The notes under the pieces are model-generated. The model searched no databases and was not told the DNA's origin. It saw nothing but the letters and a program-made list of their open reading frames with translations. From positions 137,128 to 184,768 of the forward strand of contig CAZWJT010000005.1 of NCBI GenBank assembly GCA_964634935.1: DNA of 47,641 nucleotides, written 5' to 3'. The translations under genes and the position numbers were made by a program. The stretch is from an uncultured Planctomycetia bacterium. Lineage in GTDB: Bacteria > Omnitrophota > Gorgyraeia > Duberdicusellales > Duberdicusellaceae. This document shows positions 1 to 47,641 of the stretch, piece after piece. Each line of letters starts with the position of its first letter. Positions within the stretch are counted from its first letter, which is position 1.

Positions 1-1017
1 AAAATTAGGAAGCCACATGCAAAGCCCCACCGGGAATAATCCCTTTAATGCCAAGGCCTCAGCAAGCATATAAAACAAGTAGTAGAAAAGTGCAGTAAAA
101 AAACTTATTCCGAAGTTTACTGATTTCTCACGGTGCTTTATGTTCCCGCCTACTCCGAATCCGAGTAAGGCGAAAATTAATGCCGAGAAAGAAAAACTGA
201 TTTTTTGATGAAATTCAACCCGCAAAGGCAGCGGGTCTAGATTTCTTTCCTCAAAACGAACAATTTCCTCCTGTAAATCTTTTAACGACATATCTACCGG
301 CTTTCGGGAAACATTCTGTTTTTGTTCACCCAAAGGCATATGGATAAAATGCGTACGAAAGTTAATACGGTATTTCATCTGGGGGCCTTCCATAAATCCG
401 TCAGAAAGCTTTACATGCATAATGTTTCCGTCAACAACAAATTCTCCATGTTCAGCAAAAATAAGGCTGTTCTGGTTATCTTTTCCCACCTGATAAATGA
501 ATACTTTTTTGAGTCGATTCACATCAACATCCTGGACAAAAAGAATAAAATCCTTAAACCCGTCAATAAATACACCTGGCTCGATAAAACTTAAAGGATT
601 CTTTTTGCCGATTTGTTTCAGGATAACTCTTGACTGAAAATGTGCTTGCGGGACTATCTTGTCGTTCACGATTACCAAAAAAAGCGAAACAATCGTACCG
701 AGAATAATGAACATTGCAAGAATATGACCCAAAAAAAACCCGCTCGAACGGAGTGCCAAAATCTCATTATCAGAAGAAATCCTGCCCATGGTCAGCAGAG
801 TACTTAATAATACAGATAAAGGTAGGATAAATTTGAGCAGATACGGTGCGAGAAAAAGAAATATCTTCAGCGCCGAAGAAGCTTCTACCCCTTTTCGTAT
901 AATCAAATCGGAAATTTGAATAAGATTCCCAATAAGAAAAAAGAAACTGATTGCCAATAGAGAGAAGAAAAAATTATGGAAGAACTCCTTCAAAAAATAC
1001 CTACGAATAATCTTCAT
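1..1017 (-). CDS. lptF: LptF/LptG-family LPS export ABC permease, 3' end truncated by window edge (absent from ORF track)
   Basis: Manual translation from ATG at 1017: MKIIRRYFLKEFFHNFFFSLLAISFFFLLG...ILPLSVLLSTLLTMGRISSDNEILALRSSG...EFHQKISFSFSALIFALLGFGVG...MWLPNF. No in-frame stop in the frame segments checked down to base 1. The GRxSxDNExxAxxxxG motif is typical of LptF/G; F versus G is not certain. Confidence 0.88.
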   Translation of the reverse strand, partial: MKIIRRYFLKEFFHNFFFSLLAISFFFLIGNLIQISDLIIRKGVEASSALKIFLFLAPYLLKFILPLSVLLSTLLTMGRISSDNEILALRSSGFFLGHILAMFIILGTIVSLFLVIVNDKIVPQAHFQSRVILKQIGKKNPLSFIEPGVFIDGFKDFILFVQDVDVNRLKKVFIYQVGKDNQNSLIFAEHGEFVVDGNIMHVKLSDGFMEGPQMKYRINFRTHFIHMPLGEQKQNVSRKPVDMSLKDLQEEIVRFEERNLDPLPLRVEFHQKISFSFSALIFALLGFGVGGNIKHREKSVNFGISFFTALFYYLFYMLAEALALKGLFPVGLCMWLPNF

Positions 1018-1768
1018 TGTCTCTGGTAATTGCTAAAGTAAACACGGTGACTGAACGGGCTCCGGATTCTTTGAGAATCCGGGCACACTCTGAGACGGTA
1101 GAACCTGTGGTAAATACGTCATCCACAAGAAACACCTCGGCATCTTGAACAGAAAAACTTTTTTTGTACACCATGCCTTCGATATTAACCAACCGTTGTT
1201 GGTAATCAAGCTGCGCCTGGGATTTTTTTTGAGAAAGAATTCCTAAGGTCTCCCGACATTCTAAACCCATATATTTTCCAAGCATGCCGGCCAGGATTTT
1301 TGATTGATTATACTCCCGCTCCCGCAGTGTTACCGCTGAGACCGGAACATATGTCATGAAATCCAAAGGCTTACTATCCCCTGTAAAAAACATCGTCTGT
1401 TCGCGGTTATAAAAATAATTTGTGCAAAGTTTTTCGTATGCGCGCTGAGCAAAAAATTCTGCCAAATGCCAGCAATCATTGTATTTATACAAATGAATAA
1501 GTTTACGTAAATTCCCTTCGTAAAAAAATGGGCTCACCACCCGGTTAAAATGGAAGGGAATATTCCGGCACAAGCGGCAACCCCGAAGGCTTTCGGCGAC
1601 AACACCCCGGCCACATCGAGCGCATTGAGGAAAAGTATTCTCAGGAAAAATACTGCACTCGGCACAAACTGGCCCATTTTGGGCTAACTTTCGTTCACAC
1701 ACAAAACAGGTCCGTGGAAACCATATGTCAAAAAAACTCTGCAATAAAATAGAAAAATTCGGCTTCAT
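1001..1768 (-). CDS. comF: ComF/GntX-family protein (double zinc ribbon + phosphoribosyltransferase-like domain)
   Basis: CFVC..CAEC..CARC..CRLC zinc motifs, REYNQS (RGFNQ-like) motif and PRT motif VFLVDDVFTTGST. Start moved from ORF-track 1822 to ATG 1768 (MKPNF), downstream of the recJ stop. Confidence 0.9.
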   Translation of the reverse strand: MKPNFSILLQSFFDIWFPRTCFVCERKLAQNGPVCAECSIFPENTFPQCARCGRGVVAESLRGCRLCRNIPFHFNRVVSPFFYEGNLRKLIHLYKYNDCWHLAEFFAQRAYEKLCTNYFYNREQTMFFTGDSKPLDFMTYVPVSAVTLREREYNQSKILAGMLGKYMGLECRETLGILSQKKSQAQLDYQQRLVNIEGMVYKKSFSVQDAEVFLVDDVFTTGSTVSECARILKESGARSVTVFTLAITRDNEDYS

Positions 1769-1808
1769 TCTAACATAATCTGGAAGAATGCGCAAATGAG
1801 ATGGCGCA

Positions 1809-3473
1809 TTACCCTGAACCATTGAAAAGACGTAAATCTTTTGCTTTCAACAGAATCCCAAAAATCGAATCAGGCTTTATCGTATAAATCACGTCATAAC
1901 GCTCAGGCAGAGAAAAAATATCCTCTAATTCACCTTGCAGGCACATACATGGATATGTGTATTCATCCTGAGTAAGCCAGAAAACTTTCTTACCCCCAAA
2001 CACAGTAATGTTCTTCAAACTCACGCCTTGAGATAAAAAACAAGGCTCTGGATTTCCTTCGCCATATGGCTCAAGGAGCGCGAGCGCTTCTGCCAAGGCT
2101 CGATCTATCTGAGAAAAACTGATTTTGCTATCGATGGAAAGTGTTGGCTCCGGCTGTTTCCCTTCCAAAGCCTTCTTTGCTGTAGCATTCAAGATTGCCT
2201 TAAACCGGGCAAGATGCTCACGCTTAATTTCCAAACCAGCCGCCTTTTGATGTCCACCTACTTTTTCTAAAATATCCCGGCAGGAAAATAACGCTTCAGT
2301 AATATGAAAATTATCGACGCTTCGAGCAGATCCTTTCCCCCGGCCATGGTCATCAAAAGAAATCAGTACGGTGGGGCGACAAAATTTTTCCTTGATTCGC
2401 GACGCTACAATACCAAGAACTCCCAAATGCCAGCGCTCGCCGCACCCTACTACCACGTAATCATTGTCGAGGTCAATCTCTTTTTCAAGCTGCGTAACTG
2501 CCGAGGCGTAGAGCTGGTCGGTGATCGATTTTCTCTCGCGATTCTTCTCATTGAGATCCGCAGCCCATCGGACAGCTTCGCGCTTATCCAAACAACTTAA
2601 CAGCTTAAAGGAAGTTTCGGCAGAAGCAATCCGTCCGGAAGCATTCAACCGTGGTCCGAGGATCCAGCCTAGATGAAAAACATCTACATTCGCTTTCTTA
2701 ATTGTGGCACTTTCTAAAAGGGCCTCAATCCCACAACACGGACTCTTTCTTATCTTTTCTAAACCAGCTTTTAGCAAAATCCTGTTCTCCCCAAGCAAAG
2801 GAACCACATCGCACACGACACTCAAAGCAACTAAATCAAGATATTCTTCTGGGGGAAAACCCTGAATCGCTTCGACAAAACGAAACGTCAAAGCAGCACT
2901 CGAAAGGTCACAAAACGGATATAAACTGTCTTTTCTTTTCGGATTAATACAAGCAAATGACAGGTTATCGTCTGAAATTTCATGATGATCGACTATAATC
3001 ACATCTAGGCCGGATGTCTGCGCGTATTCAACCCATGGAGAATTGCTGCCGCAATCCAAAGTGACGAGAACTCTCGCTCCTGCTTGCCTGGCAGCATCAA
3101 CCGCATGCTTATTAAGGCCATACCCGTGGGTTAAGCGAAGCGGAATATAGAATTCATAGGAAGCTTTTTGCGCGGTGAGAAACGAAGTAAAAATGGCTAA
3201 CGAAGTAACTCCATCTACGTCATAGTCGCTTACGACAAAAATGCGCTCTTTTTCCTTGAATGCCCGCTTCATCCGCAAGGTCGCTTTCGCGATATCAGGA
3301 AGCGATTGAACAGGCGAAAGATTGCTGAGTTGAGCCGAAAGAAAATTTTTTATCTCCGAACACTCCGTGATTTTCCGGTTCGATAAAACTTGAAGCAGTA
3401 CTGGATGTATGGATGCGAGCGATGCCTGTTTAGCCAGATCGTTTAAAGGAGTAAAAACCTGCCATCGTTTCAT
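1809..3473 (-). CDS. recJ: Single-stranded-DNA-specific exonuclease RecJ
   Basis: DHH-family motifs DYDVDG, LDCG, DHH, GPRLNASGR, GKGSARS, GGHQKAAG and LEPYGEGNPEP. Confidence 0.96.
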   Translation of the reverse strand: MKRWQVFTPLNDLAKQASLASIHPVLLQVLSNRKITECSEIKNFLSAQLSNLSPVQSLPDIAKATLRMKRAFKEKERIFVVSDYDVDGVTSLAIFTSFLTAQKASYEFYIPLRLTHGYGLNKHAVDAARQAGARVLVTLDCGSNSPWVEYAQTSGLDVIIVDHHEISDDNLSFACINPKRKDSLYPFCDLSSAALTFRFVEAIQGFPPEEYLDLVALSVVCDVVPLLGENRILLKAGLEKIRKSPCCGIEALLESATIKKANVDVFHLGWILGPRLNASGRIASAETSFKLLSCLDKREAVRWAADLNEKNRERKSITDQLYASAVTQLEKEIDLDNDYVVVGCGERWHLGVLGIVASRIKEKFCRPTVLISFDDHGRGKGSARSVDNFHITEALFSCRDILEKVGGHQKAAGLEIKREHLARFKAILNATAKKALEGKQPEPTLSIDSKISFSQIDRALAEALALLEPYGEGNPEPCFLSQGVSLKNITVFGGKKVFWLTQDEYTYPCMCLQGELEDIFSLPERYDVIYTIKPDSIFGILLKAKDLRLFNGSG

Positions 3474-3476
3474 TGA

Positions 3477-5096
3477 TCACATCTTTTCGGGTGCTTCAAC
3501 ATCAAGAATACCAAGACCAGTTCTGAGCGTCAGACCAACACCACGAATCAAGGCAAGTCGAGCCTCAGTTACCTTTTCATCTTCGGAAATCACGCGAACC
3601 TGTTCGTAGAAAGAGTGGAATGCCGCAGCTAAATTCTTTAAGTACTCCGCGATCGCATACGGCTCCCGGGTCATTGCGGCAATCTGAATAGCCCTTTTGA
3701 AGAAAACAATCTCCTTCACAAGCTTCAGCTCTTCCGGGCGCTCTAAGATACTCACCGCTGCCGCGCCTACCGGATGGTTAACTTTCGCTAAAATACTCTG
3801 AATGCGTGCGTGAGCGTATTGAATATAATAGAGTGGGTTATCAAAATTTTTTTTCTTTGCCTGTTCAACATCAAAATCAAGCTGCGACGAGTTCTTGCGA
3901 GTCAGATAGAAAAATCTTGCCGCATCTTTTCCAACATCGTTTACCAAATCTCGAAACAGCACCATCGTACCTGCCCTTTTCGACATCTTAATATTTCCTT
4001 TTAAGCTTACCAGCTGAATAATCAGAATTTCTAAAGGCGGGGTACACCGGCAGTACGCTGCAACGGCAGCCTTCACACGTTGAATATACCCATGGTGATC
4101 AGGACCCCAGAGATTGATAAGACGAGAAAAACCTCGTTTTAACTTATCAGCATGATAAGCGATATCCGCAGAAAAATAAGTGTAATTTCCATCGCTGCGT
4201 TGCACTACGCGGTCTTTATCATCACCGAAACTGGTCGAACGGAACCAAAAGGCACCCTCCTGTTCATAAATCAACCCTTGATTTTTTAAGTCGGCAATTG
4301 CCTCCTGGATACGATTGGTTTCGTATAAATTCTTCTGGCTCACCCAACTGTCAAAAGCAACTCCCACCGCTTTGAGATCTTTTTGGATAAACTCCAACAT
4401 TACCGCCAGCGCGCGAGAACCGATATCAGACTGAGAATGATACCCTTCAGAGAGCAATTGCTGCGCGATATCCTTGACGTATTCACCGTGATATCCATTC
4501 TCTGGTATCCGACAATCCTTTCCTTCCTGTTCGCGCATACGCTGCCTGACCGATTCAGTATACGCATCGATCTGAGTCCCCATGTCGTTGATATAATACT
4601 CGCGGGTAACTTCAAACCCGACAAAGGAAAGAAGCCTCCCGATAACATCCCCTACTACCGCTTGTCGCCCATGCGCGACTGAGAGCGGACCTGTAGGATT
4701 CGCGCTCACAAATTCAAGAACAACTTTCTCAGAAAACTTCCTGAGAGCTCGAAAAAACAGCTCCCCCTGCTCCAAGCATAAAGCGAGCTCTCTCTTTAAT
4801 GCTTGATCTGAGAAAAAAATATTGATGAAACCCGGCTGAACAACCGTTATGTCTTTAAGACAGTTTTTGTCCTGTCCGAGCTTCTGAAGTATCTCCCGAT
4901 GAATAGCCTGAGCAACAGCGAAAGGGTTTTGCCGGGTTCGAGAAGCTATCTTTAACGCGATTGCCGAAGAAACATCTCCAAATTCAGCTTGAAGGGGACG
5001 CTCCAAAATAATAGGAAGATCGGAAGAATTCGTAAAGAGCTCCCGGACAACTTCGGCCAAAAGCCCCTCAGTGAACGCAAAGATATCTCCGTTCAT
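3477..5096 (-). CDS. argS: Arginine--tRNA ligase
   Basis: EFVSANPTGPL..HGR, YYINDMG, DDKDRV, YFSADIAYH, WGPDHHGY, KMSKRAG and YIQYAHAR. Start ATG 5096 overlaps the rsfS stop (TAATG); the ORF track starts at 5126. Confidence 0.96.
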   Translation of the reverse strand: MNGDIFAFTEGLLAEVVRELFTNSSDLPIILERPLQAEFGDVSSAIALKIASRTRQNPFAVAQAIHREILQKLGQDKNCLKDITVVQPGFINIFFSDQALKRELALCLEQGELFFRALRKFSEKVVLEFVSANPTGPLSVAHGRQAVVGDVIGRLLSFVGFEVTREYYINDMGTQIDAYTESVRQRMREQEGKDCRIPENGYHGEYVKDIAQQLLSEGYHSQSDIGSRALAVMLEFIQKDLKAVGVAFDSWVSQKNLYETNRIQEAIADLKNQGLIYEQEGAFWFRSTSFGDDKDRVVQRSDGNYTYFSADIAYHADKLKRGFSRLINLWGPDHHGYIQRVKAAVAAYCRCTPPLEILIIQLVSLKGNIKMSKRAGTMVLFRDLVNDVGKDAARFFYLTRKNSSQLDFDVEQAKKKNFDNPLYYIQYAHARIQSILAKVNHPVGAAAVSILERPEELKLVKEIVFFKRAIQIAAMTREPYAIAEYLKNLAAAFHSFYEQVRVISEDEKVTEARLALIRGVGLTLRTGLGILDVEAPEKM

Positions 5097-5431
5097 TATA
5101 GAACGACCCTTTCTGCCTCTTCCCACAAATTTTCCAGATTGTAGAACGCGCGGGCATCTTCCAAAAATACATTAAAGGCAACATCATAAAAATCAACCAA
5201 AGCCCATCGCTGTGTATCAATCTCCCGATGATGCACGTCTATCTTCTGCTTCTTTGCTTCACTGATCACTTCTTTAGCGATTGCTTCAATCTGTCGTTCA
5301 GAAGAAGCTGAAACAATAACAAAATAATCCCAAATATTATTTACCTTCCGAGTATCCAGAATAACAGGATCCTCCGCTTTTTTTAATAACGCAAAACTCA
5401 GTATCTTTTTTGCTTTTTGACGGCTGGTAAT
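5096..5431 (-). CDS. rsfS: Ribosome silencing factor RsfS (Iojap/YbeB family), 111 aa, apparent ATT start; absent from ORF track
   Basis: Manual translation: ITSRQKAKKILSFALLKKAEDPVILDTRKVNNIWDYFVIVSASSERQIEAIAKEV...WALVDFYDVAFNVFLEDARAFYNLENLWEEAERVVL*. KKAED, DYFVI, WxLVDxxDV and RxFYxLExLW are RsfS hallmarks. AGGAGG lies at 5442-5437, 5 nt before ATT. Confidence 0.92.
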   Translation of the reverse strand: MTSRQKAKKILSFALLKKAEDPVILDTRKVNNIWDYFVIVSASSERQIEAIAKEVISEAKKQKIDVHHREIDTQRWALVDFYDVAFNVFLEDARAFYNLENLWEEAERVVL

Positions 5432-5467
5432 ACTATCCTCCTTTTTTAGAATTTCTTCCTGTTTTAC

Positions 5468-6739
5468 CTAAATAAACTTCTGAACCATGCTCTCTATATT
5501 CTCGCGCAGCCCCTGATCGTGCGAAACGATAACACTCACCTTCATCTCAGAAAAACGGAAAAGGCTACGCGCTACTTTTTGGATGCACGCGGGAGTAACC
5601 GCAAGAATTTCTTTTTCCACCGAACGAGGAGAATAAAACTTTCCAAAATTACAGATACTTTCTCCTGCATAGAACATCGCCTGAAGAGAATCTTCCAAAC
5701 TCATAAAAAAATTGCCCAAGAAATAATCCTGAGCCCGCCGTAATTCCTGTGCGCCAACCCGCTGTGTTTGCATCCGCACAAGCTCCTGAAGAATCATCTC
5801 AAGGGCGCGCTGAATGTTTTTTTCATCAAGTCCAATATGAATATTAAAGGCTCCCGTGTCTTGAAAAAGCTTTACCTGAGAAGAAACATCATACGCTAAA
5901 CCCTCTCTTTCCCGCAAGCTCTCAAAAAGCCTACTCGACATATTTGCCCCCAAAATAATATGGATGAGCTGGGCAGCAAATCTCCAAGGGTGGAAATAAT
6001 TAAATGCCGGAAATCCTAGCGCCAAATGAGTCTGTTGAAACGTTGATCTTTCAACCTGGATAGCCCGCCCGGGAGAAAAAGATGCGGGCAAAAAAGAATT
6101 TTCGAAACCTTGCGCTAATTTTCCGAATTTTTTCTTTACCAGGGTAACAATCTTGGCATGTTCATTGCGATAGGTACAGGTCACTAATATGTTACGGCCG
6201 GTGTAGTGCTTTCTCTGGAAGTCAAGGATGTCATCCTGATGAATCGCTTGCACTGTCTCGCTTTTTCCTGCTATATCCTCGCCTAAAGGATTATTCCTCC
6301 ACGAAAGACTGTCGAGGTTACTGATGACCTTCGCCGAAGGCATGTCGTTATACATTTTTAACTCTTCAAGAATCACTGTCCGCTCTTTTTCTAAATCTTC
6401 CAGCTTCACAAGAGGCACAAGCATCATATCTGACAAAATATCGAACGTAATCGGCAAATTTTTCTCCAGCACTTTCGCATAAAATGCGGTAAGCTCATGA
6501 GAAGTGAAAGCATTCAACGTCCCGCCACGCCCCTCAATTTCTTCTTTAATTGCCCGGGAAGAATAGGAAGCGCTCCCCTTGAAAACCATGTGTTCGAGAA
6601 AATGGGCAACGCCCTTGACCTGAGCGGCTTCAAACCGAGCCCCGGCACGCACCCAAATACCAATCGAGGCTGACTTACAATGCGAGGTTTTTACCAGCGC
6701 AATTTGCACTCCGTTACTCAAATGAATTATTTGAACCAT
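5468..6739 (-). CDS. M16-family (pitrilysin/insulinase-like) zinc peptidase
   Basis: Inverted zinc motif HFLEH, then GGTLNAFTSHE, EELKMY and SSRLFESLREREGLAY. Confidence 0.93.
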   Translation of the reverse strand: MVQIIHLSNGVQIALVKTSHCKSASIGIWVRAGARFEAAQVKGVAHFLEHMVFKGSASYSSRAIKEEIEGRGGTLNAFTSHELTAFYAKVLEKNLPITFDILSDMMLVPLVKLEDLEKERTVILEELKMYNDMPSAKVISNLDSLSWRNNPLGEDIAGKSETVQAIHQDDILDFQRKHYTGRNILVTCTYRNEHAKIVTLVKKKFGKLAQGFENSFLPASFSPGRAIQVERSTFQQTHLALGFPAFNYFHPWRFAAQLIHIILGANMSSRLFESLREREGLAYDVSSQVKLFQDTGAFNIHIGLDEKNIQRALEMILQELVRMQTQRVGAQELRRAQDYFLGNFFMSLEDSLQAMFYAGESICNFGKFYSPRSVEKEILAVTPACIQKVARSLFRFSEMKVSVIVSHDQGLRENIESMVQKFI

Positions 6740-6745
6740 ATTTCC

Positions 6746-7531
6746 CTATGATCCTTTAAGCCAAATAGCGAATTCGCGCAGCTTTTTAAGAAAATTTTTG
6801 TCCTTCTCCCATGCGATAATTTTTTCGACTATTGCGCTCCCGATAATGACTCCATCAGAAACATGCCGAAATGCATCAGCTTGCTTCTGATTGGAAATAC
6901 CGAAACCGACGCATAACGGTTTTGTAAGATGTTTTCTCACGAGCCGGATGTGGTCAAAGATTTCCTGAGCAAATTCACGCTGGGTTCCCGTAGTTCCCAC
7001 GACTGCCACATAATACACAAATCCGCTTGAAGCTTTGTCCAAATCCGGGATTCGGGAAAATTCGGTTGTAGGAGTAGCAAAAAAAATTGTATCCATGGAA
7101 TTCTGGTGCGCGGATTGAATGAATTTCCCGGCTTCGGCATACGGTAAATCGGGAACGATAACGCCGTCAAGAAGGCCGCGTGCCTGAGAAAAAAAACGCC
7201 CTTCAGGCATGGCAAAGATAGGGTTGTAATAACTCATCAGAATGAGCGGGGAAGAAAGATGTTTTTTTTCTTTTTTCAATACGGATAAAAGACCTGTTAG
7301 GGTTACCCCCTGCTTCAATGCCCGCGAACTTGCCTGTTGTATAATCCTACCGTCAGCAATAGGATCGGAAAATGGCATTCCCAGTTCAATAAGATCAGCT
7401 CCGGCTTCAACCAGGGTATATAAAATATCAATACTCCTCTGTATGGTAGGAAAACCAAAAATCAAGAAAGGGGCAAAGGCTTTTCTTCCTTGGGCTTTCA
7501 GAACTCTGAACTTCTCAGAAACTCTACCCAC
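6746..7531 (-). CDS. trpA: Tryptophan synthase alpha chain
   Basis: [39 protein letters not shown] and DGVIIGSA. Likely GTG start at 7531 overlapping the trpB stop (ORF track 7597). Confidence 0.96.
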
Positions 7532-8708
7532 GCGTTTTCTCCCTGTATTCGCCAACAGTATGTAAATCTTTATCTCCTCGACCAGAAAGACAAACAACTA
7601 CTAAAGAATTTTTCTTGAGAGTTTTTTGCAAAACTCTTAGATAAAATATGGCGTGAGCTGATTCAAGGGCAGGAATAATCCCTTCAATCTCAGAAAGCAT
7701 CCGAAAACCAAGCAACGCTTGCACATCAGATACTCCAACATATTCAGCACGCCGCATTTCTTTGTAAAACGCGTGCTCCGGCCCCACCCCAGGGTAATCA
7801 AGTCCAGGGGCGATCGAATATGCTTCTTGAATCTGGCCGCTCGGAGTTTGCAAAACATAAGACTTTGCTCCATGGAGAATACCAAGCTTACCCTTCATGA
7901 GTGAAGCCGCATGGTGTCGAGACGATACCCCCTGGCCGGTTGCCTCCACCCCAATACATCGCACCGCCCGATCATAAAAAAAAGGATGAAATAAGCCTAA
8001 GGCATTGCTCCCCGCACCAACACAGGCCAACAAAACATCAGGAAGTCGTTTTTCTTTACGAATGATCTGACGGCGAACTTCACGACCGATTACTGCCTGA
8101 AAATTCCGTACCATCGTTGGGTACGGATGAAAACCAATAACTGAACCGAGCAAATAGTAAGTATCGTAAACATTTCGAATCCAATCACGCATCGCCTCGC
8201 TGCAAGCGTCTTTCAGGGTTTGTGTTCCGCTCAAGACAGGATGAACCTTTGCTCCAAGAAGTTGCATACGCAACACATTCATCTTCTGTCTTTCAATATC
8301 AAGTGCACCCATATAGATTTCGCAGGATAATCCAAAAAGCGCACAGACTGTTGCCACCGCAACACCATGCTGTCCAGCACCAGTTTCTGCAATAATTCGC
8401 TTCTTCCCCATACGCTGCGCTAAAATCCCCTGAGCAATGGCATTATTAATCTTGTGGGCTCCTGTGTGGAGCAAATCTTCTCGCTTGAAGTAAATGTTGA
8501 AACCAAGCTTTGCGCTCAAATTTTTTGCATAGTAGAGAAGTGTCGGACGATGAGCATACTCTTTCAGGTAAAAATCAACTTCTTTGAGAAACTGAGGATC
8601 TCGTTGATACCGCTTATATGCCTGCTCTAGTTGCCTTGCAGCATATTCGAGCGTCTCGGGAATAAACTTCCCCCCGAATTTCCCAAAATATCCAACCTTA
8701 TTACTCAT
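7524..8708 (-). CDS. trpB: Tryptophan synthase beta chain
   Basis: [15 protein letters not shown] (PLP lysine), [19 protein letters not shown] and LSGRGDKD. Start ATG 8708 has GGAGGG upstream (ORF track 8732). Confidence 0.97.
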
Positions 8709-9330
8709 AAACCCTCCGGAGCGCGGCAACAAACGCTCGAATTTTTGCTTTACTTTTCTTCCCGGAACTTTGTTCTGTTCCTCGGGCTACATCAACCGCG
8801 TAAGGCTGTACACGTGAAACAAAAAATCCGACGTTTTCTGCTTGTAGCCCACCTGAAAGAATCAAATTCCGTGCGCTCTTTTTTATCGCAATCAGAAACG
8901 GCACTGGCGCGGTCTTCCCAAAACATTTTTTTTCTGCAAGTGGAATGTCGACTAAAACGCCTTGTACGGGATACGTTGAAGCACGCTGAATAGGATTTGG
9001 TATATTAGAAAAAATGGTTTTTATCACCGTATAATCTTTGGTAAAAGAAGCACAATATGCCGGGGATTCCTCACCATGAAATTGGAGAGTATCCAGGCCA
9101 ACTGAACGCGCAATACAAACCACTGATTTTTCTTCCATATTCACAAACACGCCAACTTTAGCGATAAAAGGCGGCAGCGTTCTAACAATTTTCTGTGCTA
9201 AGCGTGGAGTGATTGAGCGTGGGCTTGATGGATAAAAAATAAAGCCAAGGGCGTCAACGCCTTCCTGAACGCAGAGAAATGCGTCTCCTTTATTTGTGAT
9301 TCCGCAAATTTTAATTCGTGGCACCTGCAT
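8701..9330 (-). CDS. trpF: Phosphoribosylanthranilate isomerase
   Basis: [31 protein letters not shown] and LSGGL; position within the trp cluster. Confidence 0.93.
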
Positions 9331-10093
9331 GAAACTCTTTCAGCTTCTGATTGATATTCGGGGAACACATCAAAGCTTCTCCGATCAAAACGGCAGAAAC
9401 ACCAACACCCTTTAACAATAAAATATCCTCAAAAGAATGTATTCCGCTCTCACTGATAATACAACAATCTTTGGGAATAAAAGGAGCCAAATCCAGCGTA
9501 GTTTTCAAATCTACCTCAAAAGTATCTAGATTGCGGTTATTGATACCGATCATTTTTGGAGAAAGTCTCAATACTCGCTTTAATTCCCGTTGAGTATGTA
9601 CTTCGATAATCACGGCCAGCCCCAGCACTGCTGCCAACCGGGAAAGTTTTTCCAGCCGTTCCTGAGGCAGTATTTTCGCTATCAGTAAAACCGCATCTGC
9701 TCCACTTGCCTTGGAATGGTACAACTGAATTTCATCAATAATAAAATCCTTTCTTAAAATGGGCAGCTTGGTGACCCGGCGAACATCCTGCAAATATTTT
9801 ATCTTGCCAAGAAAAAATTCTTCCTCAGTAACTACCGAAATCGCCTGAACGCCAGATTTTTCATAAATCTGGGCTATCTCTTCTGGATTTAAGTCTTTGC
9901 GCAAAATACCCGCTGAAGGAGAAGCTTGTTTTATTTCGGCAATAAGAGCCAACTGATCTTTGAGTTCAAGCGCTTTCTGGAAATCACGCGTTACACAGGA
10001 ACGCGCAAGCGCAATAATCTCCTGCCGCGTTTTATGAAGAATGGCTATTTGCTTTTTCTTAGCTTCGATAATAAGCGATAAAACTTTATGCAT
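9311..10093 (-). CDS. trpC: Indole-3-glycerol phosphate synthase
   Basis: IAEIKQASPSAG, LRKDFII, GADAVLLI, IGINNRNL and ISESGI. Start ATG 10093 (ORF track 10183). Confidence 0.96.
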   Translation of the reverse strand: MHKVLSLIIEAKKKQIAILHKTRQEIIALARSCVTRDFQKALELKDQLALIAEIKQASPSAGILRKDLNPEEIAQIYEKSGVQAISVVTEEEFFLGKIKYLQDVRRVTKLPILRKDFIIDEIQLYHSKASGADAVLLIAKILPQERLEKLSRLAAVLGLAVIIEVHTQRELKRVLRLSPKMIGINNRNLDTFEVDLKTTLDLAPFIPKDCCIISESGIHSFEDILLLKGVGVSAVLIGEALMCSPNINQKLKEFHAGATN

Positions 10094-11144
10094 GGTTGGT
10101 CCTGAAAAACTCCTGAAGTTTTTTAAAATGCGCAAAGGCTTTGCCGCTTTCAAGATAAAACCTTCCGAGTCGAACCCCCTCACGAAAATTCCTGACCTTT
10201 CCGAGAAGCATATAGGCGGCTGAGGCGTTGGCTAAGACGACATCTGTCCGGGGTCCTACTGACCCAGAAAGCACTTCTTGAATAATCCGGGCATTGTAAG
10301 CCGGATCTCCCCCGGCAAGTGCCTGAGTCAACTTAAGTCTACGCAATCCGAAGTCAGCGGGCTTAAGATAAAATGTGCGTATTTTTGAATTCTTCACCTC
10401 GGTTATTTTGGTAGGACCTGAAAGGCCAATTTCGTCACCGACGACGCCCGACCAAACTACATATGCCCGTTTCGTCCCAACCCGCGCAAGTACGCGCGCC
10501 ACTATTTCAGTCAAAGAAGAATCATAGACACCGAGCAATTGATAGGCGGCGGAGAAAGGATTGGTAAGGGGTCCGGCAAGATTAAAGATTGTTTTGATGG
10601 CGATTTCTTTTCTCACGAGAGCGGCTGAACGCATCGCAGTATGATATAGGGGAGCGAATAAAAAACTGATATTGTAAGAACGCATACATTCATGGATGAT
10701 GCTTTCCGGCGGATCAATCCGAAACCCAAGAGCCTCCCAAACATCGGCGCTCCCGCAAAGACCGGTTGCCGAACGATTGCCGTGTTTTGCTACTTTGATT
10801 CCACTTGCCGCAAGAAGAAGTGCGACACAAGTTGAAATATTGAATGTTTTAAAAACAGTTCCCCCTGTTCCACAGGTATCGAGAAAATCTTGGCTCGGAG
10901 CAATTTCCTGAAAAAGCGTGTCGGAAGATTTCGATGTTATCCTTTCACACTTCCTGCGCATCACCCGGACGAGAGCTTCCAGTTCTTGAGCGGTTTCTCC
11001 TTTCACCGCCAAACCCATGACGATTGCTGAAATTTGAGCCGGGCTTAACTTACCATCCATAATATCCTGAAAAACACCCTCAGCTTGATGCAAACTGAGG
11101 TTTTTCTTTTGAATGAACGTCTGAAGTATTGGCGCGATTTCCAT
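10086..11144 (-). CDS. trpD: Anthranilate phosphoribosyltransferase
   Basis: DTCGTGG, FNIST, KHGNRS, GSADV and TIFNLAGPLTNP. Confidence 0.96.
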   Translation of the reverse strand: MEIAPILQTFIQKKNLSLHQAEGVFQDIMDGKLSPAQISAIVMGLAVKGETAQELEALVRVMRRKCERITSKSSDTLFQEIAPSQDFLDTCGTGGTVFKTFNISTCVALLLAASGIKVAKHGNRSATGLCGSADVWEALGFRIDPPESIIHECMRSYNISFLFAPLYHTAMRSAALVRKEIAIKTIFNLAGPLTNPFSAAYQLLGVYDSSLTEIVARVLARVGTKRAYVVWSGVVGDEIGLSGPTKITEVKNSKIRTFYLKPADFGLRRLKLTQALAGGDPAYNARIIQEVLSGSVGPRTDVVLANASAAYMLLGKVRNFREGVRLGRFYLESGKAFAHFKKLQEFFRTNHA

Positions 11145-11741
11145 TTAAAGCTTTAGAAAATTAAGTAAAATTTTTTTTCCTTCTCCGGTAAGAATCGACT
11201 CGGGATGATATTGCACTCCAAAACAAGGAAAGCCTTTCAGATGCACTCCCATAATCTCCCCATCCCGGGTGGAAGCATTAACGGTAAAACACTCGGGAAG
11301 TGTTTTTTGTTCGGCTATCAATGAATGATACCGTGTTGCTGAAAAAGGGTTCTTGATACCCGAATAAATAAACCGTCCATCATGATATATCTGAGAAACC
11401 TTCCCATGCATAATCTTCTCAGCCCGGCGGACAACGCCTCCAAAAACAGTAACAATTGCCTGGTGGCCCAAACATACTCCCAAGAGCGGAAATGTTCGAT
11501 GAAACTCCTGGATCACCTGCAAAGAAATTCCCGAATCAGCAGGCACCCCAGGACCGGGCGAAATAATTATTTTCTTAAGACGAGAGAGTGCGCGTATTTC
11601 TTCGGTTGTAATTTGGTCATTCCGGACTACCAAAGTTTCATACCCTAATTCTTCCAAATACTGGTAGAGATTGTAGGTAAAAGAATCGTAATTATCAATT
11701 AACAGAATCTCTTTGCTGAGATTATTTTTTCCGTAGGACAT
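11145..11741 (-). CDS. trpG: Anthranilate synthase component II (glutamine amidotransferase, TrpG/PabA)
   Basis: IDNYDSFTYNL, ISPGPG, LGVCLGHQ, MHGK, TRYHSL and QYHPES. Confidence 0.95.
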   Translation of the reverse strand: MSYGKNNLSKEILLIDNYDSFTYNLYQYLEELGYETLVVRNDQITTEEIRALSRLKKIIISPGPGVPADSGISLQVIQEFHRTFPLLGVCLGHQAIVTVFGGVVRRAEKIMHGKVSQIYHDGRFIYSGIKNPFSATRYHSLIAEQKTLPECFTVNASTRDGEIMGVHLKGFPCFGVQYHPESILTGEGKKILLNFLKL

Positions 11742-12981
11742 CGGCTCCTAATTGGACTAACTTTTCGTCGATATTCTCGTATCCTCTATCCAGATGATAA
11801 ATCCTATGAATTGTGGTCTTTCCTTTTGCGGCAAGCGCCGCGGCGATAAGCGCCGCCGAAGCTCTCAGATCGGAAGCCATAACTTCAGCCCCCTGGAAAG
11901 AACGGTTACCTTCAATTACGGCAACCGAACCGTAACGCATAATATTCGCGCCCATACGGTTTAATTCCGCAATATGCATAAAACGATCGGGATATACTTT
12001 TTCGGTAATGACCGAAATGCCCTGAGCATGACATAAAAGGCTCATGCATTGAGCCTGCAAATCGGTAGGGAATCCCGGAAACGGCAAGGTCGAGATATTC
12101 ACCGGGGAGATTGCCCGGAGAGACTTTACTTGTAACATATTCTTCTTCATCTCGATATCCTGCCCCATATTTTTCAAAGCATCAATTACTGCCATAAGAT
12201 GACTCCGGTGAACATTGCGTATCATAATCGGGCTCTGGGTGATTAACGAAAAGAACAAAAATGTTCCTGCTTCTATCCGATCGGGAATTACCGTATATTC
12301 AACGCCATGCAGCCTGCGTACCGGCTGGATAATAATCCGGGGGGTTCCTTCGCCCTGAATATTTGCTCCCATTGCCTTCAAGAAATTTGCTAAATCAACC
12401 ACTTCGGGTTCACAAGCAGCAAAATCAATCTCCGTACGCTCGCGGGCAAAAACTGCCGCCATCATTACATTTGCAGTAGCCAGGACCGAAGAACCAAAAT
12501 GTCCTCCTAAAAATACCTCGCCCCCCTGAAAATCTTGAGTTTGAGCATAACAATATCCACCCTTGACTTTAATCTTTGCCCCTAAAGCCTCTAATCCCTT
12601 CAGATGCAAATCGACCGGACGCACCCCGATCACACAACCACCAGGAAGAGAAACTTTTGCCTTTTTTCGTTGAGCCAATAGTGGCCCCAAAACACAGAAC
12701 GAGGCGCGCATAGTACGAACAAGCTTATATGGGGCAGAAAAAGGTTCGGAACTTTTGTGCTTGACAACGAGAGTATTCCCTTCAAAAACAACATCCTTTC
12801 CTAAAACATTGAGGATTTTGCACATTGTCATAATATCGCTTAATCGCGGAATGTTCTTTAGCACACAGTCCTCTTCTGTAAGAAGCGTTGCGGCCATAAT
12901 CGGAAGTGCGGCATTCTTTGAGCCGCTGATAGAAACTTCTCCTTTTAGCTTCTTCTCGCCGTATACAATGAGCTTATCCAT
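11722..12981 (-). CDS. murA: UDP-N-acetylglucosamine 1-carboxyvinyltransferase
   Basis: SGSKNAALP, MRAS, LPGGCVIGVRPVDLH (catalytic Cys), PDRIEAGT, PGFPTDLQ, DLRASA and HLDRGYE. Confidence 0.97.
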   Translation of the reverse strand: MDKLIVYGEKKLKGEVSISGSKNAALPIMAATLLTEEDCVLKNIPRLSDIMTMCKILNVLGKDVVFEGNTLVVKHKSSEPFSAPYKLVRTMRASFCVLGPLLAQRKKAKVSLPGGCVIGVRPVDLHLKGLEALGAKIKVKGGYCYAQTQDFQGGEVFLGGHFGSSVLATANVMMAAVFARERTEIDFAACEPEVVDLANFLKAMGANIQGEGTPRIIIQPVRRLHGVEYTVIPDRIEAGTFLFFSLITQSPIMIRNVHRSHLMAVIDALKNMGQDIEMKKNMLQVKSLRAISPVNISTLPFPGFPTDLQAQCMSLLCHAQGISVITEKVYPDRFMHIAELNRMGANIMRYGSVAVIEGNRSFQGAEVMASDLRASAALIAAALAAKGKTTIHRIYHLDRGYENIDEKLVQLGADVLRKK

Positions 12982-13807
12982 GTGAGCTCAACGCAATCTT
13001 CCTCAATCCTAATATTCTCGTGATTCCCGCATAATCTTTTTTTGCATACTCCAACCGGAAACATTCTGTTTTCTTGATTATTTCGGTAATGGCCGAAACC
13101 TGACTTATCCCAATCTCAAAAAACAGCATCCCATTGTTTCTTAAAAAGACACCCGCGCACTGAAGGATTTTTCGGATAATACTAAGCCCATCCTTGCCGC
13201 CGGAAAGCGCAAGGCGCGGCTCATAGGAAAGACTCGACTCATGCTGCAACAGATGATCCGGAACGTAGGGGGGATTGGAAACAATCATGTCAAAAACTCC
13301 CGGACGGAATGCGGAAAATAAATCTGCACAGACAAAATTTAAGTTGGAAATCCGGTGTTTCATGCGATTCGTTGCGGCAACCATAAAAACTTGCGCAGAT
13401 ATATCAGAAGCAAAAATCTGAGCTTCCGGAAGCATTCTTGCCAGGCTAATTCCAATCACCCCGGACCCGGTACCAAGATCAAGAATGGAACAGGCCTGAA
13501 GAGCACGCGCATGATGATAAACGCTCTCGACAAGCAGTTCGGTTTCGGGACGCGGGATCAATACCTGGGGACTCACGGTAAAATCGTAACCGAGAAACGA
13601 ACTTTCACCAACAACATAATCGAACGGAATCCCGCGGACAATATCAGTGAATTGAGCGACAAGATCTGGATAAGCATCCAGAGACAGTGTATCAGCAAGC
13701 GGATGCAATAAAATATCGGTTAACGAAAAACCCGTCGCGCGTTCAACCAAGAATTTCTTCTCAGCGAATGAAATTTTCTCGCTCTGTATAATATCGCGAA
13801 CAATCAT
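12974..13807 (-). CDS. prmC: Release factor glutamine methyltransferase
   Basis: VLIPRPETE, LDLGTGSG, VSNPPY and EPRLALSGG; directly follows prfA. Confidence 0.95.
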   Translation of the reverse strand: MIVRDIIQSEKISFAEKKFLVERATGFSLTDILLHPLADTLSLDAYPDLVAQFTDIVRGIPFDYVVGESSFLGYDFTVSPQVLIPRPETELLVESVYHHARALQACSILDLGTGSGVIGISLARMLPEAQIFASDISAQVFMVAATNRMKHRISNLNFVCADLFSAFRPGVFDMIVSNPPYVPDHLLQHESSLSYEPRLALSGGKDGLSIIRKILQCAGVFLRNNGMLFFEIGISQVSAITEIIKKTECFRLEYAKKDYAGITRILGLRKIALSSHG

Positions 13808-14859
13808 ATCTTCTTTTTCCGGGTGGCAATGATCAGGGGTTTAATGACAAGGTCCAGATCGCCGTTTAAAAATTCTTCAAGCCGATAGATAGTAATGCTG
13901 CCTCTGTGATCTGTAACCCGCCTTTGAGGAAAATTGTAGGTTCTTATTTTTTCGCTCCTCTCGCCGCCGCCAACTTGGATACGCCGTTCGGAAGAAATCA
14001 TATTTTCTTGCCGCTGGGCTTGTTCTTCCATAATTTTCGCTCTCAACACTCTCATCGCTTTCTCTTTATTTCTTCCCTGTGAACGCTCATCCTGGCACAC
14101 TACGACAAATCCGGTGGGAAGATGCGTAATACGCACCGCGGAATCGGTCTTATTCACATGCTGACCGCCAGCCCCTCCTGCTCGGAACGTATCGATTTTT
14201 AAATCTTTCGGGTCAATATTCAGTTCGATCTCCTCAGGTTCTTTCAAAACTGCAACCGTTACCGTAGAAGTATGAATTCTTCCGCCAGCCTCTGTTTCCG
14301 GAACACGCTGAACGCGATGAACTCCGCTTTCAAATTTAAAATGCGCGTAAGCACCGTCGCCCTTCACCGCAAAAACAACCTCTTTGATACCTCCAAGTTC
14401 AATATCATGGGTGGTAAGCACCTCGACTTTCCAGCCCTTTGATTCGGCGTATTTTGTATACATCCGCAGCAGTTCCGCGGCAAAAAGCCCTGATTCTTTT
14501 CCTCCGGCAGCCTGACGAATCTCGACGATCACTCCCCGGCTTGGCTCCGTATCTTCTTCATATAACTTTTCCTCAATGCCCTCTTCGATTCTCTGCATGC
14601 GCAAAGTAATTTCTTCTAATTCCTCGGCCGCAACTTTTAAGATTTGTTCGTCGGACGACTCCTTCAGCAACACCTCTACCTCGGTTTTCTGTTTCTCAAG
14701 CTTCCGATAATTAGAGATCGCGAACACCAGGCTTTCGAGCATAGAGAATTTTCTGACGCTTTCGGTATATTTCTTCATATCTGCCATCGCGTCGCCGCAA
14801 GCCAAGAATGATTCGAGAGTATGGTATTGGTATTCTATTTTCTCAAAATCCTCACGCAT
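13804..14859 (-). CDS. prfA: Peptide chain release factor 1
   Basis: GGQ motif ([17 protein letters not shown]), PET specificity motif (RVPETE) and KIRTYNFPQ. Confidence 0.97.
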
Positions 14860-15055
14860 TTTTTCCCTTGTATTTCTTTACAAATTTATCGACGCGTTTC
14901 TCCGAATCGACGTATTTCTGTTTTCCAGTGAAAAATGGATGACACTTCGAACAAATCTCCACGTTGATGCTGGCCTTCGTCGAGCGGGTGTGGATTACGT
15001 TTCCACACGCGCACATAATGGTTGCTTCTGCATACTTGGGGTGTATCTTCTTCAT
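14852..15055 (-). CDS. rpmE: 50S ribosomal protein L31 (zinc-binding type)
   Basis: [25 protein letters not shown]; AAGGAGG SD 4 nt upstream. Confidence 0.97.
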
Positions 15056-15085
15056 AAAACCTCCTTAGATCAATTTTTGAGTACT

Positions 15086-15094
15086 ATTATACCA
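15086..15094 (-). promoter_or_regulatory. Putative extended -10 promoter (TGGTATAAT) for rpmE-prfA-prmC-murA and probably the trp genes
   Basis: Perfect TGnTATAAT on the minus strand about 30 nt upstream of the rpmE ATG; no clear -35. Confidence 0.6.
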
Positions 15095-15177
15095 CTTTTC
15101 CTTGAAAACACGCTGTTTTTCGCCGACTCCTTAAAGGCATTTCCTCATGGCTAACCCAGGAAAAACATACGCCGGCT

Positions 15178-16425
15178 TTATTGATTCATACTCAGCAAGA
15201 ATTCTGGATTGCTGGAAGTCCGTGACATTCGCGCGCAGAGAAGCTCAATGGCTTCAGCGGAATTTAAATCATTCAATACTTTCCTCAGCATCCAAATCTT
15301 CTGCAGCTCGTCAGGATGCACCAGCAATTCCTCGCGTCGGGTGTTGGAGCGTTTAATATCGATGGCAGGATAGATCCGCCGCTGGAAAATATTGCGGTCC
15401 AAAGTAATCTCCATATTTCCTGTACCCTTAAACTCCTCAAAAATAACATCATCCATTCGAGACCCAGTGTCAATCAATGCCGTTGCGATAATAGTCAGAG
15501 AGCCTCCTTCTTCGATAGCTCTGGCGGCTCCCAAAAATCTTTTTGGTTTGTGGAGCGCATTCGAATCAAGACCTCCTGAAAGAATTCTTCCAGAATGCGG
15601 TTCAACAATATTGTAAGCCCGGGCAAGACGCGTAATACTGTCGAGAAGGATGACAACATCTTTTTTGTATTCTACGAGACGCTTCGCCTTCTCGATTACC
15701 ACTTCGGCAACTTGAATATGGCGTTCAGCCGGCTCGTCAAAGGTAGAACTAATCACCTCGCCTTGAACGATGCGCTTCATCTCCGTCACTTCTTCTGGAC
15801 GCTCGTCAATCAAAAGAACGATCAAAATAACATCGGGAAAATTAGCGGTAATTGCGTTAGCAATCTTCTGGAGAAGAACTGTCTTACCGCTATAGGGCGG
15901 CGCCACGATTAATCCTCTCTGTCCTTTACCGATCGGAGCGATAAGATCAAGCATTCTCGTTGATAGCTCTCCTGGAGTTGTTTCCAAAAGAAACCTGTCT
16001 TTTGGATAAATCGGCGTAAGATTATCAAATAAAACGCGAGTTTTTACCGCTTCTGGGTCTTCGAAATTAACTGCTTCAACCTTAAGCAGGGCAAAGTATT
16101 TTTCATTATCCTTCGGGGGGCGAATCTGGCCACTTACCGTATCGCCGGTTTTCAAAGAAAATTTCCTGATCTGAGATGGCGACACATAGATATCGTCAGG
16201 CGAAGGTAAATAATTGTAGTTGCTGGATCGTAAAAACCCAAAACCTTCTGATAGAATCTCGAGTACTCCGATGCCGAACATAAATCCTTCTTTTTCTGCT
16301 CTGGCCTGCAAGATCTTAAAGATTAAATCTTGTTTCTTGAGGCCACTTACCCCATTCAGAGACAATTCTTTGGCAATTTTCGCCAATTCCGAAATTTTCA
16401 TCTCCTTTAACGTTCCGATATCCAT
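15178..16425 (-). CDS. rho: Transcription termination factor Rho
   Basis: [55 protein letters not shown] and [11 protein letters not shown]; AAGGAGG SD. Confidence 0.98.
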
Positions 16426-16474
16426 TCATTTCCTCCTTATTTCGATCTGTTTGTTATAACGGTTTTTTAACTTT

Positions 16475-17077
16475 TTACTCTCTGCCTTTTTCTAAAAACC
16501 TAAGAACGCGAGCAACCTCTCGTCTCAGATGTTGTTTGGTGGATACATTCATTATACAGCAATCAGCCCAGAGGCGTTTTTTCTTAAGCGGTATCTGATT
16601 TTTCAGGATAATTCTTATCTGTTTATCTGATAACTTCCGAAAAATACGGGCACGCTGACGCTGCAAAGCTACAGAAGTATACACAACGATTACTTTTCCA
16701 AAAAAACCAGAAAGACCTGCTTCATACAGTAAAGGCATCTCAATAAATAAAATCCTGTTCCGGTGTTGCGTACGGGAAATTATTTTTTTGAGGTTCTTCC
16801 AGATTTGCGGCCAGGTGATATCGCTGAGTTTTCCAAGATATTCCTGACTCTGGAATGCTGTCCGAGCAAGTTTTTTCCGGTCAATTGCGCCATTGCGCAA
16901 CATATCATTTCCAAAGAACTTGCAAATCTTTCTCTGTAAAACACGATTTTCAGAGAGAAGTCTGTGGTACAAAGAATCCGCGCTGTATACCGAGTAATTC
17001 TTTCTTTCCAAAAATGCAGCTACGGAACTTTTCCCGCTGCATAAACCGCCAGTAATCGCGACGACCATCTGACGCAA
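16475..17077 (-). CDS. coaE: Dephospho-CoA kinase
   Basis: AITGGLCSGKS P-loop, IDRKKLA and EMPLLYE. Start is TTG 17077 or ATG 17068. Confidence 0.93.
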   Translation of the reverse strand: MRQMVVAITGGLCSGKSSVAAFLERKNYSVYSADSLYHRLLSENRVLQRKICKFFGNDMLRNGAIDRKKLARTAFQSQEYLGKLSDITWPQIWKNLKKIISRTQHRNRILFIEMPLLYEAGLSGFFGKVIVVYTSVALQRQRARIFRKLSDKQIRIILKNQIPLKKKRLWADCCIMNVSTKQHLRREVARVLRFLEKGRE

Positions 17078-18454
17078 TTATGCTTTTTTATACATCTCCA
17101 AGTAACTCTCGGTTGTTTCTTCCCAGGAAAATCTCAAATCGGTTACCCGAGTAAGTACTTTTTGCCAAGATTGCTTATCAGCAAATACTGCTTCGATACG
17201 ATGCAAAGCTGAAAGAATCGAAGCGCTTGAATATGCATCAAGCACAAATCCATTGCCTTTCTTTGCATTCTTGTTGTAATCAATTACCGTGTCGGCAAGC
17301 CCTCCGGTAGCGTTCACAAGCGGTAAGGTTGCATAACGAAAACTGATCATTTGCGAAAGCCCGCAAGGCTCAAATTTTGACGGCATCAGAAAAACATCGG
17401 AAGCCGCATAGATTTTGTGCGCAATTCCTTCGTCGAATTTGAGGTGCAGCGCAAACCTCCGGGGATATCGCTGAACAAGCAGCGCTAATGATTCCTGGTG
17501 TTTTTTCTCACCCAACCCCAAAATAGTTACCTGGTGTTTTTCGAGAATTTTTGGAAGCGCTTCTGCCAAAATATCCAAACCCTTCTGATCTGATAAACGT
17601 GAAACCATTCCCAAAAGCAGCGTATCAGCACGTTCCTCAAGTTTCATCTCACGCTGATAGCGCACTTTATTTTCCAGCTTTTTCTCAAGGCAATCCTTGC
17701 TGTAACAAGTGTAAAGCAACTTATCGTCCGCCGGAGACCATACATCATAATCGATCGCGTTGAGAATACCGCTGATTTTACTCTTATATTTTTTAAGTAC
17801 GTCTTCGATACCGCAACCAAATTCTTTAGTCTGAATCTCTTTGCTGTACGTAGGGCTTACCGTATTAATCCTGTCGGCATAAACAACCCCTCCCTTGAGA
17901 AGATTCAATTGGTTATACATCACAAGCGGCTCAAGCGCTTCTTGAGGAAGGTTTAAACTGGAGAATTTATTTTGCGGGAAATACCCCTGGAAAGCAAGAT
18001 TATGGATTGTAAATACCGCTTTCGTTTTCTTAAAAAACGTATCCTTCCCATATAGAGTTTTCAGATAAACAATCACCAAGGCAGTTTGCCAATCATTACA
18101 ATGAACTATTCCCGGATTGAACTTCAGAGCTTTCATGAGCTCCAATGCCTTATGTGAAAAAAAACTAAAACGCTCTAAGTTATCCGGATAGTCACCTTCC
18201 GGAGTATTATACAGATAATCTCGGGAAAAGTATTCATCCTGGCGAATAAAAACAACTTCGATGTTCTTGCCGATAGTCGAAGTACCGTATTCTTTATGGG
18301 TTTTCTGAGGTTTTATGTTTTTGTACCAAGGCATGAATATTTTTACAGTGAGCCCTTTCTGCTCGAGAGCAAGGGGCAAAGCCCCTGCCACATCAGCAAG
18401 TCCGCCGGTTTTCGCAAAAGGAAATACCTCAGATGAAAAAAACGCAACATTCAT
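17078..18454 (-). CDS. glgA: Glycogen synthase (ADP-glucose, GT5)
   Basis: SEVFPFAKTGGLADV (KxGG), HCNDWQT, TIHNLAFQG, VSPTYSKEI and MPSKFEPCGL. Start ATG 18454 with GGGAGG SD (ORF track 18481). Confidence 0.95.
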   Translation of the reverse strand: MNVAFFSSEVFPFAKTGGLADVAGALPLALEQKGLTVKIFMPWYKNIKPQKTHKEYGTSTIGKNIEVVFIRQDEYFSRDYLYNTPEGDYPDNLERFSFFSHKALELMKALKFNPGIVHCNDWQTALVIVYLKTLYGKDTFFKKTKAVFTIHNLAFQGYFPQNKFSSLNLPQEALEPLVMYNQLNLLKGGVVYADRINTVSPTYSKEIQTKEFGCGIEDVLKKYKSKISGILNAIDYDVWSPADDKLLYTCYSKDCLEKKLENKVRYQREMKLEERADTLLLGMVSRLSDQKGLDILAEALPKILEKHQVTILGLGEKKHQESLALLVQRYPRRFALHLKFDEGIAHKIYAASDVFLMPSKFEPCGLSQMISFRYATLPLVNATGGLADTVIDYNKNAKKGNGFVLDAYSSASILSALHRIEAVFADKQSWQKVLTRVTDLRFSWEETTESYLEMYKKA

Positions 18455-18486
18455 TGTACTGCCTCCCGTTTTACCACCCATAAACC

Positions 18487-21030
18487 TTAGAAATCCTGAC
18501 GCTCTGCCTGAAGCCAGTTCGCTCCGGCTTTGAGCGTAACCCGCAAAGGAACCTTCAGCGACACAACATGTTCCATAACCGAACGGATTGTCTTCAAAGC
18601 TTGATCCCGCTCGTGCGCAGGAACATCAAAAACCAATTCATCGTGTACCTGCATTAAAAGTTTATAAGAACTGCTCTCCTTTTCAATCCTCTGGTAGATA
18701 TCTCTCATCGCTAATTTAATAATGTCAGCCGCGGTCCCTTGAACAGGAGCGTTGATAGCCTGCCGAGAAAGCGCCTCTTGGAGAGCGCGATTAACCGTCA
18801 TCATGTTCTCCATATAACGCCTCCTTCCAAAAAGAGTCTCGACATATCCTTTTTCCTTTGCTTGCGCAATAGTCCTATCGAGAAAACTTCTCACCTCAGG
18901 GTAACGCACGAAATATTCGTCAATAAACCTTTGCGCATCAGCGAACGAAATCGCTAATTCTTTCGCCAACCCATGAGCCGTCATTCCATAAATAATTCCG
19001 AAATTGATCCGTTTTGCAAAATCGCGCTTTTGGGCGTCAATTGTCTCCTCTGGCTCGCTAAAAAGCAATGAAGCGGTAAAAGTATGAATATCTCTGTCTT
19101 TCTGGAATGCATCAACTAAATTCTTATCTTCAGAAAGATGGGCAAGAACGCGCAGTTCGATCTGAGAATAATCAGCACTTACGATATATCCCTCCGGAAA
19201 TTGGGAAATAAAAGCGCCTCGAACCATGCGCCCAGTTTCATCGCGTATAGGAATATTCTGGACATTGGGAGAAGTTGCGGAAAGTCTTCCTGTTTGCGTG
19301 GAAACCTGAGAAAAAACAGGAGATAAAAATCCATTCGCCCCTTCCGCCTGTTTCACAAACGGCTCAAGATAAGTGCTGACTAACTTATGAATTTTGCGGT
19401 ACTCAAGGAGCAGAGCAATAATCGGATGAGCCGTGCTTAACTTTCTCAGCGTCTCCTCATCGGTAGAAAATCCTGTTTTTGTACGCCTCAATTTCGGGAG
19501 CCGTAAATCCATGAAAAGAACTTCAGCAAGCTGCTGAGGAGAATTTAAATTAAACTCTTTCTGAGCGAGCTTATGGATACGGGAACGAAGCTGAACAATT
19601 TTTTCAGCCAACTGTTTCTGCATTTTTTTAAGAAAATCAACATCGACGCGGATCGAATTTACACGCATCCAGCTTAACACGCTCACCAGGGGCATCTCAA
19701 TCTGAAAAAAGATAAAAGCGAGACTCTGCTCCCGAATCTGCTGATCCAGAATGCGGTATAATTGTTCAATGATAAAAACAGACTCTTCTGACTTCAACGT
19801 GTCTGCTTGTTTCAAATACTGCCTGCTGATATCTTCAAGGGAATATTCGGAAAAATCCGGGCGCAATACATAGCTTGCCACCATGACATCAAAATATGGA
19901 TTTCTCAAAACAATGCCATGATTATGGAGAAAAACGATACCTTCTTGTAAACCCCAAGAGATTTTTCTGATTGAATTATCTTCAAAAATTATTTTGAAAA
20001 AAGAAATATCTTCACACACAAGTTTTCCGTTGTACACACAGTATACCGTCGCTTGGTCTAAATAAAAAACGAGTTCCCGGTTCTTTAGAACAGCGTCTCT
20101 CAAGGCATCCGTAGCCCGCTGCGCAGGAGCACAAGCAGAATGGGCAACTACCGGATTTTTCATCTCGGCTAAAAATTGTTTAAACCCAAGTTTTAGGAAC
20201 AGCTCATAAAGTCGAGGTTCGTCTTTTGGTTGTATGGTAAATCCGCTCATAATATCTCCAGAAAACTGCAGATCATAGCGCAAAGTCGCTAGTTCTTTGC
20301 TCAAAAAGACCATTTCTCGATGCTGCCGAAGAATATTCTGCACCCTTTCCGGCTGAATCATGTCTATGTTTCTAAAAATCTCTTCTACGCTGCCAAATTT
20401 TTGGATAAGCTCGGTTGCCGTTTTTGGACCGATTCCCCGAGCCCCGGGGATATTATCGCTTGTATCACCACACAGAGCCAAAAAATCAACGACATATCTT
20501 GGTACAACCCCCAGTACGTCTTGAACTCTATGAACATCAAAAAAAATCTCTTTTGAAGGGTTATAAACCACCGTATGGTCGTTCACGATTTGCAAGATAT
20601 CTTTATCTGAAGTAATCGCAACTGAGAAAAGACCCTCTTTCTCAGCCTTACGAGCAAGGGTCGCAATTAAATCGTCTGCTTCAACCCCCTCTTGTTGGCA
20701 AAGAGTAATTCCCCAGAAACCTATAAGCTCTTTAATAATTCCTATTTGTATTTTCAGGGCATCAGGCAAAGCCGGCCGCTGAATCTTATAGGCGGAAAAT
20801 TTTTCGCTTCGGAATGTCTTACGCGACACATCGAAACATATCCCCATAAACACCGGGTTAAATCTATGAATGAGCTTGCGCAGAATATTTACAAATCCAA
20901 AAACTGCATTCGTCGGTATTCCATCGGGTGTCGTAAGACCTTGGATTGCATAAAAACTCCGAAAGCAGAAGGATGTTCCATCGATGATATAAAAAGTCCT
21001 TTGATTATCTATCGTTCTCTGGTCAAACAC
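18487..21030 (-). CDS. polA: DNA polymerase I (5'-3' exonuclease + polymerase; short, apparently non-catalytic 3'-5' exo region)
   Basis: IIDGTS..RSFYA, EADD, TSDKD, GDTSDNIPG, TGRLS..PNVQNIP, ADYSQIELR, AKRINFGIIYG and QVHDEL; GTG start. Confidence 0.97.
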   Translation of the reverse strand: MFDQRTIDNQRTFYIIDGTSFCFRSFYAIQGLTTPDGIPTNAVFGFVNILRKLIHRFNPVFMGICFDVSRKTFRSEKFSAYKIQRPALPDALKIQIGIIKELIGFWGITLCQQEGVEADDLIATLARKAEKEGLFSVAITSDKDILQIVNDHTVVYNPSKEIFFDVHRVQDVLGVVPRYVVDFLALCGDTSDNIPGARGIGPKTATELIQKFGSVEEIFRNIDMIQPERVQNILRQHREMVFLSKELATLRYDLQFSGDIMSGFTIQPKDEPRLYELFLKLGFKQFLAEMKNPVVAHSACAPAQRATDALRDAVLKNRELVFYLDQATVYCVYNGKLVCEDISFFKIIFEDNSIRKISWGLQEGIVFLHNHGIVLRNPYFDVMVASYVLRPDFSEYSLEDISRQYLKQADTLKSEESVFIIEQLYRILDQQIREQSLAFIFFQIEMPLVSVLSWMRVNSIRVDVDFLKKMQKQLAEKIVQLRSRIHKLAQKEFNLNSPQQLAEVLFMDLRLPKLRRTKTGFSTDEETLRKLSTAHPIIALLLEYRKIHKLVSTYLEPFVKQAEGANGFLSPVFSQVSTQTGRLSATSPNVQNIPIRDETGRMVRGAFISQFPEGYIVSADYSQIELRVLAHLSEDKNLVDAFQKDRDIHTFTASLLFSEPEETIDAQKRDFAKRINFGIIYGMTAHGLAKELAISFADAQRFIDEYFVRYPEVRSFLDRTIAQAKEKGYVETLFGRRRYMENMMTVNRALQEALSRQAINAPVQGTAADIIKLAMRDIYQRIEKESSSYKLLMQVHDELVFDVPAHERDQALKTIRSVMEHVVSLKVPLRVTLKAGANWLQAERQDF

Positions 21031-21065
21031 AGATACTACTATTACACTCTGAGGAACATGGGGGT

Positions 21066-21902
21066 TTATTCTTTCGGAATTTCAAGAACCAGCGCGATCG
21101 CACGCTTCAGTTCCTGTGTCAGCGAAAGATAATCGTCTGTTTTCAAATAATTAAGACCATTGGTAATGTGAAGCGCGACTTCTTCCTTGACGGTTTGCTT
21201 TTTCGCCTTCCGGTAATACTCTTTTAAGTCCGCCCGGAGTTTTTGATCGGAAGGCTGCAACAAATACCCGGCTTCAAACTCAGCTGACGCGCTCTTATAT
21301 CGCTCACGCTTAAAAGCTTCCATGCCCCGGTCGAAATAATTCTGAGCTTTTTCGTTCAGCTCCTGTCGATACTGTCGACTCTCGTAAGCCTGTCTGTCAG
21401 AAAGATCTTTCGCTCGAACCCGGGAATCGAATGCTTTCACTTTTTCGCTTACACCCGGATACCGCGACAATCTCATAAAATACTTACGGGCCTTTTCGGT
21501 CCATAAATCTCCTTCTTTGCCTTTTTGGTAACGCAAATACCAGTAATAGGCCGCATGGGGAAAATCTTTCTTCCTCTCATACAGAAAGCCAAGATTCGCA
21601 TAGGGAGGAAGGTAGTCCGGGTCTATATCAACCGCCTTTAAATACATCTGCTCTGCGGTGAGGGTATCCCCGAGCTGTTCACAAACAACGCCCAAATCAT
21701 TGTAGGCTTCTTTGAACATCGAATCAAGGCTGATTGCTTTCTCGAAGAATGACTTTGCTTCACTGTATTTTTTGAATGACTGCTTCCGAAGCCCTTCGTC
21801 TCGATACTCACGAGCTTGTTGCAAAGCGATAGTATCTTCAGCAAAAGCACATACCGCTACGGAATACAGGAGAATGAAGAATGTGATGGTTGATTTTATC
21901 AT
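21066..21902 (-). CDS. Exported tetratricopeptide-repeat protein, function unknown
   Basis: N-terminal signal-like segment (ITFFILLYSVAVCAFA-E); TPR patterns AYNDLGVV..G..AEQMYLKAV.IDP.Y and YFDRGMEAF..YKSA. Confidence 0.8.
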   Translation of the reverse strand: MIKSTITFFILLYSVAVCAFAEDTIALQQAREYRDEGLRKQSFKKYSEAKSFFEKAISLDSMFKEAYNDLGVVCEQLGDTLTAEQMYLKAVDIDPDYLPPYANLGFLYERKKDFPHAAYYWYLRYQKGKEGDLWTEKARKYFMRLSRYPGVSEKVKAFDSRVRAKDLSDRQAYESRQYRQELNEKAQNYFDRGMEAFKRERYKSASAEFEAGYLLQPSDQKLRADLKEYYRKAKKQTVKEEVALHITNGLNYLKTDDYLSLTQELKRAIALVLEIPKE

Positions 21903-21930
21903 TACTTCGCAGGCATAGTGAACTGATTAA

Positions 21931-21959
21931 AAAATATCATAAGAGTCACTCTCTGTCAA
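21931..21959 (-). promoter_or_regulatory. Putative sigma70 promoter TTGACA-N17-TATTTT upstream of the TPR gene and polA
   Basis: Minus strand TTGACA (21959-21954), 17-nt spacer, TATTTT (21936-21931). Confidence 0.55.
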
Positions 21960-21960
21960 A

Positions 21961-22575
21961 CTATTTTTGTTCTTTTTGCCTTTTGGAATACGGAAAAAAG
22001 TTTTTCTTGTGGCGAATCATAATAAAGAGAAAAACAGCACAGGAAAAAACCTGCAATGGCAAATCTACGTGAACAAAAAAACAAGTAGCACAAAATAATC
22101 CAGCGGCAACACACGAAGCAATGGCGACCACATGAGTGAGAACAAAAAAAACAATCCACGCGCCGACAGCGATAAATACCGGGATCTTAAGCGCACCAAA
22201 AAAGAGAGAAAGAGAAACAACAGCTCCAAGGCTCGTTGAAACACCCTTCCCTCCTCTAAAAAGAAGGAACACTGGCCAATTATGCCCACAAATAGTTGCC
22301 AAAGCAAGGAGAAGAAAACCAAAAGAATTTTCCTGAGGAATAGCCACAAAACGACTCACAAGCCAGAGCGGGAAGAAACCTTTTAAAAAATCAAGAATAA
22401 ATACAAGTACTCCCCAGCGGAAACCAAGCATCCGAGCAACATTGGTAGCGCCAATATTCCCTGAGCCGAAAGTGCGCACATCCCGTTGGGCCACCAAAAA
22501 ACCAACCAAAAGACCGAAAGGTATCGAGCCTAAAAGATAGCAAAAACCCAAAGCGAGAATAAATTGAAGTGCCAT
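21961..22575 (-). CDS. plsY: Glycerol-3-phosphate acyltransferase PlsY
   Basis: YLLGSIPFG, GSGNIGATNVAR, DFLKG, GHNWPVF..FRGGKGVST and RHKKN. Confidence 0.96.
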   Translation of the reverse strand: MALQFILALGFCYLLGSIPFGLLVGFLVAQRDVRTFGSGNIGATNVARMLGFRWGVLVFILDFLKGFFPLWLVSRFVAIPQENSFGFLLLALATICGHNWPVFLLFRGGKGVSTSLGAVVSLSLFFGALKIPVFIAVGAWIVFFVLTHVVAIASCVAAGLFCATCFFVHVDLPLQVFSCAVFLFIMIRHKKNFFPYSKRQKEQK

Positions 22576-22617
22576 GATTATTTCTTTGTAGAATTTTCTG
22601 GAAAATACATTTTTTAT

Positions 22618-23193
22618 TTAGAGCGCCTTAGTGGAAGTTTTTTTGTCAAAAACGTTGAGCGCTTCTACCCCGCGTTTTAGATAAAGCCAACCAGAAATAA
22701 CCGTCAGAATACAAGCACTTGTCCACACAATAGATGCGTACGGAAAATTGACCAACACCGAGAGTACGGTTGCCATCTGAAAAAATGTAGTAAGCTTACC
22801 CCAAATATTAGGATCGATGGTTACCTCGATCTTAAAAAGAAAAAAAACAAGCACTCCCAAAAGCAACAGCAAATCTCTGCTGAGTACGATGAGTACTACG
22901 CTTAAGGGGAGTTCAACACTTGGTAGCCGGCCACGCAGATGGTAAATCCAAATAAACGCGTTCAGAAGAAGAAGCTTGTCAGCGAGCGGGTCCAAGATTT
23001 TACCTACTTCGGTCCGTTGCTTTTTCCAGCGCGCAATCAATCCGTCAATAATATCCGTGAGCATTGCGAGAAAGAAAATCAAAACGCAAACCCACTTCAT
23101 TGCCGGACGAGCTTCGGTATAATAAAAAAGGCTTGCAACAAAAAAAGGAATAACCAGAATGCGCGATAAAGATATTTTATTGGCAAAACTCAT
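22618..23193 (-). CDS. pgsA: CDP-diacylglycerol--glycerol-3-phosphate 3-phosphatidyltransferase (CDP-alcohol phosphatidyltransferase family)
   Basis: ANKISLSR, TDIIDGLIAR..GKILDPLADK and GKLTTFFQ. Confidence 0.88.
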   Translation of the reverse strand: MSFANKISLSRILVIPFFVASLFYYTEARPAMKWVCVLIFFLAMLTDIIDGLIARWKKQRTEVGKILDPLADKLLLLNAFIWIYHLRGRLPSVELPLSVVLIVLSRDLLLLLGVLVFFLFKIEVTIDPNIWGKLTTFFQMATVLSVLVNFPYASIVWTSACILTVISGWLYLKRGVEALNVFDKKTSTKAL

Positions 23194-23238
23194 GCTCCTC
23201 CTTGCCTTTTCACAAAACCACTGAACAATACAGAAAAA

Positions 23239-23820
23239 TCATTCGACTATTTTTATCCTCGAAAAAGGCCACCAGATACAAAGTGCTTTCCCAATAATAT
23301 TCTTCTTCGGAACAAAACCCCAATATCGGCTATCACGAGAAGAGGCGCTGTTATCGCCAAGGACAAAAAAACTGTCCGCCGGAACCACAAGCTCTTTTTT
23401 TTCCTGGCCGTATTCCCCAAAGTTATAATAAAAACGCTTGCTAATTCTCGGATCGCTCACCGGCTCACCATTCAAATAAATATTACCATTGGCAATACGT
23501 ACTTTGTCTCCCGGAAGACCGATGAGGCGCTTCACATAGGATTTCTGAGGATCAGGAGGAGCGATAAATACGACGATATCCCCTCGTTTTGGAGTAGTAA
23601 AACCCCAGAGACGAAATCCGATAAAGGGAATACGGGGACCATAATGAATCTTACTAACAAAAATCTTATCTTTGGGTAAAAAAGTCGGAACCATAGATGA
23701 GGTTGGAATCATATAGGGCTCAAAAAGCAACGTACGCACGATCACTGCGAGAACAAAAGCCCAGAGAAAAGCATCAAACCATTCACGGATAATCTGTTTT
23801 ATTGTTTTTTTCCCAGCCAT
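23239..23820 (-). CDS. lepB: Signal peptidase I
   Basis: IPTSSMVPT (Ser), YVKRLIGLPGD (Lys) and GDNSASSRDSRYWG; follows lepA. Confidence 0.96.
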   Translation of the reverse strand: MAGKKTIKQIIREWFDAFLWAFVLAVIVRTLLFEPYMIPTSSMVPTFLPKDKIFVSKIHYGPRIPFIGFRLWGFTTPKRGDIVVFIAPPDPQKSYVKRLIGLPGDKVRIANGNIYLNGEPVSDPRISKRFYYNFGEYGQEKKELVVPADSFFVLGDNSASSRDSRYWGFVPKKNIIGKALCIWWPFSRIKIVE

Positions 23821-23827
23821 ACCTCAC

Positions 23828-25624
23828 CTAGATTTTCAAAACTTCGAAAAAAGCCTGCTGAGGAACTTCAACCTCGCCAAGTTGTTTCATCTTTTTTTTA
23901 CCTTCTTTTTGCCGCTCCCATAATTTACGTTTCCGGGTAATATCTCCCCCGTAGCATTTACTGGTCACATCCTTTTTCAGCGCGGAAATCCTTTCAGAAG
24001 CGATAATCTTTGAACCGATCGCCGCCTGGATGCTTACTTCAAACATATGCCGCGGGATAAATTCACGCAGCTTAGCCACAAACTGACGTGAACGTTGTTC
24101 GGCTTTTTCACGGTGGACTAAAAGAGCAAAAATGCCTGAAGGCCTGTGGTTTAAAAGAATCTCTACCTTAACCACATCGGAAACTCTATAACCGATAAAC
24201 TCGTAGTCAAGCGATCCGTAACCTTTCGTGTATGTCTTTATTTTATCATAAAAATCAATAATTACCTCTGCAAGCGGCATCTCAAAAATAATTGCCAATC
24301 GATCCTCTCCAAGATAATCAGTTTTTTGGTAAATCCCCCGTCGTGATTTAGCAAGTTCATAGAGGGAATCCATATATTCAAGAGGGGTAACAATTGTGGC
24401 AAGCACATACGGCTCTCTGACTTCGGCAATCTGCTCAGGTAATGGAAATTTGTAGGGAGTTTCTACGATGAGCACTTCGTTCTTTTTGGTCGTTACTTCA
24501 TATCGAACATTTGGTGAGGTGAGCACTAAATCCATCCCGTACTCTCGTTCTAATCTTTGCCGGATAATCTCCATATGCAACAAACCTAGGAAGCCACATC
24601 GAAAACCATACCCGAGAATCCCGAGGTTATCTGGTTCGTGAACAAACGAAGGATCAGAAAGGCGTAGCTTCTCAATCGCATCTTTCAACACAGGGTAATC
24701 ACTGACTGCAACCGGAAAAATACCGCAGAACACCATAGGAGGAATCTTTTTGTAAGAAAAAATCTTCTGCGCTGTCGGGCGCTTCGTTTCGGTAATCGCA
24801 TCAGGGATAGAAACCTCTTGAGGATCACGGATTGAACAAGAAATAAAACCAACTTCCCCTGCCCCCAGCTTTTCTACTAACTCAGCCTTGGGCTTAAAAA
24901 CCCCTACATCTTCAACAAGATAACTCTTTCCTCTCTCAATCATTGTAACAGCCAATCCTCTGGTAAGCTCTCCTTCAAATACACGTACATAGAGGATGAC
25001 TCCTTTATAGGGGTCAAAACTGGAATCAAAAAGAAAACCCCGTAAAGGCTCCTGCTGGTTCCGCGACGGAGGAGGAATTTCCCTGGTAATGCGCTCCAAA
25101 ACCTCCAGTACCCCCGTTCCTTCTTTTGCTGAGATAAATGATACCTGGTCATGAACAATGCCAAAAATATCGTGGAGTTGTTTGGCAGTCCTCTCCATAT
25201 CAGCTCCCGGCAAATCTATCTTGTTGACAACCGGGATGATATAAAGACCAGCTTCTTTGGCGAGATGAAAATTCGCTACGGTTTGCGCTTCAACTCCTTG
25301 AGACGCGTCTATCAGAAGTAAAGCCCCTTCGCATGCGCCGAGCGATTTAGCCACTTCATACGCGAAATCAACATGACCAGGAGTGTCAATAAGATTAAAA
25401 ATGTAATTCTGGCCGGAAGCGGAAGTAAACTGTAAACGAACCGCTTTGGCCTTAATGGTAATCCCCCGTTCTCGCTCAAGCTCCATTCCGTCAAGCATCT
25501 GTTCATGGAAATTCCTTCTATCGACGGCTCCGGTAAGTTCAAGAAATCGGTCAGCCAAAGTCGACTTCCCATGATCGATATGGGCAATGATACAAAAATT
25601 TCTAATCAGGCAGTCAGAAGTCAT
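23828..25624 (-). CDS. lepA: Elongation factor 4 (LepA)
   Basis: IRNFCIIAHIDHGKST, ERERGITIKA, DTPGHVDF, GFRCGFLGLLH and KCYGGDITRKRKL. Confidence 0.98.
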   Translation of the reverse strand: MTSDCLIRNFCIIAHIDHGKSTLADRFLELTGAVDRRNFHEQMLDGMELERERGITIKAKAVRLQFTSASGQNYIFNLIDTPGHVDFAYEVAKSLGACEGALLLIDASQGVEAQTVANFHLAKEAGLYIIPVVNKIDLPGADMERTAKQLHDIFGIVHDQVSFISAKEGTGVLEVLERITREIPPPSRNQQEPLRGFLFDSSFDPYKGVILYVRVFEGELTRGLAVTMIERGKSYLVEDVGVFKPKAELVEKLGAGEVGFISCSIRDPQEVSIPDAITETKRPTAQKIFSYKKIPPMVFCGIFPVAVSDYPVLKDAIEKLRLSDPSFVHEPDNLGILGYGFRCGFLGLLHMEIIRQRLEREYGMDLVLTSPNVRYEVTTKKNEVLIVETPYKFPLPEQIAEVREPYVLATIVTPLEYMDSLYELAKSRRGIYQKTDYLGEDRLAIIFEMPLAEVIIDFYDKIKTYTKGYGSLDYEFIGYRVSDVVKVEILLNHRPSGIFALLVHREKAEQRSRQFVAKLREFIPRHMFEVSIQAAIGSKIIASERISALKKDVTSKCYGGDITRKRKLWERQKEGKKKMKQLGEVEVPQQAFFEVLKI

Positions 25625-26301
25625 GAGTCTTTAAACCGCTGCGTTTTGCAGTTTTTCACAATCTGTATTATCTGTTCTTCAACTTCCGAAATGGAATAAC
25701 CCGTTGTGTCAAGAACAAAAGCTCCGGGAACCTTTTTTAGTCCGCCGACATTTCTTCCAAAATCCTTCGTATCCCGTATCCGCAGGTCTTCTTTTACTTT
25801 CTCTCGAGATATTTCTTTACCACGCGCCCTGAATTCTTTCCAGCGCCGTTCGACACGTTCCTCAAAAGAAGCATCCAGGAAAATTTTTATATCTGCATCA
25901 GGAAAAACCACGCTCGTCGTATCCCTGCCTTCCAAAACCGCAGGCGTACCCGCCCCTAATTTCCGTTGTTGCTCTACAAGCAGCTGGCGAATCAAAATAT
26001 TATCAGCAACATAAAACACCTTATTCGTTACATCCGGGGTTCGTATGTGCTCAGTTACATCCTGCCCATCGAGAAAAACCCGGAGAACTTGATTTTCCAT
26101 ACAAAGAGACACTGTTGTTCTTTTGGCCATATCAAGAAGTGCTTGGCCATCATCAAAAGAAATGCCCTGCTCAATCGCCTTCAAGGTGACTGCGCGGTAC
26201 ATCGCCCCCGTATCAATGTAAAGAAAATTCAGTTTCTGAGCGATACTTTTTGCGATAGTGCTTTTTCCTGAACCAGCTGGGCCGTCAATAGCGATAATCA
26301 T
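25621..26301 (-). CDS. cmk: Cytidylate kinase
   Basis: IIAIDGPAGSGKST, IDTGAMYRA, EGRD and KIFLDAS. Start ATG 26301 (ORF track 26391). Confidence 0.96.
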   Translation of the reverse strand: MIIAIDGPAGSGKSTIAKSIAQKLNFLYIDTGAMYRAVTLKAIEQGISFDDGQALLDMAKRTTVSLCMENQVLRVFLDGQDVTEHIRTPDVTNKVFYVADNILIRQLLVEQQRKLGAGTPAVLEGRDTTSVVFPDADIKIFLDASFEERVERRWKEFRARGKEISREKVKEDLRIRDTKDFGRNVGGLKKVPGAFVLDTTGYSISEVEEQIIQIVKNCKTQRFKDS

Positions 26302-27133
26302 CGTTCTTGGAAAAATTTCCTTTCTTCTGCGCGATACGCTGCAACAGCAAAAGCGTCTGCTTCCGGTTCTGAGAAAGCACATACTGCGCAAGCTTCTGAA
26401 AACTTTTGTAGAATCTGTTTGTTGTTTTTTTTAGATAATCGCGGTTTAAATGCAGAATGGGTTCCCAGACATGAGCATCTGAAGCGGCAACCCGAACCAT
26501 ATCCCGAAAAGAACCGGCGGTATAACGCAAGTACTCCCGAGGAACACACTCCATTAATGCAAAAGCGAGTAGGTGCGGCAAATGGGAAGTATAGGCTAAG
26601 ATGGCATCGTGTTCTTCCGCAGAAAGTAGTTCAACCTTTGCTCCTAAAGAACGCCAAAGGCCTGCAACCTTCGTGAAAACATCGTTATTGGCAAGCGGAG
26701 TCAAAATACACACCATGCCTTCAAAAATACCTTTTTGGCTATGGATAATCCCTTTCTTTTCTGAGCCGCACAACGGATGAGTGCCTACAAAATTATCGGG
26801 GATACACTTTTGCGCCATCTGCATGATTGCTCGTTTGGTGCTTCCGATATCAAAAACAACGGCATCACTGGAAAGACAAGTTTTGAGTTTTGGCAAAGTT
26901 TTTAGAATAGTTTCAACAGGGGTTGCCAGAACAATGAGATCGGCTCCACGACATGCGCTCTCTACATCATTGGTAACCCGATCAAAAATACGGTGTTTTT
27001 GAATCTCGGCTATTCTCTTCTGGTTACGTGTAACTGCCCAAAGCAAACCAGAAATTTTTTTAGCTTTTAAGTCCCGGGCAAGGGAGCTGCCCATAAAACC
27101 TGGACCAACAATAACCGCTTTCTTGAATCGCAT
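26285..27133 (-). CDS. tyrA: Prephenate/arogenate dehydrogenase
   Basis: Rossmann motif VGPGFMGSS, FDIGSTK, GTHPLCGSE, HDAILAYTSHLPH and GSFRDMVRVA. Confidence 0.92.
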   Translation of the reverse strand: MRFKKAVIVGPGFMGSSLARDLKAKKISGLLWAVTRNQKRIAEIQKHRIFDRVTNDVESACRGADLIVLATPVETILKTLPKLKTCLSSDAVVFDIGSTKRAIMQMAQKCIPDNFVGTHPLCGSEKKGIIHSQKGIFEGMVCILTPLANNDVFTKVAGLWRSLGAKVELLSAEEHDAILAYTSHLPHLLAFALMECVPREYLRYTAGSFRDMVRVAASDAHVWEPILHLNRDYLKKTTNRFYKSFQKLAQYVLSQNRKQTLLLLQRIAQKKGNFSKNDDYRY

Positions 27134-27135
27134 GG

Positions 27136-28152
27136 CTACAAAGTTCTTTCAACTGCAGAAGCGACTCCGCGGAGTTGTTTTACCAGCTCCCCAAATCGTT
27201 CAGGAATGAGCTGCTGAGGGCCGTCGCTCAATGCTTCTTCAGGGTTAGGATGCACTTCAATCAAAAGTCCGTCAGCGCCGGCAGCCACAGCCGCACATGA
27301 GAGAGGAGCAACTAAACCCCACCTGCCGACTGCGTGTGAAGGATCAACAATAATCGGCAAATGAGACAACTTCTTGATTATCGGTACAGCGCTGATATCC
27401 AGCGTATTCCTCGTAGCATCCTCAAAGGTTCGAATACCGCGCTCACAGAGAATCACATTAAAATTACCGCTTGCCAAAATATATTCGGCGCTCATCAACA
27501 ATTCTTTGATTGTCGCACTGAGCCCCCGCTTCAAAATAACAGGCTTGTTGGTTTGCCCAACTTCCTTCAAAAGATGAAAATTCTGCATATTCCGAGCACC
27601 TATCTGCAGTACATCCGCATACTTACTTACCAATGGAACATCGCGCGTATCCATCACTTCGGTAACCGTTACGAGTCCAAATTCCTGGCCGACGGCGGAA
27701 AGTATTTTTAAACCTTCTTCTCCTAACCCCTGGAAAGCATATGGGGATGTTCTCGGTTTAAAAGCACCTCCGCGTAAAAATCCAACTCCGTATTGAGAAA
27801 TTTTCCCGGCAACCGTCCGAAGTTGTTCTTCGGATTCAATTGAACAAGGACCAGCGATTATCGTAACCTTTTTGCCCCCGATCTCAAATCCTTCTCTAAT
27901 CTTAATGACTGAAAGTTGAGGTTTGAAATCCGAAGAAACCAGTTTATAGGGAGCAAGCACTGGCAGAACTTGTTCAACACCAGGGAGGATTTCAAGAGGC
28001 TGAGAACGCAAGATATCTTCTGGCCCGATGACACCGATAATCGTTCGAGAAACACCTTCAGAAACAATCGTTTTTAAGCCAAGCTTATTGACTTTTTCTA
28101 TGATGTAATTTATCTCCCCTGGAGTGGCTCCGGAACGCAGCACTATAATCAT
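27136..28152 (-). CDS. aroF: DAHP synthase, type I-beta with N-terminal regulatory domain
   Basis: IAGPCSIE, GGAFKPRTSPY, QIGARNMQNF, KRG, LCERGIRTF, DPSH and IEVHPNP. Confidence 0.95.
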   Translation of the reverse strand: MIIVLRSGATPGEINYIIEKVNKLGLKTIVSEGVSRTIIGVIGPEDILRSQPLEILPGVEQVLPVLAPYKLVSSDFKPQLSVIKIREGFEIGGKKVTIIAGPCSIESEEQLRTVAGKISQYGVGFLRGGAFKPRTSPYAFQGLGEEGLKILSAVGQEFGLVTVTEVMDTRDVPLVSKYADVLQIGARNMQNFHLLKEVGQTNKPVILKRGLSATIKELLMSAEYILASGNFNVILCERGIRTFEDATRNTLDISAVPIIKKLSHLPIIVDPSHAVGRWGLVAPLSCAAVAAGADGLLIEVHPNPEEALSDGPQQLIPERFGELVKQLRGVASAVERTL

Positions 28153-29249
28153 TGACTTTCTCCTGCAAGATACCGGGAAAGCTCCTTAAAAAAAATCTGA
28201 TTTTCCCGGTGCGTTCCGATGGTAACCCGCAAGTAATTCTGCATGCCCCATCCGCGCATATCCCGAATGATTACCCCTGATTGCAATAAAAATTTTGAAA
28301 GCTTCTCTGCTTCGCTAAAACGAAATAATATGAAGTTGGTGGCGCTCTTCACAAAAAATATTCCCAGCTTCTGGAAGTTTTCATAGAAAAACTTCCGTTC
28401 AGTTTCAATTTCCCGGATAACCTTACGCAGTTGTTTCTTATCGGAGAGCGCGGCAAATGCGGCAACCTGAGCCAGCCGATTGACGTTGAAAGGTTCCCGT
28501 ACTTTATTCATCGCAGCAATGTATTCGTTGCCGGAAACAGCATAACCGATGCGTAAGCCCGCAAGAGCGTATGCTTTTGAAAAAGTACGGGTAAAAATAA
28601 CATTATACCCTTGTTTGAGAAATTCGGCTGTGCGTGGAAAATCAGCGGGCGCAAATTCAAAGTAAGCCTCGTCAAAAAGCACAATGATATCTCGAGGAAT
28701 ACTTTTTAAAAAATTCTCTACCTCTACATGAGTAAGATACGTCCCATTCGGATTATCAGGATTAGCGATAATGATTACTTTAGTCTTGGGGGTAATTGCC
28801 GCGTGGATTGCTTTTAAATCATACCGGAAATCTTTGAATGGAATCTCTCTGGCGAGAATCCCGAGCGATTGCGCTTGAATTTTATACATCAAAAACGTTG
28901 GATAACCAACGATAATTTCCTCGCAACCCGGCTCGACAAATGTCCGCAAAACCAGAGAAATAATCTCATCGGAACCATTACCGAAAATAATTTTTTCCGG
29001 ATCGATCTTCAAAAGCTTTGCCAATTTCATACGCAGGTAGAAACAATCGCCGTAAGGGTATCGATTAATCTGAGCGATTTCTCGTACAATCGCCCGACGA
29101 ACCGCTGCTGAAATAACCATTGGAGATTCATTTGATGCCAGTTTAATAACCCGTGTAAGACCAAGCTCCCGTTTTACTTCCTCAATAGGGCGCCCGGGAA
29201 CATATGTCTGTATATCGGAAAGAATTTCTCGGATCATTCGTTTTGGCAT
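28149..29249 (-). CDS. hisC: Histidinol-phosphate/aromatic aminotransferase (class II PLP)
   Basis: KLASNE, GNGSDE, NPDNPNG, DEAY and RTFSKAYALAGLRIG. Its position between pheA and aroF/tyrA fits the aromatic-aminotransferase role known for such HisC homologs. Confidence 0.92.
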   Translation of the reverse strand: MPKRMIREILSDIQTYVPGRPIEEVKRELGLTRVIKLASNESPMVISAAVRRAIVREIAQINRYPYGDCFYLRMKLAKLLKIDPEKIIFGNGSDEIISLVLRTFVEPGCEEIIVGYPTFLMYKIQAQSLGILAREIPFKDFRYDLKAIHAAITPKTKVIIIANPDNPNGTYLTHVEVENFLKSIPRDIIVLFDEAYFEFAPADFPRTAEFLKQGYNVIFTRTFSKAYALAGLRIGYAVSGNEYIAAMNKVREPFNVNRLAQVAAFAALSDKKQLRKVIREIETERKFFYENFQKLGIFFVKSATNFILFRFSEAEKLSKFLLQSGVIIRDMRGWGMQNYLRVTIGTHRENQIFFKELSRYLAGESQ

Positions 29250-29276
29250 TTCAATTACTCCTGTTTACCGCCATGG

Positions 29277-30338
29277 CTATGCACTGCGCGGATACGAACC
29301 AAGTATTTTAATAAAGGAAGATTTCCTTTCAAGCTCGGTGAGCGCAGATTTTACTTTCCGGTCATTTCGATGACCGACAACGTCGACAAAAAAGTAATAC
29401 TCCCAAGCCTTGCGTTTTGACGGCCGGGATTCTATCTTTGCCAAATTCACGTTATATCTCTTAAAGCAAACCAAGGCTTCGTACAAAGCGCCGACTCTAT
29501 CAGGCACCGAAAAGATGAGAGAAGTTTTATCATTCCCCGTAGCCGGAGCGTCTTTTTGACCAATTACCAAAAATCTGGTGATATTCCGCTCTTTGTCTTG
29601 GATATGTCGTACAAGCACCTTCAAGCGGTAAATTGACGAAACCGCGCCACTGCCCATACAAGCAGAAAATTTATCTTTCTGTGCTGATTCAGCCGCTTTT
29701 GCTGTCGTCGGGCAACTCATAAGCTCCACAGCGGGCAGATGTTCTTGAAGCCACTTACGGCATTGTGCGAATACCTGCGGATGTGAATACACTCGCCTTA
29801 TCTCAGGCAGCTGACAGTTTCCTAAAAGATTATGGGAAACATCGAGGAGAATCTCGGCACAAATCTTCAATTCCGAATCAACAAACATATCAAGCGTGTA
29901 GTTTACCGCTCCTTCTGTGGAATTCTCAACAGGAACGACTCCGTAGTGAGCCTCATCGCGAGCAACCCGAGAAAAAATATCACTGATATCAATACTCGGT
30001 ATAAATTCAACTCCCTTGCCAAACTTTTTTAGGGCGGCCAAATGAGTGAAAGTGGCAACCGGCCCAAGATAACAGACGCGAAGCGTTGATGACAGAGAGA
30101 AAGAAATAGACATAATATGAGTAAAAATTTCCTGCAAAAGCTCCTGGGGGATAAAACCTGGGTTTATTTTCTTAAGCCTCTGAAATATGTATGACTCCCG
30201 CTCTGGAGAATAAGAAGGTTTTTCTATCTTTTGCTTCAGTTTGTTGATTTTCACAGCTACCTGTGCTCGCTCAGTGAGTAACCGCACGAGCCGCTCATCA
30301 ACGGAATCAATCTTCTTGCGTAACTTTTTAAGGTTCAT
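29277..30338 (-). CDS. pheA: Bifunctional chorismate mutase/prephenate dehydratase (P-protein)
   Basis: AroQ N-terminus (LRKKIDSVD..L.ER), VPVENS.EG, SHPQ..AQC, TRF and ACT domain ESRP. Confidence 0.96.
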   Translation of the reverse strand: MNLKKLRKKIDSVDERLVRLLTERAQVAVKINKLKQKIEKPSYSPERESYIFQRLKKINPGFIPQELLQEIFTHIMSISFSLSSTLRVCYLGPVATFTHLAALKKFGKGVEFIPSIDISDIFSRVARDEAHYGVVPVENSTEGAVNYTLDMFVDSELKICAEILLDVSHNLLGNCQLPEIRRVYSHPQVFAQCRKWLQEHLPAVELMSCPTTAKAAESAQKDKFSACMGSGAVSSIYRLKVLVRHIQDKERNITRFLVIGQKDAPATGNDKTSLIFSVPDRVGALYEALVCFKRYNVNLAKIESRPSKRKAWEYYFFVDVVGHRNDRKVKSALTELERKSSFIKILGSYPRSA

Positions 30339-31069
30339 ACATCACCATAAGGATCGCTGACTCCGGCATCCTCTCCAGCTCTCCCCCCTTCATTCTGTTG
30401 CTTTGGAGGTATCCCCGATACCTCCTTATCCACAATCTTCTCCTCCAGAATGTCTGCCGCTTTTCCCGTAACTTGATTCTTTTCCTCGGAAAAGCCAGGA
30501 CCGTCATCATCACTCATTGAAATTCCATGTTCGAAGGCGACTTCTTTCAAACTTCCTCCAAACGCCTCATCTTTTCCTAAAGGTGGAAGCTCCTGGAGAG
30601 AGTTTAACCCAAAATATTCTAGAAATTGGCGGGTTGTACCATACATAAAAGGCCGACCAATAACTTGCTTCTTGCCAACGATCTTAATCAAGCCAAGCTT
30701 AGAGAGATGGTTAATAACTCCATCTGTATTCACCCCGCGGATAGATTCTATCTCCAATTTCGTTGCTGGCTGTTTATAGGCGATAATCGCTAAACTCTCC
30801 AGCGCGGCATTGCTCAATTTTTGCTTAAATTTATCTTTGTAGAACTTTTTTATCCAGTCGACGTTCGCAGGAAGACTGCACATTTGGTATCCGCCAGCAA
30901 CCTTAACAATACAGAGTCCCGCCTTTCTTTCTTCGCATTCTTTGATCATCTGCTCAAAGACGGCTTCGATTTCCTTCCTGTCTCGACCAAGCAAATGAAC
31001 ACACTCTTCCAGGGAAACTGGTTTTTCGTTTACAAAAAGAATTGACTCCAGAATCGATTTAAGTTCCAT
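30335..31069 (-). CDS. scpB: SMC-Scp complex subunit ScpB with acidic C-terminal tail
   Basis: ESILFV, VAGGYQM, LSNAALESLAIIAYKQP..IESIRGV and GRPFMYGTT.QFLEYFGL. Confidence 0.96.
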   Translation of the reverse strand: MELKSILESILFVNEKPVSLEECVHLLGRDRKEIEAVFEQMIKECEERKAGLCIVKVAGGYQMCSLPANVDWIKKFYKDKFKQKLSNAALESLAIIAYKQPATKLEIESIRGVNTDGVINHLSKLGLIKIVGKKQVIGRPFMYGTTRQFLEYFGLNSLQELPPLGKDEAFGGSLKEVAFEHGISMSDDDGPGFSEEKNQVTGKAADILEEKIVDKEVSGIPPKQQNEGGRAGEDAGVSDPYGDV

Positions 31070-31700
31070 AACGGGAATGCGCCCCTATATTTTTTTTATA
31101 GATTTCGTTCAGCAATTCTTCAACCGTTGAGAGAGCGTTGTTTGAAAGCAACGCCCGATCAATCATCTGCTGAGCTTCCTTACGTTTATACTGCAACCCC
31201 TCTAAAACTGAAAGCGCATCGTGTATCAGTTGTTGTCGTTTCTTTTCTACCGTTGGCTCTTTGGACATAACCCGGTCATTGATAAGCACAAAATGCCCCA
31301 TTTTACCTTGTAATGTCGCGAGAATATTTTTCGCTCTTTGCAACCCAATACCTGGCAATGACTTCAAGAAATCGATGTCGCCTCCATCGATTGCCTGCGC
31401 AATGTCGGAAATAGACTTACTGAATGCCTTAAGCGCAGCCTTCGGGCCGATTCCGGAAACACCGATAAACTTTTCAAAAAACTCTTTTTCCAGCTCGCTT
31501 AAAAAACCAATCAGCACTGGATAACCCTTTGTCTGTTCAATATGAAAATAATCGTACACCACAAGCTCAACCGGCACTCCCTCTTCAACCCTAAGCCCGA
31601 CAGTACACGGAACGAATACTTCATAGACAAAATTTCCTGCCTCAAGGTAAATTCTGTCTTCGCGCTTCCGTACACAAACGCCCTTCATCCGCGTAATCAT
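31059..31700 (-). CDS. ruvA: Holliday junction branch migration protein RuvA
   Basis: GF..E.E.FF..F.GVSGIGPK.A, HhH motif LPGIG, and C-terminal ALxxL.GLQY domain; follows ruvC. Confidence 0.93.
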   Translation of the reverse strand: MITRMKGVCVRKREDRIYLEAGNFVYEVFVPCTVGLRVEEGVPVELVVYDYFHIEQTKGYPVLIGFLSELEKEFFEKFIGVSGIGPKAALKAFSKSISDIAQAIDGGDIDFLKSLPGIGLQRAKNILATLQGKMGHFVLINDRVMSKEPTVEKKRQQLIHDALSVLEGLQYKRKEAQQMIDRALLSNNALSTVEELLNEIYKKNIGAHSRYGT

Positions 31701-32173
31701 GACAATCTCTGGGTATGAAGAAATGTTATCGCCAAACCTAAGGCATCGCTTAAGTGCTCTGAGCGCAAAGGTGTTTTGAACCGGTAAAGGTACCCAACCA
31801 TTTTTTGCACTTGCGCTTTGGACGCCAACCCCATACCAGTAATCGCTTTCTTAACATGGGTTGCTGGAAATTCAACAATCTTTATCTGCCGAGTTGCCGC
31901 GGCAAGAACAACAACCCCGCGTGCATGTCCCAGGAGCACCGCGGTAATCGGATGTTTATAGTGTGCATAGAGTTTCTCGAGTACCACAACTTCCGGCTTA
32001 AATCGATCAAGGATTAAGCAAACGCGCTCAAAAATAGACTGTAGCCTTAATGCTAAAAGATCGCCACTCTTTGTCTTTATCTCTTCTGTGTGCTGAACGC
32101 ACAAGCCGCCTGTTTGCTCGACAACGACACATCCCGTAGTTTGCAAGCCCGGATCAATGCCTAGAATAACCAT
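31697..32173 (-). CDS. ruvC: Holliday junction resolvase RuvC
   Basis: ILGIDPG, VVLEK, LGHARG, VKKAITG.G.ASK.QV and HLSDAL. Confidence 0.95.
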   Translation of the reverse strand: MVILGIDPGLQTTGCVVVEQTGGLCVQHTEEIKTKSGDLLALRLQSIFERVCLILDRFKPEVVVLEKLYAHYKHPITAVLLGHARGVVVLAAATRQIKIVEFPATHVKKAITGMGLASKAQVQKMVGYLYRFKTPLRSEHLSDALGLAITFLHTQRLS

Positions 32174-32187
32174 TCACCCTGCCGAAA

Positions 32188-32949
32188 CTATTCGGCCATT
32201 GTCTTTTCAATCTCGGCCATGATTTCATCTGGAATATCAAAATTTGCGTATACGTGCTGAGTGTCATCGTGATCTTCAAGAGCCTCCACCAAAGCGAGAA
32301 CTTGTTTAGCATCCTGTAAACCCAGCTTGACCGCTGAAGAAGGAATCATGGTAATTTCTCCGCCTTCAATCACAATCTGCTTTTCCTTTAAAGCGCTTTT
32401 TACTTTCTCAAAGTCTTTGGGATCAGTGGTTACTTCAAAAAACTCAGCTTCTGTCTTTACATCTTCCGCGCCTGCATCCAATACGATTGACAACAAATCA
32501 TCTTCAGAAACCTTATTCTTAGCAATAGTAAGTAAACCTTTTTTTGTGAAAATCCAGGCAACGCTGCCCGTTCCGGCTAAATTGCCATTTTTCTTCGTAA
32601 AAATATTCCGGATTTCCGCGGAAGTTCTATTCTTATTATCAGTCAGCGTTTCCACCATAATGGCAATACCCCCCGGACCGTATCCTTCAAACATACAAGT
32701 ATCGTAACTGACTCCTTCTAGCTCCCCTGTCCCCCGCTTAATCGCCTTTTCAACGTTATCGGAAGGCATATTAATTTCTTTTGCCCGCTCCATTGCAGTG
32801 CGCAAACGTGGATTATTTTCAGAATTTCCGCCTCCTTCGCGCGCGGCAACCGTAAGTTCTCTGATGATCTTGGTAAACATCCTTCCCTTTTTCGCATCTT
32901 GAGCTGCTTTTTTATGTTTTATCGTTGCCCATTTTGAATGACCACTCAT
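32188..32949 (-). CDS. yebC: YebC/PmpR (TACO1) family protein
   Basis: MSGHSKWATIKHKK, NPRLR, EGYGPGG, TDNKNRT and LEDHDD.Q.VYAN. Confidence 0.97.
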   Translation of the reverse strand: MSGHSKWATIKHKKAAQDAKKGRMFTKIIRELTVAAREGGGNSENNPRLRTAMERAKEINMPSDNVEKAIKRGTGELEGVSYDTCMFEGYGPGGIAIMVETLTDNKNRTSAEIRNIFTKKNGNLAGTGSVAWIFTKKGLLTIAKNKVSEDDLLSIVLDAGAEDVKTEAEFFEVTTDPKDFEKVKSALKEKQIVIEGGEITMIPSSAVKLGLQDAKQVLALVEALEDHDDTQHVYANFDIPDEIMAEIEKTMAE

Positions 32950-32999
32950 GATATGTACCTCCTATTTCTGAAAATTCTCAACATCAAGCGCTTACATTT

Positions 33000-33428
33000 C
33001 TAAAAAGCCGGCAGTTGAAACCTATCCTTCAACATACCTTGCTGTGAACCTTTTTTCGCCAGTTCATCTGCAAATCGGTTGCCTTCACGCTCGGTGAAAA
33101 GCACTTCAGCACTTTCAAAAAAACTCAAGAAATGTTTCGCCAGAGCGCATAAACCAAATAAATTTTGATTCTTTACCTTAAAACGGCCGTTGACTTGTTC
33201 AACTACAAGCTTGCTGTCCATAAAGAAAGTTGCCTTCCGTAAACCCAGACTCAAACACAGGTTTAATCCAACAATCAATGAAAAATACTCAGCAACATTA
33301 TTGGTCGTCTGTCCTACAAACAATGAAATCTCCTTTGTTTTCTTGGAGTTCTGAAAAAGGCATACCCCGATTCCGGAATTTCCAGGATTCCCCGAAGAAG
33401 CGCCGTCGCAGAAAACCTCAACCACCAA
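33000..33428 (-). CDS. rnhA: Ribonuclease HI (type lacking the basic protrusion)
   Basis: FCDGASSGNPG (Asp), TNNVAEY (Glu), MDSKLVVEQ.NG.FKVK (Asp) and REGNRFADELA (Asp). Confidence 0.92.
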   Translation of the reverse strand: MVVEVFCDGASSGNPGNSGIGVCLFQNSKKTKEISLFVGQTTNNVAEYFSLIVGLNLCLSLGLRKATFFMDSKLVVEQVNGRFKVKNQNLFGLCALAKHFLSFFESAEVLFTEREGNRFADELAKKGSQQGMLKDRFQLPAF

Positions 33429-34143
33429 AATCCTCCTTTAAATAAACCATCCGGGCGCACGAAGGACAAGTTATGATTTCTTTGTATTGTTTAATCTGGT
33501 TTATCGTTTCATCCATCATGCTCATATAACAACCTCCGCAAGTCCCGTTCAAAAGAGGAACAAGCGCTAGTCCATTCCGATTTTTTAAAAGACGATCATA
33601 CTGTTGCAGAATCCTTTTATCAATCTCGCGAATTCTTGTCGAGCGTTTTTCTTCGAGTTGTTGCAATTGCAGCGTAAGATCGCTGATAATCTTCTCAAGA
33701 GTCCCCAATTGCTCATGAAACATCTTTTCATCAGCAGTTAATGTTTCCTTTTCCCGCGCGAGTTGGGAGCTTATTTTATCAATCTCTTCCAGAGCGATGA
33801 GAATATGTTCCTCAGCGACAGAAATATCTGCTTTTAAAGATTCAATTTCCTTCAACTTTAAATGGTATTCTTGATTGGTCTTTAACTGGTAAAGTTGGGT
33901 TTGCGCCTTATGCACACCCTCTTCTTTTGTCTTCAAATCAAGCTCTTTTTCCTTCTTCCGCAGCTGTGCGCTTTTTAGTTTTTCCTCGGCTTCTTGAAGA
34001 CCTTTTTTCTTGAGCTCGAAAGCCGCTTTCAGTTCTTCAACCTGCTTTGGTGTATTTATTTCAGAGTCGGCACGAATCTGAAATATTTTTGTATCGATTT
34101 CTTGGACCTCAATTAGTTTCGCTATTTCCTCTTTTACATTCAT
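33418..34143 (-). CDS. Coiled-coil + C4-type zinc-ribbon protein (DUF164-like)
   Basis: LIEVQEID, long coiled coil, KTNQEY and C-terminal CGGC..CPSC. Start ATG 34143 with AAGGAG SD; the ORF-track extension to 34272 reads through tRNA-Val. Confidence 0.9.
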   Translation of the reverse strand: MNVKEEIAKLIEVQEIDTKIFQIRADSEINTPKQVEELKAAFELKKKGLQEAEEKLKSAQLRKKEKELDLKTKEEGVHKAQTQLYQLKTNQEYHLKLKEIESLKADISVAEEHILIALEEIDKISSQLAREKETLTADEKMFHEQLGTLEKIISDLTLQLQQLEEKRSTRIREIDKRILQQYDRLLKNRNGLALVPLLNGTCGGCYMSMMDETINQIKQYKEIITCPSCARMVYLKEDFGG

Positions 34144-34183
34144 CCTCTCTCCTTCTCGTTCACTACAGATCCAAGCAAATAAA

Positions 34184-34257
34184 TGGGCAATGCCCGGATC
34201 GAACGGGCGACCTCGTCGATGTGAGCGACGCGCTCTAACCAACTGAGCTAATTGCCC
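34184..34257 (-). tRNA. tRNA-Val(CAC), CCA not encoded
   Basis: GGGCAAT/ATTGCCC acceptor stem, GCTC/GAGC D-stem, CGTCG-CTCACAT-CGACG anticodon arm and GCCCG-TTCGATC-CGGGC T-arm. Confidence 0.95.
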
Positions 34258-34344
34258 GCACAAAACACGCAACGGCCAAACTATCCCATTCGACCGCGCA
34301 CCAGCTAACTATTATCCTACTATCCCCGAAGTATCGTCGCTTAA

Positions 34345-34431
34345 TGGTGGGCAGGGGAGGATTCGAACCTCCGAAGCGCGAAGCGCAACAGATTTACAGT
34401 CTGTCCCCGTTGGCCACTTGGGTACCTACCC
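34345..34431 (-). tRNA. tRNA-Tyr(GTA), long variable arm, CCA encoded
   Basis: GGGTAGG/CCTGCCC acceptor stem, ACAGA-CTGTAAA-TCTGT anticodon arm, GGAGG-TTCGAAT-CCTCC T-arm and terminal ACCA. Confidence 0.96.
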
Positions 34432-34509
34432 GGATGCTTAACTTACTCGATTCTGCGGTAGTCATCCTACCGAAAAAAACCAATAAACTTATGCGTGCCC
34501 AAATGAAAT

Positions 34510-34583
34510 TGGGCCCGCAGGGACTCGAACCCCGGACCAATTGATTATGAGTCAACTGCTCTAACCGACTGAGCTACGGGCCC
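34510..34583 (-). tRNA. tRNA with CAT anticodon, most likely tRNA-Ile2 (lysidine), CCA not encoded
   Basis: GGGCCCG/CGGGCCC acceptor stem and GTTGA-CTCATAA-TCAAT anticodon arm. C4-G69/C5-G68 and the GAGCAG..GACTCATAATC..TTGGTC pattern fit Ile2 better than elongator Met; a G1-C72 pair rules out fMet. Confidence 0.85.
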
Positions 34584-34597
34584 AAGGTAATTAAAAA

Positions 34598-34625
34598 ATT
34601 ATAACAAATATCTTGTTTTACACAA
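34598..34625 (-). promoter_or_regulatory. Putative sigma70 promoter for the tRNA cluster
   Basis: TTGTGT-N16-TATAAT with extended TG; -10 ends 14 nt before the tRNA 5' end. Confidence 0.65.
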
Positions 34626-34735
34626 GCGTAAAGTATAAAGAATAAAAAAGGCTCTTTTGATGATTTTGAGGAAGAAACAGTACCTGCCGCACAACGCATT
34701 ATTCTATCATCAGAGAATGTGAGGCTTTAAACGAA

Positions 34736-35191
34736 CTAGTCTTCCTGGATTTTTTCCGGCTCAAGAGCAAATTGTTGCGACGAGAAAAGATCCGAGGCTA
34801 ACTTGAGATATCGAAATGCCTCGTGGATATCTTTTTTACGCTCATGAAATTGGGAAAGCTTCATATACACGAGAGAAAGATTGTTTATTGCCAGAACATA
34901 ACGGGGATCGAGATCAACCGCTTGCTTTAAGAATAACTCCGCTTGAGCGTAATCTCCTTCTTCCGCCCAATATACCCCCCAATTATTAAGAACAAATTTC
35001 TTATACGCCGGGTTGATGTAAATAGTTTTTTGATAGAGCGTATAGGCACCATCCGCATCTCCTGATTGCTGCGCAGACACCCCTTCATTAAAATAAAGCT
35101 GCGCTTCTCCTTGTGCTGCCGATTGGGCGTATCCCGCACAAGTCACAAAACACAGAAGAAGAATTATGAGGAAGTTCCCGGCTTTACTCAT
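34736..35191 (-). CDS. Small exported TPR protein, function unknown
   Basis: Signal-like N-terminus (FLIILLLCFVTCAGYAQ); TPR pattern YFNEG..A..LYQK.I.INP.Y..NNWGV..G..AE.FLKQAV.LDP.Y..A.NNL; AAGGAGG SD. Confidence 0.82.
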   Translation of the reverse strand: MSKAGNFLIILLLCFVTCAGYAQSAAQGEAQLYFNEGVSAQQSGDADGAYTLYQKTIYINPAYKKFVLNNWGVYWAEEGDYAQAELFLKQAVDLDPRYVLAINNLSLVYMKLSQFHERKKDIHEAFRYLKLASDLFSSQQFALEPEKIQED

Positions 35192-35239
35192 TAAAAACCT
35201 CCTTGTCTCAGGATAAAAGAAACTTCACTCTCCCAAACC

Positions 35240-35267
35240 ATTATAACACACAGCACCTATCTTACAA
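35240..35267 (-). promoter_or_regulatory. Putative sigma70 promoter for the small TPR gene
   Basis: TTGTAA-N16-TATAAT with extended TG, the same architecture as the tRNA promoter. Confidence 0.6.
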
Positions 35268-35278
35268 TTCTTTTGCAC

Positions 35279-35800
35279 TCAGAAAACAATCGTATCCCAG
35301 ATACCTTTCGCCTTGAGGATAAGTTCGATCACTTCACGTACCGCCCCTTTCCCGCCAGGTGCATTGGTTGTATAGGCGCAAATTTCTTTAATTTCTGAGA
35401 CTGCGTTCCTGACCGCAACAGGAAAACCTACTTTTTTAAGGACTGCCCGATCGATAAGATCATCCCCTACAAAACAAATCTTTTCAGGAGAACATTTGTA
35501 TCGTTGTATCATTTTCTCAAAAACAGAAATCTTTGGCCACCCTGACCATACATCAGAAATGCCCATATCGCGTGCCCGTAACTTCAGTACGCGAGAATTC
35601 CTACCTGTCAGAATGGTTATTTTTAAACCGGATCGAATCGCAAAGGCCACCCCGACTCCATCGTGCACATGAAAGGCTTTTATTTCTTTGCCGGAAGAAT
35701 CATAGATAATTTCTCCGCCAGTCAAAACTCCATCGACATCCAGCACAAGAAGTTCTGTGTTTTTTGCCTTCAGTAAAATCTCTGAATTATCTGTCATCAA
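35279..35800 (-). CDS. kdsC: KDO 8-phosphate phosphatase (HAD family)
   Basis: LDVDGVLT, FHVHDG.G, ILTGR, VGDDLID and GGKGAVRE. Confidence 0.95.
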   Translation of the reverse strand: MMTDNSEILLKAKNTELLVLDVDGVLTGGEIIYDSSGKEIKAFHVHDGVGVAFAIRSGLKITILTGRNSRVLKLRARDMGISDVWSGWPKISVFEKMIQRYKCSPEKICFVGDDLIDRAVLKKVGFPVAVRNAVSEIKEICAYTTNAPGGKGAVREVIELILKAKGIWDTIVF

Positions 35801-36771
35801 ACAATGCCTGCCTTTAAAAGATCTTGCACGTCCACCATCCCCACCGGATGCTGCTTCCTGTCTACAACAGGAACTTCGTCTATCTTCTTGTCTTGAAGAA
35901 TTCTTAAAACCTCCGAAGCAAGCATATCCATGCCGACAGTCACGGGATTTTCCGTCATTACCTCTTTGACTGTTTTATGCAAAAGGTTCTTCTCGCTTTC
36001 TAAGCGCCTGCGTAAATCACCATCGGTAAAAATACCGATAAGCCTGCCTTGTGTATCAACAACCGAAGCTGCTCCGGCGCGTGCCTGCGTGATCGCGAGC
36101 AAAACCTTTGTAAGTTTTGTTTGCCCACCTACAATGGGGTTGGACTTCCCTTTGCGCATTACATCGCGTACCTGGAGTAATAATTTTTTTCCCAAGCTTC
36201 CCTGCGGATGCACCGAGGCAAAATCCTCCATGCGGAATTTTTTGATTCTTTGCACGGTAACACTGAGCGCGTCGCATAATGCCAGCATTGCCGTGGTTGA
36301 CGTAGTAGGAGCTAAACCCAGCGGACAAGCTTCCTTTTTAATATCAATCACTAAAGATACATCGGCGTATTCCGCGAGAGTGGATGCCTTATTCCCGGTA
36401 ATCGCGATCAGTAAAGCGCCGATCCGCTTTAAAAAAGGAACAAGGCTTTTCATTTCTTCGGTCTCACCGCTATACGACAACATAACAACCACATCTCCCC
36501 TGACTACTCTTCCGAGATCACCATGAAATGCCTCTGCCGGATGCAGCCACATGCTCGGAGTCCCCGTTGAAGACAGAGTGGCTGAAAATTTTTGGGCGAT
36601 AATGCCCGCCTTACCCATTCCGGTTGTAATAACCCGTGACCTACAGCGACGAAGCATCATTACTGCTCGTATAAAATGCTCATTCAAACAACTTTTGAGC
36701 GCCAGCAGAGCATCCGCCTCTATCGTTAAAACTTCCTGCCCCCACTGAAGAATCCTCTCTTTATGCTTCAT
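35797..36771 (-). CDS. kdsD: Arabinose-5-phosphate isomerase (SIS + 2 CBS domains)
   Basis: TGMGKAG, STGTP..LHPAEA.HGDLG, SYSGET, EACPLGLAPTTST, HPQGSLG and GIFTDGDLRR. Likely start ATG 36771 (ORF track 36792). Confidence 0.95.
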   Translation of the reverse strand: MKHKERILQWGQEVLTIEADALLALKSCLNEHFIRAVMMLRRCRSRVITTGMGKAGIIAQKFSATLSSTGTPSMWLHPAEAFHGDLGRVVRGDVVVMLSYSGETEEMKSLVPFLKRIGALLIAITGNKASTLAEYADVSLVIDIKKEACPLGLAPTTSTTAMLALCDALSVTVQRIKKFRMEDFASVHPQGSLGKKLLLQVRDVMRKGKSNPIVGGQTKLTKVLLAITQARAGAASVVDTQGRLIGIFTDGDLRRRLESEKNLLHKTVKEVMTENPVTVGMDMLASEVLRILQDKKIDEVPVVDRKQHPVGMVDVQDLLKAGIV

Positions 36772-37570
36772 GAGCAATATGGTTGACTTCAATTACCTTT
36801 CTCAGTATTTTCTCAACATTTCCCAAAGCGATGCTCGTTGATTTATCACTCAAAGCCTTGTGCGGATCGGGATGAACTTCTAAAAATAAGCCATCAACTC
36901 CAAATGCGGCAGCAGCCCGGCAAAGCGGGAAAACGAATTGCCGGTCACCCCCGGATATCCCCTGAGCTGCGGATGGTTTTTGCACTGAATGTGTCCCGTC
37001 AAAAATAACAGGATACCCGAAACAGGAAAGAATCCCAAATGAACGAAAATCTACAACCAGGTTGTTATAACCAAATGAGGTCCCGCGCTCAGTGATAAAA
37101 AGATCCTTATTGCCCGTGGATTCCACTTTCTCAATGATATACCGGACATCCCACGGAGCGATGAACTGAGCTTTTTTTATATTAATTATCTTTTTTGTCC
37201 TTGCTGCCGCAAGAATTAAGTCTGTTTGCCGGCATAAAAACGCCGGTATCTGGATAACATCCAAAATGTCTTGAGCCGGCTCAACCTGTGAAACACAGTG
37301 AACATCGCTGAGAATTCGGATTCCCAGGGTCTTTTTTACTTTCTCAAGAATTCTCAATCCCGGCATAAGACCTGGACCGCGATAGGAAGAAGCTGCTGTC
37401 CTGTTTGCCTTATCGTAGCTGGCTTTAAAGAAAAAATCGACTGCATACTTTTGAGTAATATCCTTAAGCACCGAAGCGATTTCCAAAGTAGAACGGGCAC
37501 TTTCTATAATACAAGGACCAGCGATAAAGATAAATTTTTTACGTGTTACTTTGTTCTTTTTGTATGGCAT
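36761..37570 (-). CDS. kdsA: KDO 8-phosphate synthase
   Basis: [48 protein letters not shown] and DGTHSVQ. Confidence 0.97.
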
Positions 37571-39162
37571 TGTAACGCTGCTTTAATGAAATCTCTAAAA
37601 AGCGGATGCGCTTTATCCGGTTTTGATTTAAATTCCGGATGGAATTGACACCCGACAAACCATGGATGATCTCGCAATTCAATGATCTCCACAAGCCCCC
37701 GTTCAGAAAAAATACCTGAAAGTACCAATCCAGCTTTCTCAAAAACATCCCGATACTTATTATTAAATTCATAACGATGCCGGTGGCGTTCCTGAATAAT
37801 TTTTTTCTTGTAAGCAGTGTATGCGAGCGTATGTTCTTTGAGCGTACACGGATAAGCTCCCAGTCGCATCGTTCCTCCAAGTTCAGAAATATTCCGTTGC
37901 TCGCTCAGTAACGAGATGACTGGGTAGGAAGTATCTTTATTAAATTCGGTGGAATTGGCATCTTTGAAACCACAAACCGCACGGGCAAATTCAATAACCG
38001 CGGTTTGCATTCCTAAACAAATCCCAAAAAGCGGTATATTCTGGGTGCGCGCGTAGTGAATCGCTGCAATCTTTCCCTCAATACCCCGGCTGCCAAATCC
38101 TCCAGGAATTAAAATTCCATGTACATCTTTCAGAAAATATTCTGCATCTTTTTTCTCAATATCTTCCGAATCGATTCTCTCCAATACAAGGCGCGTGTCA
38201 TTCGCTAAAGCTCCATGCCGCAAAGATTCATAGATCGACTTATAGGCATCTTGCAGCTGGATATATTTACCTACGACGGCAATACGAACCTCCCAGCGTG
38301 GGTTTGCCGCGCGCTCTACAACCGTATGGGCCCAGTCTTTCAGATTGCTTGCCAGAAATTTGAGATGAAGCTTACGCAAAATAATTTCATCAAGCTCCTG
38401 CTCTTTATAAATGAGGGGGATGCTGTAGATATCTTTGACATCAATTGCTTCGATAACGCAATCTTCTTCGACATTACAAAATAATCCTATCTTCTCTTTG
38501 ACTTTCTTGCTTAATGGCCTTTCGGTACGACAGAGAAGAATCTCTGGTTGAATACCAATTTCCCTCAATTTTCCGACGCTGTGTTGAGTTGGTTTTGTCT
38601 TAATTTCGTCAGCCGCTGAAATATACGGTATAAGGCTCATATGAATATTCAGGGCGTTTTTAACGCCCAGCTCAAGCTTTAACTGGCGGATTGCTTCCAA
38701 AAACGGCAGACTTTCAATATCCCCTACGGTTCCGCCAATCTCGACCAAAACAACTTTTGCTTTCCCGCTTGCTACTCTTTTCAGCATTGACTTTATTTCA
38801 TCAGTAATATGAGGAACCACCTGAACAGTTTCCCCTAAGAATTCGCCTTTGCGCTCTTTGGAAATCACGGAATAATACACCTTGCCGGTGGTGATATTGT
38901 TATCTTTACTGGCAACGATTGAAGTAAATCGTTCGTAATGCCCTAAATCCAGGTCTGTTTCCGCTCCATCCTCGGTGACATAAACTTCTCCATGCTGATG
39001 CGGGTTCATCGTGCCGGGATCAACATTAATATATGGATCACACTTAATCACGTTTACCTTAATCCCCCGCGATTCAAGAAGTCTTCCGATTGATGCGGCG
39101 GCAATTCCCTTACCTAAGCTTGAAACTACTCCACCGGTAATAAAAATATATTTTTTTGCCAT
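37546..39162 (-). CDS. pyrG: CTP synthase
   Basis: [53 protein letters not shown] and QFHPEF. Start ATG 39162 (ORF track 39192). Confidence 0.98.
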
Positions 39163-39163
39163 T

Positions 39164-39898
39164 TTAAGTATTTCGACGCAACAGTTCTTCAACCCGAATT
39201 AAATCTTCCGCGGTGTCAACCCCGCATGTCTCATGATTCGTTTCGATTGTTTTAATGCGCAGTCCGGCTTCCAACACCCGAAGTTGTTCTAGTTTCTCTG
39301 CGCTTTCCAAAACACCCGGGATAAGCTTTGGAAATTTTTCCAAGAACCACTCTCGATAAGCATAAATTCCAAGGTGTTTATAACGCAGGATATCTTGGTC
39401 ATTATCGCGCAAATATGGTATCGTTGCACGCGAAAAATAAAGGGCATAACCATGCCGATCAATGACAACTTTGACTACAGATGGATTGGTAACTTCTTCC
39501 GTGCGCTCAATCTTCTTTATCACCGTTGCCATGGGCAAGGAATAATCCTCTTTTTGTAATAGTTGAACGAGCCCATCAATCGTCTCTCGATGAATCAGTG
39601 GTTCATCAGCTTGGATATTCACCACAATATCCGCTGGTATGCCTTGAATGACTTCCGCAATGCGCTCAGTGCCTGAGGAATGTTTTGGCGAAGTAAGATA
39701 CACTCGCGGAGAAAACTTTTTGCACACCGTAAGAAGCTCCTCGTCATCACAGGCAATAACCAAATCGGAGAGCGTTGAAGCTCGCTGTGCTGCTTCCCAG
39801 GTCCATTGAATCAATGGCTTTCCAAGAATATTCCTTAAAAGCTTCTTGGCTAGTCTCTGCGAATGAAGACGCGCGGGGATTACCCCCAAAACCTTCAT
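39164..39898 (-). CDS. kdsB: 3-deoxy-manno-octulosonate cytidylyltransferase
   Basis: [44 protein letters not shown] and LEQLRVLE. Confidence 0.96.
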
Positions 39899-40947
39899 AG
39901 TTTACTGAAATAAACGTCGTGGATATCTTCGAGGCGTTCTTTAAATTCCCAGGGGCTAACTGTTGAAACTCCAAATTTTCCAACTACAATTCCTGCTGCC
40001 ACATTCGCAAGTGCTGCCGCCTCCAGAAAATCACCTCCGCACGCAAGAGCTGCCGTAAACACAGCAATAACGGTGTCCCCTGCTCCGGACACATCGAAAA
40101 CCTCCAAAGCGAACGTCGGCAGATGAAACTCTCCTCGATCTTTCAAAAACAACGACATCCCCTCTTCGCCCCGGGTAATCAGAAGTGCCTGCGGACATAA
40201 ACGTTCCATAATTAAATCTTTTACGATGGAAATATCTTCTTTCTTGCGGATTCTAAAGTTAGCTGCGTTTTGGGCCTCTTTCAGGTTCGGCGTTAAGGCA
40301 GTGACATTTTTATATAAATCAAAATGATCTTCTTTCGGATCAACGGTAACTATCTTCTTCTTTTTATTACAGAGTGGCAATATCTCTTCGAGAACTCGAG
40401 CGTTTATTACTCCTTTCCCATAATCTTCGATAATGAAAGCATCAAAAAGATCAATATTCTTCTGAATCAACTGAATAATCTTTTCACTGACCCGAGACGA
40501 TAATTCCTCACGTGATTCCCAATCAATACGCACAATTTGCTGATGCTGCCCAACAATCCTTGTCTTTAAAGAAGTCGGGCGCAGGGAATCTCGGATAACA
40601 AACTCGCTTCCAAGGTGCTGTTCCCGCGCTAAAGCGAGCAAACGCGATCCATAATGATCCTTCCCCACTACTCCACAGAGGGCGGCATTACTCCCTAAGC
40701 TTGCAAGATTATGAGCCACATTGGAAGCACCGCCTAAAAGATAGCTCTCCTTGTGCGCCCAAACAACCGGCACAGGAGCTTCGGGGGAAAGACGCTCAGC
40801 GCTTCCGTAAATATAGTGGTCAAGAATCAGGTCACCGATAACAAGAATGCGTGTCTTTTTTATATGCGCAAGGATCTTGTAAAGCGTGTGCAGGTCACAT
40901 TTAAGCTTCTTTTCCATTTTCTTAATATTTTTTGAGGATTTTATCAT
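39895..40947 (-). CDS. rfaE1: D-glycero-beta-D-manno-heptose-7-phosphate kinase (RfaE/HldE domain I, stand-alone)
   Basis: IGDLILD.Y..G..RLSPEAPVPV, GGASNVA.N, EDYGKG, VDPK, TPNLKEA and FDVSGAGDTV. No adenylyltransferase domain; start may be 40917. Confidence 0.92.
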   Translation of the reverse strand: MIKSSKNIKKMEKKLKCDLHTLYKILAHIKKTRILVIGDLILDHYIYGSAERLSPEAPVPVVWAHKESYLLGGASNVAHNLASLGSNAALCGVVGKDHYGSRLLALAREQHLGSEFVIRDSLRPTSLKTRIVGQHQQIVRIDWESREELSSRVSEKIIQLIQKNIDLFDAFIIEDYGKGVINARVLEEILPLCNKKKKIVTVDPKEDHFDLYKNVTALTPNLKEAQNAANFRIRKKEDISIVKDLIMERLCPQALLITRGEEGMSLFLKDRGEFHLPTFALEVFDVSGAGDTVIAVFTAALACGGDFLEAAALANVAAGIVVGKFGVSTVSPWEFKERLEDIHDVYFSKL

Positions 40948-41005
40948 AGAAGCTTATGTTTGGCAAATAAAATAAAGGCGGCTACAAAGAAAGGGGCTGA
41001 AGAAG

Positions 41006-42031
41006 CTAAAGTATCTCTTTGGCCTTGGAAAATACTTCCCGGGGGGTGATAGACCGAATACACAAAAAATCGTTCACGCACTCATGGGCCCGACAAACGG
41101 CACAGCCAGAATCCTTATGAAAATAATATGCTCTATCGCCTAAGACTTTCCAGCGCTTCGGAGAAAGCCCTGGTTGTTTCCTGCCAAAAAGAGTAATAAC
41201 CGGCGTGCCAAAAGCTCCGGCGATATGCCCAAGTCCGGAATCATTCCCGATAAAAATAGACGCTCGATTCAACAAAGAAATAGCCTGACGGAGATTTGTT
41301 TGGCCACAGAGATTGATCACTGAGCCTGCAAAGCCAGCGCAGATTGTGCCGGCCGATTCGGAATCATCGGTCGAGCCAATTAAAATAATCTGTCTATTCA
41401 GCTGGGCTTGAACCATCTGGCACAATTCGATAAAATTTTGTACAGGCCACAGCTTTGAGAAACAGCTTGCCCCGATCCCGAGAACAACCGGTGAAGAAAT
41501 CTGGTGTTTGCGAAAAAAGTTATCTGCCCATTTCTCGGCCTCCGGATAAACCGGAACAAAAAGACGCTCTGTCTGCACCGGAATGCCCGCCCGCGAAAGA
41601 AGCATGAGCGTATAATCACGCTCATGGTACAACCCAAGATGTTTCTCATGAAAAAAAGACTTCGTGAGCAGGAATCCGCATTTTCGATTCCAGCCAATCC
41701 GCACCCTTGCTCCGCTTAAAAAAGCAAGAAGATGTGCTCGGTTGGTGGGATGTAGCACAACTACCAGATCAAATTTCTTCTTCCGCAATCTAAGACCAAA
41801 CTGCATGGTCGCTGAAAATGAAGGGTGCTTCTTCTTATCATATACGATAACTTCGTTGAGAAACGGGTTAGCCGCAACAATATCATACCCCGCAGGCGCA
41901 CAGAGAAAAACGATATTACTATGAGGAGCATAGAGGCGAAGATTTTCAACAACTGGAGTAGAAAGAACTGCGTCTCCGATGCGATCCGTACGAATAACTA
42001 GAATATTCCGCAATCTTTCTGGCTGTAGCAT
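41006..42031 (-). CDS. Glycosyltransferase family 9 (LPS heptosyltransferase-like)
   Basis: RTDRIGDAVLSTP, GAS..SKLWP, GQTNL and NDSGLGH.A..GTP..TLFG. Likely start ATG 42031 via TAATG overlap (ORF track 42040). Confidence 0.9.
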   Translation of the reverse strand: MLQPERLRNILVIRTDRIGDAVLSTPVVENLRLYAPHSNIVFLCAPAGYDIVAANPFLNEVIVYDKKKHPSFSATMQFGLRLRKKKFDLVVVLHPTNRAHLLAFLSGARVRIGWNRKCGFLLTKSFFHEKHLGLYHERDYTLMLLSRAGIPVQTERLFVPVYPEAEKWADNFFRKHQISSPVVLGIGASCFSKLWPVQNFIELCQMVQAQLNRQIILIGSTDDSESAGTICAGFAGSVINLCGQTNLRQAISLLNRASIFIGNDSGLGHIAGAFGTPVITLFGRKQPGLSPKRWKVLGDRAYYFHKDSGCAVCRAHECVNDFLCIRSITPREVFSKAKEIL

Positions 42032-42963
42032 TACGCACATATTTTTCTGAGCGCCGAAGAAAGTTGCTCAGGAAGAATCTCGCGTATGCAACGTTGGGCA
42101 GATTCTGAACATGCGCTTTGCATACAGGGAGAACATTGAACTTGGGAATGAACCACGATGTGCTTCTGACTGAACGGACCGTAGAGAACCGGCGATGTCG
42201 GTCCAAAAATTCCTACGGTAGGAATATCTAGAAGACTGGCGATATGTAAAAGCGCTGAATCAACCCCCATGAAAGCCAGGGCGTATTCTTTTAACAAGAA
42301 AAAAATATCAGCAATCTCGGTTTCTCCGGCGAGGTTAATCATATTTTCATTCGCTATTTCATCAATCGCATTCTTGTTATCGGAGGTAGCCAGAAAAACA
42401 AAAGTAAATTGACCTTGAAAAGATGCCATGACTCTTGAAAATTCAGAGATCGGATACGATTTCAAAGCGCTCCTTGAATGAATACTGACAAACACATACT
42501 TTTTGTTTCCTAAAATAAGACGAAAATGCTCCCGCCTGCGTGCTGGGATAAACGGAACTAGCGGTTTTGCCTTGGTGTTATCGTTGACGAGTCTTTTGAT
42601 AAGAGAGCGGTTTCTCAAGGTCAGATGAAGAGAATCGGGAAACATACGCACCCACGAAGTAACCCGCTGAGCACCACAGAGATAGGCAAACGCTGAATTT
42701 TTAAAATCGGCGACAAGATAAAATTTTCCGAAGAGCCCACGGCAGAAATCAATCTTTTCTCGGATGGCAAAATCTTTACGATATACCAAAATTTCTCGGA
42801 ACTGGTCAAAGCTACGCAAAAAAACCTCTGTTGACGGAGAAGCTACGGCATAAAAATAACTCTCGGGGTAATTTGCCGCGAGAACTCCAACCGCCGGGAA
42901 CGCAAGAAGCGTATCGCCGATGTTGGAAGGAAAAACAATCAGAATATCCCGCCGCTTGCTCAT
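42031..42963 (-). CDS. Glycosyltransferase family 9, divergent and shortened
   Basis: SNIGDTLLA, LKSYP, NLAGET and VDSALLHIA..IPTVGIFGPTS..YGP. Confidence 0.82.
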   Translation of the reverse strand: MSKRRDILIVFPSNIGDTLLAFPAVGVLAANYPESYFYAVASPSTEVFLRSFDQFREILVYRKDFAIREKIDFCRGLFGKFYLVADFKNSAFAYLCGAQRVTSWVRMFPDSLHLTLRNRSLIKRLVNDNTKAKPLVPFIPARRREHFRLILGNKKYVFVSIHSRSALKSYPISEFSRVMASFQGQFTFVFLATSDNKNAIDEIANENMINLAGETEIADIFFLLKEYALAFMGVDSALLHIASLLDIPTVGIFGPTSPVLYGPFSQKHIVVHSQVQCSPCMQSACSESAQRCIREILPEQLSSALRKICA

Positions 42964-43988
42964 ATCCGTAAAATCTGGTGAACCTTTCCGACAACTTCTT
43001 CCGGAGTAATCTCACTCATACAAGAAGTTTTATGACACGAATGCACATAACACGGTTTTGCGCAGTTGATTTCTTTTTCAATCACGTAACTAGCCCCTTT
43101 GCCGCGCGGTCCAGTCAAAGCTGATGAGGTCGGCCCGAACAAGGAAAGCGTCCTGCCGCAAACCGCGCTGCATAAATGCATCGCTCCGGTATCGGCCGAA
43201 ATAAAAAGATGCAATCTTTTTAAAAATGCGGCAAATTCTCGCAGTGAAAGTTTTCCTGCGAGGCTACAAGGCTTATAATGCATATGTGAAACAATTTTAT
43301 CGCAAAGGCTTATTTCCTTTTCAGTACCAGTCAAAAAAACCATGACCCCCTCCGCCATTAATTGATCTGCGAGTTGAGCATAGTGCCCATACGGCCATTG
43401 CTTCAACTCCCAATTCGCTCCCGGATGGATACCGATGAAATGGCGATAGGAAGAAAATGGCGCGAGCAGCTTGCTGCTCGCTCGCACTTCTTGTTCTTCC
43501 AGAAAAACCTCAGCGAATCTCTCTTGCACATCAATATGCAAAGGTTTTAGCAGAAGCAAATACTTATCCATTCGATGCATGTCGTTATGAGCAGGAACCA
43601 TGGTATCTACTAAAAACTTTGTTTTCGTTCTTTGAAAACCTACGAGTCTGCGTATTCCGGAAAGTCTACAGAGGAGGGCGCGAGTAAATGAACGATGGAT
43701 CAAAAGAGCGGTATTAAATCTTTTCCTGCGCAGCATCTGGACGAAAAGCAAACGAGCCGCTAAACTCTTTTGCTCTTTTTTCTCATCAAACTCAATCAGC
43801 TCATCAATAAAAGGATTACCCAGAAGGATGTCCTTCTGTCGTTTATTGACTAAAGCCCCGAGATAACACCCGGGATAAAATTTCTTGATAGCCCTAAAGA
43901 AAGGCGTAGTCAATAATACGTCCCCAAGCCAATTGACCTCAACAACCAAAATTCTTTTTTCCATAGACGCTTTCCGCCCGAGTGCCAT
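42960..43988 (-). CDS. waaF: Glycosyltransferase family 9, LPS heptosyltransferase II-like
   Basis: VNWLGDVLLTTP, HPGANWELKQWP, AGKLSL and DTGAMH..LFGPTS. The NWLGD motif is typical of WaaF-like members; the exact acceptor step is uncertain. Confidence 0.75.
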   Translation of the reverse strand: MALGRKASMEKRILVVEVNWLGDVLLTTPFFRAIKKFYPGCYLGALVNKRQKDILLGNPFIDELIEFDEKKEQKSLAARLLFVQMLRRKRFNTALLIHRSFTRALLCRLSGIRRLVGFQRTKTKFLVDTMVPAHNDMHRMDKYLLLLKPLHIDVQERFAEVFLEEQEVRASSKLLAPFSSYRHFIGIHPGANWELKQWPYGHYAQLADQLMAEGVMVFLTGTEKEISLCDKIVSHMHYKPCSLAGKLSLREFAAFLKRLHLFISADTGAMHLCSAVCGRTLSLFGPTSSALTGPRGKGASYVIEKEINCAKPCYVHSCHKTSCMSEITPEEVVGKVHQILRI

Positions 43989-44021
43989 CCGGAAGATCTA
44001 TAAGAAGAAAAATAGGAGAGC

Positions 44022-45194
44022 TTAAAATCCTCGTAATTTTTTCAGAATATCCGTTGCTTTTTGCTTATCCCGGCTGGAAAGCTCTTTTCCAACTGCAAGC
44101 CCCAAGTATTTAATTGCTTCTTCTTTATTCGCCTTATTATAGTGTGCAAGACCTAAGTGGTATAGGATTTCCCCGTTATCCTTAGCAAGAACATATGCTT
44201 TTTTAAAGGCATCCAGCGCTTGGTCCATATTCCCGGAAGACATATGGGTTAATCCAAGCGTATCGAGAAAATAAGGATTATCAGGAAAAGCTGCGACTGC
44301 TTTCTGAACCAGAGGAATCGCCTCTTTGAGATCAGTCATAAGAAGCGCCAGATTATTCTGAGCCATAGCAATGATAGGAGCCACATCGACAATCTGCTTC
44401 AGCTGTGTTTTTGCTACTTCCGCATTTCCACGCTGTAAATTAAGCATTGCTAAATTATAGAGGCGCGCTAAGTTTGGATTTGCATCAGAAAGTTCTTTGT
44501 AGCCCTCAGCAGCATCTTTTGCCCACTTATCTTGTTCCGAAGAAGGGATAATACCCAGATAACTCTTTGCGATACGACTGGTAGGATTTGCCTGCAAAAC
44601 TTTCTTAAAATGAGTAACAGCCCGCTCATATTGATTGGTGCGATAGTATGCCTGGGCAAGCATTTCTTCAATCAAAGCAAAATCCGGAGTTTTTTCCAGA
44701 ATCTTCTCGCACATACTGATGACACCGCGGTCATCACCGTTAAACAGGTATGCGTAAGCCAGAAGAATCGTTACTGAGTAATTCCCCGAATCGGTTAACA
44801 AAACCTCTTTTCCCAATCGAATCGCGTCATTGTAATTCCGGGCGTTAAAATACGCGGAAGCAAGCCGGCTTTTCAAAATATTATTTTGAGGATCTTTAGC
44901 TAGCTCACGCTGTAATTCGCGAATTTTTGATTCTTGAAGCGTGACGATATTCACATCTCGGGGATTGAGAGTCGCCGCATCGGTTTGCGTAGGAACAAAT
45001 CGGCGATAATTTGTCCTGCGTTCGAAAAGAATCCGTCTTCCTTCATCGCCTAAATCAATGAGCACCTGGGCGATGGCGTCCCGTTTTCCCTTCACTTCAG
45101 CCTGATCATAAATAAATTTTCCAACTACTCCGGTAAGGCCAAGTAACACTCCTACATTCAGCATAAAGAACGCAAAAATCTTAAATTTACTCAT
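44022..45194 (-). CDS. Membrane-anchored multi-TPR protein
   Basis: N-terminal hydrophobic segment (residues ~6-29), then about 8 TPR-like repeats, e.g. LAQAYY..NQY..AV..FKKVL..NP, NNLALL and DTLG..H..G..ALDAFKKA; GGGAGG SD. Confidence 0.85.
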   Translation of the reverse strand: MSKFKIFAFFMLNVGVLLGLTGVVGKFIYDQAEVKGKRDAIAQVLIDLGDEGRRILFERRTNYRRFVPTQTDAATLNPRDVNIVTLQESKIRELQRELAKDPQNNILKSRLASAYFNARNYNDAIRLGKEVLLTDSGNYSVTILLAYAYLFNGDDRGVISMCEKILEKTPDFALIEEMLAQAYYRTNQYERAVTHFKKVLQANPTSRIAKSYLGIIPSSEQDKWAKDAAEGYKELSDANPNLARLYNLAMLNLQRGNAEVAKTQLKQIVDVAPIIAMAQNNLALLMTDLKEAIPLVQKAVAAFPDNPYFLDTLGLTHMSSGNMDQALDAFKKAYVLAKDNGEILYHLGLAHYNKANKEEAIKYLGLAVGKELSSRDKQKATDILKKLRGF

Positions 45195-45229
45195 CTTGCC
45201 TCCCGATTTACATATCTATCCCTTATAAA

Positions 45230-45257
45230 AATATACCGAATATTCCATGAAAATCAA
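45230..45257 (-). promoter_or_regulatory. Possible sigma70 promoter upstream of the membrane TPR gene
   Basis: TTGATT-N16-TATATT on the minus strand. Confidence 0.4.
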
Positions 45258-45275
45258 GCTTTTTATTCCCTGTGT

Positions 45276-47603
45276 TTATTTGGCAGGGAATTTCACCTGG
45301 GGTTCAGATTCTTGCTTTTCAATCTTGTCGAGTTCTTCGAGGTTATAGCGCGCAGGGAAAAACATCGGGTCAACCTCTAAAGCCTTCAACCAAGATGCCC
45401 GTGCTTTGCTGAAATTATGCATCAGCGCGTAAACATATCCAAGATCGTAGTGCCCCTGGGCAAGAAACGGACTATTTTCGATTTCCTTCTGAAGTTCTGA
45501 AAGCGCAAGATCAAATCGCTTGACGGTCAAGTATAAAAAGCCAAGCTGTTTATGAATACCTCCGAGGTTCGGTTGTATTTTCAACCCATAGTGAAGAGTT
45601 TGGATTGCTTCTTCAACAAATCCCTTCTGGTTGTATTCTTGAGACTTCCGAAAATATTCCGTGCTTAAGTTTAAACTTCCAATGACCCGGTTTATATCTT
45701 CGCGGGTAAGCTGCTCTGTGGTACCATAAAATTTCCGGTCAAATATCGGTTGGTACACAGTCGTCCGGTACCGTTCGATATTCTTCTTTGAATCTTTAAA
45801 ACGATAGACCCGGTAGTAGGAATTCTGATAAACAAGCTCAAAATTTTTCAGACGCTCGGGATAAAACTGAAAGGTAAAGACTAAATCGGAATCCTTGATG
45901 TCCGTTTTCCCGGCTATGAAACTATACGAATCGTTGCTCCGGTCAAGAAAAATCCTGCTTGTGTATACAAAGTAATCGACCCCGTATTTTCTGCAAAAAT
46001 CAGCGAATTGATCCTCATCAGAAAAAAGGCTGAAGATAAATTCTTTTACCTTCAAACGAAGCCTGGTGGTTTCAAACTTCGAGTGAATGACAATCGGCCT
46101 TTGAGCGTAAGCTGCAATGTTGGCAGAAAAACCGAAATCAGCCAGGAAAACACTCGTTGGTTCCGTAGAAGAACGTATCCAGGCAAAAAGATTTTTGGGG
46201 TTTACGTCTAAATCCGGTAACGTCTGTTGTGGAGAAGAAAAATGCTTATAGACAAAAGTTTTGAAAGCTGTCGGTTTACTTACGGATAAAAACTGTCCAA
46301 TCTCTAAAAAGAGAAGAAGCCCAACCAACCCCAAAATCACCCTGCTTTTCGTCTTCTGAATAAGGGAACCCGCTACAAGCGCTAAAAAAAACACAAGAAA
46401 AACACCGTTTCGCCGAACAAGAAAAAACAATACAAGAAAAACAACTGTCATAAAAACGAGAACAATATCGAATTTAATCCGGTAGCGCCTGGCAAAAAGA
46501 AAGCTGAGCGCGGCGGTAACCAACAAGGGAAAAAAGTTAAGCACAATGTAGGCAAGGTCTGGAGAATGAAACTCCTCAATCCACATAACCCTTGCCTCAT
46601 ACGGAAGAAGGTGCGGATTGTCGGGCTTTATACCAAGAAACCTAAGTTTGTGGAAAAAAAGATTAAAAATATGAGCGTAAGAATCCGCAAGGGGAAAACT
46701 GGTTAAAAGACCAATGACCATCGTTCCAATCAAGGTGATTTTCGCAGTACACAAGTTCTTCGAGCACAAAACGGCATAAATCGAGAGCCCGAAACAAAGA
46801 ATCATCGGGAAAGATACGATAAAATTATTCTGACGCAAAAATGGATTCAGGAGTGAGAAAATCGCCAGGAAACCAGTCCCATACCAAATCTTTTCTTTTA
46901 TTTCGCCTAAACTTTCTCTGGCAAAGACCGCTTTCAGTACGAGTGCAAAAACAAACAAAAGTAAGAAAAATCGGCTCAAATGCCAGGAAATAAGCGCTAT
47001 CGCTATGGAAAAAGCCCATAGCAGAGAAAATAGGATTTTTTTGTATCCGCCAGGGGGGGTGCGAATAAAAAAGAAATAGAAACCAAAGAACAGAAAAGGA
47101 AGAGCAAAATCTTCACTCAGGTAATTGCCGATGGTTCGGCCGAATGCGGGAACCGCAAAGGCATAGAAAAACGCAGAAAACAAAGCTGCAAAATCATCAC
47201 GCCAAAAGTTCCGAGCCACGAAAAAAACAGCCAGAATCGACAGAGATGAGAAGAAACAAACAAAGTACAAAAGAAAAGTATGAAAACTCACTTCGGGGGA
47301 GATAAAGCGGAACAAACTCCCTGTCACAAATTCCATGAATGTAGTAAGCGACTTCTCCACGTTGAGACCTTCTGGATACTGCAACGCCCTATCAACAGAT
47401 GGAATGGGTTTCCCTGCAGCAACAAGCTTGGCAAATCTATATTGAAGTGCTCCTTCAGAATTAAACAAACAGACGTCGCTCTTGGGATTGTAGAGGGGGT
47501 ATCTCCGAAACAGTTGGACCTTATAGAAAGCTACATAGGTATAAAGAAGCAGAAGAAAACCGAGAAAAATCAAAGGGGCATACTTTTTCTGCATGGCGAG
47601 CAT
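45276..47603 (-). CDS. GT-C superfamily membrane glycosyltransferase, DPY19-like/STT3-related, with C-terminal TPR domain (775 aa)
   Basis: Multi-TM hydrophobic residues ~10-440; loop-1 FNSEGALQY and DRALQYPEG; RTIGNYLSEDFALPF; soluble domain WIRSSTEPTSVFLADFG..RPIVIHSKFE..LR; FELVYQNSYYRV; about 3 TPRs at residues ~648-757. GT-C fold is well supported; donor and acceptor are unknown. Confidence 0.8.
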   Translation of the reverse strand: MLAMQKKYAPLIFLGFLLLLYTYVAFYKVQLFRRYPLYNPKSDVCLFNSEGALQYRFAKLVAAGKPIPSVDRALQYPEGLNVEKSLTTFMEFVTGSLFRFISPEVSFHTFLLYFVCFFSSLSILAVFFVARNFWRDDFAALFSAFFYAFAVPAFGRTIGNYLSEDFALPFLFFGFYFFFIRTPPGGYKKILFSLLWAFSIAIALISWHLSRFFLLLFVFALVLKAVFARESLGEIKEKIWYGTGFLAIFSLLNPFLRQNNFIVSFPMILCFGLSIYAVLCSKNLCTAKITLIGTMVIGLLTSFPLADSYAHIFNLFFHKLRFLGIKPDNPHLLPYEARVMWIEEFHSPDLAYIVLNFFPLLVTAALSFLFARRYRIKFDIVLVFMTVVFLVLFFLVRRNGVFLVFFLALVAGSLIQKTKSRVILGLVGLLLFLEIGQFLSVSKPTAFKTFVYKHFSSPQQTLPDLDVNPKNLFAWIRSSTEPTSVFLADFGFSANIAAYAQRPIVIHSKFETTRLRLKVKEFIFSLFSDEDQFADFCRKYGVDYFVYTSRIFLDRSNDSYSFIAGKTDIKDSDLVFTFQFYPERLKNFELVYQNSYYRVYRFKDSKKNIERYRTTVYQPIFDRKFYGTTEQLTREDINRVIGSLNLSTEYFRKSQEYNQKGFVEEAIQTLHYGLKIQPNLGGIHKQLGFLYLTVKRFDLALSELQKEIENSPFLAQGHYDLGYVYALMHNFSKARASWLKALEVDPMFFPARYNLEELDKIEKQESEPQVKFPAK

Positions 47604-47641
47604 AGGGTTTTATCTTAACACAAAATCATGAAAAGTAAACC

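Follow-up and report, generated by a model that had tools for sequence, protein, structure and literature searches.

The rsfS gene described here lies on the minus strand of a 47,641-nucleotide genome fragment (hereafter, the window, that is, the whole stretch of DNA analyzed), in an operon with the gene order trpA-M16 peptidase-rsfS-argS-recJ (Table 1); the host is an uncultured Omnitrophota bacterium from sludge. Minus-strand translation of positions 5467..5099 yields 123 stop-free codons following the TAG that terminates the M16 peptidase gene, with the rsfS frame continuing that of the peptidase and the TAG located 36 nt ahead of the putative start codon, an ATT. The encoded protein matches the Pfam RsfS family (PF02410) along the full length of the profile (positions 2-98 of 98, residues 21-115; E = 5.3e-25; 87.9 bits, compared with the curated cut-off of 21.6), and membership in this family is equally apparent from homology to the characterized, structure-solved RsfS, which are single-domain proteins of about 105-125 amino acids. 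The matching structures are 2o5a (E = 4.5e-18), 6sj6 from S. aureus (E = 1.3e-17), 4wcw from M. tuberculosis (E = 1.2e-10) and the E. coli 7bl2 group (E = 2.9e-8), and all four matches are collinear and in register with the 111-aa product: when the ATT is taken as residue 1, residue 16 aligns with residue 16 of S. aureus 6sj6 and B. halodurans 2o5a, and residue 18 with residue 18 of E. coli RsfS. The protein carries a His to Asn change in the ...VxHxF... motif, which it has in common with its nearest ortholog (locus L002; syntenic, 59% identical). The stop codon of rsfS overlaps the ATG of argS (TAATG), which suggests translational coupling and hence translation of the rsfS frame. That the locus is a complete, real rsfS is a strongly supported prediction, and its product is predicted, from homology, to bind uL14 on the 50S subunit and to block subunit joining, the reported function of RsfS (PMC3400551, PMC7125091). 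A scan of the gap between the M16 gene and rsfS revealed no promoter-like or terminator-like site, and Rfam detected only two tRNAs in the window, both away from the rsfS locus.

Table 1. Features at the rsfS locus (window coordinates)
Feature	Coordinates	Strand	Remarks
Upstream M16 family peptidase gene	5468..6739	minus	Pfam Peptidase_M16 + M16_C; TAG stop 5470-5468
Alternative in-frame ATT	5450..5452	minus	Ile-6, position -15; weak SD-like AGGAAG
Shine-Dalgarno (SD) AAGGAGG	5437..5443	minus	5 nt 5' of ATT; -11.6 kcal/mol with generic anti-SD
Proposed AUU initiation codon	5429..5431	minus	Ile-13 of stop-to-stop frame; -8 relative to Pfam domain start
rsfS CDS as proposed	5096..5431	minus	ATT start, 111 codons, TAA stop 5098-5096
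First canonical in-frame codon, GTG	5267..5269	minus	gives 57-aa C-terminal fragment only
Downstream argS	3477..5096	minus	ATG 5096-5094 overlaps rsfS stop (TAATG)

The earlier note held that a complete RsfS domain is encoded here without any ATG, GTG or TTG between the upstream TAG and codon 55, and that an SD lies 5 nt from the ATT, within the 4-8 nt spacing seen in other genes of the window, and all these claims are borne out. The earliest canonical in-frame codon is the GTG in Table 1, which is codon 67 after the TAG and codon 55 from the ATT; initiation at this GTG would leave less than half of the RsfS domain, and the short fragment reported by the gene caller results from this being the first canonical start available. 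The spacer between the SD and the ATT is ATAGT (5436-5432), and the genes used for comparison have AAGGAGG 4 nt ahead of ATG (rpmE), AAGGAGG 6 nt ahead of ATG (rho and the TPR gene) or AGGAGG 8 nt ahead of ATG (yebC). All 10 copies of AAGGAGG in the window are located on the coding strand, six of the other nine sit 3-6 nt ahead of an ATG, GTG or TTG, and rsfS is the sole gene in the window with a long start-less open stretch that is not accounted for by overlap with the upstream gene, so that the combination of SD and ATT is beyond chance. The region of the ribosome-binding site is unstructured (z = 0.74), and a search for an RNA structure masking this site in rsfS found none. Initiation of rsfS at this AUU, behind a strong SD, is thus a well-supported prediction from sequence. 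The alternative ATT (5452), with an SD energy of only -4.3 kcal/mol, occupies a position similar to that of the -14 starts of the related loci L007, L011 and L013 and might be used as an additional start, in which case the start would still be AUU. Two other in-frame codons, ATA 5404 and CTG 5401, were considered and ruled out as initiation sites, as neither is preceded by an SD (-0.1 kcal/mol) and initiation at either would trim the domain. The rsfS locus was looked for in RNA runs and was not found there.

Related rsfS loci were collected by a genome-contig scan from a 4-sequence alignment; a similar scan from a 2-sequence alignment gave no match, the patterns being too specific, the window RsfS, used by itself in a word-index protein search, had one distant match, and a search with a 3-sequence RsfS profile was swamped by Chloroflexota-type RsfS. 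A metagenome scan, in which the matches listed came mostly from other phyla, served as a control set only. No relative closer than L002 was found in the databases, and the best argS match is 50% identical. In the 19 syntenic Omnitrophota-type loci, defined by the trpA-M16-rsfS order, the rsfS starts, as deduced from the sequences using a generic anti-SD, are ATG in seven, GTG in one, TTG in six and non-canonical in five. These five loci, each with a strong SD, comprise the window (ATT), L015 (ATT), L016 and L018 (both ATC) and L169, where a CTG stands at the codon aligned with the ATT of the window. The more distant loci L025, L158 and, probably, L090 combine an SD with ATA at this codon, and in L005, L017, L019, L027, L031, L032, L034 and L051, a TTG start is aligned to it. 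As in the window, no AUG, GUG or UUG is present upstream of the conserved core in L015, L016, L018, L025, L158 and L169. Thus, the near-cognate start of rsfS is not a one-off and recurs in several related lineages; the neighbor-joining tree of this 110-aa protein gives no more than a rough idea of how often it arose independently. Uniform ATG or GTG starts among the orthologs, which the earlier note would have taken as evidence against AUU initiation, are not what is observed, with TTG, ATA and CTG all found at the ATT codon. On the conservation of the SD-ATT pair across relatives, also raised in that note, the observations point both ways: near-cognate starts recur (five of the 19 syntenic loci and three distant ones) but are patchy in distribution, with a GTG start in L002.

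Across all 163 loci sampled, a set biased to query-like sequences, nine (about 5%) have an rsfS without a canonical start, and in one Omnitrophota clade, the start-less share is about a quarter; the nine include L030 (66% GC) and L149, in neither of which a start of whatever type is clear; these two were not counted among the near-cognate starts backed by an SD. The mean SD energy of the near-cognate loci is -11.7 kcal/mol, compared with -5.9 kcal/mol for the relatives with canonical starts (p = 0.0009). In L015, L016 and L018, rsfS evolves under purifying selection (dN/dS of 0.06-0.13 at dS of about 1.25), and over this same distance the near-cognate start has been kept, with ATT and ATC interchanging and ATG never appearing. 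The neighboring genes that served as controls always have a canonical start (none of 16 M16 genes and none of 31 argS genes lacks one); trpA could not be used in this capacity, given that the trpA ORF in the window is over-extended at the 5' end. Furthermore, in the 28 loci with both genes, rsfS starts with TTG in 15 and argS in two (p = 0.0003). This bias relative to argS and M16, together with the annotation of E. coli rsfS as starting with TTG, shows that the initiation codon of rsfS is subject to unusual pressure.

The reading that best accounts for these observations, to which we assign a probability of roughly 0.8, is that of a functional rsfS in the trpA-M16-rsfS-argS-recJ operon that starts with AUU and represents the near-cognate extreme of a weak-start tendency. 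Lying in an A-rich leader devoid of structure, the perfect SD would position the start at the AUU 5 nt further on, and the initiator tRNA would decode this near-cognate codon as fMet. The general leaning of rsfS to weak starts, that is, TTG in many phyla, would have been carried to its extreme and fixed repeatedly in this region of the tree, always together with an exceptionally strong SD. Non-canonical starts are informative because they are gated by IF3, which discriminates against AUU-type codons. In E. coli, the near-cognates AUU, AUC, AUA and CUG initiate at 1-2% of the AUG level (bioRxiv 10.1101/063800), and these four are exactly the set of near-cognate codons found in rsfS. Given such efficiencies, the basal output of RsfS is likely to be low, and since it is precisely these codons that IF3 rejects, the output should rise as the IF3 activity per 30S subunit falls. 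Thus, RsfS output looks to be kept deliberately low and is possibly tied to IF3.

The reason why such a start would be favored can be explained in two ways, the chief competitor of a feedback between RsfS and IF3 being a simple reduction of expression. Under the first explanation, which we consider about as probable as not, selection is only for a set point: very low translation of rsfS is advantageous inasmuch as an excess of a silencing factor is harmful, and sensitivity to IF3 is an unused by-product. TTG and near-cognate codons could then be interchangeable routes to the same level, or else slightly deleterious losses of the start could have been offset by stronger SDs. The continuum of start codons in the syntenic loci fits this scheme, as do the preference of rsfS for TTG, seen in E. 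coli as well as across phyla, and the association of weaker codons with stronger SDs; what it leaves unexplained is the pairing of a very strong SD with the weakest usable codons, rather than of a weak SD with TTG. In other respects, the sequence data are equally compatible with the set-point and IF3 models.

Under the second, distinctly less probable explanation, the near-cognate start was selected to make RsfS synthesis report IF3 activity or initiation fidelity. Conceivably, when IF3 is low per 30S subunit or immature 30S subunits slip into initiation, AUU initiation goes up and more 50S subunits become capped by RsfS. Sensitivity to IF3 as such is the expected consequence of the discrimination against AUU, AUC, AUA and CUG established in E. 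coli. The feedback scheme is favored by the composition of the codon set, which is precisely that discriminated by IF3, with a strong SD in each case, as in infC, and by the retention of near-cognate starts in L015, L016 and L018. It is also in line with the observations that IF3 and RsfS are parallel anti-association factors that are both increased in E. coli lacking rimM (PMC13246957) and that defects in 30S assembly increase near-cognate initiation and are rescued by IF3 (PMC6868393). Against it, 14 of the 19 syntenic relatives use ATG, GTG or TTG, so the feature is not conserved; H at the third codon position in three taxa is weak statistics; and the strong SD might simply compensate for the lost start codon. 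It is a tentative and rather improbable proposition that rsfS is the second translation-machinery family, after infC, with repeatedly fixed and maintained IF3-discriminated starts that wire the synthesis of its product to IF3 activity.

The remaining explanations deny one or another element of the AUU start. The lack of a canonical start and the short fragment reported by gene callers could be taken to indicate a decaying gene, either a young pseudogene that has lost its start or one from which only the 57 amino acids after the GTG are made, but this is improbable given the intact frame of 111 codons with the full domain and the conserved motifs, the perfect SD at the orthologous start position, the overlap of the stop codon with argS, the only strain SNP within rsfS (at 5285), which is synonymous, the strong purifying selection on the equivalent start-less genes of L015, L016 and L018, and the loss of half of the fold in the fragment. 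Even less credible is readthrough or recoding of the TAG to yield an M16-RsfS fusion: although the M16 and rsfS ORFs share a frame, with only this stop codon between them, such phasing is expected by chance in one case out of three, TAG also terminates about 11 further genes of the window, rsfS in the relatives overlaps the M16 gene out of frame (L002 and L004) or is separated from it by 60-120 nt (L005 and L015), and rsfS has a dedicated SD. A sequencing or assembly error concealing a true ATG, suggested by nothing beyond prior suspicion of the quality of metagenome-assembled genomes, can be dismissed, because the Logan contigs of four runs (X1, X2, X4 and X5) from three studies, covering at least positions 5373-5475, show zero differences, with ATT rather than ATG at position 5429, where the earlier note had called for a check, and eight other independent assemblies have the same architecture.

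There is a practical consequence, namely, that in such genomes rsfS is overlooked or cut short by standard gene callers (fragments of 57 and 76 amino acids are called in its place), and for this reason, these genomes seem to lack RsfS. We found no paper linking rsfS to near-cognate initiation in the literature searched. The hypothesis outlined above ties IF3 to RsfS, the two systems that counter subunit association and that, according to recent work on E. coli (PMC13246957), act together. If rsfS is indeed wired to IF3, synthesis of the 50S anti-association factor would be coupled to the activity of IF3, which serves the 30S subunit in both anti-association and fidelity; any shortage of IF3, or promiscuous initiation by immature 30S subunits, would then automatically raise RsfS. 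The infC gene itself was not found in the window or in any of the fetched loci by tblastn with E. coli IF3 as the query.

To our knowledge, confirmed non-canonical starts are very rare in bacteria, with only two in E. coli, infC and pcnB. The closest counterpart of the window rsfS is infC, another translation-factor gene with an AUU behind a good SD (GGAGG, 8 nt, ATT; -9.3 kcal/mol on the scale used for the window), the output of which falls as IF3 rises. However, the infC product regulates its own start codon, whereas RsfS is a different anti-association factor that acts on the other subunit; furthermore, the AUU of infC is broadly conserved, whereas the near-cognate starts of rsfS are patchy and their dependence on IF3 is putative. 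In pcnB (AUU) of E. coli, sigR of Streptomyces (GUC, subject to IF3-mediated repression; PMC5472188) and ebpA of Enterococcus faecalis (AUU; PMC4447247), a rare start similarly attenuates a single gene, but these are species- or genus-level cases with unrelated functions, whereas several deep lineages have gained AUU, AUC, AUA or CUG within the one rsfS family. The characterized members of the RsfS/RsfA family (E. coli YbeB, S. aureus RsfS, M. tuberculosis RsfS and mitochondrial MALSU1) share the Pfam domain, size and N-terminal register with the window protein and differ from it in having a canonical start. Among these, rsfS of E. coli K-12, which is found in a different context (nadD-cobC-rsfS-rlmH as opposed to trpA-M16-rsfS-argS), has a weak start as well, an annotated TTG located 5 nt after AGGGGG.

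The minus strand, which carries almost all genes of the window, contains a 123-codon frame without stops between the M16-family peptidase gene and argS, and this frame matches the Pfam RsfS profile (PF02410) from position 2 to 98 of 98, with 87.9 bits where the cut-off is 21.6. Because the first canonical codon (ATG, GTG or TTG) in the frame is a distant GTG, neither the Logan gene call nor a mechanically made ORF list contains more than a C-terminal fragment of 57 aa; no other gene in the 47 kb of the window lacks a canonical start. The most likely reading, to which we assign a probability of about 0.8, is that of a functional rsfS starting at AUU 5431, which would be decoded by the initiator tRNA, with a strong Shine-Dalgarno (SD) sequence partly offsetting the weak codon.

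Features of the rsfS region and of polA in the window
Feature	Position	Strand	Remark
M16-family peptidase gene	5468..6739	-	stop TAG 5470-5468
Alternative in-frame ATT	5452-5450	-	SD duplex energy -4.3 kcal/mol
Proposed rsfS start ATT	5431-5429	-	behind AAGGAGG 5443-5437 and spacer ATAGT
First ATG/GTG/TTG in rsfS frame (GTG)	5269-5267	-	gives 57-aa C-terminal fragment
rsfS stop/argS start overlap TAATG	5098-5094	-	TAA 5098-5096; argS ATG 5096-5094
polA	18487..21030	-	AAGGAGG at 18820-18826, then 6 nt and in-frame ATG, 108 codons before the stop

The earlier note placed AAGGAGG 5 nt 5' of the ATT, at a spacing like that of rho, rpmE, yebC and a TPR gene, and this holds, the ATG and SD of the TPR gene included. 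The window has 10 copies of AAGGAGG, all on the coding strand, and six of the nine besides that of rsfS precede ATG, GTG or TTG by 3-6 nt, among them the copies in front of rho, rpmE (L31) and the TPR gene; in yebC, AGGAGG and ATG are 8 nt apart. The motif is not more abundant than expected by chance (10 versus 6.8 in shuffles, both strands), so that the SD argument stands on strand, position and spacing. The duplex energy for ATT 5431 is -11.6 kcal/mol with a generic anti-SD; ATA 5404 and CTG 5401, rejected as starts, have about 0 kcal/mol on this scale. The leader is unstructured (z = 0.74), and no promoter-like or terminator-like site was found between the M16 gene and rsfS. The AAGGAGG and ATG inside polA could be an SD-like site within a gene or a possible internal start. 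Two longest ORFs differ from the likely genes: the 549-aa argS ORF from GTG 5126 is an over-extension, and that of trpA (TTG 7597; region 7510-7597) looks over-extended, with the Pfam domain beginning at residue 30 and relatives starting near its residues 19-23.

If the 111-aa product is numbered from the ATT, its alignment with solved RsfS proteins shows no offset: its residue 16 falls on residue 16 of Bacillus halodurans 2o5a and Staphylococcus aureus 6sj6, and its residue 18 on residue 18 of Escherichia coli RsfS. The source is a sludge Omnitrophota bacterium (argS has its best named relatives, at ∼50% identity, in Candidatus Omnitrophica/Omnitrophota MAGs), and no close RsfS relative was found. 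The best is L002 (GCA_027007805.1; 59% identical), which has the gene order of the window (trpA-M16-rsfS-argS-recJ) and whose GTG start lies four codons 5' of the codon aligned with ATT. Loci were collected from contigs of top argS homologs, a scan of the species representatives in GTDB with a four-sequence RsfS alignment (80 loci) and a metagenome scan (at least 80 loci); 163 rsfS 5' regions were scored, window included, in a similarity-biased sample where every start is inferred from DNA and SD energies are calculated for a generic 16S tail. With the Pfam domain start (window residue 21) as the anchor, ATT 5431 takes position -8. Exactly this position holds the TTG that is the sole canonical start, or the best one, of the syntenic Omnitrophota locus L005 and of L017, L019, L027, L031, L032, L034 and L051. 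Relatives with TTG or a putative near-cognate start at -8 use the codon that corresponds to ATT 5431; the nearest ortholog, L002, does not. The arrangement of rsfS directly upstream of argS is widespread far beyond Omnitrophota (many loci, L017-L085), for example in Ignavibacteria, Krumholzibacteriota, Zixibacteria and WOR-3.

In the clade of 19 loci defined by trpA and M16 synteny, the inferred starts are ATG in seven, TTG in six, GTG in one and none canonical in five. Outside the clade, two loci have SD and ATA at the same -8 codon, L090 is probably a third, and L088 and L125 are candidates for further near-cognate starts.

Putative near-cognate rsfS starts (L numbers denote the loci collected)
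Locus	SD and start	Energy (kcal/mol)	Remark
Window	AAGGAGG+5 nt+ATT		no canonical start
L015	TAGGGGGT..ACC ATT	-10.5	no canonical start
L016	GGGAGGG..ATT GTT ATC	-11.8 (ATC)	no canonical start
L018	GGGGGTGCC ATC ATC	-12.9	no canonical start
L169	AAGGAGGAG+4 nt+CTG at -8	-11.6	gene call shortened to 76 aa
L025	GGAGGTGCGAT ATA ACC TCT CGA	-13.1	trpA-HisPhos-rsfS-argS, labelled Planctomycetota; Met-Thr-Ser-Arg, as in window
L158	GAGGTGATAAGAA ATA	-10.1
L090 (probable)	AAGGAGGTGA..ATA	-15.6	canonical codons lack SD

All these ORFs encode a full RsfS domain. Their four codons, AUU, AUC, AUA and CUG, make up precisely the set of near-cognates for which initiation in E. coli reaches 1-2% of that at AUG, compared with 0.1-1% for the other 57 codons (bioRxiv 10.1101/063800). 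The L015, L016 and L018 proteins are 78-88% identical, with saturated synonymous sites (dS about 1.25) and dN/dS of 0.06-0.13; they are thus functional genes under purifying selection, in which SD and AUH have persisted while the sequences diverged widely. A neighbor-joining tree places the window, L169, the L015 group and the L025/L158/L090 group in separate parts (34-50% mutual identity). Near-cognate starts may therefore have arisen three or four times at least, or else have been retained for very long, on a tree that is weak at 110 residues. The near-cognate SDs are stronger than those of canonical-start relatives (mean -11.7 versus -5.9 kcal/mol; Mann-Whitney p = 0.0009). Of 152 canonical-start loci, only 9 have any AUH in frame whose SD reaches -10 kcal/mol or better, including L042, L044 and L133, where it simply lies beside the real ATG, the candidates L088, L090 and L125, and the ambiguous L030. 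Neighbor genes always have a canonical start (lacking in 0/16 M16 and 0/31 argS), versus 5/19 rsfS without one (p = 0.049 against M16).

In L088 (1465-1530), an AAGGAGG within the putative N-terminal region occupies the place of the window SD and is followed after 7 nt by ACG ACT TCT AGA (Thr-Thr-Ser-Arg); the candidate starts are ATT just 3' of the stop (SD GGGGGT) or TTG without SD. In L149 (100-200), a strong SD, AGGGAGGG, abutted by a two-codon 'ATG TGA', comes right after the in-frame TGA, and no ATG, GTG, TTG, ATH or CTG precedes the domain (AGT CCT TTA GAA...). Automatic calls shorten L169 (2134-2496) to 76 aa and L001 (2254-2427) to 57 aa, so that protein databases under-represent such genes, and a genome that carries one may be counted among those without RsfS.

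In several phyla, rsfS shows a strong bias to TTG starts. Over 162 loci (L002-L172), the best-SD rule gives ATG in 43%, TTG in 38%, GTG in 15% and none in 5%; TTG is the sole canonical option in 36 loci. In the same loci, argS and M16 start with ATG in 81% and 88%, and with TTG in 6% and 0%, respectively; where both rsfS and argS are present (28 loci), TTG starts 15 rsfS versus two argS (p = 0.0003). TTG starts only 3% of E. coli genes. Given this bias, the whole family seems to favor weak initiation codons, with the near-cognate starts as the extreme case. The E. coli K-12 rsfS (L173:3720-4037; NC_000913.3 668719-669036) is annotated with TTG, preceded by AGGGGG and 5 nt, and lies downstream of cobC, a histidine phosphatase; L025 likewise has a His_Phos_1 gene upstream of rsfS.

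Since near-cognate start codons are rejected by IF3, RsfS output here should, on established knowledge, be low and increase with any drop in IF3 activity per 30S subunit. RsfS itself binds uL14 and keeps the 50S and 30S subunits from joining (PMC3400551, PMC7125091). An adaptive feedback exploiting this IF3 dependence would fit the codon set and strong SDs, which mirror infC, the parallel action of IF3 and RsfS, which rise together in E. coli lacking rimM (PMC13246957), and the increase of near-cognate initiation upon 30S assembly defects (PMC6868393); it nevertheless appears doubtful because most relatives use canonical codons, and because the pattern is explained equally well if a very low set-point is selected for or if start-codon loss has been compensated.

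The intact domain, the SD and the overlap of stop and start contradict a pseudogene, as does purifying selection in the equivalent genes. Read-through of TAG into an M16-RsfS fusion fares no better: two genes share a frame by chance in one case out of three, TAG normally serves as a stop in the window, and the frame relation is not kept in relatives. In a 57-aa product from GTG 5269, half of the fold would be missing. Sequencing error is excluded by four runs from three studies, which bear out the ATT of the earlier note at 5431-5429: the Logan contig of run X1 equals the window at the SD and ATT, and short contigs of X2 and X4 (second study) and X5 (third study) span both with zero differences; the one strain variant inside rsfS, at 5285 (GAA to GAG), is synonymous.

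Full-text literature searches returned no paper that connects rsfS to a start at AUU or another near-cognate codon, nor any work on such start codons in Omnitrophota, and recent RsfS papers do not mention start-codon control. On the energy scale used here, E. coli infC (GGAGG, 8 nt, ATT) has -9.3 kcal/mol, compared with -11.6 for the AUU of the window. With its putative AUU start, the window rsfS joins the genes with IF3-discriminated near-cognate start codons, a known kind, to which it adds the apparent recurrence of the near-cognate state within one gene family.

Follow-up and report, generated by a model that had tools for sequence, protein, structure and literature searches.

DPY19 enzymes, among them C. 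elegans DPY-19 (CeDPY19) and human DPY19L1-L4, attach mannose to tryptophan in proteins; the solved structures are 7ZLG-7ZLJ. The family constitutes CAZy GT98, and metazoa and alveolates are described as the only groups with Trp C-mannosylation (PMC6801728); a recent review covers only eukaryotic examples and Ebola virus, with no prokaryotic enzyme discussed (PMC12990085). Three further groups of GT-C enzymes are relevant for comparison. The oligosaccharyltransferases STT3, AglB and PglB (GT66) belong to the same GT-C branch, with 13 TMs and a related dome. TMTC1-4 and TMEM260 start with a GT-C domain in the membrane and continue into TPRs on the luminal or periplasmic side (PMC7801869, PMC10214176), and full-length TMTC-like proteins exist in uncharacterised prokaryotes (PMC7801869). 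Finally, ArnT (GT83) and the mycobacterial Emb and AftA/D enzymes are bacterial, periplasm-facing GT-C proteins that use polyprenyl-monophosphate sugars and act on lipid or glycan acceptors.

Domain layout and relationship to DPY19

The window analysed here, a stretch of 47,641 nucleotides from an uncultured bacterium of the GTDB phylum Omnitrophota, contains an ORF that combines a DPY19-like core with a TPR tail. Its parts are the following:

45276..47603, minus strand: complete ORF of 775 aa with an ATG start (ORF call), a GT-C glycosyltransferase of the DPY19 kind that ends in a TPR domain
46284..47603, minus strand: predicted GT-C membrane-embedded core, residues 1-440 (model secondary structure, hhalign to animal DPY19, Foldseek to CeDPY19 and STT3)
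45759..46283, minus strand: alpha/beta dome, predicted to be periplasmic, residues 441-615 (strands and helices in the AF2 model)
45306..45704, minus strand: C-terminal TPR domain with three TPRs, residues ~634-766 (Pfam TPR_1, TPR_2 and TPR_11; PDB consensus-TPR matches; helical hairpins in the model)

The AF2 model (pLDDT 90.2, pTM 0.87) places 13 helices in the membrane region of the core, with two long loops, EL1 (~34-106) and EL5 (~307-349). By homology, the protein would reside in the inner membrane with its catalytic loops, dome and TPRs directed toward the periplasm; a positive-inside count based on crude helix boundaries was uninformative on topology. The TPR domain is predicted to be periplasmic because it directly follows the dome, with no transmembrane helix in between. 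Given the bacterial host, the enzyme would therefore act in the periplasm, whereas DPY19 acts in the ER. Among 176 diverse bacterial family members, a C-terminal extension of at least 100 aa is present in 139, and in 139 the TPRs come straight after the dome; an extension of at least 40 aa is absent in 20, which are therefore devoid of TPRs. The NCBIfam search of the ORF matched no catalytic-domain model and returned only TPR families, below threshold.

Pfam Dpy19 (PF10034) matches the ORF with E = 3.9e-19 and 68.7 bits, well above the gathering cutoff of 27.2, while Pfam STT3 is not reported even at E <= 10, and the same search finds no PMT, PMT_2 or ArnT. All 18 family members tested match Dpy19; weaker additional matches are seen to STT3 in two of them and to PMT in one (E = 0.0028). 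The alignment of the bacterial family profile with animal DPY19 (hhalign) gives a probability of 99.87%, E = 1.9e-31 and 561 aligned columns; it runs the full length of the 13-TM core and on through the luminal dome, at an identity of ~16-19%. When the same family profile is used to search the PDB, C. elegans DPY-19 ranks first (E = 6.4e-26, 94 bits), followed by STT3 at 65-50 bits, with ArnT and PMT absent from the matches at E <= 1. Pairwise BLASTP of the ORF against DPY19 covers the C-terminal dome only (E = 1e-8, 24% identity, 139 aa), and a single-sequence phmmer search of the membrane domain against the PDB yields chance matches only; the likeness to DPY19 is therefore seen only at the profile level. 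The dome is the most DPY19-like part of the ORF, as judged from BLASTP, hhalign and the PDB profile search. Collectively, the profile and model comparisons confirm the ORF as a true relative of animal DPY19, with a similarity far beyond chance. The original prediction had named it a bacterial DPY19 homologue from human DPY19L1 motifs. These motifs are real, and DPY19L1 of bird and frog carries them in unchanged order (FRTEMGLYY, DKLTEYPLVIN, RVMWTPPLRESFSYPF, WQFAQFVL, AHIGNLL, RPIVNHPHYEDAGLR and FTTVFENSNYKV), and hhalign pairs each of them, in colinear order, with the ORF block that had been proposed; the last human block, FTTVFQNSVYKV, was compared with the bird version only.

In structure, STT3 is nearly as close as DPY19. 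CeDPY19 is the best Foldseek match of the AF2 model by TM-score and rmsd (TMt 0.70-0.71, rmsd 5.3-5.6 A), and the best STT3 chains follow with TMt 0.63-0.65 and rmsd 6.3-7.2 A; on E-value, STT3A/B (~1e-14) and DPY19 are tied. An oligosaccharyltransferase resembling STT3, AglB or PglB, which would transfer a glycan from polyprenyl-diphosphate to Asn, would fit this tie, the STT3 scores obtained with the family profile and the weak Pfam STT3 matches in two of 18 members. The ORF also has the EL1 carboxylate, EL2 Arg and Glu and TM11 Arg in common with that group (PMC6801728). However, DPY19 is favoured by Pfam, by the PDB profile search, by TM-score and by rmsd. Moreover, the WWDYG motif, which binds the +2 Ser/Thr, is replaced in the ORF by LADFG (residues 487-491) and is not conserved in the family, where the position of its Tyr is occupied by F, I, Y, M or V. 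In EL2, L(R/S)E stands in place of DNE or DxD; since the motif is of the LRE type, the first of the two metal-ligand acidic residues of the oligosaccharyltransferases is missing (PMC6801728). Transfer to Asn is consequently regarded as very improbable. The profile and structure searches that had been proposed for separating Dpy19 from STT3, AglB, PMT and ArnT thus both place DPY19 first, with the tie in Foldseek E-values as noted. The structural proximity of STT3 was absent from the original prediction, as were the C-terminal TPRs and the size and phyletic breadth of the family.

Active-site residues and the choice of acceptor

Conservation was counted over the same 176 members, which share ~25-50% overall identity. 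The positions considered are:

47454..47456, minus strand: codon of E50, the predicted equivalent of the catalytic base Glu71 of CeDPY19 (hhalign)
47112..47138, minus strand: EL2 motif R156...L-S-E164, corresponding to the DPY19 signature Rx6LRE, R211...E220 (PDB profile search, hhalign, family conservation)
46983..46985, minus strand: codon of W207, corresponding to Trp262 of CeDPY19 (PDB profile search and hhalign)
46581..46649, minus strand: EL5 block K319...P327...(F/Y)335...W341, with K319 corresponding to K383 (hhalign and conservation)
46410..46412, minus strand: codon of R398, corresponding to Arg471 of CeDPY19 in TM11 (PDB profile search and hhalign)
46056..46085, minus strand: dome loop H507-S-K-F510-E511-T-T-R-L-R516, corresponding to His575-Arg584 of CeDPY19 (PDB profile search, hhalign)

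Glu71 is the catalytic residue of CeDPY19, as established by mutagenesis (PMC10154233). E50, for which a catalytic role had been predicted, aligns with it in hhalign, and the mapping comes from this profile-profile alignment alone; a profile built from the N-terminal 135 residues by themselves does not reach CeDPY19. Position 50 is E in 153 and D in 16 members (E/D in 169), with five gaps, an alternation that parallels DPY19L1 vs DPY19L4 (PMC10154233). In EL2, R156 is kept in 163 and E164 in 168 of the members; the family consensus is R...YLREDFALPF, and the ORF has YLSEDF, its spacer being shorter by one residue. Both R211A and E220A inactivate DPY-19 (PMC6801728). W is found at position 207, and R at position 398, in 175/176 members each. 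In CeDPY19, Trp262 hydrogen-bonds the donor phosphate (PMC10154233) and Arg471 forms a salt bridge to it, R471A/Q abolishing activity (PMC10154233, PMC6801728). Together with the equivalents of His375, Lys383 (K319, 169/176) and the His575-Arg584 loop, the set of DPY19 residues conserved in the family thus comprises the catalytic Glu, Rx(5-6)L(R)E, Trp262 and Arg471.

A catalytically dead DPY19-like scaffold or chaperone, in which the TPRs would be the working part, might be considered, taking into account that the activity of human DPY19L2 and DPY19L4 is not directly shown (PMC10154233) and that the bacterial proteins are annotated solely as TPR proteins. The catalytic and donor-binding residues are nevertheless kept in about 93-99% of these divergent members, and 20 of them lack the TPRs altogether, which makes this explanation hardly credible.

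The H-x-x-[FY]-E-x4-R loop of the dome is the loop most strongly common to DPY19 and the bacterial family, and STT3 has no counterpart; it sits just downstream of the region that carries WWDYG in STT3. E511 and R516 are each conserved in 171 members, and position 510 is F/Y/W in 163. In CeDPY19, the acceptor Trp(0) and the donor are both within contact of this loop, which includes Pro576 and Tyr578 (PMC10154233). In EL5, W341 is invariant (176/176) and position 335 is F/Y/W in 145/176. The hhalign alignment pairs Tyr395 and Phe401 of the Trp(0) groove with P334 and M340, and aromatic residues are met only after a one-residue shift; the six-residue spacing matches, with the register one off, and Y335 and W341 may correspond to Tyr395 and Phe401.

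The position of Lys473, on the other hand, is variable: it is G400 in the ORF, and in the family S (41), E (25), H (12), G (11), V (11), M (10) or others, while the position of Leu474, the +3 selector, is V, I or P. Lys473 clamps the Trp(+3) of WxxW by a cation-pi interaction, and its mutation nearly abolishes the activity of CeDPY19 (PMC10154233). This variation in the Lys473/Leu474 pocket concerns which sequon is recognised and leaves the assignment to the fold family untouched. The hedged claim that the ORF is a candidate prokaryotic C-glycosylation enzyme, or a novel periplasmic glycosylation enzyme, is supported by the evidence; one determinant of the WxxW motif, Lys473, is not conserved. 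The ORF further differs from the animal enzymes in the invariant Cys residues (C142, C156, C397, C481, C621, C630 and C650) and the ExE motif, none of which is conserved. In the hhalign alignment, C397 pairs with E336 and E65 with V44, E63 and R64 stand opposite a gap, and C142 and C156 lie in a Cys-rich EL1 insert that the bacterial proteins, whose EL1 is shorter, lack. E63A and E65A are tolerated in DPY-19 (PMC6801728). The whole ORF protein has only six Cys, at positions 45, 116, 270, 280, 285 and 537.

For the acceptor chemistry, the leading specific candidate, albeit a tentative one, is C-glycosylation of the indole C2 of Trp in exported proteins from a polyprenyl-phosphate hexose, at a sequon unlike WxxW/C. 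It is suggested by conserved residues, namely the catalytic Glu, the two Arg, the Trp that binds the phosphate and the HxxYE...R loop, which in CeDPY19 touches the acceptor Trp, by the invariant W341 and mostly aromatic position 335 spaced like Phe401/Tyr395, by an aromatic residue at 510 like Tyr578, and by E/D at position 50 as in DPY19L1 vs DPY19L4 (PMC10154233). Against it stand the variable Lys473 equivalent, the aromatic groove that fits only with a one-residue shift, and the searchable literature, in which no bacterial case is reported. In addition, the Glu and Arg residues are common to the DPY19/STT3 branch, so that the acceptor atom does not follow from their presence alone (PMC6801728).

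With fold and donor type unchanged, the enzyme could instead modify another protein side chain, by Ser/Thr O-glycosylation as in TMTC, TMEM260 and PMT, or at another nucleophile. A GT-C domain with luminal TPRs is typical of enzymes that O-mannosylate proteins (PMC7801869, PMC10214176), and the residues of the Trp(+3) pocket vary. Moreover, O-, N- and C-linkages are all made by GT-C enzymes whose active site has a carboxylate in EL1 (PMC6801728, PMC12990085). Yet TMTC and TMEM260 belong to the PMT/ArnT clan (GT105, GT39, GT83) and have 11 TMs, unlike the 13 helices and dome of the DPY19/STT3-type ORF; there is no meaningful PMT/TMTC sequence similarity, with a single PMT match among 18 members and no such enzyme among the PDB profile matches, and the acceptor-reading loop is of the DPY19 type. 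O-glycosylation, or transfer to another nucleophile, is thus rather unlikely.

Proposed mechanism and its implications

Taking these results together, the ORF probably encodes an active periplasmic glycosyltransferase of the DPY19 lineage, acting most probably on proteins. Direct support comes from homology, fold, family-wide conservation of the key residues and domain architecture; by analogy with DPY19, the enzyme would employ a lipid-monophosphate sugar donor and a protein acceptor, and its topology would be the same. Following the C. elegans DPY-19 mechanism, a polyprenyl-monophosphate hexose, built on a bacterial polyprenol and not on dolichol, would be flipped to the periplasmic face, where R398, R156 and the indole NH of W207 would hold its phosphate. 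An unfolded stretch of an exported protein would lie in the groove between EL5 and the H507-R516 loop, possibly recruited by the TPR domain, which DPY19 lacks. E50 would then serve as general acid/base, and a single sugar would be moved with inversion.

If this reading is correct, a protein modification so far ascribed to eukaryotes alone may also occur in bacteria. A more speculative extension, which we put forward only tentatively, is that bacteria of many uncultured phyla C-glycosylate Trp, or some other unusual residue, in proteins of the periplasm or the cell surface, that DPY19 did not arise in eukaryotes but is an old GT-C lineage of prokaryotes with the oligosaccharyltransferases as its sister group, and that the TPR tail selects the substrate in place of the WxxW +3 pocket. 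The family offers a concrete route to test for prokaryotic protein C-glycosylation, and its members, possibly more tractable, could serve studies of the mechanism and structure of carbon-carbon glycosyl transfer. It also bears on the divergence, among GT-C enzymes, of the systems for C-, N- and O-linked protein glycosylation, and places in a functional class hundreds of proteins whose present label is just "tetratricopeptide repeat protein". The poorly understood Omnitrophota, Planctomycetota, Firestonebacteria and WOR-3 would gain a periplasmic protein-glycosylation system.

The bacterial family and its gene neighbourhood

At E <= 1e-30, the family comprises at least 762 cluster representatives (50% identity clusters) from at least ten phyla. 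It is found only in MAGs, is annotated merely as "TPR protein" or "tetratricopeptide repeat protein", and is under purifying selection. A locus scan of GTDB, based on a 7-sequence alignment and two peptide patterns only, located 21 loci, a number that is a lower bound because of these two patterns. No conserved gene neighbourhood is apparent across them: there are occasional TPR proteins (in just three of the 21) and unrelated HDOD, MFS and MsrAB genes. Proteins rich in WxxW/WxxC lie beside none of the 21 loci, which also counts against Trp as the acceptor; the maximum is two motifs per protein, reached by one family member itself and by one neighbour with an FGE-sulfatase domain.

In the window, the ORF heads a same-strand run consisting of a TPR protein, three GT9 heptosyltransferases, an HldE-type kinase and KdsB/A/D/C, and genes for exosortase, EpsI and EPS glycosyltransferases are found ~1.1 kb away. 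The gene next to the ORF on the same strand is:

44022..45194, minus strand: downstream gene, 81 bp from the ORF, for a 390-aa PrsT-like TPR protein with an N-terminal hydrophobic anchor (TIGR02917, 120 bits, below the 312-bit cutoff)

It is a possible partner of the ORF, its membership in the system being uncertain. The location of the ORF between an EPS/exosortase locus and LPS inner-core genes raises the question of a non-protein acceptor; candidates would be the core or lipid A part of LPS, an exopolysaccharide or some other glycan of the envelope, by analogy with ArnT and the arabinosyltransferases. The core fold of the dome is common to the arabinosyltransferases (PMC10154233), and AftA appears in Foldseek, albeit weakly (E = 1.6e-3, TMq 0.34). 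Nevertheless, this neighbourhood is kept in none of the 21 other loci, and because nothing is recurrent there, the LPS-core/exosortase context was dropped as family-level evidence. No sequence match to ArnT or Emb/Aft is found, and both the TPRs and the DPY19-type peptide-reading loop point to a polypeptide. An envelope glycan is therefore considered an improbable acceptor, and a protein the probable one.

No polyprenyl-phosphate-hexose synthase was securely identified nearby, although one GT2 is weakly similar to ArnC and dolichyl-P-hexose transferases. Promoter and terminator scans around the ORF returned scores at or below the shuffle expectation. Contamination, or an origin of the contig from a eukaryote, was rejected, since the window has the usual content of a bacterial chromosome, with Rho, RF1, the trp operon, Kdo and heptose LPS genes and tRNAs. 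LepA in the window is 62-66% identical to Omnitrophota proteins, and the GC content of the ORF region, 0.42, is close to that of the remainder of the window.

Sequence and Fold Relationship to DPY19

The feature originally predicted at 45276-47603 is real, an open reading frame spanning precisely these coordinates:

45276..47603, minus strand: DPY19-like gene, a single ATG-started ORF of 775 aa

The motifs that the original prediction had listed for DPY19L1 are present, with their order preserved, in real vertebrate DPY19L1 proteins. The suggested Pfam comparison of Dpy19 with STT3 and PMT also came out in favor of the former: Dpy19 (PF10034) is the top Pfam-A match of the ORF (68.7 bits, E = 3.9e-19; gathering score 27.2), accompanied by TPR_11, TPR_2 and TPR_1 at residues ~656-746. 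No NCBIfam model covers the catalytic part, the only NCBIfam matches being sub-threshold TPR families.

Single-sequence searches give a weak signal for DPY19 homology, and it is the profile searches that are decisive at the sequence level. Single-sequence phmmer against the PDB found nothing for the membrane domain, and BLASTP with zebra-finch DPY19L1 detected the C-terminal dome alone (24% identity over 139 aa, E = 1e-8). The word-indexed search returned 30 relatives with 27-51% identity, all 30 carrying a precomputed PF10034 match. The profile of bacterial relatives over the membrane and dome region (A2) matches C. elegans DPY-19 (7ZLG) with 94 bits and E = 6.4e-26 in one uninterrupted stretch (profile 108-562, chain 163-619); STT3 proteins rank behind it (65-50 bits), and ArnT and PMT are absent from this PDB search at E <= 1. 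When A2 is compared by hhalign with A4, an alignment of 17 sequences chosen from full-length CeDPY-19 and animal DPY19L1, 561 columns are aligned (E = 1.9e-31, probability 99.87%), approximately the whole length of the bacterial and animal families. Each of the 18 sequences in A2 has a Pfam Dpy19 match (best E = 1.6e-27); weaker matches to STT3 occur in two and to PMT in one. By these profile comparisons, the homology of the bacterial family to DPY19 is genuine.

Below threshold, DUF6798 (PF20604; 21.7 bits vs 26.9) is found at window 46077-46193, residues 471-509. It is also annotated on some animal DPY19L1 proteins (P0106, P0118 and P0131), so that it may represent no more than the beginning of the DPY19/GT-C dome.

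The AlphaFold2 model of the protein, built with a 31-sequence alignment, is confident (pTM 0.87, mean pLDDT 90.2) and comprises 13 membrane-region helices, an alpha/beta domain at ~445-615 and helical hairpins at 634-766. In a Foldseek comparison with the PDB, STT3, DPY19, AglB and PglB chains alone occupy the top 22 places, followed by TPR entries.

Foldseek matches of the model (E; target-normalised TM-score; rmsd)
CeDPY19: ~6e-15 to 4e-14; 0.69-0.71; 5.3-5.6 A
STT3A/B, best chains: ~5e-15 to 2e-13; 0.63-0.65; 6.3-7.2 A
AglB: 5e-11 to 3e-9; 0.43-0.46; 7.4-12.7 A
PglB: 2.5e-7 to 1.4e-6; 0.47-0.49; 7.2-8.4 A
AftA: 1.6e-3; 0.40; 10.5 A

Because Foldseek favors these chains, the predicted structure places the protein in the DPY19/STT3 branch of GT-C. 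DPY19 is the nearest by sequence profile, TM-score and rmsd, while structure alone would not split DPY19 from STT3.

Active Site and Acceptor Loop

Residues were mapped from the alignment of the A2 profile with PDB chains and from hhalign, and conservation was counted over 176 bacterial members, namely the protein and its word-search relatives (31) and 145 further representatives from the exhaustive search.

Residues of the 775-aa protein, CeDPY19 counterparts with their roles (PMC10154233, PMC6801728), and conservation among the 176 members
E50: Glu71, catalytic base (E71A/Q/L/M dead, E71D keeps ~80%); Glu 153, Asp 16, 5 gaps
D71: Asp98, conserved EL1 residue; 172/176
R156: Arg211, phosphate and Trp(+3) role (R211A dead); 163/176
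E164: Glu220 (E220A dead); 168/176
W207: Trp262, hydrogen bond to donor phosphate; 175/176
H311: His375, conserved; 168/176
K319: Lys383, conserved; 169/176
R398: Arg471, salt bridge with phosphate (R471A/Q dead); 175/176
H507-R516: loop His575-Arg584, touching acceptor Trp(0) and donor; E511 171/176, R516 171/176
F510: Tyr578, Trp(0) groove; Phe/Tyr/Trp 163/176

As aligned, the residues that DPY19 needs for donor activation and catalysis are nearly invariant in the bacterial family; that the protein is a dead scaffold is the least probable of the readings considered. We infer an active enzyme that would use a polyprenyl-monophosphate sugar donor and modify exported proteins.

The acceptor loop of the family is, from its alignment, of the DPY19 and not of the OST type: H-x-x-[FY]-E-x4-R is common to the bacterial family and DPY19, whereas STT3 has no counterpart just downstream of its WWDYG motif. 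WWDYG itself lies opposite LADFG, which is not conserved in the family. The EL2 consensus, R...YLREDFALPF, likewise follows DPY19 (Rx6LRE) rather than OST (Rx6DNE), and the family thus lacks the first of the two acidic metal ligands of OST. The activity would probably be metal-free, and OST-type N-glycosylation is very unlikely.

The likeness to DPY19 is not complete. Lys473, the cation-pi clamp on Trp(+3), whose exchange for alanine leaves CeDPY19 almost without activity (PMC10154233, PMC6801728), is replaced by G400 at a position variable across the family. The ExE motif of eukaryotic DPY19, dispensable in DPY-19 (PMC6801728), and the cysteines invariant in animal DPY19 are not shared either. 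In the EL5 groove, the Trp(0)-lining residues of CeDPY19, Tyr395 and Phe401, pair with P334 and M340. A register error of one residue is plausible in this part of the alignment, since the adjoining F/Y335 and W341 (invariant, 176/176) are also six residues apart.

Trp C-glycosylation is the leading specific hypothesis, although a tentative one, because the acceptor-reading loop is shared with DPY19 and an aromatic groove is possible. Against it stand the missing Trp(+3) clamp and the fact that EL1-carboxylate/Arg sites are used for C-, N- and O-linkages in this GT-C branch. For these same two reasons, O-linked or other protein glycosylation, which is rather unlikely, and a non-protein acceptor, which is more doubtful still, are kept in play.

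Topology and TPR Tail

By homology with the 13-TM topology of DPY19/STT3, the conserved loops EL1, EL2 and EL5 and the dome would lie on the periplasmic side. The protein carries a TPR module that would also be periplasmic, as there is no transmembrane helix between the dome and the TPRs. A C-terminal extension of at least 100 aa is present in 139 of the 176 members, and one of less than 40 aa in 20. The same architecture, GT-C with luminal TPRs, is found in the protein O-mannosyltransferases TMTC1-4 and TMEM260 (PMC7801869, PMC10214176), and TMTC-like proteins are known in prokaryotes (PMC7801869); here, the TPR-bearing core is of the DPY19 type. By analogy, this architecture favors a polypeptide acceptor.

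Family Distribution and Genomic Context

Searched exhaustively with HMMER, 1.84 billion cluster representatives yielded 2757 proteins at E <= 1e-3, of which 1369 remain at E <= 1e-10 and 762 at E <= 1e-30; the best 150 of the 2757 all have E <= 2.5e-133 and nearly all span the full profile length. In the pattern-limited scan of GTDB species representatives, the MAGs carrying relatives belonged to Pirellulales/Planctomycetota, Thermodesulfobacteriota, Firestonebacteria, Kiritimatiellia, Gemmatimonadales, Glassbacteria, Fibrobacterota, Eisenbacteria and Spirochaetia. The Pirellulales MAG CAYUIE01 holds two paralogues on separate contigs (loci L002, 8001-10316, and L018, 8001-10328), so a single genome can hold more than one copy of the family. 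Firestonebacteria and WOR-3 relatives are named only 'tetratricopeptide repeat protein' in NCBI. Pfam already picks up the domain, so the homology can be retrieved from public annotation and is not categorically new; bacterial members may also be listed in CAZy or InterPro by now. The literature searched yielded no description of bacterial DPY19 homologues or bacterial Trp C-glycosylation. The proteins form a bacterial, TPR-fused, uncharacterised glycosyltransferase family of the DPY19 lineage.

The gene is the first of a same-strand run, in which it is followed by genes for a PrsT-like TPR protein, three GT9 heptosyltransferases, an HldE-type kinase, KdsB, PyrG, KdsA, KdsD and KdsC. The region upstream, past the window edge (L001, the extended locus), holds a divergent RsmB/F methyltransferase gene, the genes of EpsI and an exosortase, and an EPS glycosyltransferase/flippase cluster.

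44022-45194, minus strand: PrsT-like TPR protein, downstream
35279-43988, minus strand: compact LPS inner-core locus, GT9 heptosyltransferases to KdsC-like
L001 1-8858, past the window end: exosortase (XrtA/XrtD-like, below cutoffs), EpsI and EPS cluster (GT2, two GT4, GT2, polysaccharide deacetylase, LpxG/YaeI-like phosphoesterase, Wzx-like flippase)
L001 4834-5559, plus strand: 241-aa GT2, weakly like the Und-P-Ara4FN transferase ArnC and dolichyl-phosphate hexose transferases

This context says little of function, as it recurs in none of 21 other loci and no WxxW-rich neighbor was found. PEP-CTERM/exosortase-type components occur on both sides of the gene, and PEP-CTERM proteins are a conceivable class of substrates, although the 21 other loci lack this linkage. 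The 241-aa GT2 (55.6 bits against the ArnC model; cutoff 529 bits) might make the lipid-phosphate sugar donor.

Elsewhere the window has the makeup of an ordinary bacterial chromosome, and its LepA is 62-66% identical to proteins all named Candidatus Omnitrophota. The LPS locus contains three tandem GT9 heptosyltransferase paralogues, an HldE-type PfkB kinase, KdsB, KdsA, KdsD (SIS+CBS) and a KdsC-like HAD phosphatase; pyrG (CTP synthase) sits between kdsB and kdsA. The window is strictly co-directional, given that the minus strand holds 44 of the 45 ORFs of at least 150 aa and every 2-kb bin has a negative GC skew; the sole plus-strand ORF is probably spurious.

35930-36526, plus strand: sole plus-strand ORF, antisense within kdsD
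34348-34431 and 34510-34583, minus strand: two tRNA genes (Rfam RF00005, 55.6 and 73.6 bits)
6746-11741 and 26285-30338, minus strand: complete-looking trpG-D-C-F-B-A operon, together with aroA and a separate DAHP synthase/aminotransferase/PheA/TyrA cluster
21066-21902 and 34736-35191, minus strand: two further small TPR proteins

The organism appears prototrophic for aromatic amino acids. The tRNA pair fills the gap between the genes of a zinc-ribbon protein and a small TPR protein, and, with the two further small TPR proteins besides the PrsT-like one, TPR protein genes are unusually frequent in this part of the genome.
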